A stretch of 64,000 bases of DNA from a virus. Lineage: Duplodnaviria > Caudoviricetes. The position numbers and the translations under genes were made by a program. How positions within the stretch are numbered: position 1 is the first letter of the stretch; the number at the start of each line of letters is the position of its first letter. Shown here piece by piece: positions 1-64,000 of this stretch. Location of the stretch: IMG/VR virus record IMGVR_UViG_3300027708_000013; one strand, 5' to 3'. Under the pieces are notes generated by a model that did not search any database, had not been told where the DNA came from, and saw nothing but the letters and a program-made list of their open reading frames with translations.

Positions 1-557
1 AATTTCTTTTCATTGAGCAAGTTTAATCCCGCTACACACTCTTCTGGACGTAGGTAATAATGATATCCGACTTCAAATTCACATTGTGAAATCCACGGAG
101 TATAGTTAAAAATATCCCTGCCATCATAACGCATACGACTGGCACGACGATATACTTCTGGATCATCGGTCAACAGGCAACCACCAAGGCCAATTTCCAA
201 TGGTTTACTCATGCCAAAACTTACACATTGTATAGTGCCCGATTTGTACATATTAGATTCAAATTTACGAGCATAGTCCCAAATATTAGACCCTTTAAAC
301 TCATATGACCCATGCCAGCGGTCATTGGTTAACATGTACGGAATGTTTAACTTCTTCATGGTCATTGGCACACTCAGATAAGTGTATGCTGGAAACATAA
401 CCATGTCATTATTAAAATTTATACGAAATGCTATTTCTATAGCATGAGTACAGCAATCTGTGGTTACGCAATAAGGTGCACCAGTATAGTTGGCTACCGC
501 CAACTCAAAGTCTTGAATAACATTAAATGGATTTTTATAATCACTTAATTTAATCAT
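1..557 (-). CDS. DegT/DnrJ/EryC1/StrS PLP-dependent sugar aminotransferase (3' end runs off window)
   Basis: Not in ORF track; my translation from ATG 557: MIKLSDYKNPFNVIQDFELAVANYTGAPYCVTTDCCTHAIEIAF...SFGMSKPLEIGLGGCLLTDD, matching the family FE..A/S.T.A and SF...K....G.GG motifs. Confidence 0.85.
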   Translation of the reverse strand, partial: MIKLSDYKNPFNVIQDFELAVANYTGAPYCVTTDCCTHAIEIAFRINFNNDMVMFPAYTYLSVPMTMKKLNIPYMLTNDRWHGSYEFKGSNIWDYARKFESNMYKSGTIQCVSFGMSKPLEIGLGGCLLTDDPEVYRRASRMRYDGRDIFNYTPWISQCEFEVGYHYYLRPEECVAGLNLLNEKK

Positions 558-1071
558 GTAAATGTGTTCCTGTAATCTGCATAGTGTATCTTGACTCTAC
601 CCCAAAGTTTCCGGCAAAATGTGGTACATCGTAATTCCACATCACATAATCTCCTCTGTTCCACGACATAATAGGGTTTCCATCAACTTCCATGTAATGA
701 CCGGACTTCCAATCCTCTAAAAATACAATACAACGCCAGATAGTTGTGGGATCTTTTATGTTAAAATTTTGTTGATAAGAATGATAGTGGTCTTGGTGTG
801 TTGGAAACATATTTAATGTATTCATGCAAAAAAACCCAACACCGATGTCTTTCCATTGGAAACTATTGGTAAATAATTCAATAATTGTATGTACATAATC
901 GGGCATAGGATTTGGCATACTATATAATGCACCATTTAACGTCACATTAACATAGCCCTGTTGTTGCCAGCGTTTTTCGTCCCACGTGTTTTTAATAGGC
1001 AAATATTGGTATGGAAGATCTTTAAAACTGTCATCCCATAATATATCGATATGGCCTTGCTTATGCTTCAT
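550..1071 (-). CDS. 2OG-Fe(II)/cupin-type dioxygenase-like protein
   Basis: HxD (PTHQDH) and distal H (VPHFAGN) plus R.T.Q.TG; resembles 37465-38127. Confidence 0.6.
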   Translation of the reverse strand: MKHKQGHIDILWDDSFKDLPYQYLPIKNTWDEKRWQQQGYVNVTLNGALYSMPNPMPDYVHTIIELFTNSFQWKDIGVGFFCMNTLNMFPTHQDHYHSYQQNFNIKDPTTIWRCIVFLEDWKSGHYMEVDGNPIMSWNRGDYVMWNYDVPHFAGNFGVESRYTMQITGTHLHD

Positions 1072-1427
1072 TCCGACAAATGATCCTGTTTAATTTCCCT
1101 CACACTGCATCCCAATTTTTCAGCAAGAGTATTTTTAATGGCGATGCGTTTGTTATTCCAATCTCGTATCTTTATGGCGCGGCGCCCGATTTCTTCCAAT
1201 CCCAACTCCTGCTCGCGACCGGTCTTTAGTAGGCTTTCTAATTCCCAGATCTCGTTATGTATCTGTACTAAATTGTTGTATAAACCAGTAACAGGTGCAA
1301 GATCAAAATGTGACGATTGATCAAGATACCACTCAAGTTCTTCCCTGTTTGCACCCGAGGTACGTGCAAATTTTACTTCGGCAATGGCCAGTCTATCAAT
1401 TAGTTCAATAACAGGAAATATGATCAT
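1068..1427 (-). CDS. Hypothetical helical protein (DUF6165-like)
   Basis: ELIDRLAIAEVK...NEIWELE...RAIKIRDWNNKRIAIKN pattern; start placed at MIIFP. Confidence 0.45.
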   Translation of the reverse strand: MIIFPVIELIDRLAIAEVKFARTSGANREELEWYLDQSSHFDLAPVTGLYNNLVQIHNEIWELESLLKTGREQELGLEEIGRRAIKIRDWNNKRIAIKNTLAEKLGCSVREIKQDHLSE

Positions 1428-1971
1428 GATATTTTTTTGCATTTGATAAAATTAAATCTTTATTAACCGACCCTATTTCTTTAACAGGAGATCCAGCATA
1501 TACAATCCATCCATTTAAATTTTTATTAACTAGGCTATTAGCACCAATTCTTGCTCCGGTGTCTACAGCTACGTTTGGTAATATAACTGAATTTGCACCT
1601 ACAATGACATGCGAGCCAATATTAATATCTCCAGTTACAAAAAAATGATAATCAGTTTGTTCGTTTACAATTACTATTGATTTATAAAAATCGTTGCTAC
1701 TGCACAATAAAGTAGAGTTTGGAGCTACAGCGGAGTGTTCTCCCATAGTAATTTTATAATTTTTGCCACCCATAAGAACACAACCCGCTTCTATTTTAGT
1801 ATTGGAATTCATAATCAACCCAGTGGAAATAAAAGTAAAATCGTCAATAATAACATTGTCGTGCAATTCTACCAGTTCCGGAAATCTAATACGAACCGTT
1901 TTGCCAATGATTACATTATTGCCTCTATATTTTAAACGAGACGTATCAAAAAATATGTTTTCATTGTTCAT
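1405..1971 (-). CDS. Hexapeptide-repeat (left-handed beta-helix) O-acetyltransferase
   Basis: Repeated [IV]G..[VA].IG...[IL] hexapeptides and C-terminal YAGSPVKEI. Confidence 0.85.
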   Translation of the reverse strand: MNNENIFFDTSRLKYRGNNVIIGKTVRIRFPELVELHDNVIIDDFTFISTGLIMNSNTKIEAGCVLMGGKNYKITMGEHSAVAPNSTLLCSSNDFYKSIVIVNEQTDYHFFVTGDINIGSHVIVGANSVILPNVAVDTGARIGANSLVNKNLNGWIVYAGSPVKEIGSVNKDLILSNAKKYHDHISCY

Positions 1972-2996
1972 AGATATAAGGCCTCGATATCTTTGGGATT
2001 ATTTAGAATATTTTGTATCTTAATATTACTTATATTGGGTCTACAAGGTTGGCAAAATTCAACCCGAGTTTTATTATATATGTCATAATGACGTTTGTTT
2101 AACCAACTGTCACGGAAGTCGTTTTTGTCCCAGTTAGTTAACTCAAACTGAGGATTACCCTTGCCTTCACAGCACAAATAGATTTTACCGTTGGCACAGA
2201 ACACAGGAAAGTGGAACATTTGATGACATTTCTTATAGTTGCGTGGAAGTGTTTTGTTTTGGTTGGCCCAGTATGGTAACTGGTACTGTTGGCTATACTT
2301 GTCTAAACGAGCAATAGTCTCTTTGGTAATAGGATACGCTTGATTATCAACAATTACAGGACGGAAATATAACATGCGACCCTTGAGTTCTTTAACCAGC
2401 CTAAACAAGTCGTTTATTGCTTCGTCATTGTCATTGAGCGGATTGATCAAGCACTTGAAGTCTACATTAACTCCGGCCTCAATTAATCCACGAGCGTTGT
2501 TGCACACTTTAGTAAACAAACTTTTGGCAGTTAAACTGCGTCGTATCTGTTCGTATAAATCTTCTGTGCCAGCATCTATGTCAATGCCAATCCAGGCTAT
2601 TTTGCGTAACTTTTCTACTCTGACTGTGTCTAGCAATTGATCCAAGTTACTTCCGTTAGTGGTGATGCTGGTTAAAAATCCCAAGTCTATGGTATGTTCT
2701 ATCACTTGTTCATAATTGACCAATACAGTGGGTTCGCCGCCGCCGGGATAGGTTATGGTGTGTGTTGTTCCGTAACTGCGAGGCGAGTGGGCTCTCCACC
2801 CAGCTAGTTGATCTAACAAGTCTATGTATTCTGTATATTTCTTTTGCACTGGCTGTTGTTGTCTAAACTCGGCACTGTTGCAATAGTAACAGTCTTGGTT
2901 ACACACATTGGTCAGGTCAATGTCTACTTGAGCCGGTAGTATTTTCATACTGTCGGAGTTTGTCATCCAGTGTGCTACTTCAGCGTATTGATACAT
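1968..2996 (-). CDS. Radical SAM protein with C-terminal SPASM/twitch-like cysteines
   Basis: CNQDCYYC (CxxxCxxC), GGGEP, TNG; C-terminal C..YLCC..CQPC. Confidence 0.9.
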   Translation of the reverse strand: MYQYAEVAHWMTNSDSMKILPAQVDIDLTNVCNQDCYYCNSAEFRQQQPVQKKYTEYIDLLDQLAGWRAHSPRSYGTTHTITYPGGGEPTVLVNYEQVIEHTIDLGFLTSITTNGSNLDQLLDTVRVEKLRKIAWIGIDIDAGTEDLYEQIRRSLTAKSLFTKVCNNARGLIEAGVNVDFKCLINPLNDNDEAINDLFRLVKELKGRMLYFRPVIVDNQAYPITKETIARLDKYSQQYQLPYWANQNKTLPRNYKKCHQMFHFPVFCANGKIYLCCEGKGNPQFELTNWDKNDFRDSWLNKRHYDIYNKTRVEFCQPCRPNISNIKIQNILNNPKDIEALYL

Positions 2997-3985
2997 TCTT
3001 GTATTTTAGGTTGATATTGAGTATCAAACTCACCGGCAAAAAATTTAGCTCTATTAAGTGCTCGTCTTGCCACAGTGTTTTGATTAATTTTATATAAATC
3101 TTGCTGGATTAAATCTTCAACAAGTTCATGGACTTTTGTGATTCTTGTTTGCCAGTCGAGTTCGTTGTCATAGTACTTATGATCGATTATGTCGTCAAAA
3201 ACATCTACTCCCTGAGTTCTGAGATAGTCAACTGTGCCGGGATTGCCTATTATTAGAAATAGTTGTCCCGTGGCCACAGGTTTCCAAGTTTTTTCAGTGA
3301 CAAATACCTTAGGTATAACTGTAGTTTCTGTTACCAAGTTGATATAACTATCAGCATAGGCAGAATGGGATAAATCGGTACTGGTCTTTACCATTAACGA
3401 CACCCTTGCATCTCCTAGCCTGGATTGAATTGAATTCCATTTTTCTAGCATATTGTTGCTTAACTCATAATTATCAGTTCTCATTGAGAACTGATCGGAT
3501 TGACGATGCATACTAAACAAAAGATCAGCAACATAGGGTTTTTCTTGAAGAGTCATCCAATTATAAATTCTATGCGGTCGTGGTACGCCATTTAGGCAAG
3601 ACACTTTGTATTTCTTTTCTATTTCAAGTAAGTCGGGGCAATTATATAAGTTTTTCCGGCACCAGTGATACCAGTGCGGATAAAATAACAATCGTGGTTT
3701 TATTAAATGATCCTGTGGATTGTGACTCAACAATAAAAAATTAAGACCATGGGATTCCAAGTCATTATGCAAGTTGTACAAAAAGTCACGGTCTCCGTAA
3801 TGCTCACTGCCAAAGTCGGCAACAACCAAATTGTGTGTTTTTAATAGTGTTATTTTTTCTTGATCCAAGCACCAAGTAGTCTTGTTAAAAATCGTATCTG
3901 GCTGATTAAAATAAAAAACTCCTGGTTGATTAAACATTCCTGGTGTACCACCGATGGGCACTATCAATGATGGTGGCAATGTCAC
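2975..3985 (-). CDS. Putative glycosyltransferase-like phage protein
   Basis: SCLNG.PRPHR and YINLVTET...FVTEKTWKP motifs typical of phage GT-B/GT10-like proteins; neighbours are sugar genes. Confidence 0.45.
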   Translation of the reverse strand: MTLPPSLIVPIGGTPGMFNQPGVFYFNQPDTIFNKTTWCLDQEKITLLKTHNLVVADFGSEHYGDRDFLYNLHNDLESHGLNFLLLSHNPQDHLIKPRLLFYPHWYHWCRKNLYNCPDLLEIEKKYKVSCLNGVPRPHRIYNWMTLQEKPYVADLLFSMHRQSDQFSMRTDNYELSNNMLEKWNSIQSRLGDARVSLMVKTSTDLSHSAYADSYINLVTETTVIPKVFVTEKTWKPVATGQLFLIIGNPGTVDYLRTQGVDVFDDIIDHKYYDNELDWQTRITKVHELVEDLIQQDLYKINQNTVARRALNRAKFFAGEFDTQYQPKIQECINTLK

Positions 3986-4904
3986 TGTGTTCAGGCACCC
4001 ACGCCATCTTTTCTTTTATTAAACCAGCATCGGCCACAAGTTCCGCAGGATCTCCAAATCTAGCTGGACCATAATTAACCGAAGTTATCCCGTATTTTTC
4101 TAATACATAATCCACAATGGCTTGATTGCTGGTGCCTGTGTTGGTGCCTAGGTTAAACACTTCAGCACCAGGTTGTGGATAGTCATTGAGTTTATAATCA
4201 GCGGCCATGACATGTGCTCTGGCTATATCCCATACATGTATGTAGTCTCTTACACAGGTACCGTCCTCTGTGGGGTAATCACCACCGTTGATAGTAACAG
4301 GTTGTTGAGCTATGCTGGCTTCTAAAGCACGAGCTATCAAGTGTGTGGCACCAGGTTCTTGACCTAGATCTGCACTGAAAGGTTCTGCACCAGCAGCATT
4401 AAAGTACCTAAAGCACACACTGGGTACAGCATAGGCGCCCCAGTAGTCGGCCAACATGCGTTCAGTCATGGCCTTGGTGGCACCGTAGGGACTGATGGGT
4501 TGGATAGTGTCGTATTCTCTGCAAGGCAATCTATCGGGTTCTCCGTACACACTGGCACTGCTACTGAACATTACTACAGGTTTAGTATCAAAGTCTTTCA
4601 CCGCATTCAGCATGCGTATGGTCTTGGCAATGTTGTTGTCGTAGTATTCACCAGGATTGTCCATGCTGGGCCCAACCAAGCTGGTTCCGGCACAGTGTAC
4701 AACAACATCTGGTGCCAGGCTGTGCATGGTGGCTAGACTGCTATCACTGGCGAAATCTGCAATCAAATAGCCATCTATACCTTGTAAGGTATGATCTCTT
4801 TGCTCTCGATCAATGATAACCACATGATCACCATTCTGTTTGAATGCTCGTGCCACGTGGCTACCAATGTAACCACAGCCTCCAGTTACTATGATTTTTC
4901 TCAT
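3930..4904 (-). CDS. galE: UDP-glucose 4-epimerase (extended SDR)
   Basis: VTGGCGYIGSH, FSSSASVYG, YGATK (YxxxK), RYFNAAGA, DGTCVRDYIHV; ATG 4904 overlaps upstream TGA. Confidence 0.9.
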   Translation of the reverse strand: MRKIIVTGGCGYIGSHVARAFKQNGDHVVIIDREQRDHTLQGIDGYLIADFASDSSLATMHSLAPDVVVHCAGTSLVGPSMDNPGEYYDNNIAKTIRMLNAVKDFDTKPVVMFSSSASVYGEPDRLPCREYDTIQPISPYGATKAMTERMLADYWGAYAVPSVCFRYFNAAGAEPFSADLGQEPGATHLIARALEASIAQQPVTINGGDYPTEDGTCVRDYIHVWDIARAHVMAADYKLNDYPQPGAEVFNLGTNTGTSNQAIVDYVLEKYGITSVNYGPARFGDPAELVADAGLIKEKMAWVPEHSDIATIIDSAHRWYTRNV

Positions 4905-5131
4905 TTGGGTTTTGTTTGTGTTAGTTGCCAATTTTTTTCTAGCAAGATATTGTTTTTTTTGCGTAGGTCAATGACATCCTGTATTAAACTGTCTGTCAAA
5001 TTACGATGGTACGCTAAATCCCGTTGTAGCTTTTCATCAGTGATGGGAGGTTTTTGTTGGCTGGCACAATAGGCATAGCCGGCTAAAAAGCCTACCATCC
5101 CAACTACACCAGTTAATAAGTCAATGGTCAT
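4901..5131 (-). CDS. Small membrane-anchored coiled-coil hypothetical protein
   Basis: N-terminal hydrophobic helix followed by heptads; coupled to galE. Confidence 0.6.
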   Translation of the reverse strand: MTIDLLTGVVGMVGFLAGYAYCASQQKPPITDEKLQRDLAYHRNLTDSLIQDVIDLRKKNNILLEKNWQLTQTKPK

Positions 5132-5144
5132 ATATAAAATCCTT

Positions 5145-5348
5145 TTATGTTTGGGTCAATGGGGTCGGGAATACAATAGTTTTTAACATTACATATTGAT
5201 CAAATAATTTAGTTAATTCATTTTCCTCACCCAGGAACCATTGACTGGCAGCTCGCATACTCAAGGCATCAAGTTCAGTTTCGGTCAACATGGGGTACTG
5301 CTCTCGAGCCAAAGTTATCCAAATTTCTCGTTTAGTATTTAGACTCAT
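5145..5348 (-). CDS. Hypothetical protein
   Basis: 67-aa ORF packed in operon. Confidence 0.55.
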   Translation of the reverse strand: MSLNTKREIWITLAREQYPMLTETELDALSMRAASQWFLGEENELTKLFDQYVMLKTIVFPTPLTQT

Positions 5349-6510
5349 GTGTGTGTTTTCTGTAATCTGTACTCATGCGTAGCCACTGTTCTCCAGATCC
5401 TTGTAATATATCAACAATACGATCAACAGTACCATCGGTCCAGGCACTGATACGGCCCATGTGTTGGCTTGGTTTGTTCAACAAAGATTGTAACTTGCTC
5501 ATAGCATCTTCCAAACTCCAAGGAACATACAAGCGGCTTGCGTCGTTGGCAAAAGTCTCAGGGAAACTTCTATATGCTGGATATAACACATTGGCACCCA
5601 AGGTATCTGCTTCACTCACAGTGTTAGACACCCAATCTTGTAAAGCACAGTTAAACAATACCCTAGTGTCGTTTAATAACGCATAGTATTCATTCTTCTC
5701 AAGGTTATCGTACACTTTGATCATGCCCTTTGCTTCAAACGCACGGATACGATCAATGGCACCTTGATCATTGCCACGCAGTTGAGAGCCACTGAAGATA
5801 GCAAACTCTACTCGAGGCAAATGAAAGTTATCGTGCCATGCTTGAATTAAATCTAAATAAAAGTGCGGCTGTTTTTCTTGATCTGTTCTGGCCGCAAAAG
5901 CCACTCGCATGGCTCTTTGATCAAACGGTGTTAATTCTCCAGGCACTCTTGCACGGACTTCATCTCGACCAAACGCCAAGCCGGAGATGTTGTAGATCGG
6001 GGCTTCCCAGCCAGCTATTTTCATGTGCATTGCCATTTCTTCGTTTGAAGCTAATACAATATCCGCAAAACTATCCACCATTTTCTCATAAAGTGCCATC
6101 CACTTTGACATACCCCAGACATGAACGAAATCGTCCGGGTCAATGCTTTGTGCAAGACAACGAACAGCGATCCTAGGACGCATGTTAGGCTCAACTTGAT
6201 TAATAATGTAAGGTAGGCTCTCGATGCCTGGTTGAAACATGTCTTCAAAGTATATAACATCTTCATTTGTGATTTCTCCTGCTTTCATTTTTGCCACAAG
6301 CATCATTAATTGACTCATACCAAAGTAAGTACGTCCGTGTGCATCCAACACCTGTCCGGTTACAATGGCTTGATCATTGCTTAATGTTTCACCAGCGACA
6401 ATTTCATAATCAATACCACGACGCCGAAATACACGTTCGTTCCAGTCTTGTAACTGTAGTGTGTATCTTGCTTTATAGGGCTCTAGGCCCATGTACCAAA
6501 GTTTTCTCAT
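5332..6510 (-). CDS. GT-B fold glycosyltransferase (candidate DNA-modifying)
   Basis: FAARTDQEKQPHF, RVLFNCALQDWVSNTVSEA..LG...LYPAYRSFPE resembles the GT-B donor-binding half; lies in the dpdA-like operon. Confidence 0.7.
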   Translation of the reverse strand: MRKLWYMGLEPYKARYTLQLQDWNERVFRRRGIDYEIVAGETLSNDQAIVTGQVLDAHGRTYFGMSQLMMLVAKMKAGEITNEDVIYFEDMFQPGIESLPYIINQVEPNMRPRIAVRCLAQSIDPDDFVHVWGMSKWMALYEKMVDSFADIVLASNEEMAMHMKIAGWEAPIYNISGLAFGRDEVRARVPGELTPFDQRAMRVAFAARTDQEKQPHFYLDLIQAWHDNFHLPRVEFAIFSGSQLRGNDQGAIDRIRAFEAKGMIKVYDNLEKNEYYALLNDTRVLFNCALQDWVSNTVSEADTLGANVLYPAYRSFPETFANDASRLYVPWSLEDAMSKLQSLLNKPSQHMGRISAWTDGTVDRIVDILQGSGEQWLRMSTDYRKHTHESKY

Positions 6511-6845
6511 CGTGCTTTCCTAAATTCTTCAACATCTTTCACTGCTTGTTGTAGTATTGTAGCATAGTTGACAGCCTGTTGTCTATTCATTATGAGACTA
6601 GATTCGTATCGGATGTAACCTCGAGTCAGCAGTGTCCAGATGTGATACCATCGAGTTCTACTCCACCAGTTGGTTTTACCTGTGGTATAGGTAGTAACAG
6701 TGACACCTGTTTCATCGGATTCGACCCAAACATCATGATCATGATCACTTTGGCCACACTCACATATGACCTTGTACATTTTGGCGTCGCCCCAGGTGTT
6801 TTTGATCAAGACTCCGGTGGCAGGAGTTTCGGGTGTTAGCGCCAT
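6507..6845 (-). CDS. Hypothetical protein
   Basis: ORF with CECG..DH motif; start MALTPE. Confidence 0.6.
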   Translation of the reverse strand: MALTPETPATGVLIKNTWGDAKMYKVICECGQSDHDHDVWVESDETGVTVTTYTTGKTNWWSRTRWYHIWTLLTRGYIRYESSLIMNRQQAVNYATILQQAVKDVEEFRKAR

Positions 6846-7105
6846 GTTCTTGGACGCCAATTTGCATCACGTGGTTTGAAATCACGTTTTTCTTTGGGAT
6901 ACGGGCTCCAATTATCTTTAGGATGTTTGCCGGCTTTCACACGTTGCATTTCGCCCCAGGGAGTTTTTTCATTGTAGAGATGATTTTCATCATACACATA
7001 ACCTTGTTTTTTACAGAACGTGAGATACTCTTCAAGATCATCAAACAGGTCGCGGACTTCGGGTCTTAAGCGAAGATATTTGTTTAACCAAGTGGGCTGG
7101 CCCAT
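6836..7105 (-). CDS. Hypothetical protein
   Basis: 89-aa ORF with AGGAG RBS upstream. Confidence 0.65.
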   Translation of the reverse strand: MGQPTWLNKYLRLRPEVRDLFDDLEEYLTFCKKQGYVYDENHLYNEKTPWGEMQRVKAGKHPKDNWSPYPKEKRDFKPRDANWRPRTWR

Positions 7106-7116
7106 ATACTACTCCT

Positions 7117-7560
7117 TTAAATTACGATTGAAAGACTTGGACGGACTACGTTGTAATTGATATGGCATCCGTTTTCACCGTCCTCGGATACCTCAATTGA
7201 TACATAACGACCAGGATATCGTTCTGCTACTTGAAGATAGAGATCGTCGGCGAGCATTTCCACACTTTTAAAGTCCAACTGTAACACATCCTTGCTGTAA
7301 AGACTTTCCAGCCAACGTTTGAATTGTATAAATTCAATGTCTCTATCATTATGCTCTACACCAATCCAGACTTGAAAATGGAATATGTGTCTGTGACTAT
7401 TGGCTAGGAAACTCACATCATACTCACCGGGAGTACACAAGTTGGGATCTGTAGCTGCAGCTGGATAGCGATGTATGCCTTCACGTTGGAACGTGACCCA
7501 AATCTGTCTTTGGGCCTGTGTCATGATTCTATCCACTGTTTCTCTCAATTCTTGATTCAT
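7117..7560 (-). CDS. QueD-like / 6-pyruvoyltetrahydropterin synthase (T-fold) protein
   Basis: EGIH...HRHIFH Zn-binding histidines, RDIEF, S.EM.A, VSEDGENG. Confidence 0.75.
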   Translation of the reverse strand: MNQELRETVDRIMTQAQRQIWVTFQREGIHRYPAAATDPNLCTPGEYDVSFLANSHRHIFHFQVWIGVEHNDRDIEFIQFKRWLESLYSKDVLQLDFKSVEMLADDLYLQVAERYPGRYVSIEVSEDGENGCHINYNVVRPSLSIVI

Positions 7561-8078
7561 TTTATTACCTCATCTTTGGTATATTGACTCCAGTCCGTAA
7601 AACACTTACGGTCCTGTAACGCATGTAAACTATGACACCAGACTCCAGGATTGGAGGCCGCAAAGTCTCTATCGTCTAGTTTAATTGTAGCATTATATCC
7701 CAGCTGTTGTATATAGGGCAATTTAACCGAAAGCATGGGAACAAAGTTGTGAAACTCTGTCAATCCACTTTCCAATAACCCTTCGGCACAGGCAACATCT
7801 ATATCCAAGGTGCACAACATACCACGGCGTAAAAATGGAGTAATCATAAGTTCCCATGCTTGCCAGGCCTCGGCATCATTCACTGCCAACAGTGGGAAAC
7901 TGTGATTGGCACCAAAATAAATATGATCAATTGGGTATGGTTGTGCATCAGCGGCAGTGATGATGGCCGATTCGCTGTGTACACCAATGACAAATAAAGT
8001 TTTTTTATTGTATGCTGGTGTGTGTTCTACTTCAGTTCCAACGAAAAAGTTCACATCTTCATGTCCAGGTCTATCCAT
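7557..8078 (-). CDS. Conserved hypothetical protein of the dpdA locus
   Basis: ATG 8078 with GGAG RBS (ORF-track start is too long); FVGTEVEHTP..KTLFV, HIYFGANHSF. Confidence 0.65.
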   Translation of the reverse strand: MDRPGHEDVNFFVGTEVEHTPAYNKKTLFVIGVHSESAIITAADAQPYPIDHIYFGANHSFPLLAVNDAEAWQAWELMITPFLRRGMLCTLDIDVACAEGLLESGLTEFHNFVPMLSVKLPYIQQLGYNATIKLDDRDFAASNPGVWCHSLHALQDRKCFTDWSQYTKDEVIK

Positions 8079-8079
8079 G

Positions 8080-9675
8080 TTATTCTCCAAATAGGTCTGG
8101 GTTGAGTAAGGGCCGTGGTTGTTCAGTTTTAACAGGTTTATCGCGAGCCAAATTGCCTTCGATGTCCACCAGTTTACCGGCCATGGTGTATGCATTTACA
8201 ACTTTATCGCCTTTGAATCCTCTGGTTCCGATGATGTCGGTCCAATACTTGCTGTATTTTTTAATAATTTCTAAACTGTCTGCTTGCGTTGGAGCAACAA
8301 ATATGCTTTCCACAATGTCTTCAAAGTAGGCATGGTCTCCGGTGCGTCCTTTGGTTCCGCTGTACTGCATCATTGCCGGATGTTCACCACTATCGAATCG
8401 TCTATTGGCTTCTTGCACTGCTGTCAAATGCATCCAAACATTGTGACCCATCAGCAACATATAACTGAAGCTGTCCCAACTAGTTCGTGCTGGCTCTTTG
8501 CCATTCTTATTAAGATCACCAGGTGCATACACACAAATATCTTTCATTTTCAGCATGTTGCTGATGGGGCTTTCATCCCAATTTTTAATTGCTGTGCCAG
8601 GATCTTTGACAGGCAAGTCAGCCAATACTCCTGTACTCCATTTACGAGTGTCTTGGGCATATTTTTTATCATCCAACACAGGAGCCATTCTATAACTCCA
8701 TTTACCGTCCTGTGGGAATACGTTTTCAAAGTACACCTGTCCGTTGGCAGTGGCCAAGAAAGGACTGGCACAATCAAAACTAATGGTAAAAGCAGGATTG
8801 ATGTGTTTTCTCACCGCACGTTGTATAACTGTAAGTAGCACTGCCCACTCTAATTTGCTAGTGCCCAAGAAGTGCATCCAATCATGTACGCCTGGTTGTA
8901 GCAAATTATCATATCGTAATGCAACAAGTCTTTTTAATACTAGTTCTACATCACACATGTTCTGACCACCCATACTCCAGCCATTAAAATGTGTGTCGGG
9001 ATACTTGACAGGATCGCAATAATCTTTCATTGTTTGATACCATTGTTCAGCATCATCGTGATTGGCACCTTGCAACACGTTCAACACTCGCATACCACCG
9101 TTGTTGATGCCTCGACGATGCTTCATGTAAAAGTCATTGTTGAATCTAGTGGCATCCACAGCTTCTTGTAGAGTGCTGATACCACATGCCAGACTGGCTT
9201 TCTTATCGTGTATCACCCAAGTTGGAATATCCAAGGTCATGCCATAATCGGCAATGCCATCCAGCCATTTAAGCACAGCTTCACGCCGAGCTTGAGCCCG
9301 GGGGCATCCACTGTTAGCCCGCCAGTCACCTTCCCATAGGCCTTTGGCAATTTGGAAACCACCTGAATCGCCCAGCATCACGGTGTTGGGATCTCTATTA
9401 CGAACCATGTCCTCACTCCAGTCCTGCTTGTTAAGATCAAGATTGGCATGACCACCCGAGTAAAGACTCCATCGATAAGGGAACAGGGCTTTCTGTGCAT
9501 CAAGCCAGTTCATCTGTTCCATATCTGTCAGGCCCTGTGGAAAACGTGCAGGATCTACATAAGGTGTTGCTGAGGTATCACGTTGTTTGCCTATGAATGT
9601 GGCATAAAACCCCGAGATGGCTGGAAGAAATACTGCATAATCTTTTTGTTTTGCTGTTAAGTTATCTTGTTCCAT
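8080..9675 (-). CDS. dpdA: tRNA-guanine-transglycosylase-fold protein, probable DNA 7-deazaguanine insertase (DpdA-like)
   Basis: TGT motifs DSGGFQ, LDIP, VLQG, GWSMGG, HFLG, SFDCASP; phage context next to a QueD-like gene. Confidence 0.75.
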   Translation of the reverse strand: MEQDNLTAKQKDYAVFLPAISGFYATFIGKQRDTSATPYVDPARFPQGLTDMEQMNWLDAQKALFPYRWSLYSGGHANLDLNKQDWSEDMVRNRDPNTVMLGDSGGFQIAKGLWEGDWRANSGCPRAQARREAVLKWLDGIADYGMTLDIPTWVIHDKKASLACGISTLQEAVDATRFNNDFYMKHRRGINNGGMRVLNVLQGANHDDAEQWYQTMKDYCDPVKYPDTHFNGWSMGGQNMCDVELVLKRLVALRYDNLLQPGVHDWMHFLGTSKLEWAVLLTVIQRAVRKHINPAFTISFDCASPFLATANGQVYFENVFPQDGKWSYRMAPVLDDKKYAQDTRKWSTGVLADLPVKDPGTAIKNWDESPISNMLKMKDICVYAPGDLNKNGKEPARTSWDSFSYMLLMGHNVWMHLTAVQEANRRFDSGEHPAMMQYSGTKGRTGDHAYFEDIVESIFVAPTQADSLEIIKKYSKYWTDIIGTRGFKGDKVVNAYTMAGKLVDIEGNLARDKPVKTEQPRPLLNPDLFGE

Positions 9676-10294
9676 AGAACTTTACTGAGTTAATTAATTC
9701 GTAGTCTGCGGCAAAGTAATCTTTGACTGCTTTGAGATATCGAGGATTTTGTATTTCTCTCTCAAATATATTTTTAAACTTTTTACGTATGGGATCTGCT
9801 TCACTGACATGTTGTGGTTCATACCTATGATACCTATTAGGCATACCCTGTTCATCCAAGAACACACTGAAGTCTTGTCTATAGTATTCGTCACATAGAA
9901 AAAACACACATTGTTCACTGTCAAGTCCATGTACAAAGTTTACTTGACGCTCGGTGTGGTCGTCAAATGCAATTCTATCAAAAATTAAATCCATGGCTTC
10001 TAGATCATGCATGATAAAATCTGGATGATACAGTGCAAGGTATTCGGCAATGCCCGAAATCCAACGCTCAACAGGATCACGCAGTACCACCATGGCTGTT
10101 TTGATCTGAAGAATTCTATCTGTGTGATAGTTGTAGAACTCCCAACCAAAATCTTTCAAGTTGGGTTTGGTCCACGAGCTGGCATTTTTAGGAATGTTGA
10201 CATACATGAGATCCGTGTTGTTGCTGGACATGCATTGACCATACACATGGCCTTTTGAACTCCACTGAGTTAAAAATCCTGCATCAATCTTCAT
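9662..10294 (-). CDS. Sulfotransferase family-like protein
   Basis: YVNIPKNASS (5'-PSB-like) and VLRDPVERWISG (3'-PB-like) motifs. Confidence 0.6.
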   Translation of the reverse strand: MKIDAGFLTQWSSKGHVYGQCMSSNNTDLMYVNIPKNASSWTKPNLKDFGWEFYNYHTDRILQIKTAMVVLRDPVERWISGIAEYLALYHPDFIMHDLEAMDLIFDRIAFDDHTERQVNFVHGLDSEQCVFFLCDEYYRQDFSVFLDEQGMPNRYHRYEPQHVSEADPIRKKFKNIFEREIQNPRYLKAVKDYFAADYELINSVKFYGTR

Positions 10295-11022
10295 TTGGTC
10301 TGTGCTGGGATAATGTAAGAGTATTCTGCAAGTCCAGAGTCTACGGTGATCATAGCAGCACCTTCATCGGAGATTTTAAATGTTTTGTCTCCACTTAGAT
10401 TTAAAATACTGATAACAGCCGCAACTGGCCAATTCCATGCTTTAGAGATAGTACCCGAAACTCCTGCTTGAAACACAAAGTTACCTGCATGACTGCTGGC
10501 ATCACCAAAGAAGAATTTCAAGTCACCGTTTTCGGTTTTGGCAATGAATGTGGTTTCTTCACTGTTGGCACTGGCTTGAAATTTCAAACGTTGAATATTT
10601 GCATTGGTGGGAACAAAGTCCACACCCCATTTGACACCTTTGAATTTCACTGCTTTGAGTTTGTCATTGATGATTTCTGCAGCCATAAAACGATAGTCGT
10701 TTTTAAAGTCGCCGGCGGCATTTTGAAAATGTACTCCTGCGGGAATAGATTCACCGTTACGGTCTTGACGATTGATACTGAGTTGTGCATTTTCTCTGTA
10801 TTCTGGAATACCCAAAATAGTATTGAGTTTGCCCAAGTTAGGCATACCAAACACACCAATGAAATCTGGATGTGCTGATTTGAATCGTGCTTCTACGATG
10901 ACTGATCTATCTTCGGCCACTGCATTGATCACTGTGTCGTCTTCAGTGCCGGTAATTTTAACTAGGTCAATAATGCCCAGTCCGTGTGTGTGCGATACGA
11001 TATCTTTTAAAAAATCTTGCAT
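10291..11022 (-). CDS. DNA polymerase sliding clamp (gp45/PCNA-like)
   Basis: 243 aa, two-domain size, ends ...ITVDSGLAEYSYIIPAQ; PolB and clamp loader also in window. Confidence 0.7.
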   Translation of the reverse strand: MQDFLKDIVSHTHGLGIIDLVKITGTEDDTVINAVAEDRSVIVEARFKSAHPDFIGVFGMPNLGKLNTILGIPEYRENAQLSINRQDRNGESIPAGVHFQNAAGDFKNDYRFMAAEIINDKLKAVKFKGVKWGVDFVPTNANIQRLKFQASANSEETTFIAKTENGDLKFFFGDASSHAGNFVFQAGVSGTISKAWNWPVAAVISILNLSGDKTFKISDEGAAMITVDSGLAEYSYIIPAQTK

Positions 11023-11042
11023 ATAGTTCTCCTGTTGTATGT

Positions 11043-11072
11043 ATTATACGTGATTGTATTTAGACCTGTCAA
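11043..11072 (-). promoter_or_regulatory. Consensus sigma70 promoter TTGACA-N18-TATAAT with an embedded late-type CTAAATA
   Basis: Minus strand reads TTGACA GGTCTAAATACAATCACG TATAAT upstream of the clamp RBS AGGAG. Confidence 0.8.
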
Positions 11073-12004
11073 CGTTCTTGGTATTTTATTTCGCCCAATA
11101 CTTGGTGTGCTTTGACTGTGTGTAAGGTTCCTGGCCGTTGAATTTCCAACCAGGTGATGTTGTATTGATTGAAATCACTGTGTATGCAGTAGCCTAGACT
11201 TTCGCACAAAGGTATCAATAGGCTCTTGGGCATATATGTCTGTGCAAACGATTCGGCTAGCCCGGCACCATGTGTGGTGTCACCATCATTGTAACTGAAC
11301 ATAAACACACCACCCGGTCTCAGTAACTCAAATATCTGTCTCAGGTACGATTTCATAGTGTCCAAGCTGACATAATTAAAATATCCCCAGCTGAAAACAA
11401 AGCTCATTTGTTGCAGTGGCAATGCAGATAAATCATGATTGCTTATGCGATATTTTCTCAATCTTGTTTGGTACTCTGGAGTAAACTGACTGTTGGTTGA
11501 GTCAAGGAAATCCTGATTGGGATCTGCTAGGTATAAGGGATCCGCTGCCACCATGTACTGTGTCCATTCACCGTCTCTACAGCCAATTTCCAAGGCCGGA
11601 TATCTCCAGCTGGTATGCAACATTATACGTTGTTTTATGTCTTGTTCGGTATCGGGCAATATTGCGATTCGTCTATTGGTTCTAATAGATTCTATGGTTC
11701 CCGGCTGTTGCTCTATGCCGTAATTGTTGGCAAACAGTCTATGAGTTATTTCGTTGATTTGATTGTTGATCTTTTCAATCCTGGGCCCTAACTCATCTGC
11801 CTGTTGCACTAAATTTTCAATTGAGTGTATAAGTTTAATGATGTTGGTTTGAATGTATTGTTTGTGTTCGTCACTGATGTCGCTGACCTGTGACTCAATG
11901 TTTTCAAAATTACGTTTCAACTGTTGCAATTCTTCAATGGCAGAGTCAACTGCCATTGCTTCAAGCAACGATTGTCGTAGTGCAACAAGATTGTATAAAT
12001 TCAT
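11069..12004 (-). CDS. Coiled-coil plus class I SAM-dependent methyltransferase
   Basis: N-terminal heptads; LEIGCRDG motif I, FVFSWGYFNY, LLRPGGVFMF. Confidence 0.7.
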   Translation of the reverse strand: MNLYNLVALRQSLLEAMAVDSAIEELQQLKRNFENIESQVSDISDEHKQYIQTNIIKLIHSIENLVQQADELGPRIEKINNQINEITHRLFANNYGIEQQPGTIESIRTNRRIAILPDTEQDIKQRIMLHTSWRYPALEIGCRDGEWTQYMVAADPLYLADPNQDFLDSTNSQFTPEYQTRLRKYRISNHDLSALPLQQMSFVFSWGYFNYVSLDTMKSYLRQIFELLRPGGVFMFSYNDGDTTHGAGLAESFAQTYMPKSLLIPLCESLGYCIHSDFNQYNITWLEIQRPGTLHTVKAHQVLGEIKYQER

Positions 12005-12006
12005 CT

Positions 12007-14676
12007 TTATTCAAATGTAAACAAACTGTCAAATGTAGTTTTAATGTCAGTGGCTTCAGCAATGCCCCACTCCAGCACACCCAACAAATTTTCCACCTTT
12101 TGATCCACAATGGTCACTTCCATGAGGTCGTTGTCAAATGGCAAGTTTTTAAACCAGTCGGGAATGTGACTTTCATCTGTGGGATAGCCCACCGACGTAT
12201 AGCCCAAAGGATTGTCCTTTAATTTACACACAATGGTTTTCATACCATCCACAATACTCATGGAATAGTTGTCACTCATCATGCGTTTTAAGTTGTTCCA
12301 ATTCATTGCAGCTCTAACATGTCCTGGCATGTTGGCCTTGCCCAAGCGTTTTTCTTCGGCTGTGTATTTGGTTAGATTGTTTACACGTTTGGGTGTACCT
12401 TTTTCCCAGGCCGGACGTTCAGCAAATTCAATCTTGAATTCTCTAACTCTATCCACCACACGTTGTCTAACATCTCCGGTGCCGGTGAGTACTTCCAATA
12501 AAATTTCACTGAGAAACTCCTGCACAATCTTGGGAGTATCACTGCGTTTCAAATCCAAGCCCATGGCCTTGACCTTACCCGGCCGACCCATGACATCCTG
12601 TCGCTTGCCTTCTTTATCATAGATCAACACAGCATAGCGTTTCTTTTTAATGAACAATCCTTTACTTGCTACCAGTTCTCTGCCACCTAGAATAATAGCA
12701 CCCATGTCTCTGGGGCAGTGACAAGCACGTTCCATGAACGCTGGGAAACTTTCATTTACACTTTGGGCAATGGTGTCGTACAGTTGTACGCAGATTTCCC
12801 GCGACCATTCCATTCTACCCGCCGCAACTTCCTCTTTGACTGCGGGCCACGCTGAGAAGTATACCGAGTCGGTGTCGCCGTATATAATCGACGAGCCCAC
12901 ATGGTCGTATTCGCCTGTAATGGCTTCATTAACATGTGCATCCATGTGCCTTGCAATGATGCGGCCAGTGAGTGTCGTGCTCTGACCAATGCGGTGGTCG
13001 AAGAACCTGCAACCCGGGTTGAGGATCGCACCGTAGAGGCTGTTGAGGTTGATTTTTTTGACCAACTGTCGTTTGTCCCAGAACGCAACATCTTCCGGAG
13101 TTTCTGCGGCTTCCTTTTTGGCTTGTAAGTCTTTTCGTTCGGCATACCATCTCTCCAGTAATCCAGGAATAATTCCTTTGGTGTCGTATCTAAATATTGT
13201 ACCATTGGCACTGAGTGTCCATGGTTGTCTGCTGTCAAAGATCATTCGCCATACTTCAGCGGCCGAGTGTACAGTACTTTTGCCCGAGTCCTCCCAGTCA
13301 ATGGTGATTTCTGTGCCGGGTTCGGCATTCATCACAGCAGTGTATTCCACACTACCAAACATGTTTTCCCAAGCATCAGCAAAACTACTGCCTGAGGCTA
13401 TTTTATCCCCAATGTATCTATCTGTCATGATGGGACGCAGTTGAGCCACAACAGTTTCTGGACCCATGTTGAGTGCTCGAATGGCTGAGGGATACAAACT
13501 GTTGATGTCTATGGCACCAATGTATTCGTGTACACCGCGTTTGGGATAGGCCACATAAGCACCTGCGGCTTGACTGTTGACTTCTTCGTCACGTCCTCTA
13601 CGGTTGGGGGCAATCATGCCACGACTGTGTGCTTCGTTGATGATGGCCTGTTCAGTAACAGCCACAGCACCCATTGTGGTGGGCAACAACACTGTGTTGT
13701 CATGTGCCAGTTCATTGGCTAGATCCAAGTAACGTAATTTCTTATCCAGTTTGGCCAACAAGGCCACGTCCTGACGATTGTAGTCTATGAACTTTTCAAA
13801 CTCTCTGTTGTACAGTTGATCCAAGGTGCCTTCGTAGGCAGTTTTATTGCCCACTTCTTCGTATTCGCCAATGGCATCTAAACTGTAACTGTGACGTTCT
13901 TCATAGGTGTATTTTCTATACAACTGCATATAGTCCATATGCACACGACCTATCAAATCAAATGTCAATTGTTCGGCACCAAAGCGTTCAAATGTTCGCT
14001 GTTTGGGAAACTGTCCCCACAAGCACAGGCGTCGTGTGTCGTCTTTGCTCAACACACGATTGATACGCATGGTGGTGTAGGGAATATCATATCCCTCACT
14101 ATTCCACCCGCTCAAGATGTCGGCATCGTCAATGATGTCCAGGAATGTGTTCAACATGTCTGCTTCACGTTCAAACAAGAAACAGTTGTCAAATTTACGG
14201 CAAATTTCTTCTGCCGATTGCCATGAGTAACTCCGGGGTGGCACCACTAGAGTAACCATCCGGTCCATCCAGTCCATGTACACTGATATTGAAGTGATGG
14301 CGTTGAATGGATCATCCGGCTTGGAATAGCCACGCTCGGGATCAAAGTCCACTTCAATATCAAAAAAGGCTGTGTGTAATCTGGGTGAAGCCACGCCGAG
14401 ATAGTTTTCCTCTAGGCAACGAAATATGGGATTGATATCGCTTTCCCACAGTTGCTTGTTGGAGTTTATGCGTAGTTCTTTTTGGAATTCTTTATTGTTA
14501 CGTGTGGTAAAACGGCTCACAGGTGTACCGTAGATGGTTCGATGTTTGCCCTTGGGGTCATCATAATACAGGGTGTAGTTGGCTGGATATTCTCGATAAA
14601 CTCGCTCACCTGCAACTCGTTCTACCACATGAATACGATCTTTATTGCGATCAAACAATGCGTCAATATAGCTGAT
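12007..14676 (-). CDS. Family B DNA polymerase (T4 gp43-like) with 3'-5' exonuclease
   Basis: FFDIEV, GWNSEGYDIPY, DINSLYPS, KKINLNSLYG, YGDTDS, KKRYA; probable start is ATC at 14676 behind AAGGAG. Confidence 0.95.
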   Translation of the reverse strand: MSYIDALFDRNKDRIHVVERVAGERVYREYPANYTLYYDDPKGKHRTIYGTPVSRFTTRNNKEFQKELRINSNKQLWESDINPIFRCLEENYLGVASPRLHTAFFDIEVDFDPERGYSKPDDPFNAITSISVYMDWMDRMVTLVVPPRSYSWQSAEEICRKFDNCFLFEREADMLNTFLDIIDDADILSGWNSEGYDIPYTTMRINRVLSKDDTRRLCLWGQFPKQRTFERFGAEQLTFDLIGRVHMDYMQLYRKYTYEERHSYSLDAIGEYEEVGNKTAYEGTLDQLYNREFEKFIDYNRQDVALLAKLDKKLRYLDLANELAHDNTVLLPTTMGAVAVTEQAIINEAHSRGMIAPNRRGRDEEVNSQAAGAYVAYPKRGVHEYIGAIDINSLYPSAIRALNMGPETVVAQLRPIMTDRYIGDKIASGSSFADAWENMFGSVEYTAVMNAEPGTEITIDWEDSGKSTVHSAAEVWRMIFDSRQPWTLSANGTIFRYDTKGIIPGLLERWYAERKDLQAKKEAAETPEDVAFWDKRQLVKKINLNSLYGAILNPGCRFFDHRIGQSTTLTGRIIARHMDAHVNEAITGEYDHVGSSIIYGDTDSVYFSAWPAVKEEVAAGRMEWSREICVQLYDTIAQSVNESFPAFMERACHCPRDMGAIILGGRELVASKGLFIKKKRYAVLIYDKEGKRQDVMGRPGKVKAMGLDLKRSDTPKIVQEFLSEILLEVLTGTGDVRQRVVDRVREFKIEFAERPAWEKGTPKRVNNLTKYTAEEKRLGKANMPGHVRAAMNWNNLKRMMSDNYSMSIVDGMKTIVCKLKDNPLGYTSVGYPTDESHIPDWFKNLPFDNDLMEVTIVDQKVENLLGVLEWGIAEATDIKTTFDSLFTFE

Positions 14677-14683
14677 GATAATT

Positions 14684-14749
14684 CTCCTTGAGTGTGACTT
14701 TGAGCTCACACAGCTCTACATGTTCGTAAGTGAACGACTCTATATTATA
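14684..14749 (-). promoter_or_regulatory. Polymerase leader: -10 TATAAT, hairpins and SD AAGGAG
   Basis: GTGTGA-GCTCAAAG-TCACAC stem-loop (14692-14711) just upstream of the SD; GTTC-ACTTAC-GAAC hairpin; TATAAT at 14744-14749. Confidence 0.55.
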
Positions 14750-15050
14750 CTGTTTTACTTATCATGTGAACAAGACCTATAATATCAATAGTAACAAGGA
14801 GGCAGTAATTAGCCAACATACCAAAGCTACCACGAGTCCAGCTTGCCCAAGCGTACATGCAACATCCTGAAATCCAAAAAGGGTACATGAAGAGGAGAGG
14901 AGGATTAGGTACAGTAAGGGCCATAGTAATGCTACAACCCACACTGATAGCCCAAGCCAAAATTTCAATACAGAACCTAAGTGGCCACTGTTGATAGTCT
15001 CTTTTAGCCCACTGATAAAGTTCGACGATGACATTGGCTACATGACCCAT
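14745..15050 (-). CDS. Small multi-pass membrane hypothetical protein
   Basis: Three hydrophobic segments. Confidence 0.65.
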   Translation of the reverse strand: MGHVANVIVELYQWAKRDYQQWPLRFCIEILAWAISVGCSITMALTVPNPPLLFMYPFWISGCCMYAWASWTRGSFGMLANYCLLVTIDIIGLVHMISKTV

Positions 15051-15310
15051 TAAAGAGTGTGGCCTGCTGTTTCTAAAATCTCATTCAATTCCTCGTGATC
15101 GGCATTGGTGTCAGTGAGTTTTGATTTTTGAGCAATTTTGATGGCTTTTTTCAACAGTGCTGGTTTGAGTTCTAATTCTTCGGCAATGGCCTTGACTGTT
15201 TCGCTCAAGCCTTCATTCAGTGCTTCAATTTCGGTAAGCACAGCAATACCTTCGTTGAACACTTGTTGTAATTTTGCACGTTGTTCGGCACTAAACATTC
15301 TTGATGTCAT
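15050..15310 (-). CDS. T4 DsbA-like / GapR-like dsDNA-binding protein
   Basis: 86-aa helical: L..I..LNE.L.E.VK.IAEEL.LKP.LLKKAIK; AGGAG RBS. Confidence 0.6.
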   Translation of the reverse strand: MTSRMFSAEQRAKLQQVFNEGIAVLTEIEALNEGLSETVKAIAEELELKPALLKKAIKIAQKSKLTDTNADHEELNEILETAGHTL

Positions 15311-15338
15311 AAAATTCTCCTGTTGTGATTAATATGTT

Positions 15339-15367
15339 ATTGTATATTATAAAAGTTGAAAAAGCAA
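15339..15367 (-). promoter_or_regulatory. Sigma70-type promoter TTGCTT-N17-TACAAT
   Basis: Direct read upstream of the dsbA-like gene. Confidence 0.55.
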
Positions 15368-15379
15368 AGAATATTTGCT
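15358..15379 (-). terminator. Weak intrinsic terminator-like hairpin ending the late cargo operon
   Basis: AGCAAA-TATTC-TTTGCT followed by a T run. Confidence 0.4.
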
Positions 15380-15468
15380 CGTTTTAGGGAGTTTTGGGCA
15401 CGACTCCTACTCCTCCCAGGCCAGCAGCCGGCCACACCAAAACCACAAGGGTCCTAAGGTAGGTGTTC
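15375..15468 (-). ncRNA. Putative structured non-coding RNA element
   Basis: GC-rich island in AT-rich intergenic DNA with stems ACACC/GGTGT, GGCCG/TGGCC, GGGAG/CTCCC. Confidence 0.45.
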
Positions 15469-15474
15469 TTTACG

Positions 15475-16995
15475 CTAGTAGATACTGATGGGATCCACTA
15501 TGACCAACTGTCCGTTGGCACGTCTTCTAATATTTTCAATCTGACCCAAATCCAAATTATAACCTTTGGGTCCAACTAGACCCTCAATGATCGCTTCGGT
15601 GGCATATATTAGGCCATCCAATTCTTGTTCGCTGATGCCGGAGGGTCTTGGTTTATTCATCATGAACGCATTTACCCCCAGCTGACCGCGTGCCATGGCT
15701 GTCATTAAATCCTCAATGTACTCTAGAGTAGCTTCTTCACTGGCCACATACTCCAAATACTCTGTTTCGTACACAAAATAAGTTTCTTCGCCCAGCTGAA
15801 AATCTCCTGAATTGTATATTCGTGGATAATGTGGGTTGCGTTGATTGCGTTGAAAAAACTCCACATAGTCACGCACAGCTTGTTCTCTATCACCATCACC
15901 CACACCCAGCACCTTGACTATGGTGTTTCTTGGACTTTTGAAAACTATTTGATCCCGCCCTTCACCCACGTACTTGTAGCCTTTTGAAAAGAAATAATCC
16001 TGTATTCTTTCGCTCACTTCAAGTTCATCTGCATCGTTGACTTCTTTTACTAATTCTTTTTTCTGTTGTTCCCAGATATTTTTACTTGGTTTATGTTTGT
16101 TCCAAAACCCAGCACCAGCCGCAGTTTGTGAAGGATTACGGCGTATTTTATATCCTTGATTTTTCATATAGTCATACATGGTGGCAGCAATGCCTTGACC
16201 ACGACAGCGATCATCAACTTCTAAATCTTCTGGTGTAAGATATTCGCCATCAAATGAAAACAGCACATGTCCCAGTTCTTGACCGTCGCTTCTAGCAATA
16301 ACATATATGAGTGGTTCATCATCCGGGTCAGCTATATAACCTTCAATATCATCTTGTGTTTCAATTGAAATATCTATGCCGTTGTAGTGTACAGTTTTGG
16401 CCTCTGCAACAGATTCTCTCGCAAATTCTCTGGCTCTGCCTTCTGGATCCACATGCCAAGCATAGAATCTTGTGTCGGGATATTCCTGCTTCAATTCCAT
16501 AAAACTGTTCAAGTTGGGCACAGCATCATCATACATGATGGCCTTGGTGTAACTACCTTGATCTAATAAATCACGTATGATCTTCTTTTTCTTTTCTTCT
16601 GTGGTAGCACCCTGCATGTTGCCGGCACGGTACACATGCACACGACTCATGTCAACACCGTACTTGCGGAACGTGTCTAAAAATAATTCTTTATCATCAA
16701 AGTCAGCTCTGGCCGTCACCATCACAACTCGGTTGCCTGTGGCAATATCGTGCTTGAGTTGATTCATCATGGGAATAATTGGACGCGATTTTTCAAAGAA
16801 TTCTTGTGCGTTTCTAAAGTCCGCAAAGTCAAATTCCTCGCCAGGCTGGAGTCGGTACAGTGTAAAGTCATGACTGTTTAAACTTTTAACTACAGCACCA
16901 TTGCGAATCACATGCACTTGAGTTTGCGTGTGCACCAAGGTGTCGTCTATGTCAAAGACAACTAATTTACTTGGTTGTATTTCATCAGCTCTCAC
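15475..16995 (-). CDS. Tri-domain protein: HAD phosphatase + GNAT acetyltransferase + protein-kinase-like domain
   Basis: VVFDIDDTL/YDD (HAD); LEVDDRCRGQGIA..MY (GNAT motif A); VGEGRDQIVF..VKVL, YPRIY, LDL..ENI...LVIVDP (kinase-like). Confidence 0.7.
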   Translation of the reverse strand: MRADEIQPSKLVVFDIDDTLVHTQTQVHVIRNGAVVKSLNSHDFTLYRLQPGEEFDFADFRNAQEFFEKSRPIIPMMNQLKHDIATGNRVVMVTARADFDDKELFLDTFRKYGVDMSRVHVYRAGNMQGATTEEKKKKIIRDLLDQGSYTKAIMYDDAVPNLNSFMELKQEYPDTRFYAWHVDPEGRAREFARESVAEAKTVHYNGIDISIETQDDIEGYIADPDDEPLIYVIARSDGQELGHVLFSFDGEYLTPEDLEVDDRCRGQGIAATMYDYMKNQGYKIRRNPSQTAAGAGFWNKHKPSKNIWEQQKKELVKEVNDADELEVSERIQDYFFSKGYKYVGEGRDQIVFKSPRNTIVKVLGVGDGDREQAVRDYVEFFQRNQRNPHYPRIYNSGDFQLGEETYFVYETEYLEYVASEEATLEYIEDLMTAMARGQLGVNAFMMNKPRPSGISEQELDGLIYATEAIIEGLVGPKGYNLDLGQIENIRRRANGQLVIVDPISIY

Positions 16996-17366
16996 GATTC
17001 AAAAAACTCCGGATGCTGTTCGCCAAAGTCACGCATGAGTACACCGGCTTCAGCATTGGCTTGATTTTCGGCCGCACTGCCTGTGGCTCCATCACCTGGA
17101 TCTAGTTCGTCCTGTTCTCTTTGACGTGCATGCACCAGCTCATGTGCCAGGGTACGTAACACATCAACGGGGTGTCTATCGCCCACAACTAGGTTTATTT
17201 GTTCTGTGTCTAGGTCAAATCCACCAAAGGCAGTGCCAGTGGGTTCACGAAGCAATCGAATTTTGGGAACAGATTTTAATTTTACTTGATCAACAAACCA
17301 AGGCAAGTACTGCCGAACCACTGACACAGTGTCCTGACCTTCAACCAGTATCTCAACAATTTTCAT
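16992..17366 (-). CDS. Zincin-like metallopeptidase with short Glu-ending leader
   Basis: RTLAHELVHARQ (HExxH), downstream E..ANA.AG; starts MKIVEILVE-G. Confidence 0.7.
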   Translation of the reverse strand: MKIVEILVEGQDTVSVVRQYLPWFVDQVKLKSVPKIRLLREPTGTAFGGFDLDTEQINLVVGDRHPVDVLRTLAHELVHARQREQDELDPGDGATGSAAENQANAEAGVLMRDFGEQHPEFFES

Positions 17367-18166
17367 TTTTTATGGCCTGACTTCATGTTGGCACACCATT
17401 GATACATTCGTTTACGTTCTCCCGATGCTGCTTTGGCTTTTTGTTTTAGACTGGTCACCGATCCCTTACAACTGGCACCTGCACGTTTTACACGTCCGGG
17501 ACGACTCTTGCCTCGGACCTTGCCATCGGCAAAGTTTTCTTTTACTACTTGTGCTTGTTGTGCCAATTCTGGAGTCACTGTGAATTCACTGTTGGGTGCC
17601 GAGGCCACACTATCGGTGTACTGTGCTAAATCTTGAGTGGGCACATCTATATAGGTCAATGATCCACCGTACTGTTGTAAAAACGGTAATGCTATGCCCA
17701 CTAAACTGTTGGTAAAAGTTGGATTTTGTCCCACTTCGCCGGGCCTATTGCCGCGCCACAAGCGTGTGTGGCCAGACTCAACAGGAGCCAGTTGACTTTC
17801 AATCTCCTGTGCCTGCTGTATCAAACTTTGAATACGTGGCGTGTCCATGTAACTTTGACCGTTGTAGTTTAATCCAGTGTTTTCTTTTAACTTTTGTTTC
17901 TTAATCCAATTGTCCGGAATGAGATTGTGTGCTTTGACAAAATCATCATGTAGTTTTTGACCTGTTATGTTGTGACTCCGGCAGATTCGTTGCATCATGG
18001 CATCTATGTTTTCATAGTTCATCTCGGTGCCGTTTTTCTTGGCACGTATCAGGGCCGTTTCTAATGCTGCTACTGCTCCATCCTTGGCTGTGCCCTTGGC
18101 GGATAAAGGCTCCATGGGTCCGGAGTATTTGCCTTCTATTAGATCAACGATTTCTAAGATTTTCAT
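17363..18166 (-). CDS. Modular protein with leader MKILEIVDLIE and basic C-terminal module
   Basis: Modules separated by LKE/VKE; K/R-rich Cys-containing tail. Confidence 0.7.
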   Translation of the reverse strand: MKILEIVDLIEGKYSGPMEPLSAKGTAKDGAVAALETALIRAKKNGTEMNYENIDAMMQRICRSHNITGQKLHDDFVKAHNLIPDNWIKKQKLKENTGLNYNGQSYMDTPRIQSLIQQAQEIESQLAPVESGHTRLWRGNRPGEVGQNPTFTNSLVGIALPFLQQYGGSLTYIDVPTQDLAQYTDSVASAPNSEFTVTPELAQQAQVVKENFADGKVRGKSRPGRVKRAGASCKGSVTSLKQKAKAASGERKRMYQWCANMKSGHKK

Positions 18167-18242
18167 ACAGGTGCGTAGGGATTCGTTGGTCTATCATCGT
18201 TGGGGTTTTCCTTTTCAGGATACACAGGATAAGGATAGTTCA

Positions 18243-19622
18243 TCAGCAGTTCCAACGTCGACGTGCTTTACAAATGGCCTTGTCCGGAGTCTTGGCACAC
18301 GAAATATTATGCATCTTCATTTGTCCTCGGCTTCTTGAACAGTAGCTTTTTCTACGCTTTGACGCTTTACTACCACGCTTTAGCTTTGACGGCTTGGTGG
18401 TTACAGCAGTTTTTAATTTTGAACCTGGATGTTCTCTACGATAGGCATTGACAGCTTTTTGACTCATACCTGAAGTGTGATCCCGTTTATTGACCTTTTG
18501 CCAATCTTCTGTGATGGTTTGCTGTGTAACTGCAAACACATACAGTTCGTCATCTGTTAATGATTCTAGGTCTTCCCATATCACTTCGGCATCTACACTG
18601 TTGTGATCAGCCAATCCTTCAATGATGCTTTCAACTAAATCAAACTCTTCGTCCAATTCATCATCATCTTCAGGACCTTCGGTATTCCGTATGTCATTGG
18701 AAATATCCATCATGCTTGCATCCGACATCCTGGACTGGGTCACAGCCCAATCCAACAGCTCTTGGAATTCTGTTTTGTCGGTCAGGATGGCCGGTTCCAA
18801 GGTTTTCAGCTGAGCTATCAGTTGCGGATAACTAGCCAGGGTCTTGATGGCAGTAGCTCTATCCATTTGCCAAGCCTTGATGGTCATGGCCGCACGATAG
18901 GCTGCACGACCCACTGGATCATCATCCAGCTCGCCGTCGTCCCAGTTGTGATCTTCGGGAGGTGCAAATTCCTTTAAGTTGTCTTCCGATACCCCTTGAT
19001 TTTCGTGATCGTTGATCAAATCATGTGCCTGTTGAACAAAAGGCCGATATCTATCTGTCATCTTGTAAGCAAAGTATTTCACTTTTCCATTGAGAAAAAT
19101 ATCACCTTCGAGTATGCCTCGAGCTGAATTGACCATGCAGTCACCCATTTGCTCGCCATCCTCATCGATCACATCAAAATGGTAGTTATAACTGCGTTTG
19201 CCATGGTTCTCAGCTTGTATCCCAGCCGAAACAAGAACCAATTGTGGCATATAGTCCTCGCCAGAGTCTCTGTTAGGAGAAAATTCGTTGAGTCGGTCTT
19301 CTTCAGTGACACTTTCATTGGGCACACATTTACGAACTTGTCCACCGTTCTTGCCCCGCTTGGTTCCTTCGGCATGATGATTTGGCCAGCAACGGGTAAA
19401 ACCGTTGGCGTCTTTTTGACCTTTGGCAATTTCATTGATGTTGCCGTGTGTTTCACACCGACCGCAGTCCGGGCAAGTCATTTCCATCACTTCATGACTT
19501 TCATTATGCTTGCGTTTACCAGCACAGTGAGCCCGTTGACTAAAACCTTTGGGATGACTGCAATTAATACTGTTTTTGTATTTTTGACTCCACTTTTCTG
19601 TTAGTATTTCATTGATTCTCAT
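18243..19622 (-). CDS. Modular protein (leader MRINEILTE) with several small Cys-containing basic modules
   Basis: ATG 19622 overlaps the Dps stop; modules KWSQKYKNSINC, CPDCGRC, CWPNHH..CVP, RRKSYCSRS..RRRWNC; acidic spacers. Confidence 0.7.
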   Translation of the reverse strand: MRINEILTEKWSQKYKNSINCSHPKGFSQRAHCAGKRKHNESHEVMEMTCPDCGRCETHGNINEIAKGQKDANGFTRCWPNHHAEGTKRGKNGGQVRKCVPNESVTEEDRLNEFSPNRDSGEDYMPQLVLVSAGIQAENHGKRSYNYHFDVIDEDGEQMGDCMVNSARGILEGDIFLNGKVKYFAYKMTDRYRPFVQQAHDLINDHENQGVSEDNLKEFAPPEDHNWDDGELDDDPVGRAAYRAAMTIKAWQMDRATAIKTLASYPQLIAQLKTLEPAILTDKTEFQELLDWAVTQSRMSDASMMDISNDIRNTEGPEDDDELDEEFDLVESIIEGLADHNSVDAEVIWEDLESLTDDELYVFAVTQQTITEDWQKVNKRDHTSGMSQKAVNAYRREHPGSKLKTAVTTKPSKLKRGSKASKRRKSYCSRSRGQMKMHNISCAKTPDKAICKARRRWNC

Positions 19623-20056
19623 TTTAATGTACTCCTTAACATCCATGCGTGTTTTCTAAAGGCATCCATTCTTTCAGCAAGAAAATTGCTGAAGCCGTGT
19701 TCACCTGCGGCTTCAGCTTGGTCGTAAACAATCTTTAATATTTTAAACATTTTATCTGCATCGTTCAATAGTTCCGCCACCATCTTCTCTGCCACCCACA
19801 CTGCACTTTCATCTTCAATGCGGGTCAGCATGGCGAATCTACTGTTTGACCCCGGAGCATAAGCACCCAAACTTCGTATTTTCTCAGCGAATTCATCCAC
19901 AGCACCATACACTTCGGTGTAGATGGTTTCAAATAAACTATGTAGTTCTTGAAAGTGTATACCTTCCACGTTCCAGTGGAAGTAGTGACTTTTCAAATAA
20001 AAAGTATAGTGACTGGCAAAGGCTATCTTTGCTGCTTGTGTTAGTTCATCGTTCAT
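19619..20056 (-). CDS. dps: Dps/ferritin-like DNA-protection protein
   Basis: HYFHWNVEG..F..LH..FE.IY, DEFAEKIRSLG, KHAWMLRS. Confidence 0.9.
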   Translation of the reverse strand: MNDELTQAAKIAFASHYTFYLKSHYFHWNVEGIHFQELHSLFETIYTEVYGAVDEFAEKIRSLGAYAPGSNSRFAMLTRIEDESAVWVAEKMVAELLNDADKMFKILKIVYDQAEAAGEHGFSNFLAERMDAFRKHAWMLRSTLK

Positions 20057-23000
20057 AGTATCTCGTATCCTGCTCGTTTAAGTTGTTGTAGGTAATTTTC
20101 CATGATGTCAAGTTCGTCATCGTCATCTTCTACCGGTATCAGCTGATCAAATGTGGCTGACCATCCGCGACCTTGTTTGTCACCGATCCAGCAACGACCA
20201 CGTTCTTGGTCACAGTGACTCACTGTGAATATCTCATCTGGGCGATCTGCGTACTCTGGTGTGAGTTTGACCTGCATGCCGTTGCGGAATGATTGCGAGC
20301 CTTCCTTCATTAAAGCACTACCACCATGATGCTTTTCGATATCTTGTTCTTTGCTGCTGATAGAATAATCCATAACACCGACAATCTTATCTACTGCCTG
20401 AGCAATTTCGCTTTGAACCCAGTCTGGCAAATCTTCATTGCTACCAATGGCATTGTCTAAATGGGTTATTACTCTTTTCATGGTGTGTAATTGATTTTTA
20501 ACAAAATCGCCCTCGCCTTGACTATGATTGTCAGCATCAACATTTTTTAATTGTGTATCATTGACATTGCCGTTGTATTCCGTTACACCGTGTATGGGGC
20601 TGATGCTGTCCACTGCCACTGGCATGTTGCTATCCTCAGATGCAACTCCAGTCACTGGCTTCAATGTAGCAGCCAACACTTTGAAAAGTTTGCCGGTCCA
20701 ATCTCGGATGACAACCTTTCCGCCCTCAATGCCCTGCACTGTGCAGGGTCGATTTGAAATACCCTCGTGCCGTACCTGTTTGCCCTTGGCTAACCAGCTT
20801 GGAACTGCTGATTCCGCCACACCTTGTTGGTCCAGACCATCTACGCTTTGCCACGCATGAGCAAATGCTTGATTCAGTGCTTGAGTAATTCCTGGATATT
20901 TTGATTCCCAGTTAAACTCGTCCAAACTTTTTTGATTCATAAGAATATTATAGATACCTTTAGCACCAGTATCCGCCACATCAATGATCCAGTCCGATGC
21001 TTGCCAATTCTTTGATAAGTTTTTAGCAACAAAACGAATTTGTTGAACTGCTTCCTTGGCTTCTTGATCGGCTTGTTCTTTTGAATATCCCAATTGAGAA
21101 ACATTTTCTTTTCGAGTGCGAAGAATATTGTTACGCAGTAAGGTAGCAAAACGCTGGGCCATCTGTTCTACTTTTGTTTGAACTTCTGGAGATAAAGTTC
21201 CTCTGCCTTCCGCCACACCCGGCTCGCCTGTGATGGCCTGTAACATGGCACGGGCAACCACACGATCTTTTTCTTTTTCATCTTCTGGCAATTGAGCATA
21301 GTTCTGTGTTACCAGTCGTTGACGCTGTGCCAATTTGGCTTGTAATTTTTCCGGAGCCATTGTTTTGCTATCATCAAATATCATTGGATTTTGTATAAAT
21401 GCCTGTGCAGTGACATTCCACCCTCTATGGATGGCATCACTGATCTTTTCAATGTCAGTCTCACCCGAGTCAATCATCTTTTTAGCATAAGCAGCTGATT
21501 TCAAGTTGGCCTGCCATCCAAATGTGTTACCTGGTGTGCTACGACCATAATGATAAGCCGCGTCTAGGGCCTCATCACTGATGGTGGCCAACTGTTCTAC
21601 ACTCAATGGTTTTCCAGCGGCTTCGGCCAGGCCACTGTGTACACGGGTCTTCAGTTGTTCCAGCACTTCATAGGCGGCTGTTAGATCCTGTTGTGCTTTG
21701 GCACGACCCTGATCGGTTTTCAGTATTTTTGTTTTTTTGTATAATTCACGGATTTGCGACTGCACTTTTTTGATTTCACCCATGGTGGCTGTTTCTGGAT
21801 GTTGAAACAGATCCTTGAACGCCTGTGCCAATGCGACGCCATAGACTGCTAGTCCGGATCCAATCACAACGCCAATGCCGGAGAGGTGATTGAGATTTTC
21901 GGGTTTCAAAGGACTATAGGGATTCATGGGACTAAAGGGACTCATGGGATTCAAAGGATTGGTGCTCCAAGAGCTTTCATTGGTGGTGCTGTGTGTGGAG
22001 CCTTCTGTCACACCCGGCTTTTTAGTCATGTACCGGTCAGCATCTGCGGCTCTGCACTGTGCTGGATCTAAAGGATCAAACTTTGCATTTCCAATTGTAA
22101 AATTCTTGCCGTATTTCTTATAAAGACTATTTGCAAGATTTTCTCTGGCTCGACTGGCTGTTGACAGAGAGGGAAATACTTTCCAGTAGATGTTATCGCC
22201 ACCTTGAGTTTTCCTCCACCAAACCACTTGCGGAGTATTTTCTATTGGGCCATTACGATCAACATAGCCTTCCGCCACAACTTGGAATTTACTTTGTATC
22301 TCTTGTAATGCTTGAGCCAACAGTTCGGTTGGTGCCCGGCTGAGTAATTGTGATATATCGTTATGGAACTGACGGTATAACTGACCCCAAGTTGGGCAAC
22401 TATACGCCATTGCATGAGCACGATTACTACTGCCTTCTTGATCTAGAGAGCGAACGTATTTCCAAAGTTCACGTCTAATCGTGTCACGATCGGTTGGAGC
22501 AACTAATTCTCTACGTGCATCTCTAGACAACGGAGCAGTTTCCTCCACACCCGACCGTTGTTTAACCTGCTGTCGTTGTTTTAATTTTAATTTAGTCTGT
22601 GGATCTAATGCCCATCCTGGCTTGTGCCCGGTTGGTTGACTTGTTGAAGCTTTGTGATTTTTCTCCCAAGCAGATCGCATTAGATCCCCTTCGGCCACAT
22701 CCTTCTTGTTGATGTCATCAGTGCCGTGTTCAACGCCGCCGCCAAACAGTTCATGCCAAACCATTGTAAGCACTGGTGCATAGGCTCTAGAGCCGGGCAC
22801 AGTGTTTAATATTTGGTATATGGGTGCCAACCTATTCCAATAATCGGTATAGTTTTCGCTGTAGTCCAACACCGAATGCCAACTGTCTTCTCCGTCTGCT
22901 GGATTTCCATCCTCATCTTCGTCATTACCGGCAAAGGCTCTAGGTCCTATGCGTTTCCACAGTTGCATCATCTCCTGGTATGCACCTCCATCACTGCCAT

Positions 23001-24252
23001 AGAAATGTCCACCGGGATATCCATTGGGGAACATGTCGGGAAACATGCCAACAATCTTGTCAGCTGATTGGCTTTTTTCTTGATATTGGGGGAATTGACG
23101 AATTATGTCAGCCCACTGTTTGGCTATGGTTTGAAATTTTCCACTGGATACCAGTTTACTCAACATGGTGTCAAATTTCAAATCACCAGTGACTTCACCT
23201 AAATTATCTTTGCCATGTACACGATTCAATGCACGATCAACACCTTTTTTGCGTTGCGGACCTTTTGGTCCAAAGGTTTTCTCTATCTTGCCATACATGT
23301 CGCGTTGTACGCCACCCAGCTTTTCGGCTTGTTTTTTGGTCACATCCAATAGATATTGCTCGGCTTTTTCTATTGAGGTTTCCGTTACATCTCGCACAGC
23401 AACACCGTAGCGACGCAACAGGTTCCTGCCATCACTCACTCTAAATGCACCTTTTACATAAGGTCCCACTCGCTTGATGGCTTTTTGTTCTATATGGGGT
23501 AGATGCATTTCAGCCTGTTCGGGGGTGTTGTATTCACCGTATATCACTGCTGCACCGTCCCAGGCCCATACATAATATAATCCGGGGTCAACTGGGTACT
23601 CTCTACCTTGAATGGTTTCAATTGCTTCCGCCACACCATCTTCTTTCATTTTATCCAGCTCGTGTTGTGGAATTCCTTTTTTTCTGAGATAAAAGTCTCT
23701 AGCTCGTTTACCAACCTCAGGGGTATAATTGAATAGCACACTGGCTGGGGTCAATGGTGGAGGATGTCCATGGGCTTTGATATATGCTTTACGTTCTGCT
23801 TTTTCTTCTGGACTTCTCGCATCATGACGCCCGCTTTCCTCCACACCTTTGCTCATAGTAGGACCTGTTGTAGGTAGTTCTTCAAACTCAGCGTATGCAT
23901 CAAATACATCCTTATAGCCTTGTTGCTGGGCTAGTTTGTCAAAGTAATTATATGATACTCGGTATTTCTGCATTAGTGGTTTTAATGCATCTGTTGGGTC
24001 AATGTCTGGATAGCCCTGTGTTAGTGCAGAAATAACTTCTGGCCAGCTTGGACCACCGGAGCCTTCCTCCACACCCGAGCCAACGGGACTGGCCACATTG
24101 TCTGAATCCTGTGTGGCCGCCACACCGTTCAAGCCAGCTGAGGTGAATAGATCCGTGTCTTCGGCAAACTCGTGTATGATTTCAATTCGAGATTCGCTAA
24201 CCGTGGGTTTGCTTGGTTTTTTGTTGCTGTCAAATAAGTCGTATATGTTCAT
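20053..24252 (-). CDS. 1399-aa GVxE-linked cassette polyprotein (includes RyR-like, SH3-like and helical modules)
   Basis: Eight G-V-x-E linkers plus DVAE/VVAE/GLAE/DVTE variants; YAQLPEDEKEKDRVVAR resembles the RyR repeat. Confidence 0.75.
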   Translation of the reverse strand: MNIYDLFDSNKKPSKPTVSESRIEIIHEFAEDTDLFTSAGLNGVAATQDSDNVASPVGSGVEEGSGGPSWPEVISALTQGYPDIDPTDALKPLMQKYRVSYNYFDKLAQQQGYKDVFDAYAEFEELPTTGPTMSKGVEESGRHDARSPEEKAERKAYIKAHGHPPPLTPASVLFNYTPEVGKRARDFYLRKKGIPQHELDKMKEDGVAEAIETIQGREYPVDPGLYYVWAWDGAAVIYGEYNTPEQAEMHLPHIEQKAIKRVGPYVKGAFRVSDGRNLLRRYGVAVRDVTETSIEKAEQYLLDVTKKQAEKLGGVQRDMYGKIEKTFGPKGPQRKKGVDRALNRVHGKDNLGEVTGDLKFDTMLSKLVSSGKFQTIAKQWADIIRQFPQYQEKSQSADKIVGMFPDMFPNGYPGGHFYGSDGGAYQEMMQLWKRIGPRAFAGNDEDEDGNPADGEDSWHSVLDYSENYTDYWNRLAPIYQILNTVPGSRAYAPVLTMVWHELFGGGVEHGTDDINKKDVAEGDLMRSAWEKNHKASTSQPTGHKPGWALDPQTKLKLKQRQQVKQRSGVEETAPLSRDARRELVAPTDRDTIRRELWKYVRSLDQEGSSNRAHAMAYSCPTWGQLYRQFHNDISQLLSRAPTELLAQALQEIQSKFQVVAEGYVDRNGPIENTPQVVWWRKTQGGDNIYWKVFPSLSTASRARENLANSLYKKYGKNFTIGNAKFDPLDPAQCRAADADRYMTKKPGVTEGSTHSTTNESSWSTNPLNPMSPFSPMNPYSPLKPENLNHLSGIGVVIGSGLAVYGVALAQAFKDLFQHPETATMGEIKKVQSQIRELYKKTKILKTDQGRAKAQQDLTAAYEVLEQLKTRVHSGLAEAAGKPLSVEQLATISDEALDAAYHYGRSTPGNTFGWQANLKSAAYAKKMIDSGETDIEKISDAIHRGWNVTAQAFIQNPMIFDDSKTMAPEKLQAKLAQRQRLVTQNYAQLPEDEKEKDRVVARAMLQAITGEPGVAEGRGTLSPEVQTKVEQMAQRFATLLRNNILRTRKENVSQLGYSKEQADQEAKEAVQQIRFVAKNLSKNWQASDWIIDVADTGAKGIYNILMNQKSLDEFNWESKYPGITQALNQAFAHAWQSVDGLDQQGVAESAVPSWLAKGKQVRHEGISNRPCTVQGIEGGKVVIRDWTGKLFKVLAATLKPVTGVASEDSNMPVAVDSISPIHGVTEYNGNVNDTQLKNVDADNHSQGEGDFVKNQLHTMKRVITHLDNAIGSNEDLPDWVQSEIAQAVDKIVGVMDYSISSKEQDIEKHHGGSALMKEGSQSFRNGMQVKLTPEYADRPDEIFTVSHCDQERGRCWIGDKQGRGWSATFDQLIPVEDDDDELDIMENYLQQLKRAGYEIL

Positions 24253-24941
24253 CGTGTAGTTCCTGCTGAAGGTGGTGTTGTGGCAGAGGGTGCTGGTGTT
24301 GTGCTAGTTCCAGGCTGTGCGGGTTGACCGGCAGTAGCCGAGGCAGTGCCAGCTGTGGGAGTTTGTCCCATGGACTTTTGAGCCTGTTGTACCTGTTTGT
24401 TTTTTTGTAATTCTGTTTGTTGTGTTTTATCCAACAATGCTTTGAACTGACTGGCAGTTTGTGGATTCTGTAACATGTTGCTGGCAGCCACAGCCAATGG
24501 GCCCAGCTGATTTTGTTCTTGATTGCTGAGGTCAGTGCTGGGAGCCTGATCTAATTTATCCATTACCGCAGTGAACTTGGCAGGATTCATCTGCTGAGCA
24601 GCACCCAGCTGATTTAACTTTGGTTTGATTTGATTCACTGATTTTTGTATCTGTGATTGATCTGTTTTCTGTTGAAGGGCCGCTGGATCGGGTTTTTGTG
24701 CAGTGGAGCCCGGGGCGGTTTGAGCGGCAGCTCCATATCCGCCCACGCCACCGTATTCAGTAACGTAGGAGTAATACTCCTGCATTAGCTCACGGGCAGT
24801 TTGTTTCACCTGCGGACGACTTTTTAATTCAGCTTGTAATTCTCGCAGTACACTTTCAGTGACAAGGGTTGATGGTTGATCCAACGGCGTTGCGGTGTCA
24901 GCAATGGTGTCCATACGATGGATTAATGTACGTAGATTCAT
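24249..24941 (-). CDS. Low-complexity Q/A/T/P-rich protein in the cargo operon
   Basis: Coupled ORF; LVTE/YVTE sites; disordered-looking tail. Confidence 0.7.
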   Translation of the reverse strand: MNLRTLIHRMDTIADTATPLDQPSTLVTESVLRELQAELKSRPQVKQTARELMQEYYSYVTEYGGVGGYGAAAQTAPGSTAQKPDPAALQQKTDQSQIQKSVNQIKPKLNQLGAAQQMNPAKFTAVMDKLDQAPSTDLSNQEQNQLGPLAVAASNMLQNPQTASQFKALLDKTQQTELQKNKQVQQAQKSMGQTPTAGTASATAGQPAQPGTSTTPAPSATTPPSAGTTR

Positions 24942-27670
24942 CAGCGTTTGATCATACTTTCTTTTTTCACTGACTTCTTACGAAAAGGACTGCTGGGGTT
25001 CTTGTAAGTACCACCAAACAGTGTACCGGTTCCGGGTCCTGAGCCTGGAGTGATTGCTGTGCTGATTGAACTGGAAAAAGTTTCGGCTATACGATCTAGA
25101 TCTTGATCCAGGGTGGGTAATTCTTTTGTTTTCTTAAGAGCTTGTCCGGTTAAGTTGTGTACTTTGCCTTGAGGATTTTTCTTAGGATTGGTTGGTTTCC
25201 ATGGGCCTTCGTCTCGCCAACTGGTGACATTTCCATCTTTATCTTTTGTTTCAGTTCTGTCTTCCGACACACCCGGCTTCTTGACACCCAGGTTGGCTGC
25301 TGGATTGCCGCCACCAAACATGCTGTCAAAAGCATCTTTAGATTGTTGTTTGGTGTCTGCTGTTCGTTGTTTGGCTACTGCTTTTTTACCAGTGATGCCT
25401 TTAAACATCTTGTCAAACTTTGGGTCGCCGGTGGCTTCCGCTACACCCGACTCTGGTAAATTAGGTTTGCGGTGTTGGCCAAGCTGACCTTTAATAGCGG
25501 CTTTAAGATCGCCTGAACGACGGGCTCTCTGCTGATCAGCAAATTCTTTTGTCTCTGGACTTGCACCGGGAGTATTCATTCCAGGAATATTCCCTAGATC
25601 GGTTTGACCTGGTCTAGGAAATTTATGTGCAGTGTTCATACCTGTGCGAGCCCTCAGTCTGTCTGGACTTGTTCCTAATGCTTCCGCCACACCTTCACCA
25701 AATCTATTTGTTGGGGATACATTGCGTGGATCAGAGAAGTCAGCACTAGGCTCAGGCATACTATATTCATGAACTTCGTGAACCCACTCCTCTGGAATAT
25801 CTAACTTACGAGCAATAGTTGCCGCTGGTACACCCTTTACCAGCAAGTCAATGATCTGTTGATCAATTTTACTTTGTGGGCCATTGCCTTCCGCCACACC
25901 CGACTTGCCAGCAGGAACAACTTCAATTTTACTAAATTTACTGTTTTTCATTCGTGCTTTGAATTTTTCTTCAGCGTCTTGCGGATTCAATGCTTTGATT
26001 GTGGCGCTGGAATAGCTTGTTCCAGACTGACCAAAATAGCCCTTGACATCATACACTTGTCCGGGCTGGGCATTGAAATCTGCCTGCATTTTTTTCAAAT
26101 TCATTACACTCTGCTTGCTGATTCCGCCGGGATTGCCGCGACGAGGTTTTTTAAGAGCGGCCTGATACGGAGTATGTATATCTTTTTGTGTATCAAAACC
26201 TTGTTTATCCAGGTAATGCAATACATCGTCGCTGACCTGGGTGTCGAGATCAAATAGTGCGGCAATACCAGCAGTCATTCCTTTGTGTAAAAAAGTTTCT
26301 CCTACTTCTTTGATCATTTCTCCGTCTTCTGCAGAAGCTTCATCATCCCACAATGTGCTGTACTGTTTGCTGAACTCAACAATAGCTGTACCATACTGTA
26401 GCGGGCCATTGTTACCTTCTCCGCCGGGTGCAAATTCGTTTAGTTTACCATTGGCTGACTTTGCATCTTTTTCTAATACACTTGCTGCATGTTGTAAAAA
26501 ATCAATTAAATCATATGCTGTTACAATCTCATAAGGTGTCATGGCACGGCCAAGATCAATGCTCCAGTCGTCCAACTCGTAACGACCTGAGGTTACAATT
26601 TTTGCATAACGCAAGATCCATTGACGTGCTTTTGCAAGATTTGGACTGGCCAAGTCGCGAGTACGATTTAGTACATCATACAACGTATCAATGTGTTGAC
26701 CTGGATCTGCTACTTCTTGATCAATTGCTGAAATTATATCTTCAAGGCCCAGAGACTGTGTATCCGCTTGTTTTTTACTAGTGATGTTGTTGAGCCAGGT
26801 GTCAAATTTTATATCGCCGGTTGCTTCCGCCACACCTTGCTTGCTACTCATTCTTTTCAACAAACTCACAGCATAAACCAAATGCTGGCCAAGTTCTTTT
26901 CGTTGATCTGTTCCTGGTTTAGCATTGCTATTTTTCTGTATACTCTTTGCTAAATTTTCGGCGGCAAGTGCTTGACGGGCCAAATCACCATTGGACCGAT
27001 TGCCAACGATTTGATTTAAAAATCCACGCTTGCGGTTGGCTTGATTTGCACCATCAATTAGTGCCTTAACAATTTTATCTATCTGTTCAGCTGTTGCTCT
27101 ATCACCCACTGTGACAAACTCATCGTGGCGTGTTTCCCAATCCAAGCCTTCCTCCACACCTTGTTCTTCATTCACAGCCCGGTGTTTCACATCCTTCAAG
27201 TGTGCATCAACACCCGCGGTGTTTTTTAATTTCCATTTGGCAGCGGCCTTTCGAGCAGCTTCATAGGAAGTTTTGGCTGTTACTTCGCACTGACCTTTTT
27301 TTGCGTGTACACAAACATAAGCACGTTCTGCATCACTCTCGCCCAACAATTCAGCAAACTTTTCTTCAGCTTCGGCAATGTTGAACACTGTCATGCCACT
27401 GGCATGGGGTCTTTCGCCGCTCATGACATCGTACTCCAACCATTCGACCACAGTTTTTAAATAGTCATTGGCTAGACTGATCTTTTCAGCGGCCCAAGCA
27501 TCCAGTTCGTGCCCGTCGGGTAATTTGCCCAGTAATTGATGTAGTTTGATTGCGTTGGCAGCCGAGTGATAGCACTCTTCTCTCAGCATGTGGTGTTGTT
27601 GGCTCTTATGCATTTGATGTGCGTCATCGCCAATAAATTCGTGTTCTGTGATAAAATCTTGTGGTTTCAT
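24941..27670 (-). CDS. 909-aa GVxE-linked cassette polyprotein (leader MKPQDFITE)
   Basis: Six GVxE linkers; HTH-like module (IIDLLVKGVPAATIARKLDIPEEWV); two ATGDxKFD modules. Confidence 0.75.
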   Translation of the reverse strand: MKPQDFITEHEFIGDDAHQMHKSQQHHMLREECYHSAANAIKLHQLLGKLPDGHELDAWAAEKISLANDYLKTVVEWLEYDVMSGERPHASGMTVFNIAEAEEKFAELLGESDAERAYVCVHAKKGQCEVTAKTSYEAARKAAAKWKLKNTAGVDAHLKDVKHRAVNEEQGVEEGLDWETRHDEFVTVGDRATAEQIDKIVKALIDGANQANRKRGFLNQIVGNRSNGDLARQALAAENLAKSIQKNSNAKPGTDQRKELGQHLVYAVSLLKRMSSKQGVAEATGDIKFDTWLNNITSKKQADTQSLGLEDIISAIDQEVADPGQHIDTLYDVLNRTRDLASPNLAKARQWILRYAKIVTSGRYELDDWSIDLGRAMTPYEIVTAYDLIDFLQHAASVLEKDAKSANGKLNEFAPGGEGNNGPLQYGTAIVEFSKQYSTLWDDEASAEDGEMIKEVGETFLHKGMTAGIAALFDLDTQVSDDVLHYLDKQGFDTQKDIHTPYQAALKKPRRGNPGGISKQSVMNLKKMQADFNAQPGQVYDVKGYFGQSGTSYSSATIKALNPQDAEEKFKARMKNSKFSKIEVVPAGKSGVAEGNGPQSKIDQQIIDLLVKGVPAATIARKLDIPEEWVHEVHEYSMPEPSADFSDPRNVSPTNRFGEGVAEALGTSPDRLRARTGMNTAHKFPRPGQTDLGNIPGMNTPGASPETKEFADQQRARRSGDLKAAIKGQLGQHRKPNLPESGVAEATGDPKFDKMFKGITGKKAVAKQRTADTKQQSKDAFDSMFGGGNPAANLGVKKPGVSEDRTETKDKDGNVTSWRDEGPWKPTNPKKNPQGKVHNLTGQALKKTKELPTLDQDLDRIAETFSSSISTAITPGSGPGTGTLFGGTYKNPSSPFRKKSVKKESMIKR

Positions 27671-27690
27671 GCGTTAAACTCCAGTATATT

Positions 27691-27701
27691 ATAGTATTTA
27701 G
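27691..27701 (-). promoter_or_regulatory. T4-late-like promoter CTAAATACTAT
   Basis: Matches the core of T4 TATAAATA(ctatt); heads the coupled 27670-15475 gene chain. Confidence 0.65.
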
Positions 27702-27704
27702 CAG

Positions 27705-27983
27705 CTAGATTGTAAACGATAAATCTTGACTGCTGATGCCGGCACCGTTGACAGTAAAATTTTGTGTGCTTATACAACCTTGTGTAACACATTCCTGTAC
27801 TGTTAACTGATGTGTTCCCGGCTCAAGATCTACTTCAATATTTTCTTGAACATAAACACTGTATGCGGGCCAACGCCAAGTGCGTTCAGTGAGTAGATCA
27901 CTGTCAACATAAACTCTATACACCGGAGCACCCTCAGCAGTAGAGTTGCAATGAACATCTACAGAGAGTGCCAATAAGGTCAT
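27705..27983 (-). CDS. Small beta-rich hypothetical protein
   Basis: ATGA overlap with upstream stop; YRVYVDSDLLTERTW. Confidence 0.6.
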   Translation of the reverse strand: MTLLALSVDVHCNSTAEGAPVYRVYVDSDLLTERTWRWPAYSVYVQENIEVDLEPGTHQLTVQECVTQGCISTQNFTVNGAGISSQDLSFTI

Positions 27984-28828
27984 CGATACGTGCCTTGCCA
28001 AAGTTGCTGAATTTTACTCTTTAACTCGGCAATTTTCTTTTGATAGTGGGGTTTGGCAGCAGAATCAATGTTGCTATCGGCAATCAAGTCCTGATAGTGG
28101 TCAATGTCATCGCGATATTTTTTAATCAAGTACACAGTGGCATCCACAGTGGGATTGCTTTCTGCCACACCTTGTTGTACAGTTTCATCTAACACACTGC
28201 TTAATAATTTCAAAGCACGTTGGGGATTTTTTGGGTATAGTGTTTGTGCAATTTTTGCACGACCTGCAGGCGTGGCCTTTGCCCAAGCAGCACGTATTTC
28301 ACTGGCACTGGTGACTCCACCTGCAAATTCCACAGTGGGCAAATAGGCCATGTAGGCATGTTGAGCCAAGGGTAGAAGATTTTTGATATTAGTAAAAGAC
28401 TGCAAATAGTTGCTTACTGGTTGCCCCTTACGTGGCCCACGAGTAACCAAAGGTAATTTACCTGTTGCAGGATCAACTTTTGCTGGTTGTGGTGCTTGGT
28501 TGCGATCTTTTTCGCTACGCACAAATATCAATGCTGTAGCTGTGGGATCATAGTGATCTACAATTTCCTTTGCAGTAAAAGGACTTTTGACCTGTACAAA
28601 GTGGTCTGCTGGAACACCAGCGATGGTGGCCAATTCTTGTTTAACTGCAAAAGGTATCGGACGTTCGCTAGTATCGTTGGTAGAAGCCACATATACATCA
28701 GCTCCAGGAAATGCCCGCAGTGCGGATGTGTAAAGAGACATGTGTCCAGGAGTCCATGGATGAAATCCCCCCGGCATTATCACAAGAGTTTTTAGAGTCG
28801 TTGCTTCAAATAAATCTGCTATGAACAT
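27980..28828 (-). CDS. Cytidylyltransferase-like (HxGH) nucleotidyltransferase with leader and a C-terminal GVAE module
   Basis: VIMPGGFHPWTPGH, SASEIR; starts MFIADLFE-A; QQGVAE-S before the last helix. Confidence 0.75.
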   Translation of the reverse strand: MFIADLFEATTLKTLVIMPGGFHPWTPGHMSLYTSALRAFPGADVYVASTNDTSERPIPFAVKQELATIAGVPADHFVQVKSPFTAKEIVDHYDPTATALIFVRSEKDRNQAPQPAKVDPATGKLPLVTRGPRKGQPVSNYLQSFTNIKNLLPLAQHAYMAYLPTVEFAGGVTSASEIRAAWAKATPAGRAKIAQTLYPKNPQRALKLLSSVLDETVQQGVAESNPTVDATVYLIKKYRDDIDHYQDLIADSNIDSAAKPHYQKKIAELKSKIQQLWQGTYR

Positions 28829-28849
28829 GGCAATATCCGTTTATAGCAG

Positions 28850-28856
28850 TATTTAG
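28850..28856 (-). promoter_or_regulatory. Late-type promoter CTAAATA
   Basis: CTAAATACTGC upstream of 28828. Confidence 0.55.
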
Positions 28857-28857
28857 T

Positions 28858-29334
28858 TTAAATGTTTTCTAATAGAAATATGTAAAAAGGATTGGTCCAC
28901 TGGAGCCGCCACTCACCGTTCCAGCCAAGATTCACACAGTTTTTAATTATTTTAGTAATTTCACCACTGTGTTTAACCGGTTGATCAACATGATATTCAC
29001 TTAGGTTATATATTAAATGTCCCAGATCAATCTCGTCAATTTCCACGCTGACAATATTTAACAACATATCGCCAATGATTGTAAAATTGTCAGGATCTGT
29101 ATACTGGTCTTTTTTAACATCATTGGCAGTTTTATTTTCCAATCTTATTTGCAACCGATTGAGTTCCACGTCAGAATCTAAATCAAATTCTACATAAAAA
29201 ACTTCGTCCGTGGCCGCGTCTATTAGTGAGGATTTGACCACAGCCATGTCATTGACCAAAACACTGTATTGGGGCGGCCGATCCCAATACGTGCCGCTGA
29301 GTCCAATTCGAAAGTGTAAGGTTTCTTTTTCCAT
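28858..29334 (-). CDS. Hypothetical beta-sandwich-like protein
   Basis: 158-aa ORF in operon. Confidence 0.65.
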   Translation of the reverse strand: MEKETLHFRIGLSGTYWDRPPQYSVLVNDMAVVKSSLIDAATDEVFYVEFDLDSDVELNRLQIRLENKTANDVKKDQYTDPDNFTIIGDMLLNIVSVEIDEIDLGHLIYNLSEYHVDQPVKHSGEITKIIKNCVNLGWNGEWRLQWTNPFYIFLLENI

Positions 29335-29351
29335 GTTGACCTGTTATGCTG

Positions 29352-30293
29352 TTAGTTGATTTGTGCTTGTGGTTGTCCAGCCTTGGCCATGTTGACAGCA
29401 TCTTTCAGCGCCGCCGGAACACCGGATGGCAATGTGTCGCCGGATCCTGCTGGAGCAGCACCTCTTGCTTGATTGATAACATCAATCTTGCTGAGATCAC
29501 CGGCAAATTCAAAGTGTCCAATGTGGTTAAGCAATACTTTACTGTGTACCCAAATTTCGCCACCCATGTCTTGCCATCTACGACAGAACAACCAGTCTTC
29601 ACTGAGATAGTGACCACGAGCGTCAATTTTACAATCGAAGATCGAGTACATCATGGGCTCGTATTGTTTACCAAGTCCTACATCATCCACATATTTTGTT
29701 TCTGGAAACTGTGCAATCATTTTTTCATACACTGCACGTTTGAACAACAAGAAACCTGTGCCTGTGGTGTCCACAGTGAAGATGTCACCTTGAATCTTAG
29801 TTTCAGGTTTTAAATTAATCACATAATTAACTGGTAATGCTTTTTTAGGATATAATCCACCAATGACTTCTTTGTCACAGGCAATCATTTGCAAGATTGA
29901 TTCTGGTTGGAAACGAATGTCTGCATCAATAAACATGAAATGTGTGGCAGTGGTGTTGGTCATCATTTTGGCCATCAAGTTGTTTCTGGCACGAGTCACT
30001 AGGCTTTCGTTCACCATGGTGTCCAGGCTCCAATTGAGTCCTGCTTGACCTGCCAACAACACAAAACGTAAAAAGCTGGTCATTGTGGGCTCGCTCACCA
30101 TACCACCGTAGCAAGGAATACCTATGTGCAAGTGTACTCGACTGAAGTCGTAAGGAACGCCCTGGCCTTGGTTGGCCGGAACTAGCTCAGGTGGTTTTTG
30201 TGCTTGTTGTGCTTGACGTGCGGCAGCTGCTTTGATCATGGCTACTGCATCATTTTGACTGACAGGAGTGCCAGAGGATTTTTTTGTACTCAT
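29352..30293 (-). CDS. GT-A (GT2-like) glycosyltransferase
   Basis: IGIPCYGG, RARN.L, FMFIDADI (DxD), TGFLL.KR, LSEDW.FCRRW. Confidence 0.75.
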   Translation of the reverse strand: MSTKKSSGTPVSQNDAVAMIKAAAARQAQQAQKPPELVPANQGQGVPYDFSRVHLHIGIPCYGGMVSEPTMTSFLRFVLLAGQAGLNWSLDTMVNESLVTRARNNLMAKMMTNTTATHFMFIDADIRFQPESILQMIACDKEVIGGLYPKKALPVNYVINLKPETKIQGDIFTVDTTGTGFLLFKRAVYEKMIAQFPETKYVDDVGLGKQYEPMMYSIFDCKIDARGHYLSEDWLFCRRWQDMGGEIWVHSKVLLNHIGHFEFAGDLSKIDVINQARGAAPAGSGDTLPSGVPAALKDAVNMAKAGQPQAQIN

Positions 30294-30313
30294 TGATTTC
30301 TCTCTTTAATTGA

Positions 30314-30484
30314 TTAGGCTGTGGTTGTTTCAATTTCAACAAGTGCGCCTGCACCTGCTAATTCTTGTACTACTGCTTCTAAACTGGTAACTAATTCTTC
30401 GCTCAGTGCTGTACTGATGTCATCTGAATCTTTAATTAATTTACTAATTTTAATTACTAATACGTCCTCTTGAAGTTTTGCCAT
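30314..30484 (-). CDS. Small hypothetical protein
   Basis: MAKLQEDV start with AAGGAG RBS; late motif at 30511-30516. Confidence 0.65.
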   Translation of the reverse strand: MAKLQEDVLVIKISKLIKDSDDISTALSEELVTSLEAVVQELAGAGALVEIETTTA

Positions 30485-30513
30485 GTTGGGCTCCTTGAAT
30501 AATATGCTAGTAT

Positions 30514-31230
30514 TTAGCCAGGCGCTGACACCATGGCATGAATATTTGATATTAATGCAGGGTTTATTAGGCCAATAAACGTAACAATCGCTGGATCGTT
30601 GGTGTAAAAGAACACACCCCAAGTGCTTTCATACTGTTTATTCAGCATGTCTTTAGATGTTTTGCTTAGTTTAACTGTGTCGCCTAGATTTTCTAAATAG
30701 TGTAATAATTGTTGTTTAGTTTGAAGTGAATATCTACCATCGCGTACAATTACTTTGTGTGAGTATGCCCATGGTGTTGGTGTTACAATGGCACCGCACT
30801 GTAACAATGGCACCATTTCCGGCTGTGGGTATGTGATAGATTCTATATATTTTGGATCAATCTTCAATGCTATGGTTTTTAATGTGGCTTCATCTTGGGT
30901 ATAAAATTGTATGTTGGGTTCTTCTATACGTGTTCTAACTGAGCCAGACATGCCTGTTTTGATCTCTTGAACTGTACGCAACAGCGTTAAATCTACTAGA
31001 TCCAAGTTGGGAGATCTATAAAACCAACCAGTTTTACCAAAATTATATCCAGATTGAGCCATAGCACGTCTATGTTCCAACGCCGCTTCAAGACTTGCAA
31101 GTTTTGAATCCAACAGTCTACCGCCTTCGGCATGTATTACCAAACGCCAAAGATATCTACCGTGAAATTGCTTCACAGTGGTAGCGAGTTTGATACCCGG
31201 TTGTATTTTATTCCAGAACGATGAGTCCAT
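30514..31230 (-). CDS. Hypothetical protein
   Basis: 238-aa ORF coupled to clpA. Confidence 0.65.
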   Translation of the reverse strand: MDSSFWNKIQPGIKLATTVKQFHGRYLWRLVIHAEGGRLLDSKLASLEAALEHRRAMAQSGYNFGKTGWFYRSPNLDLVDLTLLRTVQEIKTGMSGSVRTRIEEPNIQFYTQDEATLKTIALKIDPKYIESITYPQPEMVPLLQCGAIVTPTPWAYSHKVIVRDGRYSLQTKQQLLHYLENLGDTVKLSKTSKDMLNKQYESTWGVFFYTNDPAIVTFIGLINPALISNIHAMVSAPG

Positions 31231-33490
31231 CGGCGTCCACTGTGGCTTGGGTTGGTACTGAGATTGATTCGAATGTCAATGCTTCATCCACACAGTCAAC
31301 AACCACTGTGGTAGATTCAGGAATCTTTTCAAATAGTATTTTTTTACTCAAGGGTACTTTGATTAAATCGTTAATTTTACGTGCCATGGGTCTAGCACCC
31401 ATTTGACTGTCATGTCCTACTCTGGCTAGATAATCTATTGCTGATTCGGTCAGTCTAACACGAATAGATTTTTCGCTGAGTAATTCATTGAGTTCATTGA
31501 TGAACTTGGCTACAATCTTTTTCATACTCAGTGCATCTAGCCGATTAAACTTGCAAACTCCATCCAGTCTGTTGCGAAACTCAGGTTTAAAGAACTCCCG
31601 AACTGCTCGGTCATCTTCATCACTTCGGTTGATGTCGCCAAATCCTATGCTTTTACGTTCATTGTCGGCAGCACCTAGATTGCTGGTTAAAATAACAATA
31701 CAGTTACGTGCATCGGCTTTTTTACCATTACTGCTGGTGACAACACCTTCGTCCATCAAGCTCAGCAACACATTGACAACATCCGGATGTGCCTTTTCAA
31801 TTTCATCAAACAACAACACACTGTTGGAGTTTTTCTCAATATCGGATATTAATAATCCTCCGCCTAGATTGCCATCATCGTAGCCAACATAGCCGGGAGG
31901 AGCACCAATCAGTTTACTTGCGGCATGCTTTTCTTGATACTCGCTCATGTCGTAACGCAACAGTTTCATTCCAAGATTTTCACTCAGTAGTTTTGCCAAC
32001 TCAGTTTTACCTGTGCCGGTGGGCCCTAAAAACAAAAAGTTGCCAATGGGCTTGTTGATTGATTTCAATCCAGCACGGCTGACATAGATCTTTTCCAATA
32101 CAGTGTCCACTACCGATTCTTGTCCGTATAGGCGATTTTTAATATTGCTTTCTAAACTGTCAAGATTTTTAATTGACTCGGTGCCGATTTGATCCACTGG
32201 GATTTTGGTAAATCTACTGATGACATCTACAATGTCACCGCGTTGTACACACCAATCAGTTTCACGTATTTTTAATCTAGCACAGGCTGAATCAATCAAA
32301 TCAATGGCCTTGTCCGGCAATCGTTTATCTGTTTGATAACGTACACTCAAGTCCACAGCAGCATCAATAGCTGAGTCGTCAATGACGCCGCCATGAAATG
32401 TTTCGAAGTGTGTGCGTAGGCCACGCAGTATATCTTTGGCCACAGCAGGTGTTGGTTCTTCCACTGTTAATCTATGGAAGCGACGCATGAGAGCACGATC
32501 TTTTTCAAAACTTTGACTGTATTCTTCCCATGTGGTTGACGCAATAACTTTGATTTGACCTTTGGCCAAGGCTGGCTTGATCATGTTAGAAAAGTCTACA
32601 TTGCTTTGGCTTCCGGCTCCGGCACCACGCATTTGATGTGCTTCATCAATAAACAATATGCATTTGCCTTGAGCAATCAAAGCGGCAACGACATCTTTGA
32701 GCTTTTCCTCAAAGTCTCCGCGATACTTGCTGCCGGCCAATAGACTTCCAATGTCCAGGTTATAAACTGTATGGTCCCGCAAATAGTCAGGAACTGCTCC
32801 ATCCACTATGTTTTTTGCCAAGCCTTCGGCAATGGCAGTTTTACCAACACCGGGATCACCAATTAGTAATATGTTTGATTTATTGCGTTTGGCCAACACC
32901 TGTGCTATTTCATCAATCTCGTAATCTCTACCAATCACAGGATCAATTTTGCCCGCACGTGCCTGTGCATTCAAGTCGGTACAGTACTGTTCTAATGTTT
33001 CAGTAGATTTGATATTGACAGCACGGGCCTTACCACGCTTGGTGGAATAATTGTCATTGTAATAATCCAATACATCTTGACGATTGTCAAGTCCATATTT
33101 TAATAAAAAATAATGTGCGTAACTGTTGTGTTCGGCAAACACACTGATGTATAAATCAATCACCTGCATGGTGGATCTGCCACTGAACAGCACTTGAGTA
33201 AATGCACGATTAAACACACGTTCCAGTGCATTGGTTTTCTTGGGTTCTGTGAACTCCACAGCACTGACTAAGAATACCTGGTCGGATAGATAATTATCTA
33301 AATCGTTTTGTAATCCCTCAACATCTACGCCGTAACTATCTAAAAATTCACCAAACGGCTCATATGCGACTAGACTTTTTAGCAAGTGTTCCAAAGTCAC
33401 ATATTCGTGATTCAGTGCCCTGGCAGTGTCGCTGGCATTTTTAATAATTACTTCTATTTCAGGATTGGGTTGTATCATCCGGTCTTCCAA
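31208..33490 (-). CDS. clpA: ATP-dependent Clp protease ATP-binding subunit ClpA-like
   Basis: Clp-N, two AAA+ modules (GDPGVGKT, FIDEAH; GPTGTGKT, LFDEIEKAH), GAPPGYVG and IGF loop (KSIGFG). Confidence 0.9.
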   Translation of the reverse strand: MEDRMIQPNPEIEVIIKNASDTARALNHEYVTLEHLLKSLVAYEPFGEFLDSYGVDVEGLQNDLDNYLSDQVFLVSAVEFTEPKKTNALERVFNRAFTQVLFSGRSTMQVIDLYISVFAEHNSYAHYFLLKYGLDNRQDVLDYYNDNYSTKRGKARAVNIKSTETLEQYCTDLNAQARAGKIDPVIGRDYEIDEIAQVLAKRNKSNILLIGDPGVGKTAIAEGLAKNIVDGAVPDYLRDHTVYNLDIGSLLAGSKYRGDFEEKLKDVVAALIAQGKCILFIDEAHQMRGAGAGSQSNVDFSNMIKPALAKGQIKVIASTTWEEYSQSFEKDRALMRRFHRLTVEEPTPAVAKDILRGLRTHFETFHGGVIDDSAIDAAVDLSVRYQTDKRLPDKAIDLIDSACARLKIRETDWCVQRGDIVDVISRFTKIPVDQIGTESIKNLDSLESNIKNRLYGQESVVDTVLEKIYVSRAGLKSINKPIGNFLFLGPTGTGKTELAKLLSENLGMKLLRYDMSEYQEKHAASKLIGAPPGYVGYDDGNLGGGLLISDIEKNSNSVLLFDEIEKAHPDVVNVLLSLMDEGVVTSSNGKKADARNCIVILTSNLGAADNERKSIGFGDINRSDEDDRAVREFFKPEFRNRLDGVCKFNRLDALSMKKIVAKFINELNELLSEKSIRVRLTESAIDYLARVGHDSQMGARPMARKINDLIKVPLSKKILFEKIPESTTVVVDCVDEALTFESISVPTQATVDADGLIVLE

Positions 33491-33511
33491 GTTAGTGCCT
33501 CGTAAAGATAT

Positions 33512-34360
33512 TTATTGAGAGATCTTAATTTGTTTAATTAAGTCTAGTTGAGCAGTTGAAAGATTTCTTGGAACTGTAATCATTATTTTAACAAGTAAAT
33601 TGCCTCTTTGCGAGCTGTTTAATTGCCAGACTCCGTTGTTGGGTATTCTGAATAAATTATCGTGCTGTGCACCTGGGGGTACGGTAAGTAAAAATTTACT
33701 GCCATCGATACCGACAACTTCGGTTTCTGTACCAGTGACAGCGTCTAAACAATCAACTTCCACAGCAGTGACCACATCTAGGTCATGCAGTTCAAACCCT
33801 GGTGGAACAGCCACAGCAAATACCACATATAAATCGCCCCTGGGTAATGAATTGAAAAAATTATCTCCCAGTCCAGAATACTTGATTTGTGTACCATGAG
33901 TCACACCTCTGGGTATGGTGACTTCCACTGTTTCTCTGTGTCCGTTTGTGGTTTGAACGCTGATTGTTCGAGTTTGATCCGCCAAGGTGCTGGCCAAATC
34001 CACAGTGATTTCTATACGTAGATCTTTGTTGCGTCTTGGCTGTTGGTGTGCATGCCAGGGAGCACCACCCCCAAAGTTAAATCCAAACTGTTGAAAAATA
34101 CTTTCCATCCCTGGTGGAACACCTGAAAATGGTTGTCCATTGAAATTGAATCTGATGCCACCGGGATTGGCTTGTTCGTGATCATACTGGGCTCTGCGAT
34201 CTGCATCACTGATGACATCATAGGCTGCTTGTAATGTTTGGAATGTGGCGGTGTCTCCTCCACGGTCAGGATGATGCTGACTGGCTAATTTTCTATAAGC
34301 TCGTTTGATTTCTTCTGGGGTAGCTGATTCGTCAACCCCCAGTGTAGCGTAGTGTGTCAT
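33512..34360 (-). CDS. DnaJ-class co-chaperone (J domain + C-terminal domain, no zinc finger; CbpA-like)
   Basis: HYATLGV..EIKRAYRKLA..HHPD; G/F linker; GDLYV. Confidence 0.9.
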   Translation of the reverse strand: MTHYATLGVDESATPEEIKRAYRKLASQHHPDRGGDTATFQTLQAAYDVISDADRRAQYDHEQANPGGIRFNFNGQPFSGVPPGMESIFQQFGFNFGGGAPWHAHQQPRRNKDLRIEITVDLASTLADQTRTISVQTTNGHRETVEVTIPRGVTHGTQIKYSGLGDNFFNSLPRGDLYVVFAVAVPPGFELHDLDVVTAVEVDCLDAVTGTETEVVGIDGSKFLLTVPPGAQHDNLFRIPNNGVWQLNSSQRGNLLVKIMITVPRNLSTAQLDLIKQIKISQ

Positions 34361-34366
34361 ACTGCT

Positions 34367-34395
34367 AGTGTAAACGAAAACTCGGTTACAGTCAA
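34367..34395 (-). promoter_or_regulatory. Sigma70 promoter TTGACT-N17-TACACT, probably leaderless transcript of the dnaJ gene
   Basis: -10 ends 6 nt before ATG 34360; no SD. Confidence 0.65.
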
Positions 34396-34399
34396 GTGG

Positions 34400-34939
34400 T
34401 TAGGCCTTACCGGCTATCTTTTCTTGGCTACGTCCATAAGCAGCTAATCCCAACACAGCACCCATGGCAATGTGATACAATCCTGCACCTTGCAGTGTCA
34501 GTGGGCTCCACTGACTGGTCACTGATCCATGAAATACAGCCTGCAATAAACTCCATAATATTGGAAATACCACAAAGTCAGTGGTACAGGTAATCATGTA
34601 TATAACTGCCATCATGGGGCGCCATTTACTGTTGATAAAGTTGCCAAACCCATGGCTGGTTTCAATTGCAGAGGTGCCACCTTCTTGCATGGCCCCACCG
34701 GTACTGGCTAAATTGCTGTTGGCCTGTCCAGTGCCTGAGTAGTTATTGGTTTGAGTCATTGCACTGGAACTGGCACCAAACCCACTGCCAAAACCAGATG
34801 GAGTACTGCCAAATGACGAAGGAGCAACACTCATGCTGTTACCCATTGGCACACTTCCAAAGGCTGGAGCTGGTGTAGCGGGTACAGGTGCTACGGCTGT
34901 AGCGGCTGAGTTTGAATCTGATGGGTCTAGTTTTGGCAT
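34400..34939 (-). CDS. Putative holin with long S/G-rich N-terminal extension
   Basis: WRPMMAVIY..DFVVFPILW and C-terminal GAVLG..AYGR.QEK; in lysis cassette. Confidence 0.65.
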   Translation of the reverse strand: MPKLDPSDSNSAATAVAPVPATPAPAFGSVPMGNSMSVAPSSFGSTPSGFGSGFGASSSAMTQTNNYSGTGQANSNLASTGGAMQEGGTSAIETSHGFGNFINSKWRPMMAVIYMITCTTDFVVFPILWSLLQAVFHGSVTSQWSPLTLQGAGLYHIAMGAVLGLAAYGRSQEKIAGKA

Positions 34940-34955
34940 ATTTTTCCTTTTATTT

Positions 34956-35255
34956 TTATTTTACGGCATCCCAAATTTGTTTTTGTTCCCGATACCACTG
35001 TTGCCAAGATTCGTATTTTTGTTTTAGTATGTAGTACTCACCAAAATTGGCATTGGCATTTTCTAACAGATCGGTTAAGGTTTTTTTGTCTGCGGGCAAA
35101 GGAGTTAAATCATTTGCTGGTGCTGAGAGCTCTGCTGGAACCTTGGGCCACTGCATTTTTTGTGGACTGGTTGTAGAGCATCCAAGCAGTGTCAGACAAC
35201 CGACACTCAGCGTTAATACTGTCACGCTGTGCTTCAATTGCTTGATTGTTGGCAT
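34956..35255 (-). CDS. Outer-membrane lipoprotein spanin (o-spanin, Rz1-like)
   Basis: Lipobox LLGC; Pro-rich; overlaps the i-spanin 3' end. Confidence 0.7.
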   Translation of the reverse strand: MPTIKQLKHSVTVLTLSVGCLTLLGCSTTSPQKMQWPKVPAELSAPANDLTPLPADKKTLTDLLENANANFGEYYILKQKYESWQQWYREQKQIWDAVK

Positions 35256-35601
35256 TTGTGTTCTCCTTGATTATTTTTACTTCTTTGACAATTTTTTCTT
35301 TGATCACTGTGTTGACTTTCCCCGACTTGACTTCAGCCTCGGCCACTTTCTCTGCCATCGCTTCCAGTTCATGTTTCCAAACAGCAGTGACACCGGCGCT
35401 GCCCAACATAAAAACACCAAACAGCATAGTGGCAAATCCTAGATATTTAACAGCAACACCGGTGAGTTTTGCCTGCACAAAAGGAACAGCAGAAAGAAAT
35501 CCGCTGAAAAAATATGCAACAGCACCCAGTCCAGCAATTAACGCCCAGAACTCAGCGGGTATGTTGCCAATTATGTGTTGGATTATCCAGCCAAACATCA
35601 T
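35110..35601 (-). CDS. Inner-membrane spanin (i-spanin, Rz-like)
   Basis: N-terminal TM segments, coiled coil, C-terminal Cys; follows the endolysin. Confidence 0.65.
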   Translation of the reverse strand: MMFGWIIQHIIGNIPAEFWALIAGLGAVAYFFSGFLSAVPFVQAKLTGVAVKYLGFATMLFGVFMLGSAGVTAVWKHELEAMAEKVAEAEVKSGKVNTVIKEKIVKEVKIIKENTNANNQAIEAQRDSINAECRLSDTAWMLYNQSTKNAVAQGSSRALSTSK

Positions 35602-36221
35602 GCACTCAATACTTGAACAGCGTGATGAAAACGTGCTGTGCGATCATCTAATCCCAATAATCCACCATTGATGACTCGAGTGGCATGTGCAACATCTCCA
35701 GCATCACTGATGGCATTTAATCCATGATGTTCCCAAAAGAAACAGGCCGATTCCACAGCACCTTCGGGTGTTTCACAATACTTTACACACTCGTCAAGTG
35801 CCATACCAATTTCTTTGGCAAACGCCACATAGTTGCTTTTGCCTGTAAGTTGTATCAAGCCACGACCGTGAAACTTCCAACCATCGCCCGATGCTTCGGG
35901 ACCATTGCCCATTCTATCACAGTAGGCACGATTGGCAATCTTTTCTGGATTGTGTTCGTATAATTTTGCTATGTCTGGGGGGAAACGCTTGGGCCATGTA
36001 CCGGTTAATCCAGAGGCACGATAGTTTAAATTTTCAGTAAGTGCTGTGTAGCCACCTGATTCATGTGCTGTTTGTGCAATAAACATGGCCACACGTGAAA
36101 CAGAAGTTATATTATATTTGGGGAGTTCTTTACTCAAGGCATTGTACCACTCGGTGATGTGTGGATTGTGTGGTAATAATTGAGCTAATTGATTGGCTGT
36201 AAATGTAAATTCAAAACTCAT
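35598..36221 (-). CDS. Glycoside hydrolase family 19 endolysin
   Basis: FIAQTAHESGG, ENLNY, GRGLIQLTGKSNY, TRVINGG..GL.DR. Confidence 0.9.
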   Translation of the reverse strand: MSFEFTFTANQLAQLLPHNPHITEWYNALSKELPKYNITSVSRVAMFIAQTAHESGGYTALTENLNYRASGLTGTWPKRFPPDIAKLYEHNPEKIANRAYCDRMGNGPEASGDGWKFHGRGLIQLTGKSNYVAFAKEIGMALDECVKYCETPEGAVESACFFWEHHGLNAISDAGDVAHATRVINGGLLGLDDRTARFHHAVQVLSA

Positions 36222-36240
36222 CGAAATCTCCTAAACAGTG

Positions 36241-36260
36241 TTGATAAAACTATTTATCAA
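36241..36260 (-). promoter_or_regulatory. Late-type promoter (ATAAATA) inside a perfect 8-bp inverted repeat
   Basis: TTGATAAA-4 nt-TTTATCAA upstream of the endolysin RBS. Confidence 0.55.
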
Positions 36261-36289
36261 AATTTGAATTTTAATTTGTTACAGGTTTG

Positions 36290-36835
36290 TTATTTTAAGC
36301 CGGCTGCAATGCGTAAGCTTTCGGTGAAATCGTTGACCGGTGCTCGTGTGGTAATTTGTACTCCCGCCACAGCTCGCATTTCGTCCAAGGCCTCGCTACC
36401 AAATCTACGATGATATTCCTCACTGGTGGTGGGGATTAATTTTTTTAAACTATCAACAGTCAATGGATTATCTGTATGATCTTTGTAGTAACGAACACGC
36501 CATTGTTCCAACTGTTGACCAGTTAGATTCATTATATCCTGCATCATCTCAATGATGTGTTCAGGCACTGTGGAATTGCGTTCACATTCAACAAACACAA
36601 TGTAATCACCGTCGTCCATTTCTCCGGAACTGACATCAGCATCAATAATCCAATCGTAACCTTTTTCAATGAAGTTTACCAAGTCAGTGGCTGGTTCTTT
36701 ACCCACAACTTTAAAGCTGATCACAACAACATCTTCGTCGCGACCCAGTTTGCTCTTGAACTCGTCACAATGCAATTCTGTGTGTACTAGACGTTTTAAA
36801 TCGCCCTGTTCTAAACCTTCGTGTAATTGTGTCAT
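36290..36835 (-). CDS. Conserved-looking hypothetical protein
   Basis: 181-aa ORF; starts MTQLHE-G. Confidence 0.7.
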   Translation of the reverse strand: MTQLHEGLEQGDLKRLVHTELHCDEFKSKLGRDEDVVVISFKVVGKEPATDLVNFIEKGYDWIIDADVSSGEMDDGDYIVFVECERNSTVPEHIIEMMQDIMNLTGQQLEQWRVRYYKDHTDNPLTVDSLKKLIPTTSEEYHRRFGSEALDEMRAVAGVQITTRAPVNDFTESLRIAAGLK

Positions 36836-37425
36836 TGTGCAGGTGCTCCTGTAGGGGCTGGTGCTGGTGCACCCGAGGCTTGTGCGTTTTCTTGATCAGC
36901 CTGTTCGCCGCTTTGGTACATTTCATCGTCCAAGCCTTCCTCGTAACTGGCTTCCACGTCTTCACTGTTGAGTGTTTCGTTGTCTAATTCTAAACTGCCT
37001 TGATGTATGTCTTGCATGAGTTTTTTAGGAACTGTGATCTCTACCAGCCAAATTGGTGCTTTGGCCATTTTTGCCAGTTTAGTACCAGGCTGAAAATCCA
37101 TGGGGCTTTTGAGTTTGATGGGATAACTTATGGTGTCTCGATGATACTTGACCACACATCCGTAGTCAGCTAAACGTTTGGCACCACGTGTGTCGGGCTT
37201 GGTTTTGTACGGCCACATAAAAGTGCAGGTGACAAAATATTTTTCGTAAACAGGCCCTTCTACTAGCTCGCCCTGTTTCCAGTGATCAAATGTGTATATG
37301 TCCAGTTCATCAATGATACGTTCAAAATCTAACAACGTATTGAGACTGCTGTCGGTCATGTAGATATCTTTGGTGTTTTCTATAACATCAGAAATACTAC
37401 GAGATTTGCGGGATAATTCAGTCAT
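36832..37425 (-). CDS. Hypothetical protein with acidic tail
   Basis: 197-aa ORF; late motif at 37446-37451. Confidence 0.7.
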   Translation of the reverse strand: MTELSRKSRSISDVIENTKDIYMTDSSLNTLLDFERIIDELDIYTFDHWKQGELVEGPVYEKYFVTCTFMWPYKTKPDTRGAKRLADYGCVVKYHRDTISYPIKLKSPMDFQPGTKLAKMAKAPIWLVEITVPKKLMQDIHQGSLELDNETLNSEDVEASYEEGLDDEMYQSGEQADQENAQASGAPAPAPTGAPAQ

Positions 37426-37464
37426 ATTAGTATAAGTTTATACTTTATTTATCTGTATCAAACG

Positions 37465-38127
37465 TTATACCGTTATAGAATCAGCTCGTGCCAATAGTTC
37501 TAAAAACGCATCGGTAGCAGGTGTGCGTACACCTGTTACTTGTAAGGTAACTCTTGGCGTATGTCCAGCGTTGGCAGTTGAGTGTGGAACATTTTGCCAG
37601 TCAAATGTAGTAACATCTCCGGCTCGCCAACCAGAATGTGTGTAGTTTCCGTAACTCCAAAAATGCCCGGGTTGCCAATTGGTTAGTTGTATTTGTACCC
37701 GTAATACACTATCGGGACTGTTGGGATTCCATTTTTCCAACTTGTCTAGATGTAAGTTCCATACTTCTCCGGGCTGTTGTATATGAATTCTGGTCATAGC
37801 ATCTTCCATGGCAAACCGATCAGCCATGCGTTGAAACTTATCGGGTATATTCCAGTTCAAGTGTGTGATTATGTAATCTCGACCGTAGCCTTCACGCTCA
37901 AGATCGTATTCTTCTGCGGCTAATTCCTCTTCGGGTCTAGTGTTGCTTGCCTGCCCACGAGTACGCCAAGTTGCCGGTTTGGCAGTGGCAATGACTTCGG
38001 CAAGTTCTTTATCCCAATTGGCCTCAAACTGCCCGAGACGAATCACTGTGTCGTATTGTGGATCTATTTTTGTTGGATCAAAATGATACCGGCTTCTTGT
38101 TTTTGTTGTGTCCCATGAACTGATCAT
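37465..38127 (-). CDS. 2OG-Fe(II)/cupin-type dioxygenase-like protein
   Basis: QQPGEVWNLHLD (HxD), WQNVPHSTAN, R.TLQ.TG. Confidence 0.6.
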   Translation of the reverse strand: MISSWDTTKTRSRYHFDPTKIDPQYDTVIRLGQFEANWDKELAEVIATAKPATWRTRGQASNTRPEEELAAEEYDLEREGYGRDYIITHLNWNIPDKFQRMADRFAMEDAMTRIHIQQPGEVWNLHLDKLEKWNPNSPDSVLRVQIQLTNWQPGHFWSYGNYTHSGWRAGDVTTFDWQNVPHSTANAGHTPRVTLQVTGVRTPATDAFLELLARADSITV

Positions 38128-38744
38128 ATCACTGTTACCTTTATGTCTGACGCTACATAGTCTTGATAATACTCTTTTGCAGGTGTTGCAATGCCCAACG
38201 TTCTTGCCAGTTGCCTATTGGTTTCCATGATTTTTGCTGGATATTCCCTTGCGGCTGCTCTATTACCTGCATTTTCTCTCGCAATGGCCGCGGCCATGGA
38301 TCTTAGATCTTTGTAGTAATCCCTATAGGCAGGATAGCTAATTTTAAACTCGCCACACTTGACCCACCAGCCTAGGCAAGCATCATCTGATCTATCAATC
38401 AGCACAACAGGGCAGTCAGGCCAGGTTCTTTTGATATAGTCAATGTGATATCCAAACACATGGCTTTTGATAATACGTACCCCGGTGCCTGAGAACGGGC
38501 GATCAAACTCAGCTTCACATTCTTCTTTGGAGTATTCATTTAAACGTTCAAACCCATCGCCAAACTCCATGGCTGGACCCCAATATACTCCCAGGTGCAT
38601 TAAATCATATGTGCCCGAAGCATCGTGCCAATAGGTACGCTGATCACTGTAATCTGTGCTGTCAACGTCGGCACTGTAGTAGATGTTTTTAACCACACTG
38701 CTCCACTTGGAGCCAGGAGCTCCACTGACAAAAATATATTTCAT
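38124..38744 (-). CDS. P-loop-like (sulfotransferase/kinase-like) protein
   Basis: FVSGAPGSKWSS, RIIKSH. Confidence 0.5.
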   Translation of the reverse strand: MKYIFVSGAPGSKWSSVVKNIYYSADVDSTDYSDQRTYWHDASGTYDLMHLGVYWGPAMEFGDGFERLNEYSKEECEAEFDRPFSGTGVRIIKSHVFGYHIDYIKRTWPDCPVVLIDRSDDACLGWWVKCGEFKISYPAYRDYYKDLRSMAAAIARENAGNRAAAREYPAKIMETNRQLARTLGIATPAKEYYQDYVASDIKVTVI

Positions 38745-38745
38745 A

Positions 38746-39330
38746 TTAAATTTTCTTAAACCATTTTTTATGTAGAGATAAACAAAAATCTAGATCTAAA
38801 TTTAAGTTTAAATTGTTGTTAATTGCTGTTAAAAAATCTGTAATATCTGATTTAAATAAATCATTGGGATTAATATTATACATGTTATCTTTCGTTGTTT
38901 CAAAAATTGTTGAAACAACGTTACCACTGTACGCCCACCTAGTTAATGTAGTATCATTAAAATTTATTCTTTGATTTATTGTATCAGTTAATGTTTGCCA
39001 TTCAAAATATATAAACAAAAATTGTGATAAATCCCGTATTGTTTGAAAAACATAATAAGTTTCATCAATATGTCCAACTATAATAAACGGTTTATCTGCT
39101 TTTTTAATAATTTGATAAACTTCAGTGGGATTAAAATGAGTGAATCCTACATGGGCATTTTTAATAGGAGACGAATAGTACTCATCTAAAATTATTTTAT
39201 ATTTATCATCACTTTCTTTAAGCAATCTATTGTTTATTTTTGGAGATGTAGAAATCATGTTGGCGAGATGATTCCCGCCCATTCCGGGAGGAAATAAAAC
39301 TATTATTGTTTTATAATTTTTGATATCCAT
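38746..39330 (-). CDS. AT-rich hypothetical protein with P-loop-like N-terminus
   Basis: IIVLFPPGMGGNHLANMI; start MDIKNY. Confidence 0.55.
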   Translation of the reverse strand: MDIKNYKTIIVLFPPGMGGNHLANMISTSPKINNRLLKESDDKYKIILDEYYSSPIKNAHVGFTHFNPTEVYQIIKKADKPFIIVGHIDETYYVFQTIRDLSQFLFIYFEWQTLTDTINQRINFNDTTLTRWAYSGNVVSTIFETTKDNMYNINPNDLFKSDITDFLTAINNNLNLNLDLDFCLSLHKKWFKKI

Positions 39331-39346
39331 TACTAATCGATATATT

Positions 39347-40300
39347 TCATTCAGGTTTGATCTTTCTAGCAACAGGTTGCCACACAGAGCGTAAACGTAA
39401 CATGCTGGCTCTAACACCGGCGGGTGAGTGTTCGGCGGGTGTGATAAACATCAAGTTTTCTGCAAATTTCGCTCCGGCTTCAGTACTTCTAATTGCTGGT
39501 ACAAACTGGTCTCGATACCAGGCCTGCACATCAGCAGGTGTGCCCCGGGGTAACACAATATTCCAGCATCCATGTATCGATAATCCTGGAGCAACTGTTT
39601 GCATCAATGGTGCTGATTCTAATCCTTTTAGTGGCTGTTCATTGGCAATACCAATTAATTTTAATTTACCTGCTTGTGCATGTGGCCATCCAACTGCCAC
39701 AGGTGTAACTCCGAATTCAACATGTCCTGCTACGACGTCTAACAGGGCTTGAGCCGGTCCTTTGTACATGGGAGTCACTACTGAATCGGTGGGCATTTGC
39801 AGACTATCAACAAGATATTGTACTGCCAGTCTGTGTCCACCACCACCAATGGCAATATTAACTGGTCTCTTTTGACTCTGTATCAATTTGACCAAGTCTT
39901 GAGGGGTGTTGACAGGGCTACCGGGTGCAGCCCAAAATGCCAAGGGACTGCGGGCAATGTTGGCCACTGGTTCAAATTCCTGTGCATCATAACGAACCAT
40001 ATTGCTGTACCATACGTCCGCAGTGACCCAGTTGCTTTGACAAGCAGGCACAGCAACAGTGTATCCATCTGCAGGCACTGTGGCAAAGTGATTCATGGCA
40101 ATGTTGCCATCGGCACCGGGTCTATATTCACTAACAAATGTGGCACTGGTTCGCTTTTCCACTATACTGGCCACAAATCTAAAACTGATTTCATTGCCGG
40201 CACCGGGGCCATTGGGAAATATCACAGTGATGGGTCGTTGTGGTTCCCAGGCAAAAGCCAGCACGGGTATCAATAATAATACTGCTAATAATTTTTTCAT
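39347..40300 (-). CDS. Tripartite tricarboxylate transporter substrate-binding protein (TctC/Bug family)
   Basis: Signal peptide; EYRPGADGNIA, MYKG..QALLDVVAGHV, GKLKLIG. Confidence 0.85.
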   Translation of the reverse strand: MKKLLAVLLLIPVLAFAWEPQRPITVIFPNGPGAGNEISFRFVASIVEKRTSATFVSEYRPGADGNIAMNHFATVPADGYTVAVPACQSNWVTADVWYSNMVRYDAQEFEPVANIARSPLAFWAAPGSPVNTPQDLVKLIQSQKRPVNIAIGGGGHRLAVQYLVDSLQMPTDSVVTPMYKGPAQALLDVVAGHVEFGVTPVAVGWPHAQAGKLKLIGIANEQPLKGLESAPLMQTVAPGLSIHGCWNIVLPRGTPADVQAWYRDQFVPAIRSTEAGAKFAENLMFITPAEHSPAGVRASMLRLRSVWQPVARKIKPE

Positions 40301-40346
40301 ATGCGTTCCTTGCGTTAAATACTACTATTATATTATACTATTAATT

Positions 40347-40913
40347 ATGTTAGATCAACAACACTTAAACAATTATTTTGGAAAAATCTGGAGCCAGCGT
40401 GAACGAAGCCTGGATCAATATCAATACTCGGGCTACGGCCTAGTGGACAAGATACTGCCCGGACAACGAGTACTTGATGTGGGTTGCGGTGTGAATCCTT
40501 TTAAAAACTACATACCAAACCTAACCGGTGTTGATCCGGCATTTGATCAAGCAGACTTTTGCATGACCATAGAAGACTATGCACAAGTTCATTACATACA
40601 GAAATTTCACGTGGCATTTTGCCTGGGCAGTATAAACTTTGGAACTAGAGAAGATATAGAACATCAAATTGCCTGTGTGATCAAATTGCTACATCGCAGA
40701 GATGCCAAGATCTTTTGGCGTTGTAATCCTGCACTGGCAGATCACGGCAATACCGAGTGCGAAACAATACCCTTTTATCCCTGGAGTTTTGATGAGCAAG
40801 TACGCTTGGCTGAACTGTTTGGGTTCAACATTGTGGAAATGGACTGGGACAACGGTAATAGAATCTATGCTGAATGGAACAGCAAAAACATCAGTCAAAA
40901 TGCTGTAGTCTAG
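40347..40913 (+). CDS. Class I SAM-dependent methyltransferase-like protein
   Basis: VLDVGCG motif I, GVDPA, FCLGSINF; ATG 40347 after TAAATA at 40316. Confidence 0.7.
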   Translation: MLDQQHLNNYFGKIWSQRERSLDQYQYSGYGLVDKILPGQRVLDVGCGVNPFKNYIPNLTGVDPAFDQADFCMTIEDYAQVHYIQKFHVAFCLGSINFGTREDIEHQIACVIKLLHRRDAKIFWRCNPALADHGNTECETIPFYPWSFDEQVRLAELFGFNIVEMDWDNGNRIYAEWNSKNISQNAVV

Positions 40914-40966
40914 TTTAATACTTAGCTGAATTTTTACAAGTTATAAACGCAGTTAAATCATCACAC

Positions 40967-41027
40967 AGTATCTCCTTAAATATTTTTGTGAAACACAGTT
41001 CACACAACTAAAACTCAAGGAGATACT
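40967..41027 (+). promoter_or_regulatory. phoH leader: anti-SD arm, late promoter and SD
   Basis: AGTATCTCCTT (40967-40977) is the exact reverse complement of AAGGAGATACT (41017-41027); TAAATA at 40977-40982. Confidence 0.7.
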
Positions 41028-41028
41028 T

Positions 41029-41805
41029 TTGGCCAAACGTCGAAACAGAGCAGTAGAAACAACACAATATTATCAAACCAACCTTTCCCGTAACAAACAA
41101 AAAACACCTGATATAAAACTAGTAACCGACGATTACTTTAAACACCAAAATCAGCGACGAAAAGTAGAATTAATACCCAAAAGTCTAAATCAAGAATCAT
41201 ACATAGACTTGCTTACAGATGAATCCAAATTAATTATATTTGCCACAGGCCCAGCCGGCACAGGTAAAACCATGTTGGCAGTTATGGCCGCAATACAAGC
41301 GTACCAAAGAGGAGATTGTAGTAAAATAGTAATCACACGTCCAGCAGTGGGAGTGGACGACGAACAGCATGGCTTCTTACCGGGCGATATCAATGCCAAA
41401 ATGGCACCATGGACTAGACCAATAATGGATGTATTTGCAGAGTACTATCGACAAAGTGAAATAACCTGTATGCTGGATGAAGGCACAATTGAAGTATCAC
41501 CCTTGGCCTACATGAGGGGTAGAACTTTTAAAAATGCCTGGATCATAGCAGACGAAATGCAAAATGCGACACCAAGTCAAATGAAAATGTTGCTCACACG
41601 TCTAGGCGATAACAGTAAGATGGTGGTAACCGGAGATACACAACAGGCAGATCGCCGGGAGTCAGAAAACGGTTTAATTGACGTCAAGCGTCTAGTAGAC
41701 GGATTTGGTGCTAGCAAGTTTATTGCTGGTATAGAGTTTGCGGGACGTGATATACAACGACATGCGGCTGTTGCAGAAGTATTAAAAATTTACGGAGAAA
41801 TTTAA
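41029..41805 (+). CDS. phoH: PhoH-like ATPase
   Basis: GPAGTGKT, ITRPAV, GFLPG, PLAYMRGRTF, DEMQN, TRLG, GDTQQ; TTG start. Confidence 0.95.
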   Translation: MAKRRNRAVETTQYYQTNLSRNKQKTPDIKLVTDDYFKHQNQRRKVELIPKSLNQESYIDLLTDESKLIIFATGPAGTGKTMLAVMAAIQAYQRGDCSKIVITRPAVGVDDEQHGFLPGDINAKMAPWTRPIMDVFAEYYRQSEITCMLDEGTIEVSPLAYMRGRTFKNAWIIADEMQNATPSQMKMLLTRLGDNSKMVVTGDTQQADRRESENGLIDVKRLVDGFGASKFIAGIEFAGRDIQRHAAVAEVLKIYGEI

Positions 41806-41824
41806 TCAACCACAGCAGTAGAGA

Positions 41825-42481
41825 TTACTGCTGGTTGACTTCTTTTATATAATTCAAAACTGTAAATCTTGCGTCGCTGTAGTGCGGATCTCGACGATGA
41901 CTTTTTACACGGGCAGTGATTTTCACAGGGGCATTGAATCTGTGTTTGTTCCAAAAACTTATCAAGTTGCCTGCACCATCGTGTCCCACATGCACAAACA
42001 TGTTGTAATTTTTTACGTAAGAACAACTCAAGGGCTCAAAATCAACAGATACTTTTTTGCCCATGACACCGATAAAGGTGCTGTTGGCACTCTTGGACAG
42101 TACTGTTTCTCGTGTGACATCGGCTCGTACAGTGTCGTGATACAATTTTGGTGCCCAGGCCAACAATCCAAAACTGTCGCTGGAGACAGAATCCTTGGTT
42201 ATTAGCTCAACCACTTCTCTGAGAAATCCACCCGAGTCTCTACCAGCCAAGGCGTTCATCATCACACGTTGCATCAAGCTGTTGACAATTTCATCAGCGT
42301 GATCTTGTAATTCTGAATCAGAAAATCCCTGCATGGCAGTGCCAGTGAAGTGTTGATAGATCAATTGTTTGTTGTTGCTACACCCATTGCGAATGATAGA
42401 TTGATTGTTTATACGAAAAGCCATGATTGCGGCTTTTACAGCATCTTGAGTTGCTACTTTGATTTTTGGTATTTTTGCCAT
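41825..42481 (-). CDS. Hypothetical protein with possible C-terminal OB-like domain
   Basis: 218-aa ORF downstream of a consensus promoter. Confidence 0.65.
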   Translation of the reverse strand: MAKIPKIKVATQDAVKAAIMAFRINNQSIIRNGCSNNKQLIYQHFTGTAMQGFSDSELQDHADEIVNSLMQRVMMNALAGRDSGGFLREVVELITKDSVSSDSFGLLAWAPKLYHDTVRADVTRETVLSKSANSTFIGVMGKKVSVDFEPLSCSYVKNYNMFVHVGHDGAGNLISFWNKHRFNAPVKITARVKSHRRDPHYSDARFTVLNYIKEVNQQ

Positions 42482-42510
42482 TTTTCACTCACAGTGTTTA
42501 CTATGTTACT

Positions 42511-42539
42511 ATTATAGCAAAAAGTGAATTTCTGGTCAA
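42511..42539 (-). promoter_or_regulatory. Sigma70 promoter TTGACC-N17-TATAAT
   Basis: Direct read. Confidence 0.75.
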
Positions 42540-42781
42540 CCGCGACCCCGAGCATTGATTGATTGGTGTAGGGCTTGTAAGTACTGGGTTTGACGTATCA
42601 TCTTACCTTCTAAATCCTCTAAACGACTGGCAAGTTGACGGTTTTGCTCCTGTAACTGCTCTATGGTTGTTTGTGTTTCTCTAATGGTTTTATCGTGGCT
42701 CAACAAGTTTGGACGTGGTGGTGCATCAGGGTCCACTGCACGTTTTTTCTTGGCCTGCATACTTTTAAAAAATGGTGTCAT
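42536..42781 (-). CDS. Small basic coiled-coil protein
   Basis: ATG 42781 lies 4 nt after TAAATA. Confidence 0.6.
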   Translation of the reverse strand: MTPFFKSMQAKKKRAVDPDAPPRPNLLSHDKTIRETQTTIEQLQEQNRQLASRLEDLEGKMIRQTQYLQALHQSINARGRG

Positions 42782-42788
42782 GTTGTAT

Positions 42789-43160
42789 TTATTCAGCAGG
42801 TTGAACAGTTTTACTGTCCTCTTCCGCCTGCATTGCATCCAACATGCTATTAAAATATTCAAGATCTAACTTACTCATCACTGCTGTGATATATTGATGA
42901 TATCCTTTGAAAAAATATTTAAATTTATCATCAAATGTTTCAGCCGGAACCGAACGATCTTTTAACACTGTTTTAGCACTGAGATTTAAAACAATACTGC
43001 TACTGGTGACAGCATCATGTTTTAAACCACGGGTAATTTCCACACGTTCATCGTAGTAGAAATTCTTGGGATCTTTTTGCCAGCCGGCCCGTTGTGTTTG
43101 TACTCCCGGGCGTGGTTTTGCATAATGAAATGCCACTAGATAAATTTCTTTGTTTTTCAT
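42789..43160 (-). CDS. Hypothetical protein
   Basis: 123-aa ORF coupled to the clamp loader. Confidence 0.65.
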   Translation of the reverse strand: MKNKEIYLVAFHYAKPRPGVQTQRAGWQKDPKNFYYDERVEITRGLKHDAVTSSSIVLNLSAKTVLKDRSVPAETFDDKFKYFFKGYHQYITAVMSKLDLEYFNSMLDAMQAEEDSKTVQPAE

Positions 43161-44086
43161 TATTGTCCTATTTGTGTTAATTCGCAGAGTGTGGCGCTCA
43201 AATTGATTTCCGGGTCTGCCACTTGACTGTGACTTACTAGACCTTTTCTAATTATTAATATGGCTTCGTCTTGCCCTTCGGGAGTTGAGCTCCAAATTCC
43301 AAGGTTGTCGTACATCCATCTGAACACAGCATCCATGTCATCCACAGAAGCTTGACCGCAAATCAATGTTCTTGCCTCACGAATCCTGCCGGCTCGGAAC
43401 ATGCTCACAGCATCCAATTTCCAGTCGTTAACACTGGTGTCATTTTCACCAGGAGCAATCAAAGTACCTTTGAAGGAGTTGCTCTGTAACAATTTTAAAC
43501 AACTACGCAGGTCAGGATAGGTGGCTTTGACATAAAGATCCAGAGTATCTAAATCAAATTCTATATTTTCTTTAACTAACACAGTTGCGGCACGGGCAGT
43601 AAATTCTGTTAAATCGGTTTTGTCAATGTGGAATCTCAAAAAGCGACTGTGTAGTGCCGGCATGATCTTGTTTGGATAATTACACGTTGCAATAAACCTC
43701 ACCGACTGGCTGTAGTCTTCCATTAGGTTACGCAAGGCTGGTTGTACACTTTGTATGTTCATTTGATCTGCCTCGTCGATCAGGACAACTTTAAAATCAC
43801 CGTATGGCATGGTTTGGCAGAAGTTAATTAACCGGTCAATCCATTCAATTTTACGTGCTTCCTTACTACCATTGGCATACATGATGTCATACTCATCGAC
43901 CGCCAACTCATGTATCAACATTTTGGCCAATGTTGTTTTACCTGTGCCCGGTGATCCACTCAACATCAAATGCGGAATACTTTTGTCTCGAACCCAACTT
44001 TCAACCTGTTCACGTTGATATTCATTTGTAAACACATATCCATCCAGTGTGTTTGGCCTAAATTTTTCTACCCATAGTTCTTTCAT
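43160..44086 (-). CDS. Clamp loader AAA+ subunit (gp44/RFC small subunit-like)
   Basis: LWVEKFRP, GSPGTGKTT, LIDEAD, TCNYPNKI.PAL.SR. Confidence 0.92.
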   Translation of the reverse strand: MKELWVEKFRPNTLDGYVFTNEYQREQVESWVRDKSIPHLMLSGSPGTGKTTLAKMLIHELAVDEYDIMYANGSKEARKIEWIDRLINFCQTMPYGDFKVVLIDEADQMNIQSVQPALRNLMEDYSQSVRFIATCNYPNKIMPALHSRFLRFHIDKTDLTEFTARAATVLVKENIEFDLDTLDLYVKATYPDLRSCLKLLQSNSFKGTLIAPGENDTSVNDWKLDAVSMFRAGRIREARTLICGQASVDDMDAVFRWMYDNLGIWSSTPEGQDEAILIIRKGLVSHSQVADPEINLSATLCELTQIGQ

Positions 44087-44265
44087 GCTAGATCCTTAAA
44101 CATTGTCTTACGTCCCGCTTCACCTATGTGAAGATCAAATACTTCTTTTACTCGTTGCATCATGGCACAGGCCATCATGAGTTGTTCGTTTCTGTCATCG
44201 CACATCAACAGTTGTTGATCCACTGGCTCCATCAATTCTGCCATTCTTCGTTCTATTCGACTCAT
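44083..44265 (-). CDS. Small hypothetical protein
   Basis: 60 aa; begins inside a 23-bp repeat. Confidence 0.6.
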   Translation of the reverse strand: MSRIERRMAELMEPVDQQLLMCDDRNEQLMMACAMMQRVKEVFDLHIGEAGRKTMFKDLA

Positions 44266-44363
44266 TTCTCACTCGCTTTCTTTACCTACTAGAATAAACA
44301 ATCATTAAAATAGCTATCAAGATTAAAAACTCACCAATAGTCATTTCTCACTCGCTTTCTTTA
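44262..44363 (-). repeat. 23-bp direct repeat TAAAGAAAGCGAGTGAGAAATGA (44262-44284 and 44341-44363)
   Basis: Two identical copies, each ending in ATGA. Confidence 0.85.
44282..44344 (-). CDS. 20-aa hydrophobic microprotein MTIGEFLILIAILMIVYSSR
   Basis: Translated by hand; ATG in one repeat copy, TAA in the other. Confidence 0.45.
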   Translation of the reverse strand: MTIGEFLILIAILMIVYSSR

Positions 44364-44439
44364 TCACTGCTTCTGTCAATATTTCGGAAATTATAATATC
44401 AAATATTTCAAATGCTTGTTGTAACAGTTGATCAATCAT
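44341..44439 (-). CDS. 32-aa microprotein MIDQLLQQAFEIFDIIISEILTEAVIKKASEK
   Basis: ATGA overlaps at both ends. Confidence 0.45.
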   Translation of the reverse strand: MIDQLLQQAFEIFDIIISEILTEAVIKKASEK

Positions 44440-44603
44440 TTCAATCCTCTCCATCCCAATAAAAATGCTGCTGTGGTTAATTCTCGTAATCTTGGACTAC
44501 GTCTAAACTCAATCCAAAGATCTAAATAAACTGCAGGAAAATACGCAATCCAGATCAACTGCCTCAACCAGTCCGGCTTGAGTCTTGCTAGGTATGCTGT
44601 CAT
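44436..44603 (-). CDS. Small hypothetical protein
   Basis: Coupled start/stop overlaps. Confidence 0.4.
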   Translation of the reverse strand: MTAYLARLKPDWLRQLIWIAYFPAVYLDLWIEFRRSPRLRELTTAAFLLGWRGLK

Positions 44604-44776
44604 AACAGTTTCTTGATTGCTTGAACAAGATTGTAAAAGCGACTCCTGTACGAGTCCGCCAGTGTTTGCTCTAGAAATGATTTGCCATGCGGGCAACGTC
44701 CCTGTCGCCATGTGCAGTTATTGTGTACAGTTTCACCGCAATAAACACATTTTACTTGTGTTTGAGTCGTTGCCAT
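44600..44776 (-). CDS. Small Cys-containing hypothetical protein
   Basis: CVYC..C..CPH. Confidence 0.5.
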   Translation of the reverse strand: MATTQTQVKCVYCGETVHNNCTWRQGRCPHGKSFLEQTLADSYRSRFYNLVQAIKKLL

Positions 44777-44976
44777 ATTCGATCCGCTTCCCATTGTTCT
44801 TCTCCGCTAAATTTTGGTAGACTATTATATTCGTCTTCTAACCAACATTTTAACAGATATAAATCTCGTTTGCAACTGGAACTGGTGAAACCGTCGTTGT
44901 AGGGACTGGTGATTTCGCCCAAACTTTTCATTATGGCCACACGAGCAACATGTAGATTGGGCTGTTGAAATCCCAT
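44752..44976 (-). CDS. Small hypothetical protein
   Basis: 74-aa ORF coupled to groES. Confidence 0.55.
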   Translation of the reverse strand: MGFQQPNLHVARVAIMKSLGEITSPYNDGFTSSSCKRDLYLLKCWLEDEYNSLPKFSGEEQWEADRIWQRLKHK

Positions 44977-45359
44977 TAGTCTCGGAATTTTTGTTGCGAT
45001 TGCACTGCTGTGGAGATTGTGTCATCGGCTGGGGGTTCTTCATCTGACACAAATATAATATCCTTGGGATCAACACGTCGTATAGTGATTTCTTCATCCG
45101 CAATAGAAATTTTTGAACCACGTGTCCAACGACCGTGTTCGACTAGAACCCATTGTCCTGGCGCTACATCTACTTGATCTGGACCCACACGAAATACCTG
45201 TGCCCAACGTGGACGAATTCCTGCTGTTCGACTGTCGTCGCCCAGTAATACAATTCCACTACTGAGTGTGCGACCTGAAAAGTTCATGTCTCTAACTATC
45301 ACTGTGTCCTTGATGGCAGTGATATCCGTTACTGGGGTACTTTCAAATGTTGATGGCAT
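44976..45359 (-). CDS. groES: GroES-like co-chaperonin
   Basis: IKDTVIV, TLSSGIVL, AQVFRVGP, VAPGQWVL. Confidence 0.75.
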   Translation of the reverse strand: MPSTFESTPVTDITAIKDTVIVRDMNFSGRTLSSGIVLLGDDSRTAGIRPRWAQVFRVGPDQVDVAPGQWVLVEHGRWTRGSKISIADEEITIRRVDPKDIIFVSDEEPPADDTISTAVQSQQKFRD

Positions 45360-45368
45360 GTGTTTCCT

Positions 45369-45842
45369 TTAGATGCGTTGAGGGCCTTTTGGGGCTGTGG
45401 GTCTTGGATCAAGTAATTCTTGAGTCACTGTTACTGATTTGGCAATTGAATCAGCCAAACTTCCACGTAACTGTGGTTCTGCATGCGGGTCTGTTACAGA
45501 CTCCGCTGGCGGGTCAAACGACACTCCATTGGGATCTACCTCGGGAATCGCTGGAGCTGGATTCTGTTGTTGTGGTACAGCCTGTCCTTGAGCCGATGGC
45601 ACACCCTGTCGTGCCTGTGCTTGCTCGGTGTGAAACGCTCGTTGATCGTGTGATCTGTTGTTGATTTGATACTGTTGATCCATTGCCTGATTGCGTCCGC
45701 GAACCACAGCACCACCGGATCCCAATTGATCCCCCGCGGCGTTGACTCTCATATTACCAATGGCAATGGTTTTTTCGTTGACCAAACGGATACTGTCCAT
45801 ATCTATGGCCTTGCCTTGTGTTGTTTTGTATATTCTACCCAT
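45369..45842 (-). CDS. Hypothetical late protein with Q/P-rich linker
   Basis: Exact TATAAATA (45866-45873) and AGGAG upstream. Confidence 0.7.
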   Translation of the reverse strand: MGRIYKTTQGKAIDMDSIRLVNEKTIAIGNMRVNAAGDQLGSGGAVVRGRNQAMDQQYQINNRSHDQRAFHTEQAQARQGVPSAQGQAVPQQQNPAPAIPEVDPNGVSFDPPAESVTDPHAEPQLRGSLADSIAKSVTVTQELLDPRPTAPKGPQRI

Positions 45843-45865
45843 GATTGACTCCTGTCTTGTAGTGA

Positions 45866-45873
45866 TATTTATA
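45866..45873 (-). promoter_or_regulatory. T4 late promoter consensus TATAAATA
   Basis: Exact octamer. Confidence 0.7.
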
Positions 45874-45884
45874 AGCTGCTGTTG

Positions 45885-46403
45885 CTATTTTAAAAATTCT
45901 CGAATATCTAAATCGTAATACATGCTATTGATTCTGTGTACACCCATGAGATACAGCACATATGATGCCACACTGGACCCACGACCCAGGCCCCATAATA
46001 CTGAATTCTTTCGCATGACATCTACAAAATATTTTAAGTATCTCAGTAGGTCAAATAAATCACGCTCTTGAAATAATATTAATTCTTCGCCCACACGTTG
46101 CAACTCTGCCTGTGTTGAACATAAATTTAAAACATATTCTGCTATGTCTAACTTTTTATATTCTTCGGGCATGAGCCAACAGCTCTGTCGTGATTGATGG
46201 AACATATCAACATCATAGTTATCGGGATACGGATGATATTCCTGTACCTGCGGTAACTCACTATAGGTTGTTGTAACTGCTGTGTTGTATTGTACATAAT
46301 CCTCAACAGAAAACTTACTCAAATCCAAATTGGGATTTTGATACAACAACTCACAAAGTTCGTCCTCTGTGGTATACGCTTGCCCAAATTTATCGTAGTT
46401 CAT
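45885..46403 (-). CDS. Stand-alone fragment of DNA polymerase III alpha (DnaE)-like protein
   Basis: R...EL..F...LRYLKYFVD.MR...V.WGLGRGSSVAS.VLYLMGV..I...YDL...EFL. Confidence 0.7.
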   Translation of the reverse strand: MNYDKFGQAYTTEDELCELLYQNPNLDLSKFSVEDYVQYNTAVTTTYSELPQVQEYHPYPDNYDVDMFHQSRQSCWLMPEEYKKLDIAEYVLNLCSTQAELQRVGEELILFQERDLFDLLRYLKYFVDVMRKNSVLWGLGRGSSVASYVLYLMGVHRINSMYYDLDIREFLK

Positions 46404-46642
46404 TGTATGTCAATGATACCTTTGAGTCCAGCGTCGTTGACCTTTTTATTCATTTCGTCCATGATCTTACGATTTCTATAACTGATCTCGGTTTGATAAT
46501 CCGCAAGTAACATTTGTATCTGTGGAATGGCACTGACCGGGCCCGATCGATAACACTGACCCAGTCGTTTTTGCAAGTCAGCAAACTTTTGATTCAGTTC
46601 TTCGTCTTTTAAACTGCTTAAATTTTGTGTCAATGGATGCAT
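46400..46642 (-). CDS. Small helical hypothetical protein
   Basis: 80 aa with AGGAG RBS. Confidence 0.65.
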   Translation of the reverse strand: MHPLTQNLSSLKDEELNQKFADLQKRLGQCYRSGPVSAIPQIQMLLADYQTEISYRNRKIMDEMNKKVNDAGLKGIIDIQ

Positions 46643-46666
46643 AAAAGAAAACTCCTGATTTTATAT

Positions 46667-46695
46667 AGTGTATACTATTTTCCACCAGGAGTCAA
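46667..46695 (-). promoter_or_regulatory. Sigma70 promoter TTGACT-N17-TACACT
   Basis: Direct read. Confidence 0.6.
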
Positions 46696-46711
46696 TGATT
46701 TTATTGATTGA

Positions 46712-47929
46712 TTAGAACGTGGACAGTGTGACTTTTTTCCAATTTCCTGATGCAATACAAATATACATACTGGTTCCATCAAAACTAAATTGTCCAGCTA
46801 CTCCGCCCACAGTGGTAGAACTTGAGGGAACAAATGTATTACTGGTAATCAAGTTACCATATAGTTTGGTACTTTGGTCGTTTTCTATGCCCACTGCTTG
46901 GCGTACAAAACTTACAGCATCTGTGCCACCGTCTCTTGCAGTGAGAAAAGCAATATTGCCGCCCAAACCATAAGTTACATTGGAACCAGTTGCGTAAAAT
47001 GCTATAGAACTCACTTGCTGGAATACGTTGCCAGATCCGTTACCAGTAAATGTCACAGCATTGTGGAAACCTAAATAGTCATTGCTGTTGGCCGGAAGGA
47101 TGCTGGGAGTTTGTAAATTCCCTCTACTACTTGTAACAGTATAACCAGACAAGTAACCTGTGTCAATTTTGGAATTGGTTAAATTGGCCAAAGTCAAGTT
47201 GCCCACAGCACTGGTGTTAATAGTTCCTGCGGCAGTAATAATACTTTGTCCAGAATCGTATGCAATGGCAGTGGTGATAGCTGGGCCATATCCTACAAAT
47301 ACAGTGTTGGCCACTGTGTCGTTAAAGTATAAATTTTTGTCACGGATCGAAGCATAGTTGCGATTGCGTTCTGCAATCATTACAGTGACGCCAGCATCTG
47401 TGGTAATAAATTCTAACAGATAATTGCCCGCAGTGTCAAAAGTAATGACGCCGGTGTTGGCATCAGCACCAGCAATGTCAGTTAAGTTAGTATAGGTTGT
47501 GCCCACAGTTACAGTGTGTGCAACATTGGTTATGTTTAACCAAACCACCATACTGCCCAATGTACCTGTTGCAGGCCAATTACTAAAGCCCAGTGTCAAT
47601 GACCCTCCACTGACAATCTTTTGAAAGTTTCCGGTACTAAAGTCCAGTGTAACTGCTCCACTTAATGTACCGCGATTGTTAAATGTGTAGCTGGCACCTG
47701 TCAGTGCCAAGCCAGCAATGGCCGCACCGCCCATGCTGTTGTTTAAAGCCTGTCCAGTCAATGCCGATTTTAGTAAAACTTTAGATTGCAAGTCACTGAT
47801 TTCTGTGTATGCTGTGCTAAAATTAGTACTAGTATTGGTAAAATTGTCTCTGAAACCTTGACTGTCGTTGTCTTGTCCGGCCACAGGGTATGTGCCGTCA
47901 ATGTTAAAAGGATTAATGTTTGATGCCAT
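46712..47929 (-). CDS. Virion structural protein (fibre/baseplate-associated)
   Basis: N-terminal QGFRDNF.NT..NF coiled anchor; G/T/N-rich beta repeats; late motif at 47955. Confidence 0.6.
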   Translation of the reverse strand: MASNINPFNIDGTYPVAGQDNDSQGFRDNFTNTSTNFSTAYTEISDLQSKVLLKSALTGQALNNSMGGAAIAGLALTGASYTFNNRGTLSGAVTLDFSTGNFQKIVSGGSLTLGFSNWPATGTLGSMVVWLNITNVAHTVTVGTTYTNLTDIAGADANTGVITFDTAGNYLLEFITTDAGVTVMIAERNRNYASIRDKNLYFNDTVANTVFVGYGPAITTAIAYDSGQSIITAAGTINTSAVGNLTLANLTNSKIDTGYLSGYTVTSSRGNLQTPSILPANSNDYLGFHNAVTFTGNGSGNVFQQVSSIAFYATGSNVTYGLGGNIAFLTARDGGTDAVSFVRQAVGIENDQSTKLYGNLITSNTFVPSSSTTVGGVAGQFSFDGTSMYICIASGNWKKVTLSTF

Positions 47930-47986
47930 TGTGTGAATGCTCCAGTATTAGTTTTATTTAGCTTGTTTTACAAGGGTGTTGCATAT

Positions 47987-50782
47987 TTATTGCAATATTG
48001 TGGTTTTGGGAAATTTTAAATAACTGTCGCCGGTTTCGGGGTCGGCATAACTGTCGCGTCGAGCAATAAATTTAGTATAACTCTTGTCAAACACAGTGGG
48101 CGATGCAATTCCATTATTAACAGCACTGTAAGATGGAACTCCAGTGCCTGGCTTTAAAGTGGGATCATACAACACAATACTGCTGGCATGAGTTGACCCT
48201 AAATTTACCTGTATTTTTTGTCCCAATTCAACAGTGTTTACAAAAGTTAAAGTTATGATATCAGTGGCAGAATCGATGTTGATTCGCCAAATGCCAGCTC
48301 GTTGATTTGGTACACTGGAATTATAAGTATGTTCCAGATAGCCGGTTACCAATGATCCGTTGGCATACAACCATCCATCGTTGGCTGTTGCTGGGACAAA
48401 ATTTTCTTGTTGGAAGAAAATCATACTTTGTCCATCTAAGATTCTTACGACTCCATCAAGGCCGCCCAAGGCCTGTACTGACGCTAGGGTACTGTTGTTT
48501 ATTTTATTAAACGGTATTCCCGACACAGCGTAGTCCACTGTGCCAGCTGTTGTGCCCACTCTTCGTATGGTATCAAATGTAGTATTCTTTATACTGAATG
48601 TTATTCCGTAATAAACATCATTGGCAATGTCAAAGTTTTTACTTAACAAGTTATCCAGGTCATATCTATCAGCTACAAAATTAATACTGTTAAATGTTAT
48701 GCCATTGGCCCGTAGTCTATAAGCAATTAAATCACTGGCTCCGGGCACAGTGTAGGCCAGCACTATGGCATTGGTAAATCCCAATACCTTCTGGTCGGCC
48801 TGCGGACTGGTCATCCACGCAGGCAAAGCTCCTTGATGTGAATACCCTAGGTTGCTGGATACAGCTGATTGCATGTTTTTAAAGCTGTTGGGATACACGT
48901 TGCCAGAAAAATTAGTGTAGTTTAAATAGGCAACATCGGCGGGACTGGCACCATTGTAAGTATTGAGATCTATCAATGGTACATAAACCACTTCGTACTT
49001 GACATTGAAATTTGCATCTACAGCTCTAGCAGTACGCACATCTCCAAACTCAATACGTTTGTTAAAGTGATTGGTTCCCATGGCTGTTATGTATTCTGAC
49101 AGAGTACTGGGAGATATGCCGGCCAATGCCAACGATCTGATATCACTGGCACGACCAAACCATGGATCCTGCGATCTATAAATTAAATTATCCGGGAATA
49201 TGTTTTTATTATTAACCACACTCAAGAATGTATTGCGTTGATCCAAGGTAGGCAATGCTTTTAAATATAAATTTTCGTAAGGTTTTTTATTGTAGTTGTT
49301 TAATCTAACTGTAAATGTTTGAGTACTGCTAACAGTGCCATCTGTGGCGGAGGCCAGCACTGTGAATGTACAGGTGTTGTCAAATGTTGTAGTGACACCG
49401 TCAACCGTGGTAGCACCGGCATCTAACGAAAAATATTCAAAAGTGGTTCTACCTGATATCAATCCTGTTGATAATAATTTTAAACCCTGAGGTAAACGAC
49501 TGATAGCTGTGTCATCTGTTACTCCATAATTTCTAATAGTTCTTAAACTATACGGAGCCAAGCTGTATACTAATTTTTTGCCCAAGGAACTAACAGCCGA
49601 AACTGCCAGTTCACTAACAGCACCATTGTCAATGACGCCAAGATCCTGGGCTGTGGTCCAAGTTATATTATTTGTTACATCACCCAACACAGTTAAACTA
49701 TATGATATCAAGGCACTGGCATAAGAGGAATTAGAGGCCTTGTAAGCAGACACACTAAATTGATACGTTAAGGAATTTTCAGTCTGTACAGGTATAGAAC
49801 CCGACAACCAACCAGTTAAACTATCCATGATTAATCCTGGTGGCAGACTTAAAGATTGTTGATCAAATCCCGTAGAATCAAATGCCGCCACTGTGGGCAC
49901 ATCTTGATCAAAACTGCTGGTGCCTTGTGTGGTTAATAAAAATAAAATATCATCGCCATTGGCATCAAATGCCGAAAACTGGAATGCAAATTTACTATTA
50001 GATCTAGTGCTGGGTAAAGCTCCAGGAGTAGTAAGCACAACCGGATTATAAATGTTATCGTGATCAATGGTGAGATATCCGTCACTGACAAAATCTAAAT
50101 CATCATCGGCTGTCCAACTGCCTTTGGCAGTGACTCGAAACAAGTAGGAAAAACTGTCATAGTTGGATCCATCAAATACTGTAACTGTGAATTCATAATT
50201 TTGATTGCTGTATACGGGTGCATTGTTATACCCAAATTCATTATACGGTGCATTGCTGTAGCCCAACAATCCAGCGTCACCTGACACAGGAATAGGATAT
50301 ATGTAACCTGATATTAATCCCGAACTGGACAAGCTCAACCCAACGGGTAATGCACCATTGGTCAAGGTCCACGTCAGCGGAGCAGAGGGATTAACTCTAG
50401 TGGCATTTAATTGTATTCCTGACACCAAGGTACCATCAAAATAATCACCAAGATAAGTGGTTCTTGGAATAATCTGTGGCGGCACAACATTGCTGACCGT
50501 CATGTTAAAGGTTCTGTCAGCAACTCGATTTTGTGTGTTTTTAGCACGTACAGTGAATTCATAACTGCGATTCTGTGGCCCGGTGGCATTGACTATCACC
50601 GGCACACCTTGCAGTAGTCCCCCACTGGTAACTCGCATTCCAGGTGGAGTTTGCCCAGATATTAAAGTGTAAGCAATGGCAGACCCGCCTGGATCAGTGG
50701 CACTGAGCACAAATTCAGTGAAGTTGTTTTCAGGAACTATTCCTAAACTTCCTGCTGAGGTATTCCAAACGGGATATGCCAT
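47987..50782 (-). CDS. Baseplate wedge-like protein with Ig/cadherin-like repeats
   Basis: Repeated Y.L..G.LP.GL.L...GLISG...Y.F.V.A units. Confidence 0.65.
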   Translation of the reverse strand: MAYPVWNTSAGSLGIVPENNFTEFVLSATDPGGSAIAYTLISGQTPPGMRVTSGGLLQGVPVIVNATGPQNRSYEFTVRAKNTQNRVADRTFNMTVSNVVPPQIIPRTTYLGDYFDGTLVSGIQLNATRVNPSAPLTWTLTNGALPVGLSLSSSGLISGYIYPIPVSGDAGLLGYSNAPYNEFGYNNAPVYSNQNYEFTVTVFDGSNYDSFSYLFRVTAKGSWTADDDLDFVSDGYLTIDHDNIYNPVVLTTPGALPSTRSNSKFAFQFSAFDANGDDILFLLTTQGTSSFDQDVPTVAAFDSTGFDQQSLSLPPGLIMDSLTGWLSGSIPVQTENSLTYQFSVSAYKASNSSYASALISYSLTVLGDVTNNITWTTAQDLGVIDNGAVSELAVSAVSSLGKKLVYSLAPYSLRTIRNYGVTDDTAISRLPQGLKLLSTGLISGRTTFEYFSLDAGATTVDGVTTTFDNTCTFTVLASATDGTVSSTQTFTVRLNNYNKKPYENLYLKALPTLDQRNTFLSVVNNKNIFPDNLIYRSQDPWFGRASDIRSLALAGISPSTLSEYITAMGTNHFNKRIEFGDVRTARAVDANFNVKYEVVYVPLIDLNTYNGASPADVAYLNYTNFSGNVYPNSFKNMQSAVSSNLGYSHQGALPAWMTSPQADQKVLGFTNAIVLAYTVPGASDLIAYRLRANGITFNSINFVADRYDLDNLLSKNFDIANDVYYGITFSIKNTTFDTIRRVGTTAGTVDYAVSGIPFNKINNSTLASVQALGGLDGVVRILDGQSMIFFQQENFVPATANDGWLYANGSLVTGYLEHTYNSSVPNQRAGIWRINIDSATDIITLTFVNTVELGQKIQVNLGSTHASSIVLYDPTLKPGTGVPSYSAVNNGIASPTVFDKSYTKFIARRDSYADPETGDSYLKFPKTTILQ

Positions 50783-50790
50783 TGTGGGCC

Positions 50791-52191
50791 TTAAAGTATC
50801 ACAGCTTCGACCAACTTAACACCCGAGTCGGCATTGGTTTCCAATGCCACAGCAAACACTGTGTTTGAGTGTGCAACATCAACCACAGCACACCCATTGC
50901 TGGATGCAATTAATCGTTGTCCTTTGCGAACAGCACCGGTGACCGATACCGGAACACGACCTTTCAGTGCTATGTAAGTACCGCCCGCCAGCTCGGAATT
51001 CATCATGTAGGCTGGATTGGCAGAAACAACACCAATGGCCAAGTCTCCCGAGCTACATGCAGTCACTTCTGCGTCGCCACCTACAGCAACTACAGTGCCC
51101 ACAGGATACTCTTGATCTGCTAGATATTTTTCTGCCAAGTCAGCATATTGTGCCTGTACCGCTTTACCGTATATTGTTGCCCACCAAGCAGTGGTACTTC
51201 CTAAATTAATTGACGCATTGGCACTGGGTAATATTGTGCCCGACACAGTTAATCCGGTCAGTGTGCCGACTGAAGTTATGTTTGTTTGTGCGGCGGTACT
51301 TATGTTACCAGTTAACGTTGCACCTGAGTTACCAATGGTAGCGGCGTTTACTGTTGCGGCTATGACAGTACCAGATGCTGTGAATGATGATCCAGTTACC
51401 GTAGCACCTGCATTACCAATTGTGGCAGCATTTACAGTTGCGGCAATAACAGTACCCGATGTTGTTAACCCTGTCAATGTACCAACCGAAGTTAAACTTG
51501 ATGCAACTACATTAGAAGCCAGGGTCGTGCCAGTCAATGTACCAGCTGGTGCTACCACAGCGGCAGTGCCGCTGTAAACAACACGACCATATACATCAGT
51601 GGTAATTACAGGAATAGCAGTACTGGAGCCCACTGATGCGGATCCAGGACCTGTGGGAGTTAAACTTAAGCTAGTGCCAGTCACAGTGATGTTGCCGGCG
51701 CCAGAGCTGTAATAAGCAGTGGCGTAGGCAACACCGTTGCCGGACCAATATAGTCCAGTTGTGATTACTACTGAATTTGAATAGGCTGAGCCATTGGCAT
51801 AAATGTTTCCACCCACGCCCATGCCACCTGTGATGACCACTGCACCTGTGGTAGTAGATGTACTGGAAGTTGCTGCTTGGAAATTGGCTTGACTGGGAAC
51901 ATTACCACCAGTAAAACTTGCCGCCGCTGTGGCCACTGGGCTACCGTCAACATACAAGCCACCACCGGCAGTGGTGTAAGCATCCAGTCGCCCAATCACT
52001 CGATTTGTCACTGCAATATTAGCAAACACTCCGTACGCAGTGTTGGCATAGGTAGCATTAATATTGTCAACCACAGTGGCCAAGTTGCTGGTGTTGTTGT
52101 TGACTTTATTAAATGCTGCGTAAATACTATCGCCGGTACCGCTGTTGGGGTTTCCTAAGCTGGTGTTGATTGTGGTAATTGCTACGCCCAT
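50791..52191 (-). CDS. Tail fibre-like protein with C-terminal ADLAE chaperone/peptidase-like domain
   Basis: gp9/gp10-like N-term GTGDSI..AF.K.N; T/G-rich repeats; AQYADLAEKY, IALKGRVP. Confidence 0.65.
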   Translation of the reverse strand: MGVAITTINTSLGNPNSGTGDSIYAAFNKVNNNTSNLATVVDNINATYANTAYGVFANIAVTNRVIGRLDAYTTAGGGLYVDGSPVATAAASFTGGNVPSQANFQAATSSTSTTTGAVVITGGMGVGGNIYANGSAYSNSVVITTGLYWSGNGVAYATAYYSSGAGNITVTGTSLSLTPTGPGSASVGSSTAIPVITTDVYGRVVYSGTAAVVAPAGTLTGTTLASNVVASSLTSVGTLTGLTTSGTVIAATVNAATIGNAGATVTGSSFTASGTVIAATVNAATIGNSGATLTGNISTAAQTNITSVGTLTGLTVSGTILPSANASINLGSTTAWWATIYGKAVQAQYADLAEKYLADQEYPVGTVVAVGGDAEVTACSSGDLAIGVVSANPAYMMNSELAGGTYIALKGRVPVSVTGAVRKGQRLIASSNGCAVVDVAHSNTVFAVALETNADSGVKLVEAVIL

Positions 52192-52259
52192 AGTGTCTTT
52201 TCCAAATATTATTAGTATTTAGCCTGATAGATTAGTTAGAGCTCGCAGTGATTCGTGTA

Positions 52260-53006
52260 TTAATAGCCAAATCTTGTTTTGTAAGTGGCATGTTCTGCCT
52301 GTATCTGTGCCAAGGTCAATTCTCCGTTCCACACTTTGACAAATCCCACATCCGCATCCACTTGTTCTGTGCTGGTAGTGGCATTTAAATATCTTCCAAA
52401 CAATCTCAATCCGTTGAATCCGTTGTTGGTAGTGCCAGTACCGTATGTGGCGCTGGGGGCTGTGTTGGTTGCTATGTAACTTTTTGCTTTGCTTGCACCA
52501 GCAGATCCACTATTAGTGAACCATATAAAATGCCAAGCAGTGTCTGCTGTGGTAGTGGTGCCGACAAAAGCATCACCATAGGCAACGTTCATTGATCCGC
52601 CATTGCCACTCCACAGGCCCATTAAAAAATCAGGTGTTGCTGAGTTAGCATTAAGTAACCTATTGATGGTACTTCCATTCCACTTGTAGGCCATACCCAC
52701 AGTAAATGCTTGTGTGCCACTGCTGTAGTCGGGACCAAAAGTCAAGAAGTCAGCGGTGCTGGCAGTGGTGACTCTAAACACACCACCATTGGCACTGTTC
52801 CACGAAATTCTAGGTGTGGGATTCACCACATTGATGGTGTAGGCACCTGTGCCTGCTATGGTACTGCCATTGACAGGAACAGCACTATAGTTGGCTGCAT
52901 CCAAATTAAGTACTAGGTTAGGTGCCGCTGATGTTGCTACTACCGCAGGAGTTTTGTAAATACGCCCGAGTGGAGATTGATACGCAGTAAATCTCGCTAG
53001 TTTCAT
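52260..53006 (-). CDS. LamG/concanavalin-A-like carbohydrate-binding domain protein
   Basis: LVLNLDAANYS, FTVGMAYK, WHFIWFT, VKVWNGELTLAQIQAEH. Confidence 0.65.
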   Translation of the reverse strand: MKLARFTAYQSPLGRIYKTPAVVATSAAPNLVLNLDAANYSAVPVNGSTIAGTGAYTINVVNPTPRISWNSANGGVFRVTTASTADFLTFGPDYSSGTQAFTVGMAYKWNGSTINRLLNANSATPDFLMGLWSGNGGSMNVAYGDAFVGTTTTADTAWHFIWFTNSGSAGASKAKSYIATNTAPSATYGTGTTNNGFNGLRLFGRYLNATTSTEQVDADVGFVKVWNGELTLAQIQAEHATYKTRFGY

Positions 53007-56000
53007 TATGCGTAGTTGCTCTGCTGTCCCAATATACGGTAGGAGCCGTTGTTTAGATTGATTAAACTGATGCTGATGACATCGGTGTTGCTGGCAGTGC
53101 CAGTGGGCACTGTGGCCCCGGCCCATCGTATGTTGCTGACTGTGCCGCCGGCAAACTGTATGTTGGCAATACGGTAGGGAGTAGCACCTTGGTCAACTAT
53201 CACAGTAAAGCCGGCAGTGGTAAAGGCCGTATTGCTGATGTTAACAATATTTGCTGTGACATTGGCAGTGAGTGTGGCATAGTACACTCCACCGTTGATG
53301 AAGTTAAGTGTTAGGTTACCACCTGTGTTGCTTACGTTGCTGTAAGTTTCGTAGTAAGAACCTTGTTGGAATGTGTTGCCCACCAATGTAGTAGTACCGG
53401 TATGGTATGTGTTTGCATTTACATTTAAATTACCACCAACTGCCAAGTTACCAGCAACACCGGCACCACCTGCCACATACAATGCACCTGCAGTTCCTAT
53501 AGTAGTTCCAGTTCCCACGGTTGTGTTACTCAACACCAAGCTACCCAGCTGAGCATTGCCAAATGTACCTGTGACATTGCTATTTGTTTCTGTGGCACTT
53601 ATCAAATATTGCAGTGTTCTTGTAGAGTTTTCCAATCCCAAGAATGCCAAACTGTCTACACCATTGTAGTAGTGCATACGTAGGCCCACGTCCTTACCAT
53701 CATCCACTGCCCAAGCGGCCAAGTTACCATAGGTGTGTAAATCTAATATGCTATCGTAAATTGTAACCTGTCCTGCATCAACAGCAAGGTTGCCAGTTAA
53801 AGAAGTAACACCGTTGACAGTGACATTACCTGTGTATGTTGCTGTGGTGCCAATTGCGTTACCGTAGTGTGCGCCGATTAAGTTACCGGCTGTGATGTTG
53901 GCTGTGGTTGATATAGTTGCTGTTGTCAAATAGGCACTGACATTGGTATTGCTATACGTTCCACTGCCAGCAGCAATGGTGGTTAAAATATTAACACCAT
54001 TGGCAAACAAGTAATTTGGAGCAATAACATTGCCGCCAATGGTGATGTTGCCAGCCACACCAGCTCCGCCTTTGACAACCAATGCACCAGAGTTAACGTT
54101 GGCACTAGTTGTAGTAGCTGGAATTACAATATTTCCTTCACTACCAATTCTTAAAGATTCAACAGCAACATTTGAACTATTTCTTATAGTAGTAACTGTG
54201 GCGTAAACTCCGGTTGAACTGTTGGTAAAATTCTCATCTGCGTATACATTTAATCCAGCACCGGAGTTGGCATTATATCCCGATAATCCATATCCTTTGA
54301 CAACAAAAAATCCCAATCTATCTCCCAACTGAACAGCCGATGGGACAGCGGTGGTTCCTCTGGCATGTCTAAGACTGATACCAGATGCTGTGGCTGTACC
54401 AAAACTATCTATACCTAGAACAGCATTTACAGCAGTGGCACCATTTATATGTAGAATAGCATTATTGTTAGATATAGGAGCATCAGTGGTTGCGTTGAGA
54501 GTAAGTATACTGTCAGCTGAAGCCAATGCATTGCCTAAACCCAATAATAAGTTGCCACGAATAGTGTGTAATGAATAATTATATGATCCAACATTGATAT
54601 TGCCCAGCACACCCATGCCACCATTCACCACCAATGCGCCGGTGGTGTTGTTGACCGGAGCAGTTCCTGGATTGTAAATGCTTACTGCAACGTTGGCAGT
54701 ATTGGCCCCACCAGCGATAAATTTGATATTGGTTCCCGGGGTAGCAGTACCAATGACTAAATTACCTCCAGGCGATCCACCGGTGATGTTGCCCTGTGCA
54801 TAAAGATAAGCATCATTGATGTTGAGCACTGTGCCCAAGCTGTTGTTGGGATTCAATCCGTTGTAATTGCTACCAGCAATGCCTAAATCAACAAAGTATG
54901 TGGTATCTGAGCCATTGTTGGCAGTGGCTATGTAATCAGTAGTGCTTTGATTTCCCAAACTGATATTTTGTATGTTTAGTTGAGAATAACTGTTGGAGTT
55001 GGTGGTAAATTGAGCTAGGTAGTAGGGAACTACAGAGTATCCAGACTGTAATCCAGCTGTGATGGGCTTAAAACCGGTCACCGGATCGCCCGACGGTGTG
55101 ATGTGATTGGCTGAAATATTACCTGTGTACACAGGCAAATAACTTGCCACTGTTGCGTTACTGTATCCGCTTACACTGTAAGTTGCATTGGCGTAGGTAT
55201 AAAAACTTCCAACATTGGCATCTAGGGTTTGAATACGTGTGTTGGCCGCAGTGACTTGTGAAGTTAAGGTGCCGGTTGCACTTTGCCAGTTTTGTGTATC
55301 AGCAGCGTTTACTTGATCCACATAATTTTTTAATGCTGTGTTGGCAGTGACTATTGCGGCATTGGCACCTTGTATCTGACTCAGTTGGGAAACAGCATTG
55401 GCATCAACATAGCTCTTCATTGCTGTGTTGGCTGTTACAATAGCGGCGTTAGCACCACTGATGCTCAAGTTGGCAGCAACAATGTTTGAACTCATTGCAA
55501 CATTCAGTGTGTTGACATAACTAACCACAGCCGAGTTAGCAGACACAATAGCGGCGTTGGCACCAGCAATGGCGTCACTTTGAACCCCGGCATTGGCAAA
55601 CAAGGTGGCAAGGTTACCGGCTTGAACAGCGGCATTGGCTGTCCATGCAGAAACAATGGCACTATCTCGTGCATCAACGTAAACTGTCATTGAAGAATTA
55701 GAACTATACACCTGCGAGTCAGTATAGGCTCTCAGTGTGACGTTGGCAGTGGAGATCTGTGTGTCTGTGTAGGATTTAAGTGCGGCATTGGCTGACACAA
55801 TAGCACTATTGGCACCAGAGACATTGCTGGCCATAGCAGAATTTAGTGTGTTGACATAGGCAACTACAGAGGAATTGGCAGTGACTATGGCACTGTTGGC
55901 AGCGGTAATTTGTGCCAACTGTGCAACTGCGTTGGCTGTCCACGCGGCAGTAACTGATGAAATTTGATCATTCACATAAGACGTTGTAGCAGTGTTGGCA

Positions 56001-56581
56001 TTGATGATGGCGCCATTGGCCCCTGTAATGCTGGCCTGTAATGCATTTATGTTTGATTGTTGACTGATGGCATTGCTGAATAGCGTGGCTGTGTTATTTT
56101 GCAAAGTATTGACATAAGTTTGCAAAGTGCTGATATTGGTAGTGGCCACACCTAAATTGGCATCCAATCTGGATATTTGTGCATTGGCCGCTGTGACATT
56201 GGCATTGACCGGTGCCAATGTTGTGCTGTTGATGTTGGCAGTGACTTGAGCAACAATAATATTGGAAATATTAGTGGCCAAATTGGCAGATACTTGATTG
56301 TAAACTGTGGTAGTGATGTTGGCCACGGCAGCGTTGGTATAGGTGTTGGCACCAATCAATCCACTGATCACATAACCATAAGGTACAGCACCCGACACAT
56401 CGCTGATGGTGAGTGATATGTTACCGGTTCTGTTTGCAACTGTTTGAACCGGAGTAGTTACCGGAGCACTGCCATTGGCAATGTTGGCAAAATTTAAGTT
56501 TATCTTTGTAAATGCGGTGCGTAGTGGATCACCTGTACCGTCGTCGGCTGTAGATCCGATATTAACATTAGCAAAAGCCAT
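53006..56581 (-). CDS. Long tail fibre-like protein
   Basis: N-term DDGTGDPLRTAFTKINLNF; long A/N/T-rich coiled-coil repeats; GALVV.GG.G repeats; late motif at 56604. Confidence 0.75.
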   Translation of the reverse strand: MAFANVNIGSTADDGTGDPLRTAFTKINLNFANIANGSAPVTTPVQTVANRTGNISLTISDVSGAVPYGYVISGLIGANTYTNAAVANITTTVYNQVSANLATNISNIIVAQVTANINSTTLAPVNANVTAANAQISRLDANLGVATTNISTLQTYVNTLQNNTATLFSNAISQQSNINALQASITGANGAIINANTATTSYVNDQISSVTAAWTANAVAQLAQITAANSAIVTANSSVVAYVNTLNSAMASNVSGANSAIVSANAALKSYTDTQISTANVTLRAYTDSQVYSSNSSMTVYVDARDSAIVSAWTANAAVQAGNLATLFANAGVQSDAIAGANAAIVSANSAVVSYVNTLNVAMSSNIVAANLSISGANAAIVTANTAMKSYVDANAVSQLSQIQGANAAIVTANTALKNYVDQVNAADTQNWQSATGTLTSQVTAANTRIQTLDANVGSFYTYANATYSVSGYSNATVASYLPVYTGNISANHITPSGDPVTGFKPITAGLQSGYSVVPYYLAQFTTNSNSYSQLNIQNISLGNQSTTDYIATANNGSDTTYFVDLGIAGSNYNGLNPNNSLGTVLNINDAYLYAQGNITGGSPGGNLVIGTATPGTNIKFIAGGANTANVAVSIYNPGTAPVNNTTGALVVNGGMGVLGNINVGSYNYSLHTIRGNLLLGLGNALASADSILTLNATTDAPISNNNAILHINGATAVNAVLGIDSFGTATASGISLRHARGTTAVPSAVQLGDRLGFFVVKGYGLSGYNANSGAGLNVYADENFTNSSTGVYATVTTIRNSSNVAVESLRIGSEGNIVIPATTTSANVNSGALVVKGGAGVAGNITIGGNVIAPNYLFANGVNILTTIAAGSGTYSNTNVSAYLTTATISTTANITAGNLIGAHYGNAIGTTATYTGNVTVNGVTSLTGNLAVDAGQVTIYDSILDLHTYGNLAAWAVDDGKDVGLRMHYYNGVDSLAFLGLENSTRTLQYLISATETNSNVTGTFGNAQLGSLVLSNTTVGTGTTIGTAGALYVAGGAGVAGNLAVGGNLNVNANTYHTGTTTLVGNTFQQGSYYETYSNVSNTGGNLTLNFINGGVYYATLTANVTANIVNISNTAFTTAGFTVIVDQGATPYRIANIQFAGGTVSNIRWAGATVPTGTASNTDVISISLINLNNGSYRILGQQSNYA

Positions 56582-56638
56582 AGAAATCTGTCCTCGTATG
56601 CTGTATTTAGCATATTCAACTAGATCTGTTTACAGGAG

Positions 56639-56965
56639 TTAAAAGGGATTGAAGCTGGAACCGCAACCACAAGTGGTTTGTGCTTGGGGATTGTCAATGC
56701 TGAATGTGGCGCCCATGATGTCATCTCGAAAGTCTATTCTGGCACCTTGTAAATACTGCCCGCTCATGCTGTCTACCAACACAGTGACGCCATTTACATC
56801 CAAGCTCCAGTCATCTTCGCCTACTGCTTCATCCAGGGTGAACCCATAACTCATGCCTGAACAGCCACCACCTTGTACAAACACACGCAGTTTTAATCCA
56901 GGAGTATTTTCTTCGGCCAGTATTTCGCGAATTCTTACTTCGGCTGCTGGGGTAATGGTTATCAT
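56639..56965 (-). CDS. Fe-S cluster carrier, IscA/ErpA (HesB) family
   Basis: [15 protein letters not shown] and CGCGSSF. Confidence 0.92.
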
Positions 56966-58080
56966 GTTAAAGATCTTTCTAATTCTGTTAGTATACCAAA
57001 TTGTTGTTGAATTACATCAGATGATAATTTTCTATGTTTGACGATTTGCTTCATTTTAGTAACAAATTCATTTCGTAACAATGTATTATATTGAGTACTT
57101 ATTATAGTTTGACCCAACTCAGCTACGAATTTTTTTTGAGTGTTAGTAATGACATATTGATTTATCTGTTGTGTTAGTAGTTCAACTATACTGTGTTTTT
57201 CTTGTTCATTCAATATAAACCAAGATAACCAACTTGGCCCCACTAGGTTAGTTATTCTAGTTTTTATTTTATATCGATTTAGATATTCCAGTGTGGGTAC
57301 AAGATTTTGTATATTTAAAGTTTGAACAACGTAATTAAAATTAGTACGTGATGGTCGTAATTCTTTTAATAATACTTTTACATTTGATTCAAATGTGTGC
57401 CATTTTGCAGGATACCGCATAAACTCGTAACTTGAGCCTATGCCGTCCGCACTGATTTGTAATTCTAGTTTGGATATTTTTTTTAATTTTTCAATATGCG
57501 AGGACAAAATAACAGTGCTGTTGGTGACTACTCGAAATGGAATATTTTTTTCAATAACAAAATCCATAATTTTTAAATTTCCTTTTGTTAGAAAAAATTC
57601 GCCTCCTATTACACTGATTGATTCTATATTATCTGCTGATTTGAGTATATCAATACAATCTTCGGCAATATTAAATTCTTTGATGCTATCAAACCCAATT
57701 TTTTCAATAGCATATCTTTCTTGTGCCAATGCTGTACTGGAATTTGGGCCGCACATAAAACATTTTAAATTGCAAACATTTGAAGGAAAAAGTTCAAATC
57801 GTGTTCCGTAATCTTTAGTTGTATCAGGCCACATTATATTAGCATAATTGCGTAAACTAGTTTGATTTTGTTCTTCCTGTTGTTTGCAACTGATGCATCC
57901 TGCAGGCCATTCTGTTGCTTTCTTTAAATTTTGTAATTCTAGGCTAGAATGATATTCTTCCAAGGTTGGGTATATATTGTTTGTTTTGTAAACACAGCAG
58001 GGAAGAATTTTGATACCAGACAAAACATTACCTTCCACTCGGACAGTGTGATGAATAGACGAGCAATAAAAATTAGTCAT
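56962..58080 (-). CDS. Radical SAM protein with N-terminal twitch-like Cys cluster (AT-rich)
   Basis: LPCC..C..C; [11 protein letters not shown]; GGE; VTNS; SADG..YEFMRY. Confidence 0.85.
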
Positions 58081-58109
58081 ATTATGATTGTTTTTTTACA
58101 GTGACTATG

Positions 58110-58655
58110 TTATAGTCTATGGTTCACCACAGTCCAGTCGATGATTCGCCAGATGTTGTTGAGATATTTGCTTTTGTTTGATCCGTAATCAGGTTGGTAA
58201 GCATGCTCCCACATGTCCACCAATACTGCTATGTCAGTTCTTTTTGCGTGGTTGCGTATGGTTCTAATCTTGCCGTTTTTACTAAGATAGCACCAGCCTG
58301 AACCCTGTATCTTCATAGCTTCGGTTTTGAATTCCTGTTTGAACGATATATAGTTATCAAAGTGACGATCAATCAAATCCAACACACGACCAAAAGGTCG
58401 ATTGCTGCCGGGAGATTTAAATTGGCTGAACCAAATATCATGTAGAAAAGCTCCGGCTTCGTTGAAACTTCTATCACCTTCATGATTGTTGAATCTTTCC
58501 ACATATCCGTGATACAGTTTACCGTAATGAATGTCGATGTTTCGCTTGGTCAACACTGGAGCAAGATCTCCAACACCGTAGGGTAATTTTACTTGTTTGA
58601 GCACTACCGGAGCAGTGGCTTCTAATAGGTCAATAGTTTCGCGAATTGTGTTCAT
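58110..58655 (-). CDS. sod: Fe/Mn superoxide dismutase
   Basis: IHYGKLYHGY, FLHDIWF, IQGSGW, VDMWEHAY; ATG 58655. Confidence 0.9.
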   Translation of the reverse strand: MNTIRETIDLLEATAPVVLKQVKLPYGVGDLAPVLTKRNIDIHYGKLYHGYVERFNNHEGDRSFNEAGAFLHDIWFSQFKSPGSNRPFGRVLDLIDRHFDNYISFKQEFKTEAMKIQGSGWCYLSKNGKIRTIRNHAKRTDIAVLVDMWEHAYQPDYGSNKSKYLNNIWRIIDWTVVNHRL

Positions 58656-58659
58656 ATAG

Positions 58660-58666
58660 TATTTAT
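58660..58666 (-). promoter_or_regulatory. Late-type promoter ATAAATA 4 nt upstream of the sod ATG
   Basis: AATAAATACTATATG. Confidence 0.6.
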
Positions 58667-58675
58667 TGCCATTGG

Positions 58676-59005
58676 TTAAGTATCCGGCCAATCTCTATAC
58701 AGTGCATGTTGTATATTACCTTTAACAAACTGGTTGAAACTACGATGTTTATCTTCAAGTTCACCTTCCAACGGTGCTACTCTCTTGAAAGCATTTTCCA
58801 ATTGAGCCATATCTGTAAACTCCATCATAATATGCCATTCTGGTAAATCTTGTATACTACGAAATCCCATTTTACAACGTGTAATCCTATAACTAACCAT
58901 TTTATTTTCTATAATTAAATGATTAAGAAATCCCTTCATATTATTGACCCAAACAGTGTCGGTAATATCGCCTTCTTTGTCTGCCCAAATATGATATATA
59001 TCCAT
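58676..59005 (-). CDS. DUF6614-like dimeric alpha-beta barrel hypothetical protein
   Basis: MDIYHIW...YRITRCKMGF...EWHIMMEF..MAQL..AF. Confidence 0.5.
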   Translation of the reverse strand: MDIYHIWADKEGDITDTVWVNNMKGFLNHLIIENKMVSYRITRCKMGFRSIQDLPEWHIMMEFTDMAQLENAFKRVAPLEGELEDKHRSFNQFVKGNIQHALYRDWPDT

Positions 59006-60162
59006 TATCTTCTCTCTGGAAAGTAATCTTTTAATGTACCTTCTCTGTGTATATCGCTGGTAATACAATGAAGTCCACCGTCCCAAAAATATCTATGTCT
59101 AAAATTAAGCACATGCGGGGTTATTCCGTGTCGCTCAAACGCATCAAATACATTTTTGTTATAATTATTACATATTACATTGTTTTCATCGATGACTAAC
59201 ATGTTTACATCAAATACAGTTTCTTCTACATAACCAACCCAATGATGTAACCATGATTCTACAAAATTAGTAAAATCATCATTTAATTCTTCCCCTGGTA
59301 CCCACCACTTGCCTCGATTTTTCCCCTTTAATCTTAAAAATGCACCAACTTTGCCCCAACTTTGCCCGGGTAAGTAGACAACTTCCCATCCAGGAAAAGT
59401 ATCGGCATAAGTTGGTATATCTTTAAGACTTACGATTAGTCCCGGTTTTACTGGGCAGTAAGTGCCATCGGAGTGTCCTCCAGTATTAATGATATGACAT
59501 CGATAGTCGGAGAACATATTGGTATATATATCTTTGTTAATATTTTGGTTTGTTATTTTGGTACCCGAGTCAGTACCAAAATATAAATCTTTCCCTATCC
59601 TGGTGATCATTGCTGAATTTATACCTGGTTGATTTTCAATAACTAAATTTGTGCTTTTAATTTTTTCAATTATATCTTTCCATGCATGCATCTCACGTGG
59701 GAGATATTTAAAATTCCTATTAAACATTAATAATTCTTGCTTAATAGTGTCGGGTAACAAATTAAATTCTTTATCTGACGTGCGAGGATTATTTGGCCAA
59801 TCTGCTCCTTTCCACTGATTCCACGAATCTAAGAAAAGTGTATTTGACGTATTATCTATTATATAAAATGTCGACCCAATCATTGCTGAATAATCACGAG
59901 GTGTCATTGGAGGAGGCATAATTTTTCCATCTTCCCCTAGATAGTCTACGTAGTTGTCAGAGACTGATGGTCTCCATACTTCAACTCCAAACAATTCAAG
60001 TAAAGTAATTAATTTTTGAAAATCTTCTTCGGTTTCTTGAGCAATTCTTTCCATTACTGTGCGTACACGATTGTTAGTAATAAATTTATAAAACTCAGGC
60101 CTATAGGTGCGTCCAACTAAACAAACCTTTAATGGATCCCAATGTTGATATACATTATACAT
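59005..60162 (-). CDS. Amidinotransferase (glycine/inosamine-phosphate amidinotransferase-like)
   Basis: WDPLK..LVG, PRD, HSDG, DVN.L, GGLHCIT (catalytic Cys). Confidence 0.85.
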   Translation of the reverse strand: MYNVYQHWDPLKVCLVGRTYRPEFYKFITNNRVRTVMERIAQETEEDFQKLITLLELFGVEVWRPSVSDNYVDYLGEDGKIMPPPMTPRDYSAMIGSTFYIIDNTSNTLFLDSWNQWKGADWPNNPRTSDKEFNLLPDTIKQELLMFNRNFKYLPREMHAWKDIIEKIKSTNLVIENQPGINSAMITRIGKDLYFGTDSGTKITNQNINKDIYTNMFSDYRCHIINTGGHSDGTYCPVKPGLIVSLKDIPTYADTFPGWEVVYLPGQSWGKVGAFLRLKGKNRGKWWVPGEELNDDFTNFVESWLHHWVGYVEETVFDVNMLVIDENNVICNNYNKNVFDAFERHGITPHVLNFRHRYFWDGGLHCITSDIHREGTLKDYFPERR

Positions 60163-60587
60163 TATGCTGGTCCTAATATTTCGAATCCTGTTATTTCTGT
60201 TTTATATTCATCAGCTCCGCCAAGATACAAATAACTATAACCTAAAGATTTGTACAAGGCGCATTCATGTTTCATAGTTTCTATTCCAAGTCTTATTTTT
60301 GGATCAGCATAGTCCCAAGCAAATTGAACACATTCAGCATTATCTTGGTCGTATTTGCGTACAAGGCTAAATGCCACCAATGCATCATTTATATAGTACC
60401 CAAGTATATCTGTGTTGCTGTCTAAATACTGACTATCAAATATAGGCATGACACTTTTAAACTTTTTGTAACGACAATATTTTAAGTATATAATGTTTAA
60501 TTTATCGATATTGGGATCTGTAATATACTTCCAATTATCCAGTTGTTTGTAATTGGTTTTAAATAGATCAATTCTAGCGTATTTCAT
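60162..60587 (-). CDS. GNAT-fold protein resembling the C-terminal half of aminoacyl-tRNA-protein transferases (ATE/Bpt)
   Basis: LGYY....LVAFS, LG...E...K..GY.YLYLG...YK. Confidence 0.5.
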   Translation of the reverse strand: MKYARIDLFKTNYKQLDNWKYITDPNIDKLNIIYLKYCRYKKFKSVMPIFDSQYLDSNTDILGYYINDALVAFSLVRKYDQDNAECVQFAWDYADPKIRLGIETMKHECALYKSLGYSYLYLGGADEYKTEITGFEILGPA

Positions 60588-61083
60588 TGGGTCTCCAATT
60601 TACTACATAATCTAAATTTTCTTTTGACCATGTATGATAATACCCTTTTTCTTTTAGTTGATGTGAGGCTGTATTTAATTTATTTAAGTTTTGTACCAGC
60701 AATAACCCGCACAGGCCAAAATTCATTTTTACATTGTTAACGAATTCTAGTGAATCTGGGTGATCTTCTAATACCACAATATCTTTTTTCATCAAGGCTT
60801 GGTTTATACCATCTACAATAATAGCAAGGGAATCGGTTGCAATTTCATAATGATCAAAGCAGAAAATTATAACATCTTTGTTATTTAATAAATCTATGTT
60901 ATCAACTATGTCAAACAATAAATCCTTTGCTTGACTAAATTTAATTTCTATTTTTTTATTGATTCTGGCTTGTCGTGCATAAGGACACGGGGCCCACTCT
61001 CCCAATGCAGAATTAGGCACTTCTACAAATTCTTGTAGCCAATGGTTTAATTTTTCTGTAATTAATTGATTATCCAATGGCAT
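60574..61083 (-). CDS. DUF1415-like hypothetical protein
   Basis: WL..FVE.P......PCPYA..A; DHP. Confidence 0.45.
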   Translation of the reverse strand: MPLDNQLITEKLNHWLQEFVEVPNSALGEWAPCPYARQARINKKIEIKFSQAKDLLFDIVDNIDLLNNKDVIIFCFDHYEIATDSLAIIVDGINQALMKKDIVVLEDHPDSLEFVNNVKMNFGLCGLLLVQNLNKLNTASHQLKEKGYYHTWSKENLDYVVNWRPNEIR

Positions 61084-61112
61084 ATTAAACTGTTTTAATT
61101 TAATAATTCTTT

Positions 61113-61331
61113 TTATTTGGTTCTGTAAACAATACGGCCGCGATTTAAATCGTACGGACTCATTTCTACATCAACACCATCACCTAATAATATGCGTATA
61201 TTATTTTGTCTAAGCCTGCCACCTATAGTGGCCAATACAGTGTGATTGTTTTCTAACACTACTCTAAACATGGCATTGGGCAGTACTTCTTCCACTCTAC
61301 CAGTCATTTTGATAATATCTTCTTTTGACAT
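61113..61331 (-). CDS. infA: Translation initiation factor IF-1
   Basis: [21 protein letters not shown]...G.LR.N.IRIL.GD.V.VE.SPYDL.RGRI.YR. Confidence 0.95.
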
Positions 61332-61334
61332 GCG

Positions 61335-61535
61335 TTAGTGTAGCTCTACCTGACGCATTCGATCTGTCTCGACATTTTGTAACAGAACTCGATTTCCCTG
61401 TGCCAGTTCTTGTTCAAAAAAACTAGCCAACCCAATGCTTCTGCGTATCACCTCGGCTACATCGGTACCACGAGTCTTTGCCAATTTGGTCACAGTGTCG
61501 CTGAGTTCTTCACTCAATTCCAATTTAATTTTCAT
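61335..61535 (-). CDS. Ribbon-helix-helix (CopG-like) DNA-binding protein
   Basis: IKLELSEEL...V..LA..RG...AEVIRR. Confidence 0.55.
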   Translation of the reverse strand: MKIKLELSEELSDTVTKLAKTRGTDVAEVIRRSIGLASFFEQELAQGNRVLLQNVETDRMRQVELH

Positions 61536-61543
61536 GCTTGCTT

Positions 61544-61936
61544 TTATCCTCGTCTCATCTTACTTATGTCAATTGCCTCTTCTTGACTAAAAACAGGAAC
61601 GCCATTGCTTTTGTGCAGTGTGGATATTCCCAGAACTTTTGATCCGGTATAGGTTTGATCTGACTTTTTGGTACAGGCTGTCCATCCTGTGTCTCTACTG
61701 GCAATGTAAGGAGTTTCTCTGCCGGGAGGAATCTTGGGACCACTGGTTAAAACTCCTGAGGTCATGGCACGTTGACGTCGACGTGCTTGATCTGCGATGC
61801 CCTGTTGTTTTAGGAAAGCCTGCCAGTCTCGGTCACGCTGTTCTGCTTCACGTTTTTGTTCGGCACTGGCCCATTTGCGTGGACCTTTTTTCCTACCGGT
61901 GGTTGTGAGTGCTGGGTGTGCTAGGTGCATGGTCAT
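61544..61936 (-). CDS. Basic hypothetical protein
   Basis: ATG 61936, 6 nt after a -10 box; ends LHKSN.VPVF. Confidence 0.65.
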   Translation of the reverse strand: MTMHLAHPALTTTGRKKGPRKWASAEQKREAEQRDRDWQAFLKQQGIADQARRRQRAMTSGVLTSGPKIPPGRETPYIASRDTGWTACTKKSDQTYTGSKVLGISTLHKSNGVPVFSQEEAIDISKMRRG

Positions 61937-61942
61937 AAGTGT

Positions 61943-61971
61943 AGTATAGTTGAAGTTGAATAAAAAGTCAA
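61943..61971 (-). promoter_or_regulatory. Sigma70 promoter TTGACT-N17-TATACT (probably leaderless)
   Basis: Direct read. Confidence 0.7.
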
Positions 61972-62330
61972 GTTGTTTTTTCAGCAATCTTGACTGGTTG
62001 AAAATCTGGTCCCATGAACAAGATTTGTTGATCTTCTATCAGGAATACGTGTCGTTGCCAACGCATGCACAACACCGTTCGTATTTCTTCCAGTGTGCGT
62101 CCCTGTGCAATAAATGTATTGTCACTGGTATCGTACCAAAAATAAACACCATCCAAGTGCTCAACAGTGACAGCATGCACATGGTCTTGAATCTTTTTTA
62201 TTGCATCACTGTCTTGCTGAATTGAGTCAACCAATTTCACATGTACAAAAGTGGCTAAAATGCGAAACATAACATACCAAACTGCCACCTTCAATAGAAA
62301 CACTACAAATTCTTGTAAAAAGTCCAGCAT
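61968..62330 (-). CDS. Membrane-anchored hypothetical protein
   Basis: N-terminal hydrophobic helix. Confidence 0.6.
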   Translation of the reverse strand: MLDFLQEFVVFLLKVAVWYVMFRILATFVHVKLVDSIQQDSDAIKKIQDHVHAVTVEHLDGVYFWYDTSDNTFIAQGRTLEEIRTVLCMRWQRHVFLIEDQQILFMGPDFQPVKIAEKTT

Positions 62331-62358
62331 ACCATCCTTTTAATTGTTGTTAATAGTA

Positions 62359-62387
62359 ATTATACAAGATTGTGATTTTTTGGTCAA
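62359..62387 (-). promoter_or_regulatory. Sigma70 promoter TTGACC-N17-TATAAT
   Basis: Direct read. Confidence 0.75.
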
Positions 62388-63221
62388 CTAAATGTCAAAT
62401 CCCACAGTGGCATCAAAGGCATCGGCCACTGCTTCGTACCCAAAATAACCACGTGGGTTGCATAGAACTCGAGTAGTGCCAATCATGTAATCAAATGGAT
62501 CATGAGTATGCCCATGTGTCCAAAATTGAATCTGTGGATGACTGATGATAAAATCATCTAAATTACTGCTGTATCCACCATTCATCAAGGTGTCATGTTG
62601 ATACACAGGATGTGTGCTGAGTCTGCTGGGTGCATGGTGTGTGGCCACTACATACTTTTTATCAGGATTGTTTTCCACCACAGCACGAATGTATTCAAGA
62701 CTTTTTCTATGTTGACGTGCAGTGTATTCTGGTGTCAGTTTGTGATAGATATTGCGAACCGGATCCAGCATGGTGATGGCTCGGTAGTCACTCATGTTGA
62801 ATCGCAGATGATGTTCAGTCATGGGGTCACCGCTGTTGCAGTCGGTCCATAGTGTAGCACCCACAAAAGTCACATCGTCAATGGTGCGGCTTTCATTCTC
62901 CAATAAATGCACATTGTCGGGCAACTGATCTAAGATATGGGCTCCAGTTTTGTGAAACTGCATACGATAATGCTCGTGATTGCCCATGATGTAGATCACT
63001 TCTCTATACTTGCGGCTACACTCCTCTTCAATGAATCTATAGAATCTGTCGGGTCTGCGATCAGCACGTTCGTCAGGCATCATGACCATGTTGGGATCGT
63101 ACATATCACGTTTCAAGTTCTTGGCTTCCAAGATATCGCCACCCAGTATCAGCACATCGCCACCAGGCAATGTCAAATCACTGAACTCTAAATGCAGATC
63201 TGAAATTTGTGTCACACGCAT
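62388..63221 (-). CDS. Calcineurin-like metallophosphoesterase
   Basis: SDLH, GD, GNHE, HH.P, GHTH, NPRGY. Confidence 0.9.
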   Translation of the reverse strand: MRVTQISDLHLEFSDLTLPGGDVLILGGDILEAKNLKRDMYDPNMVMMPDERADRRPDRFYRFIEEECSRKYREVIYIMGNHEHYRMQFHKTGAHILDQLPDNVHLLENESRTIDDVTFVGATLWTDCNSGDPMTEHHLRFNMSDYRAITMLDPVRNIYHKLTPEYTARQHRKSLEYIRAVVENNPDKKYVVATHHAPSRLSTHPVYQHDTLMNGGYSSNLDDFIISHPQIQFWTHGHTHDPFDYMIGTTRVLCNPRGYFGYEAVADAFDATVGFDI

Positions 63222-63224
63222 AAG

Positions 63225-63875
63225 TTAATCCCAAAGTGCTTGGAAATACAGTCCAAACAGTCTAAATCCATTTTGTTTACGTTGTTGATGTGCAGTTAAT
63301 CCTGCATGATCGACTTTTAATTTTTTCATACTTTCGTTGAAGTCTTTGACGCCGTTGCTCTCACTGTGGTCAAAGAATTCGCTTTCGTCATCATCTCGCA
63401 ACAGTTGTTCAAACGACCAAATCATTTCGTTGAGAACCCAGTCCCATCTGGCATGCCAAAGGCTGTCAGTGTCCCATTCATTTTCTTTGGCATCGGCATT
63501 GACGGACTTCAAAGCATCGGGCACATCCGCATCATCCACGTTGGGTGAGCCATGCTTGGTGTCACGTAACTGCTTCAACATGGGATGGATTATGTGTGCC
63601 AGAGTCGAATCCATGCTCCAGGTGTCGTACCTGTCAATTTTCACATAACGAATAGTTGGATTGATTACCTTACGGACTTTCTGTAATGCTTCACAGACGG
63701 GTGCTAAACGATTCGCCCATGGTTCAACCCAAGCAGGTCTGTCAATGAAATCTTGATCTTCCACAATGCCCTTATCTCTATGGCATCGGCTCCAATCAGT
63801 CCAGAAGAAGGCATAATCTATAACTGTATAAGGGCTCAACCAGTGGTTGGGATACCCATTCATGTACACTTTCAT
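63225..63875 (-). CDS. Hypothetical protein
   Basis: 216-aa ORF; IDRYDTWSMD.TLA.II.PML.QL. Confidence 0.7.
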   Translation of the reverse strand: MKVYMNGYPNHWLSPYTVIDYAFFWTDWSRCHRDKGIVEDQDFIDRPAWVEPWANRLAPVCEALQKVRKVINPTIRYVKIDRYDTWSMDSTLAHIIHPMLKQLRDTKHGSPNVDDADVPDALKSVNADAKENEWDTDSLWHARWDWVLNEMIWSFEQLLRDDDESEFFDHSESNGVKDFNESMKKLKVDHAGLTAHQQRKQNGFRLFGLYFQALWD

Positions 63876-64000
63876 TTTGTTTTATGCTCTTTCAAACGAT
63901 CTTCAAATTCCAATGCACTGGCTCTGATTTGAATCAATTGGTACAGGGCAAACGCCATTAACAATAACCCCAATGCCACCACCGCATCCGCAGAAGTGGG
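63872..64000 (-). CDS. Partial membrane hypothetical protein (5' end outside window)
   Basis: ...ADAVVALGLLLMAFALYQLIQIR...KTK* with ATGA overlap. Confidence 0.5.
   Translation of the reverse strand, partial: PTSADAVVALGLLLMAFALYQLIQIRASALEFEDRLKEHKTK

Follow-up and report, generated by a model that had tools for sequence, protein, structure and literature searches.

A jumbo phage polypeptide joining a HAD phosphatase, a mini-GNAT and a shortened T7 gp0.7-type kinase through Glu-ending linkers

The window analysed here, a 64,000-nucleotide stretch of DNA, comes from an uncultured freshwater jumbo (giant) phage. It contains a GTG-started gene of 506 aa on the minus strand, ORF506, that occupies exactly positions 15475-16995. 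Its start overlaps the stop of the upstream gene, and it stands last in a 13-kb block (15475-28828) whose cassette-array genes are leader-tagged. The features of this locus are the following.

15478..16041, minus strand: shortened T7 gp0.7-type protein-kinase-like module, residues 319-506 (profiles, alignment, model)
16042..16065, minus strand: linker 2, residues 311-318, Q-K-K-E-L-V-K-E / V (alignment A1, low pLDDT)
16066..16398, minus strand: mini-GNAT acetyltransferase-like module, residues 200-310 (Pfam, relatives' alignment, model, fold matches)
16399..16416, minus strand: linker 1, residues 194-199, E-S-V-A-E / A (homology breakpoints, low pLDDT)
16417..16968, minus strand: HAD-superfamily phosphatase module, residues 10-193 (phrog_415, fold matches, invariant motifs)
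16969..16995, minus strand: N-terminal half-leader, residues 1-9, M/V-R-A-D-E-I-Q-P-S (leader comparison, pLDDT)
16992..17366, minus strand: upstream gene, 124 aa, with the leader M-K-I-V-E-I-L-V-E and an HExxH metallopeptidase-like motif

The 124-aa gene is translationally coupled to ORF506 and part of the same leader-tagged block; it has only weak family matches. A megablast search with 12 kb against 50,697 phage records gave no match, and tblastn with ORF506 returned one weak match only, to an uncultured 462-kb phage; thus, a relative that is in culture and has a virion proteome is lacking. Viral contigs searched for an exact 42-nt match yielded none, and a PDB sequence search with ORF506 gave nothing useful.

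An earlier note, based on motifs, had read a HAD domain (DIDDT), a GNAT domain (RGQGIA) and a kinase-like domain in this one polypeptide. All three are real and catalytically plausible, and the per-domain structure prediction that it had suggested recovered the three folds. Its concern that catalytic residues might be missing was not borne out: those of the HAD and kinase modules are invariant, and the GNAT loop is kept. A make-up of a HAD phosphatase, a mini-GNAT and a C-lobe-less kinase is nearly certain, with the three folds, the catalytic residues and the exact module borders all demonstrated.

The HAD module has all four catalytic motifs (DxDxT, Thr/Ser, Lys and DD/ExxxD). Motif I, DIDDT, corresponds to residues 15-19 (D15/D17/T19), motif II to T94, motif III to K136 and motif IV to D156/D157, and D15, D17, D18, T19, T94, K136, D156 and D157 are invariant in 23 HAD family members. 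Foldseek matched the module, a Rossmannoid HAD fold, to AphA class B phosphatase, the T4 Pnkp phosphatase domain, the HAD of Lem4 and MDP-1 with a probability of 1.00 and E values of 3e-4 to 4e-3. At the profile level, phrog_415, which is annotated 'polynucleotide kinase', matches ORF506 residues 9-159 (E 1.5e-8). The nearest Pfam families are Acid_phosphat_B and DUF2608, AphA being HAD subfamily IIIB in Pfam, and the module lies under every curated Pfam cut-off, at 15-22 bits vs 22.6-27 (DUF2608, 16.4 vs 22.6; Acid_phosphat_B, 15.4 vs 27; Hydrolase, 15.6 vs 26.4). The ORF506 HAD has its fold and four catalytic motifs in common with AphA, the T4 Pnkp phosphatase and Legionella Lem4. It differs from them by an extra insert of ~45 residues between motifs I and II, by its sub-cut-off Pfam scores and by the lack of a solved relative in a PDB sequence search with the HAD profile. 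T4 Pnkp (PseT) aligned with the HAD family profile in hhalign with a probability of 48.6% and an E value of 1.8e-4 over 79 columns, spanning motifs I-II only, and BLAST of the HAD against T4 Pnkp found the DxDxT motif only.

In the GNAT module, the acetyl-CoA loop R-G-Q-G-I-A (residues 263-268), which fits the pyrophosphate-binding consensus Q/R-x-x-G-x-G/A, is conserved in relatives. The Pfam family Acetyltransf_1 matches ORF506 at 21.1 bits, a marginal pass of its cut-off of 20.7, and reaches 32.8 bits in the relative P0030. Fold matches to YpeA, PA4534, YjdJ and SP0256 cover 77-113 columns. The module is only ~105 aa long, vs ~160 aa for a complete GNAT fold including helices alpha1-alpha2 and strands beta6-beta7, and its predicted structure contains a low-confidence loop at residues 216-226.

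The kinase module, of 188 aa, was modelled with a pLDDT of 91.6. G346 belongs to the Gly loop, K361 is the ATP-binding Lys, D482 and N488 belong to the catalytic loop, and D501 is the DFG-like, metal-binding Asp; these five residues are invariant across 46 sequences. As the chain ends five residues past D501, the module has neither an activation segment nor a C-lobe. In a structural search with the model, the best 50 matches were all Ser/Thr/Tyr kinases (Z <= 11.8), and solved kinases matched over the N-lobe through DFG only. T7 gp0.7 aligned with the kinase-module profile in hhalign with a probability of 97.05% (E 7.7e-11, 153 columns, T7 residues 65-219), and the direct match of ORF506 to PHROG 15752, that of T7 gp0.7, had an E value of 0.0085.

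By these profile comparisons, the module and the protein kinase T7 gp0.7 (PHROG 15752; Pfam Phage_T7_kinase) are true relatives. The two have in common G-x-G...V-x-K, a catalytic loop of the D-x-H-S-G-N-I-M type and D-P, at ~20% identity. Unlike T7 gp0.7, the ORF506 kinase has no C-terminal host-shutoff domain and is a mobile cassette. According to Robertson and Nicholson (1992), cited in PMC5512222, the host proteins phosphorylated by T7 gp0.7 include translation factors. As in ORF506, the Kinase-PolyVal family described in PMC5512222 has lost the C-terminal subdomain of the kinase and kept its active site. The corresponding Pfam profile, PF18762 (gathering cut-off 27 bits), gave no match to ORF506; 4 of the 46 kinase relatives match it at E 0.011 or weaker, with P0039 and P0042 at 20 bits. 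The shortened kinase forms a link between the T7 gp0.7 kinases and the C-lobe-less 'polyvalent' kinases, which had been separate groups so far.

The strings ESVAE-A and LVKE-V, taken in the earlier note as separators between the domains, proved to be genuine Glu-ending module junctions. BLAST breakpoints in homologues lie at ~193/200, ~310 and ~316, which shows the linkers to be true module borders rather than chance motifs. The pLDDT falls below 50 at residues 195-199 in linker 1, and in linker 2 at residues 304-315 in the model of residues 1-315 and at residues 314-317 in the kinase model (positions 4-7); both linkers are accordingly predicted to be disordered, and both end in [LIV]-x-Glu. 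In linker 1, ESVAE (residues 194-198) is a family-wide [G/S]-V-A-E junction with A-R-E immediately before it, and the same GNAT module follows E-G-V-A-E in relatives. Compared with the GGTGTGGCGGAA repeat of neighbouring genes, the codons of linker 1 differ at all third positions. The peptide is thus conserved and the DNA is not, as judged from this codon comparison, and DNA-level conservation as in the neighbouring genes was rejected for linker 1.

Linker 2, whose LVKE corresponds to residues 315-318, matches position for position the leader M-R-A-Q-E-F-L-A-E / V of stand-alone kinase cassettes. In alignment A1 of 46 sequences, P3 is L, V or I in 40 and P1 is Glu in 30, and [LIV]-x-E is kept ahead of the kinase core whether the module is N-terminal or internal. 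By alignment, linker 2 is homologous to the N-terminal leader of the stand-alone cassettes. As a motif [LIV]-x-E is weak, with nine copies in ORF506 that are mostly inside folded domains, and many HAD junctions read T-N-E, at odds with an aliphatic P3. The HAD junction was first taken as R-T-N-E; by later alignments, the next [VM]-x-E, a few residues further, is frequently the junction.

The leader of the stand-alone cassettes has 9 aa, MRAxEF[ILV]xE, and in sequence resembles the T4 capsid-targeting sequence (CTS), MKTYQEFIAE. Among the best 44 kinase-module representatives, 28 begin with [MV][RK]xx[ED][FILV]xxE, 18 of them with a different first module. The CTS-like tag is found on stand-alone module forms and on neighbouring genes. 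ORF506 shares M-R-A-x-E-[IF] with the cassette leader and lacks the closing Glu at position 9, so that the ~10-aa tag ending in hydrophobic-x-Glu is absent at its own N-terminus (M/V-R-A-D-E-I-Q-P-S-K), of which residues 1-6 have a pLDDT below 50. Similarly, 110 of 120 HAD-led homologues begin with [MV][RK]xx[ED][FILV], and Glu is found at position 9 in only three. ATGA stop/start overlaps could account in part for the M-R of the leader.

Within the window, the leader pattern, which was fitted after the leaders had been seen, is present in 7/9 genes of 15475-28828 and in 0/56 of the remaining genes. In the complete relative G003, only two genes have the strict 9-aa pattern, a count lowered by crude ORF calls that started upstream of the real starts and by leaders without Glu 9. 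With a relaxed pattern allowing internal starts, 17 of its 396 genes carry the leader, and eight of these lie in a 25-kb region surrounding the HAD gene.

Gene arrangements in close relatives show the modules to be autonomous cassettes that exist independently and re-assort freely: they occur as separate genes, in other orders or in other fusions. In one relative of 87% identity (L005), the same locus contains the HAD (199 aa) and the kinase (197 aa) as two stand-alone genes. In L037, the start of a stand-alone kinase gene overlaps the stop of a GNAT-bearing gene, and in L009 the HAD stop overlaps the ATG-AGA-GCT of the next gene. The separate HAD and kinase genes of L005 and the separate kinase gene of L037 answer the possibility, raised in the earlier note, that the domains are always fused in homologues. 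HAD+kinase, HAD+GNAT and GNAT+kinase combinations all occur, and the same three-module chain is known at 50% identity. Elsewhere, the HAD is combined with ADP-ribosyltransferase (ART), GH19 lysozyme+LysM, dCMP deaminase, ParB or HD modules, and dCMP deaminase is frequently its neighbour or fusion partner. Of 115 representative kinase-module proteins, just 3 contain the HAD, and both modules stand alone in L005; thus, kinase and phosphatase form no obligate pair, and the 'opposing writer/eraser' activities proposed at first are not a conserved unit. We infer that the ORF506 chain arose by fusion of adjoining leader-bearing genes.

Head proteins were sought in records of relatives, including G001 (92% identical and syntenic). 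Four of five such records encode a Peptidase_S77 (T4 gp21-type) prohead protease (E 1e-26 to 1e-29), and all four that were searched for a Gp23-type capsid protein encode one (E about 1e-96 to 1e-100). The N-terminal propeptide region of this capsid protein carries a conserved L-x-E, and an acidic protein adjoining the protease begins with M-N-K-F-E-Q-L-I-E. Proteases of the gp21 family cleave after Glu at x-X-E (PMC5694885). Packaging with cleavage after Glu is thus plausible, given that relatives possess a protease of gp21 type as well as a capsid protein of gp23 type. As to timing, GCTAAATA lies upstream of a 909-aa array gene and of tail-fibre-like genes. The T4 late promoter TATAAATA was rejected as a late signal, being present once in the window and not above chance; GCTAAATA is a better candidate, though a near-consensus sigma-70 promoter at 27688-27716 overlaps its motif, which leaves late timing of the block unestablished.

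The ORF506 family resembles two known kinds of phage proteins, the polyvalent proteins and the T4 internal proteins. Polyvalent proteins of phages and conjugative elements (Iyer, Burroughs, Anand, de Souza and Aravind 2017, PMC5512222) likewise have several unrelated effector domains per phage polypeptide, with a similar cassette-like variability. Their repertoire includes a C-lobe-less Ser/Thr/Tyr-type kinase with an active site, RimI-like GNATs, ARTs, ParB and lysozyme, and their delivery with the DNA has been proposed (PMC5512222). In contrast with ORF506, that catalogue has no HAD phosphatase lead module. The small modules with Glu-ending CTS-like linkers also set ORF506 apart, as does a prohead protease, rather than an embedded peptidase domain, as the likely processing enzyme.

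T4 IPI, IPII, IPIII and Alt have a leader of ~9-10 aa ending in hydrophobic-x-Glu, as do the stand-alone cassettes, and in both groups a highly variable cargo follows a constant tag. Alt is itself a packaged enzyme. The ORF506 family differs from the T4 internal proteins in forming enzyme chains with the tag repeated internally as a linker. ORF506 itself bears only half of the tag, and its three predicted pieces are acidic (pI 4.5-5.6), unlike the basic T4 proteins. The giant phages phiKZ, 201phi2-1 and SPN3US have many head-internal proteins that are cut after Glu at A/S/G-X-E (PMC5694885); in contrast with ORF506, their propeptides exceed 100 aa and their cargo does not consist of enzyme cassettes. 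SPN3US gp53/gp54 begin with ...L-A-R-E-S-V-E, with predicted AXE and SXE sites (PMC5694885), the same string as F-A-R-E-S-V-(A)-E at the end of the ORF506 HAD, a resemblance that may be a coincidence.

Because the Glu-ending linkers resemble the T4 head-loading tag, we propose that the three enzymes are loaded into the virion, cut after Glu and injected, a reading from sequence and analogy to which we give an even chance. ORF506 would be taken into the prohead core in the manner of T4 internal proteins and cut after Glu198 and Glu318 by a gp21-type prohead protease, yielding pieces of about 23, 14 and 21.5 kDa that would leave the virion together with the DNA. In the host, the kinase, like T7 gp0.7, and the acetyltransferase might then modify host proteins before phage gene expression, and the phosphatase might strip phosphate from a host protein or nucleotide substrate at the same stage. 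More broadly, it is conceivable, though short of probable, that the HAD-led proteins, which form >1,200 database clusters, represent a polymorphic system of injected effectors in jumbo phages of fresh and marine waters, in which CTS-like linkers release swappable cassettes. A conserved phosphatase head would be followed by an interchangeable T7-type kinase, mini-GNAT, ART, lysozyme, deaminase or ParB, and every cassette would retain, as an internal linker, a T4-CTS-like leader of its own. The whole cocktail would enter the prohead in one loading event, and the prohead protease would then free the separate enzymes.

Alternatively, and rather unlikely in our view, ORF506 might be an uncleaved cytoplasmic 58-kDa multi-enzyme made after infection, in which the linkers are tethers and scars of ATGA-overlap fusions and the leader serves translation initiation/coupling or a recombination joint instead of head targeting. 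Split and fused forms do differ by small changes at stop/start overlaps (L009, L037), but unrelated first modules are preceded by a 9-aa leader that is conserved as protein sequence and matches the T4 CTS pattern, and [LIV]-x-E before the kinase core persists at N-terminal and internal positions. The full leader is absent from ORF506, its products are acidic and a sigma-70-like promoter lies upstream of the block, all of which would suit a cytoplasmic enzyme; the clustering of leader-bearing genes in one block does not. The partners of the HAD also point both ways: dCMP deaminase, often beside or fused to it, is a cytoplasmic enzyme of nucleotide metabolism, whereas ART, lysozyme/LysM and ParB are typical of injected proteins (PMC5512222).

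The link to dCMP deaminase would also fit a tool-kit acting on small molecules or nucleotides, with an AphA-type nucleotidase and a GNAT-kinase pair resembling AAC(6')-APH(2'') that targets a metabolite or antibiotic. We consider this improbable. AphA nucleotide phosphatases are the best matches of the HAD, and APH(2'')-Ia, which forms the kinase part of a fusion with a GNAT, is among the best Foldseek matches of the kinase, but the APH matches have a TM of about 0.4 and an rmsd of about 16 A, and the substrate-binding C-terminal lobe of APH is missing. Furthermore, the structural search independent of Foldseek had only protein kinases among its best 50, and profile homology points to the T7 gp0.7 protein kinase. 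Very improbable is a role of the HAD in healing 2',3'-cyclic or 3'-phosphate RNA ends after anticodon nuclease attack, akin to that of the T4 Pnkp phosphatase half. The earlier note had suggested such a role for 3'-phosphate ends; nothing specific supports it beyond likeness within the HAD superfamily. The phrog_415 match and the presence of the T4 Pnkp phosphatase domain among the HAD fold matches (ranks 15, 20 and 34) speak for it, but AphA, Lem4 and MDP-1 fit as well or better, and the hhalign match to PseT (49%) and the BLAST match are confined to motifs I-II and to DxDxT, respectively. The insert between motifs I and II argues against it as well, as does the absence of a P-loop 5'-kinase module: family profile searches found no P-loop match in ORF506, whose remaining two modules have a GNAT and a protein-kinase fold. 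Nor did the neighbouring genes that were examined include an RNA ligase.

T7 gp0.7 is the product of an early gene expressed off the injected DNA and is not known to be part of the virion. If the broader reading of an injected-effector system is true, it would provide the first host-takeover kinase of T7 gp0.7 type that reaches the cell ready-made in the virion and the first capsid-targeting tags reused as polyprotein cleavage sites. If the ORF506 chain is packaged and cut, these uncultured jumbo phages, a large and abundant group, would enter the cell armed with a kinase, an acetyltransferase and a phosphatase, and the T4 internal-protein idea would widen from small inhibitors to enzyme cocktails. 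Packaging and cleavage would also offer a rule for finding injected effectors in metagenomes, namely an MRAxEF[ILV]xE leader together with Glu-ending linkers between modules. Even if the chain is uncleaved, the family clearly shows the fusion and splitting of phage genes at overlapping stop/start sites.

ORF506 is a real, well-defined feature, encoded like most genes of the window on the minus strand. Its GTG start follows a GGAG and overlaps the TGA of the gene upstream, and the start residue is the same as in homologues according to BLAST alignments.

ORF506 and genes discussed with it
15475-16995, minus strand: ORF506, 506 aa
16992-17366, minus strand: 124-aa gene directly upstream of ORF506 and translationally coupled to it
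17363-18166, minus strand: 267-aa protein ending in an E-N-F-A-D-G-K module
18243-19646, minus strand: 467-aa protein with an internal leader, a Cys/His-rich module and a C-terminal DUF6321
19619-20056, minus strand: Dps/ferritin-like protein (Pfam Ferritin, E 1.4e-20)
31208-33490, minus strand: ClpA/ClpB-like 'ATP-dependent protease' ATPase, 760 aa (phrog_4871, E 1.9e-241)

The HAD, GNAT and kinase motif sets listed in the earlier note are all present and lie within real domains, and structure models yielded fold matches for all three. The AlphaFold model of residues 1-315 (pLDDT 79.5) matches AphA class B phosphatase, the T4 Pnkp phosphatase domain, Legionella Lem4 HAD and human MDP-1 for the HAD module, and YpeA, PA4534 and YjdJ for the GNAT module (77-113 columns covered). 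Pfam HAD matches are all sub-threshold; residues 9-159 correspond to phrog_415 (PHROGs, E 1.5e-8), and D15, D17, D18, T19, T94, K136, D156 and D157 are invariant among 23 family members. The GNAT module scores barely above the Acetyltransf_1 cut-off (21.1 versus 20.7 bits) and its acetyl-CoA loop R-G-Q-G-I-A is kept in relatives, but its competence is less certain because it comprises only ~105 aa.

The model of the C-terminal 196 residues (pLDDT 91.6) retrieved 277 PDB chains at E 1e-3 or better with Foldseek, all with a kinase fold among the matches listed, and the best 50 matches of a Foldseek-independent search were exclusively Ser/Thr/Tyr kinases (Mps1, Z 11.8; PknE, Z 10.9). The structural matches span the N-lobe to the DFG Asp and none extends further, because ORF506 ends five residues after D501. 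Across 46 aligned sequences G346, K361, D482, N488 and D501 never vary, and a profile of these sequences aligns with T7 gp0.7 residues 65-219 (hhalign probability 97%, E 7.7e-11); the module therefore truly belongs, if distantly, to the lineage of the T7 protein kinase. Like the kinases of polyvalent proteins, described as 'C-terminal subdomain lost, active site kept', it is devoid of the C-terminal subdomain and retains the active site (PMC5512222). It does not reach the cut-off of the Pfam family Kinase-PolyVal.

Searching 5.8 billion clusters gave at least 1,257 matches among the candidates scored, and BLAST alignments with homologues break sharply at residues 193-200, ~310 and 316. The homologues combine HAD and kinase (381-383 aa, many clusters), HAD and GNAT (316 aa), GNAT and kinase without HAD (P0038), or HAD, another module and kinase; one protein, P0008 (50% identity), has the three modules in the order of ORF506. 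HAD modules 61-92% identical to that of ORF506 are fused to ADP-ribosyltransferase, GH19 lysozyme plus LysM, dCMP deaminase, ParB_N, HD, DUF6321 and others. A very common module after HAD (P0054, P0057, P0075 and others) consists of a Lys/Arg run followed by a Gly/Tyr-rich segment, A-A-Y-G-P-G-P-Y-G-G-Y-G-Y, often with GH19 lysozyme and LysM next. The 467-aa protein has M-R-I-N-E-I-L-T-E as its internal leader; its Cys/His-rich module (W-S-Q-K-Y-K...C-S-H-P-K-G-F-S) and the terminal module of the 267-aa protein also recur directly behind HAD in many other phages.

In an exhaustive search (115 representative clusters), the kinase module occurs alone, first or last in the protein, and HAD accompanies it in only three clusters. 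The modules are not always fused in homologues: at locus L005 (87% identical), HAD has its own 199-aa gene, which stops immediately behind the domain, and a further gene of 197 aa, two genes upstream, encodes the kinase. At L037, the start of a kinase gene that stands alone overlaps the stop of a GNAT-bearing gene. At L009 (IMGVR_UViG_3300032322_002561), the HAD stop, ...H-R-T-TGA, overlaps the ATG-AGA-GCT start (M-R-A-E-E-F) of the next gene, a split form in which a change of one base could be enough to join cassettes or part them. Therefore, the ORF506 fusion is one among many permutations of cassettes, and the phosphatase/kinase pairing is not obligate.

Both linkers are disordered in the models, at residues 195-199 and 304-315 and over the first ~15 residues of the kinase model. 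Linker 2 (residues 311-318, GNAT/kinase junction), Q-K-K-E-L-V-K-E/V-N, can be aligned in every column with the N-terminus of stand-alone kinases, M-R-A-Q-E-F-L-A-E/V-N. Of 46 sequences, 40 have L, V or I at P3 of this junction and 30 have Glu at P1, alike for N-terminal and internal modules. At the level of sequence, this shows linker 2 to have once been a leader. The GNAT module of relatives is flanked by E-G-V-A-E/ and W-E-Q-G-V-A-E/; hence linker 1 (residues 194-199, HAD/GNAT junction), E-S-V-A-E/A, is one form of the G-V-x-E junction of which the neighbouring 1399-aa and 909-aa array genes are full. Its codons differ at every third position from the neighbours' GGTGTGGCGGAA; what is conserved here is the peptide and not the DNA.

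Stand-alone cassettes have a leader that strongly resembles MKTYQEFIAE, the capsid-targeting sequence of T4 (preprint 10.1101/2021.01.19.427310). In T4 IPIII, the initial 10 residues are enough to bring foreign proteins into the head, and gp21 removes them (PMC9026906, PMC3012670). A [MV][RK]xx[ED][FILV]xxE start is found in 28 of the best 44 kinase-module representatives, with an unrelated first module in 18 of these 28. In the window, a loose pattern devised after the data were seen matches seven of nine genes in 15475-28828 and none of the 56 others; in the complete relative G003, eight of 17 matches lie in the 25 kb around the HAD gene. ORF506 itself starts with just the front half of this leader, M-R-A-x-E-[IF], and has no Glu at position 9; the same holds for 110 of 120 HAD-led proteins.

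The 124-aa gene starts with the leader M-K-I-V-E-I-L-V-E and has an H-E-L-V-H motif with a Glu ~20 residues beyond. All its family matches, each of them weak, are zinc metallopeptidases (M91, M78/IrrE-like, M76, SprT-like), and it may be a leader-tagged mini-protease. The ferritin-like gene, itself without leader, sits inside the leader-tagged block and in the same place in relatives, which share the synteny of array genes, ferritin-like gene, HAD gene, 86-aa gene and DNA polymerase. The ClpA/ClpB-like ATPase is kept in G003.

Of five related IMG/VR records (154-343 kb), four carry a gene for a Peptidase_S77 (T4 gp21) homologue (E 1e-26 to 1e-29); one of the four, G001, is syntenic, with a HAD 92% identical to that of ORF506. 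A Gp23-type major capsid protein was found in all four related records searched (E about 1e-96 to 1e-100), with a conserved L-[KMR]-E in its N-terminal region, right before the conserved body. The relatives' head cluster (L026-L029) comprises an acidic protein starting with M-N-K-F-E-Q-L-I-E, the adjoining S77 protease, a coiled-coil scaffold-like protein and the capsid protein, an order mirroring T4 genes 68/67-21-22-23. The family proteases of T4, phiKZ, 201phi2-1 and SPN3US cleave after Glu at x-X-E (PMC5694885).

T4's TATAAATA is absent from the window as a promoter signal, its count being not above chance. GCTAAATA occurs five times versus 2.1 expected, always on the coding strand, a count reached in only two of 100 shuffles.

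Copies of GCTAAATA
27695, 30511, 47955, 52216 and 56604, all minus strand

Four of the five stand a short way ahead of large, structural-looking genes: the 909-aa array gene, a tail-fibre-like gene and two unknown ones. GCTAAATA is a candidate late-promoter core related to that of T4, and at 27695 its copy is overlapped by a near-consensus sigma-70 site. A 164-nt gap follows ORF506, and then a TATAAT-type promoter of the next unit (86-aa gene, DNA polymerase), so that ORF506 is the last gene of the array operon, whose expression is likely late.

The best reading, to which we give an even chance, is that ORF506 arose by fusion of leader-bearing cassette genes and would be taken into the prohead, where a gp21-type protease would cut after E198 and E318 to release enzymes of 23, 14 and 21.5 kDa that would leave with the DNA on ejection. 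Its half leader, the acidity of the predicted products, the weakness of the [LIV]-x-E motif, present nine times in ORF506, and the T-N-E found at some HAD junctions count against this reading. The main rival, a multi-enzyme that stays whole in the cytoplasm and whose linkers are scars of gene fusion, is possible if rather unlikely. We regard a small-molecule or nucleotide role as improbable. The tRNA repair that the earlier note envisaged for HAD is very improbable: hhalign to T4 Pnkp reaches a probability of only 49%, and ORF506 has no P-loop kinase module.

ORF506 brings together polyvalent phage proteins and T4-type internal proteins, both of them known themes. New for this gene are its three folds, the homology to T7 gp0.7, the origin of linker 2 as a leader, relatives in which the genes are split, the presence of protease and capsid genes in relatives, and a linker conserved as peptide only. 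As a curiosity, the start of SPN3US gp53/54, ...A-R-E-S-V-E, is the string found at the end of the ORF506 HAD (PMC5694885).

Follow-up and report, generated by a model that had tools for sequence, protein, structure and literature searches.

A linker conserved as DNA between protein modules in polyprotein genes of an uncultured freshwater giant phage

Genes and modules at the locus

The window, i.e. the whole stretch of DNA that was analysed (64,000 nucleotides, with positions counted from its first letter), comes from an uncultured freshwater giant phage of the T4 superfamily. The locus contains the following features:

20053..24252, minus strand: 1399-aa polyprotein ORF, about 13 modules
24249..24941, minus strand: 230-aa ORF rich in Q, P and T, without canonical linkers, overlapping both polyprotein genes at its ends
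24941..27670, minus strand: 909-aa polyprotein ORF, with leader MKPQDFITE, constant N-terminal domain, about 6 cargo modules and constant C-terminal tail (GTLFGGTY...KKESMIKR)
27694..27701, minus strand: candidate T4-type late promoter CTAAATAC, 24 nt upstream of the ATG of the 909-aa ORF
27980..28828, minus strand: 282-aa ORF, with N-terminal enzyme-like domain (GGFHPWTPGHM motif), linker QQ-GVAE-S, then a conserved 59-aa tail

Since the ends of the 230-aa ORF overlap both polyprotein genes, the genes look co-transcribed. The closest relative in IMG/VR, G001, encodes homologs of all these proteins. Its polyproteins contain 932 and 525 aa as compared to 1399 and 909 aa in the window, modules of the larger protein having been gained, lost and swapped, while another homolog of the 909-aa protein (in L002) has about 155 aa and no cargo at all. 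The 230-aa protein is 82% identical to R225 of G001, and the 282-aa protein is 56% identical to R300 of the same relative, with a different linker segment. The approximately 20 modules found within the window showed no detectable paralogy to each other. The term 'in-frame cassette array', used in an earlier note on this DNA, is apt.

A Pfam search of the 1399-, 909- and 282-aa ORFs (E up to 0.01) returned no family, and the only PHROGs match of the polyproteins was a weak one (phrog_917, 'released from the phage upon host infection', E 7e-4). An ESM Atlas look-up of the 909-aa protein was uninformative, its own model having a pTM of 0.20. Near-identical DNA and tblastn searches of cultured phages left the locus and the 909-aa protein unmatched; the clade has no cultured member. 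The neighbouring ORFs encode GNAT, DUF6321, glycosyltransferase-like, DnaJ and Clp-like proteins, and no tRNA for rare codons was found within the window. The candidate promoter CTAAATAC occurs 8 times in the window (2.06 expected), others of these copies lying upstream of the 282-aa ORF (28849), of a tail-fibre-like gene (52215) and of a 1191-aa ORF (56603). The T4 late promoter proper, TATAAATA, was not enriched.

Linker copies in the three ORFs

The modules are separated by a short linker, G-V-x-E, encoded by a repeat, GGTGTGGMGGAA, of which there are ten exact and six near copies, all on the minus strand. The linkers of the window, including three degenerate ones, are as follows:

24064..24075, minus strand: linker GVEE, TCG GGT GTG GAG GAA GGC; residue 60 of the 1399-aa ORF; left parent of junction A
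23836..23847, minus strand: linker GVEE, GGT GTG GAG GAA; residue 136 of the 1399-aa ORF
23626..23637, minus strand: linker GVAE, GGT GTG GCG GAA GCA; residue 206 of the 1399-aa ORF; right parent of junction A
23380..23391, minus strand: degenerate linker DVTE, GAT GTA ACG GAA; residue 288 of the 1399-aa ORF; left parent of the hybrid DVEE at junction B
22690..22701, minus strand: degenerate linker DVAE, GAT GTG GCC GAA; residue 518 of the 1399-aa ORF
22540..22551, minus strand: linker GVEE, TCG GGT GTG GAG GAA; residue 568 of the 1399-aa ORF; right parent of junction B
22270..22281, minus strand: linker VVAE, CAA GTT GTG GCG GAA GGC; residue 658 of the 1399-aa ORF; junction C
22003..22014, minus strand: linker GVTE, CCG GGT GTG ACA GAA GGC; residue 747 of the 1399-aa ORF
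21622..21633, minus strand: degenerate linker GLAE; residue 874 of the 1399-aa ORF
21208..21219, minus strand: linker GVAE, CCG GGT GTG GCG GAA GGC; residue 1012 of the 1399-aa ORF
20812..20823, minus strand: linker GVAE, CAA GGT GTG GCG GAA; residue 1144 of the 1399-aa ORF
20578..20589, minus strand: linker GVTE, GGT GTA ACG GAA; residue 1222 of the 1399-aa ORF; precedes the shuffled 93-aa module
27149..27160, minus strand: linker GVEE, CAA GGT GTG GAG GAA GGC; residue 171 of the 909-aa ORF
26825..26836, minus strand: linker GVAE, CAA GGT GTG GCG GAA GCA; residue 279 of the 909-aa ORF
25889..25900, minus strand: linker GVAE, TCG GGT GTG GCG GAA GGC; residue 591 of the 909-aa ORF; junction D
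25682..25693, minus strand: linker GVAE, GAA GGT GTG GCG GAA GCA; residue 660 of the 909-aa ORF; junction E
25436..25447, minus strand: linker GVAE, TCG GGT GTA GCG GAA GCC; residue 742 of the 909-aa ORF
25262..25273, minus strand: linker GVSE, CCG GGT GTG TCG GAA; residue 800 of the 909-aa ORF
28160..28171, minus strand: linker GVAE, CAA GGT GTG GCA GAA; residue 220 of the 282-aa ORF

The earlier note had reported six exact copies of GGTGTGGCGGAA and four of GGTGTGGAGGAA. We found the same numbers, with low coordinates 20812, 21208, 23626, 25682, 25889 and 26825 for the former and 22540, 23836, 24064 and 27149 for the latter, while dinucleotide shuffles of the window gave an expectation of 0.02 exact matches. 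The note did not state that all ten are read on the minus strand. The one-mismatch copies that it placed at 22270, 25436 and 28160 were also recovered, together with one that it had overlooked at 25262 (GGTGTGTCGGAA, GVSE) and with two-mismatch copies at 22003 and 20578, both encoding GVTE. Likewise, the 5' extensions that it described, TCG at 22540, 24064 and 25889 and CAA at 20812, 26825, 27149 and 28160, are present, and they are shared by 25436 (TCG) and 22270 (CAA). All copies are in frame as G-V-x-E in ORFs 20053-24252, 24941-27670 and 27980-28828. Matches with up to two mismatches outside 20578-28171 were as frequent as expected by chance (7 versus 7.55).

Conservation of the linker codons

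The synonymous positions of the linker had been described as almost fixed. This was borne out, and the fixation runs against codon bias: the idea that GGT-GTG-GCG-GAA is just the modal codon choice does not hold. GCG, which elsewhere in the window represents 6.7% of the Ala codons, encodes 8 of the 9 linker alanines, and GAG (20% of Glu codons) is used at position 3 of the linker in 4 cases out of 4. Given the protein sequences, a codon-usage null predicted 0.13-0.16 exact 12-mers, as compared to 10 observed; 1000 synonymous permutations yielded at most 3, and the probability that at least 6 of 8 GVAE sites be canonical was 2e-12. An explanation by codon pairing was ruled out, GCG-GAA being found in only 2 of the 74 AE dipeptides outside linkers.

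A wider sample, drawn from 107 ORFs of IMG/VR contigs and comprising 115 additional unique GVxE sites, all different from the search seed, gave similar results. GGT was used at 89% of the sites (background 44%), GTG at 70% (18%) and GCG for 80% of Ala (7%), and a Gly following the linker was encoded by GGC in 72% (31%). Conservation was limited to about -6 to +14 around the repeat, which corresponds to a direct, non-palindromic word of about 18 nt. The consensus, (CAA/TCG/CCG) GGT GTG GCG/GAG GAA GGC, forms direct repeats of 12-19 nt. At least 120 IMG/VR contigs contained the 15-mer, but a synonymous control 15-mer likewise reached at least 120, so that the raw contig count is not evidence by itself. 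The counts that discriminated the 15-mer from its control were those of multi-copy loci (33 versus 0) and of ORFs with at least three linkers (44 versus 3). In the cultured relatives Phosso, Atu_ph07, Vibrio phage 2.275.O and 121Q, the 12-mer was not above control. Linker-like sites in adjacent multi-domain ORFs of the window (15475-16995 and 18243-19646) use other codons, indicating that the DNA form is not universal even in this phage.

Such conservation might have a cause at the level of RNA or translation, for instance a pause between domains due to rare codons or to a G-rich stretch, or a Shine-Dalgarno-like pause at GGAGG. GCG, TCG and CCG are indeed rare here, GGAGG is present in the GVEE version, and GG-TGT-GG-C-GG-AA-GG is formally a two-tetrad G-quadruplex motif. 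However, common codons (GGT, GAA, CAA) are conserved too, which argues that the sequence rather than codon rarity is kept, and AE and EE dipeptides elsewhere are devoid of such codon pairing. The third-base G persists where the fourth GG tract is missing (GAA GCA and GAA AGC contexts), and the quadruplex was predicted at only -1.4 kcal/mol, in 1 of the 16 contexts. No fold common to the 16 sites was found, and an Rfam search of 19000-29500 found no family. RNA structure, including a G-quadruplex, was thus ruled out as the main cause.

Module breakpoints between relatives

The Clp-like proteins of the window and G001 are 95% identical, with the same codon at 80% of the identical residues. About 20% of the synonymous codons differ between the window and a relative, yet at least 8 module events separate them. 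The prediction that breakpoints between relatives would coincide with the repeat proved correct, all 5 junctions examined between the window and G001 lying inside the 12-19 nt repeat. At junction B, G001 has a hybrid linker, GAT GTG GAG GAA (DVEE), with the linkers at 23380 and 22540 as parents. At junction C (22270), it carries an extra 64-aa module between two 19-nt direct repeats, and at junction E (25682) it has another downstream module, the switch occurring directly after GAA.

Natural variants were sought among assembled contigs from independent freshwater metagenomes, and there too distant linkers were found to be joined, through 7 or 14 shared letters. The joint 25893->27154, in a contig of run X4, connects the linkers at 27149 and 25889 through 7 shared nt and skips 1260 nt (141-nt side; 0-3 mismatches in the flanks). 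The joint 23621->26821 connects the linkers at 23626 and 26825 through 14 shared nt, and was found in contigs of runs X3 and X7, from two studies. Three other joints (22284->26822, 21558->26824 and 26851->27140) were left out, their sides being only 20-23 nt long. Contigs of run X4 also diverge at the 20578 linker and have the canonical GGTGTGGCGGAA there. Among the loose contig ends listed, about half were within 7 nt of a linker, versus about 5% expected. In an all-against-all comparison of about 125 loci, 17.5% of the internal homology ends were at most 5 nt from a linker, a ten-fold excess over a local control (1.7%).

One could argue that recombination is random or illegitimate and that selection merely keeps the in-frame junctions at module borders, the linker DNA being conserved for one of the RNA or translation causes considered above. 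Junctions must indeed pass selection, and linker breakpoints are in part what selection for viable proteins would leave. Such a filter would nevertheless allow many positions in the flexible flanks, whereas none of the junctions fell outside the repeat, and none added or removed a residue. We consider this combination of causes unlikely. The data strongly suggest a causal role of the repeat in the exchanges, beyond that of a marker of the places at which viable products remain.

A homing-type nuclease, or a site-specific recombinase as in a true integron-like system, might recognise the linker DNA, and a word of about 18 nt conserved across many phages has the typical length of a nuclease site; the abundance of homing endonucleases in T4-type phages (PMC2993671) also speaks for it. 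However, the crossover position differed between events, being located within GGAAG, within TGT or within the first 7 nt, the repeat has neither inverted-repeat nor attC-like structure, and integrase and resolvase families were absent from the adjoining ORFs and from 455 kb of related contigs (14-55% complete; PF00589 and PF00239). A dedicated enzyme therefore appears very unlikely.

A shuffled 93-aa module

The following module was found in many different polyprotein contexts:

20299..20577, minus strand: 93-aa helical-hairpin module (YNGNVNDT...ALMKE)

In 6 contigs, it is flanked by GVAE, GVEE, SVAE or GVTE and has different neighbours. It was located at positions 5 to 1226 of proteins of 76-1399 aa. 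In two contigs, its copies are 100% identical at the nucleotide level, and the modules on both sides differ. An AlphaFold2 model predicted a helical hairpin, with the last 8 residues, which run into the linker, at pLDDT <50; the module had neither a PDB match nor a Pfam family. The median module size in the wider family is about 80 aa, and modules in distant homologs likewise end in (L/M)-x-E.

Direct repeats within one gene often originate by duplication, and the window is a metagenomic assembly. It is nonetheless hardly credible that the identical linkers are remnants of a recent tandem duplication of a module with its linker, or an assembly artefact. The modules have no detectable similarity to one another, and the 93-aa module has diverged between contigs to 55-75% same-codon identity while its linkers are still canonical. 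Repeats of at most 19 nt are below the usual assembly k-mers, and two runs contain 94% of the sampled words of 20053-28828. A duplication origin of the linkers was ruled out, the modules not being paralogs.

Possible link with a prohead protease and capsid targeting

PF03420 (Peptidase_S77, the gp21-type prohead protease) was searched in relatives of this phage and was found there, with 97.8 bits in G001 and 90.6 bits in G002. In both, the gene adjoins scaffold-like and gp23 capsid genes. The leader of the 909-aa ORF (MKPQDFITE) and its counterparts in G001 (MKPQEFLKE) and L002 (MKPAEFLKE) resemble that of T4 IPII and IPIII (MKTYQEFIAE), although this comparison of 9-10 residues, made by eye, is weak evidence. 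Processing of the T4 leader is governed by residues 8 and 10, i.e. P3 and P1 (PMC9026906). Judged from its residues, the linker fits the hydrophobic-x-Glu cleavage rule of T4 gp21, with a hydrophobic P3 and Glu at P1; the residue that follows the 16 G/V/D-V-x-E sites is each time G, A, S, T, D or Y. The capsid protein of G001 has a probable maturation site, NLME|T, which suggests that the protease does not need G-V at P4 and P3. The uniformity of G-V in the linker peptide is left unexplained by the protease rule.

The ORFs might also be intact multidomain 'polyvalent' proteins with uncut linkers, G-V-x-E being a flexible spacer, in which case the interpretation in terms of DNA recombination would stand. 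Polyvalent phage proteins with 2-15 domains exist (PMC5512222), and some are packaged uncut, such as the N4 virion RNA polymerase. This is improbable, however, as the invariant Glu, the small next residue and the hydrophobic P3 fit the gp21 rule and are needless in a plain spacer. The leader similar to a capsid-targeting sequence (CTS), the gp21-family protease of the relatives and the (L/M)-x-E ends of modules in distant homologs also argue against it.

Proposed model

The synonymous conservation, the module turnover and the location of the breakpoints inside the repeat are all probably accounted for by capsid-targeted, protease-cut cargo polyproteins in which the linker DNA is a short homology patch for in-frame cassette exchange. 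Each polyprotein has a constant head, whose short leader ends in Glu, and a constant tail, with a variable run of modules of unrelated type in between. It would be made late and carried into the prohead, where cleavage at each G-V-x-E followed by a small residue would yield many small internal proteins. These would enter the host along with the DNA, as T4 IPI-III do, and would probably serve in counter-defence or in takeover of the host. Non-allelic linkers of one genome or of co-infecting relatives would recombine with each other, so that entire modules are deleted, duplicated, inserted or swapped, with automatic restoration of the reading frame and of the cleavage site.

The overall interpretation of the earlier note is supported, the module breakpoints coinciding with the repeat and the codons being non-modal. 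As to mechanism, of the two that it had proposed, recombination through microhomology or short homology agrees with the varying crossover positions, while for site-specific recombination no tyrosine or serine recombinase was found beside the locus or in the 455 kb of related contigs. T4 recombines at microhomologies of 6-10 bp (bioRxiv 10.1101/2022.04.14.488369), and G002 encodes a RecA/UvsX-like protein. Since 12 nt make a short patch for homologous recombination of the UvsX type, the exchanges could instead proceed by replication slippage, by single-strand annealing or by end joining.

Cassettes with canonical flanks would be mobile and those whose linkers have drifted codons immobile. If only the former move, the canonical sequence would be propagated and over-represented across the clade despite its rare codons; it would be kept since the cassettes bearing it are those that spread. 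We would tentatively go further and propose, as a possibility, that the linker has been selected for a double use, as a site for the prohead protease at the protein level and as a recombination joint at the DNA level. The polyproteins would then form an in-frame cassette-exchange system, with capsid-delivered effector modules being traded throughout a clade of freshwater giant phages.

The proteins that phages inject together with their DNA form a first line against the defences of the host, and the way in which phages renew this arsenal is an open question. In this clade, the injected cargo appears to be arranged like beads on a string, the knots being protein cut sites as well as matching DNA ends. 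If this is true, a single step is enough to lose or double a module, or to borrow one from a relative, with the frame intact, which would explain the very fast turnover. It suggests a design principle for swappable protein cargo packaged in T4-type capsids, and provides a clear natural case of identical intragenic repeats, normally a liability, being kept. The 15-18 nt word also offers a simple rule by which metagenomes can be mined for hundreds of modules, of about 80 aa each, that are candidates for counter-defence or takeover.

Comparison with known systems

Integrons also are arrays of exchangeable cassettes parted by a repeated site, but the array described here is without IntI, attI, folded attC or promoterless whole-gene cassettes, and its exchanges keep the reading frame. 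No IntI-type tyrosine recombinase was found among the neighbouring ORFs and no common hairpin of the attC type across the 16 sites, so that 'integron-like', as the array had been called, holds as an analogy only. In-frame recombination between short conserved motifs is known from the T-even tail-fibre adhesins (glycine-rich motifs of gp37 and gp38; Tetart et al. 1998, as cited in PMC3157838). There, the motifs belong to the structure of a single folded domain and homologous loops are swapped, whereas in the present case the motif is a linker and the exchanged pieces are modules that are unrelated and fold independently.

Polyvalent proteins (Iyer et al. 2017, PMC5512222) are similarly long mosaic chains of disparate domains, which have been proposed to travel with the DNA and sometimes to be released by proteolysis (PMC5512222). 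In the present case, the cut would come in trans from the prohead protease, at a uniform linker, while the description in PMC5512222, in whose text the word 'linker' is absent, has no DNA-conserved linker. In the three ORFs, Pfam detected neither embedded peptidases nor any of the domains typical of polyvalent proteins (MPTase/zincin peptidase, ParB, ArdC, methylases, helicases and others).

The T4 internal proteins IPI, IPII and IPIII, with their CTS and gp21, belong to the same superfamily and share with the present system a leader of the F-I-x-E type and the rule of a hydrophobic P3 and Glu at P1. They too are small, highly variable, unrelated cargo with a fast turnover between close relatives, and they counter host restriction (PMC3012670, PMC9026906). 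The T4 proteins are encoded by separate genes, each with a leader of its own, whereas here up to about 13 cargos, with putative cleavage and packaging, are fused in frame in a single polypeptide through linkers of the cleavage type, and the conserved DNA element is the linker, not the leader or promoter.

Finally, the PeSL cassettes of T4-type phages are variable modules bordered by short conserved DNA repeats in hyperplastic regions, with the breakpoints of indels and replacements between close relatives lying in the repeats, as we observed here. Homologous recombination between the repeats has been proposed for their shuffling (Arbiol et al. 2010, PMC2839356; Comeau et al. 2014, PMC4122927). 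PeSLs are intergenic and longer, and shuffle whole genes; their sigma-70-like promoter and terminator stem-loop have no equivalent in the present repeat, which is in frame within ORFs and without stem-loop. By contrast, the repeat described here measures 12-19 nt, lies in coding sequence, encodes a putative protease-type site and separates in-frame protein modules.

The linker repeat and its codon usage

The window contained 10 copies of the pattern GGTGTGGMGGAA, where shuffles predict 0.02; all ten were on the minus strand and matched the coordinates of the earlier note. When 1-2 mismatches were tolerated, the three one-mismatch copies of that note (22270, 25436 and 28160) were recovered together with copies at 25262, 22003 and 20578; two-mismatch matches outside 20578-28171 were present in chance number only. 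An independent repeat finder likewise found this family to dominate the direct repeats of the region. Every copy was in frame and read G-V-x-E (x being A, E, T or S). The ORFs holding these linkers were:

20053-24252, minus strand: polyprotein ORF of 1399 aa, in-frame linkers
24941-27670, minus strand: polyprotein ORF of 909 aa, in-frame linkers
27980-28828, minus strand: ORF of 282 aa, in-frame linker

The previously described 5' extensions TCG and CAA were present at linker copies. Ser and Pro at P5 were invariably encoded by the rare codons TCG and CCG, and the Gly found after the linker Glu at six sites was GGC each time. We also observed a 30-nt direct repeat (23167-23196, 25409-25438 and 26798-26827); in three modules otherwise unrelated to one another, it encodes the opening residues E-(A/V)-TGD-x-KFD. 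A further boundary element, shared but weaker, may therefore follow closely behind some linkers.

The remaining ORFs of the window used GGT, GTG, GCG, GAG and GAA for 37%, 33%, 6.7%, 20% and 80% of the respective amino acids. From the protein sequences and this usage, 0.13-0.16 exact 12-mers were expected where 10 were seen, and synonymous permutations within ORFs (n=1000) gave a maximum of 3. At the 8 GVAE sites, 6 or more canonical copies would occur by chance with a probability of 2e-12. GCG-GAA was used at only 2 of 74 Ala-Glu dipeptides outside linkers, showing that this codon pair is not preferred in general, and other codons were found at G/S-V-x-E sites in the DNA polymerase and in ORFs 15475-16995 and 18243-19646. 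Codon counts, permutations and dipeptide usage therefore indicate that modal codon choice does not explain the linker, and bear out the view that its synonymous positions are fixed beyond the needs of the protein. The two ORFs just mentioned (both minus strand) encode multi-domain proteins with Glu-ending linkers in non-canonical codons, one with a DUF6321 C-terminus, the other with a GNAT and a polynucleotide-kinase-like part.

Occurrence of the linker in IMG/VR

The 15-mer CAAGGTGTGGCGGAA was found at at least 120 IMG/VR loci. A synonymous control 15-mer made of commoner codons likewise reached at least 120, so the raw locus number means nothing. Among the matches listed, loci with 2-4 copies numbered 33 for the canonical 15-mer and 0 for the control, and loci with an ORF bearing at least three GVxE numbered 44 and 3. 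The three loci with the control word CAAGGTGTTGCAGAA (scan of loci L139-L258) that also had such ORFs may be polyproteins of related phages with another DNA form of the linker.

We surveyed the codons of 115 unique GVxE sites in ORFs of the matches listed, leaving out the search seed. At these sites, GGT accounted for 89% (background 44%), GTG for 70% (18%), GCG for 80% of Ala (7%), GGC for 72% of the next Gly (31%) and CAA for 98% of the preceding Gln (74%). Again among the matches listed, the conserved span was about 18-20 nt, the median linker-to-linker distance was 80 aa, and many contigs bearing CAAGGTGTGGCGGAA were 100-520 kb long.

Module turnover at the linker

The syntenic genes of G001, the closest relative in IMG/VR, encode 932 and 525 aa, compared with 1399 and 909 aa in the window. 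Two window modules (residues 64-209) were missing from G001 at the nucleotide level. The resulting junction A, TCG GGT GTG GAG GAA GCA, took its left flank from the window linker at residue 60 and its right flank from that at residue 206, the crossover lying within GGAAG. At junction B, G001 lacked 280 residues and had a hybrid linker, GAT GTG GAG GAA, derived from DVTE and GVEE. At junction C, it had an extra 64-aa module flanked by two 19-nt direct repeats, CAAGGTGTGGCGGAAGGCT, present as one copy in the window. At junction D, the part of the 909-aa ORF from the linker at residue 171 to that at residue 591 (420 residues) was absent from G001, and at junction E a common GGT GTG GCG GAA was followed at once by unrelated modules. 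The counterpart of the 909-aa ORF in a third contig (L002) consisted of the N-terminal domain joined to the C-terminal tail and nothing more. Head and tail are thus the constant parts, and all between is optional cargo.

The module of 93 aa at window 20299-20577 was found in six contigs, each time with different neighbours and always flanked by GVAE, GVEE, SVAE or GVTE linkers. In two contigs of one metagenome it was 100% identical in nucleotides, with different modules on both sides. In more distant contigs, only 55-75% of its identical residues had the same codon, while the linkers were still canonical. An exhaustive profile search gave 505 representative homologs, most of which ended in (L/M)-x-E; the proteins holding them were 76 to 1399 aa long, and the homologs lay at positions from 5 to 1226. 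The module had no PDB or Pfam match; modelling predicted a helical hairpin whose C-terminus is disordered. At locus L008, this shuffled module forms part of a protein of the DUF6321 type. Modules thus pass from one polyprotein gene to another.

No similarity was found among the modules of the window on comparison with each other, which rules out that the identical linkers are duplication remnants. A selection filter alone could also shape the junctions, with an RNA-level cause for linker conservation. This is unlikely: the junctions are exact, common codons are fixed as well as rare ones, and structure, a G-quadruplex or a codon-pair effect each fail to explain the pattern.

Breakpoints in independent populations

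We placed contigs of four other freshwater runs on the polyprotein locus. In one contig, 25893 was joined to 27154 (linkers at residues 591 and 171) through 7 shared letters, with 0 and 3 mismatches in the flanks. In contigs of two runs from two studies, 23621 was joined to 26821 through 14 shared letters, so that a module of the 909-aa ORF was immediately followed by one from the 1399-aa ORF. These assemblies presumably used 31-mers, a length at which joins of this kind cannot arise in the graph from repeats of 19 nt or less. Of the listed points at which foreign contigs depart from the window, about half fell within 7 nt of a linker; linkers with this margin make up about 5% of the stretch. 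When about 125 loci were compared all against all, 17.5% of the internal ends of homology were no more than 5 nt from a linker-like 12-mer, compared with 1.7% for nearby random positions. Junctions A-E, the contig joints and this enrichment therefore indicate that breakpoints coincide with the repeat, as expected if it is the module-shuffling site proposed earlier.

The phage and its neighbouring genes

The window is phage DNA, with genes for a T4-type DNA polymerase, a Clp-like ATPase, DnaJ, a Dps/ferritin-like and a tail-fibre-like protein. The giant phages Phosso, Atu_ph07, Vibrio phage 2.275.O and the 121Q group have polymerases sharing 42-50% identity with that of the window; these four relatives all lack the 12-mer, and we found no near match to the locus among cultured phages. 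The polyprotein stretch is contained in freshwater metagenomes of six studies. In G001 (154 kb), the Clp-like protein is 95% identical to that of the window, with the same codon at 80% of identical residues.

The Dps/ferritin-like gene (19619-20056, minus strand; PF00210, E 1e-20) follows immediately downstream of the 1399-aa gene, which it overlaps; this neighbourhood was also seen in G001 and at locus L049. A ClpA/B-like ATPase with two AAA+ domains (31208-33490, minus strand; phrog_4871, E 2e-241) adjoins a full DnaJ (33512-34360, minus strand; PF00226 and PF01556), a predicted chaperone or unfoldase pair located some 3 kb upstream of the polyprotein locus. In the 282-aa ORF, the first 220 residues gave no Pfam family; their GGFHPWTPGHM motif recalls HxGH nucleotidyltransferases. 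To this part, a conserved 59-aa tail is attached via a GVAE linker, and the G001 counterpart has a longer linker region, DLAE. An ORF of about 92 aa occupies 27706-27983 (minus strand), between the 282-aa and 909-aa ORFs.

The octamer CTAAATAC occurred 8 times in the window (2.06 expected), 7 times on the coding strand:

5335-5342, 11056-11063, 27694-27701, 28849-28856, 30510-30517, 52215-52222 and 56603-56610, minus strand: CTAAATAC
60422-60429, plus strand: CTAAATAC

Four of the seven coding-strand copies were 21-31 nt upstream of start codons, those of the 909-aa ORF, the 282-aa ORF, the tail-fibre-like gene and a 1191-aa ORF. T4-type late promoters have the form TATAAATA, or CTAAATA in some lineages; the T4 form was not enriched in the window. 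By likeness to these promoters, CTAAATAC is probably a late promoter of this phage clade.

Mechanism and comparison with known systems

T4 internal proteins are small, diverse, capsid-targeted, cut by the prohead protease gp21 and injected, and counter host restriction (PMC3012670, PMC9026906). A ten-residue capsid-targeting sequence brings proteins into the prohead, its residues 8 and 10 governing gp21 cutting (PMC9026906). In the T4 internal proteins IPII and IPIII this sequence is MKTYQEFIAE; the 909-aa ORF begins with MKPQDFITE. A gp21-family protease (PF03420) is encoded beside scaffold-like and gp23 capsid genes in G001 and in G002, a more distant contig that also encodes a RecA/UvsX-like protein.

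The simplest account would combine known T4 biology with the features of this locus. The cargo of this clade would be fused into polyproteins, the conserved element being the cleavage-type linker itself (a predicted site). Exchange between any pair of linkers would restore both the frame and the predicted cleavage site, and the canonical nucleotide word would persist if only cassettes bounded by it can move. The drifted linkers DVTE, DVAE, VVAE and SVVE look like fossils. It is possible that the polyproteins stay uncut, as polyvalent proteins, and the DNA-level conclusion would then be unchanged.

Of the mechanisms offered by the earlier note, homology-guided exchange is favoured over a dedicated site-specific system: crossovers occurred at different sub-positions of the repeat, and we found no integrase or resolvase in neighbouring ORFs or related contigs (incomplete genomes) and no hairpin at the repeat. 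Because the related genomes are incomplete, a dedicated nuclease acting at the linker DNA is possible, though unlikely. Homology-guided exchange has precedents: T4 amplifies or deletes segments by recombination at 6-10 bp microhomologies (bioRxiv 10.1101/2022.04.14.488369), and T4-type phages shuffle genes via recombination between short conserved PeSL cassettes (PMC2839356, PMC4122927) and adhesin segments between conserved in-frame motifs (PMC3157838).

The literature searched makes no mention of such a linker, and linkers go undiscussed in the polyvalent-protein paper (PMC5512222). The T4 capsid-targeting and gp21 system, repeat-mediated shuffling and multi-domain delivered proteins are each known singly. 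What appears to be new is their combination into an in-frame cassette array whose DNA-conserved linker has a dual use, as exchange site and predicted cleavage site, which would be of considerable interest to phage biologists.
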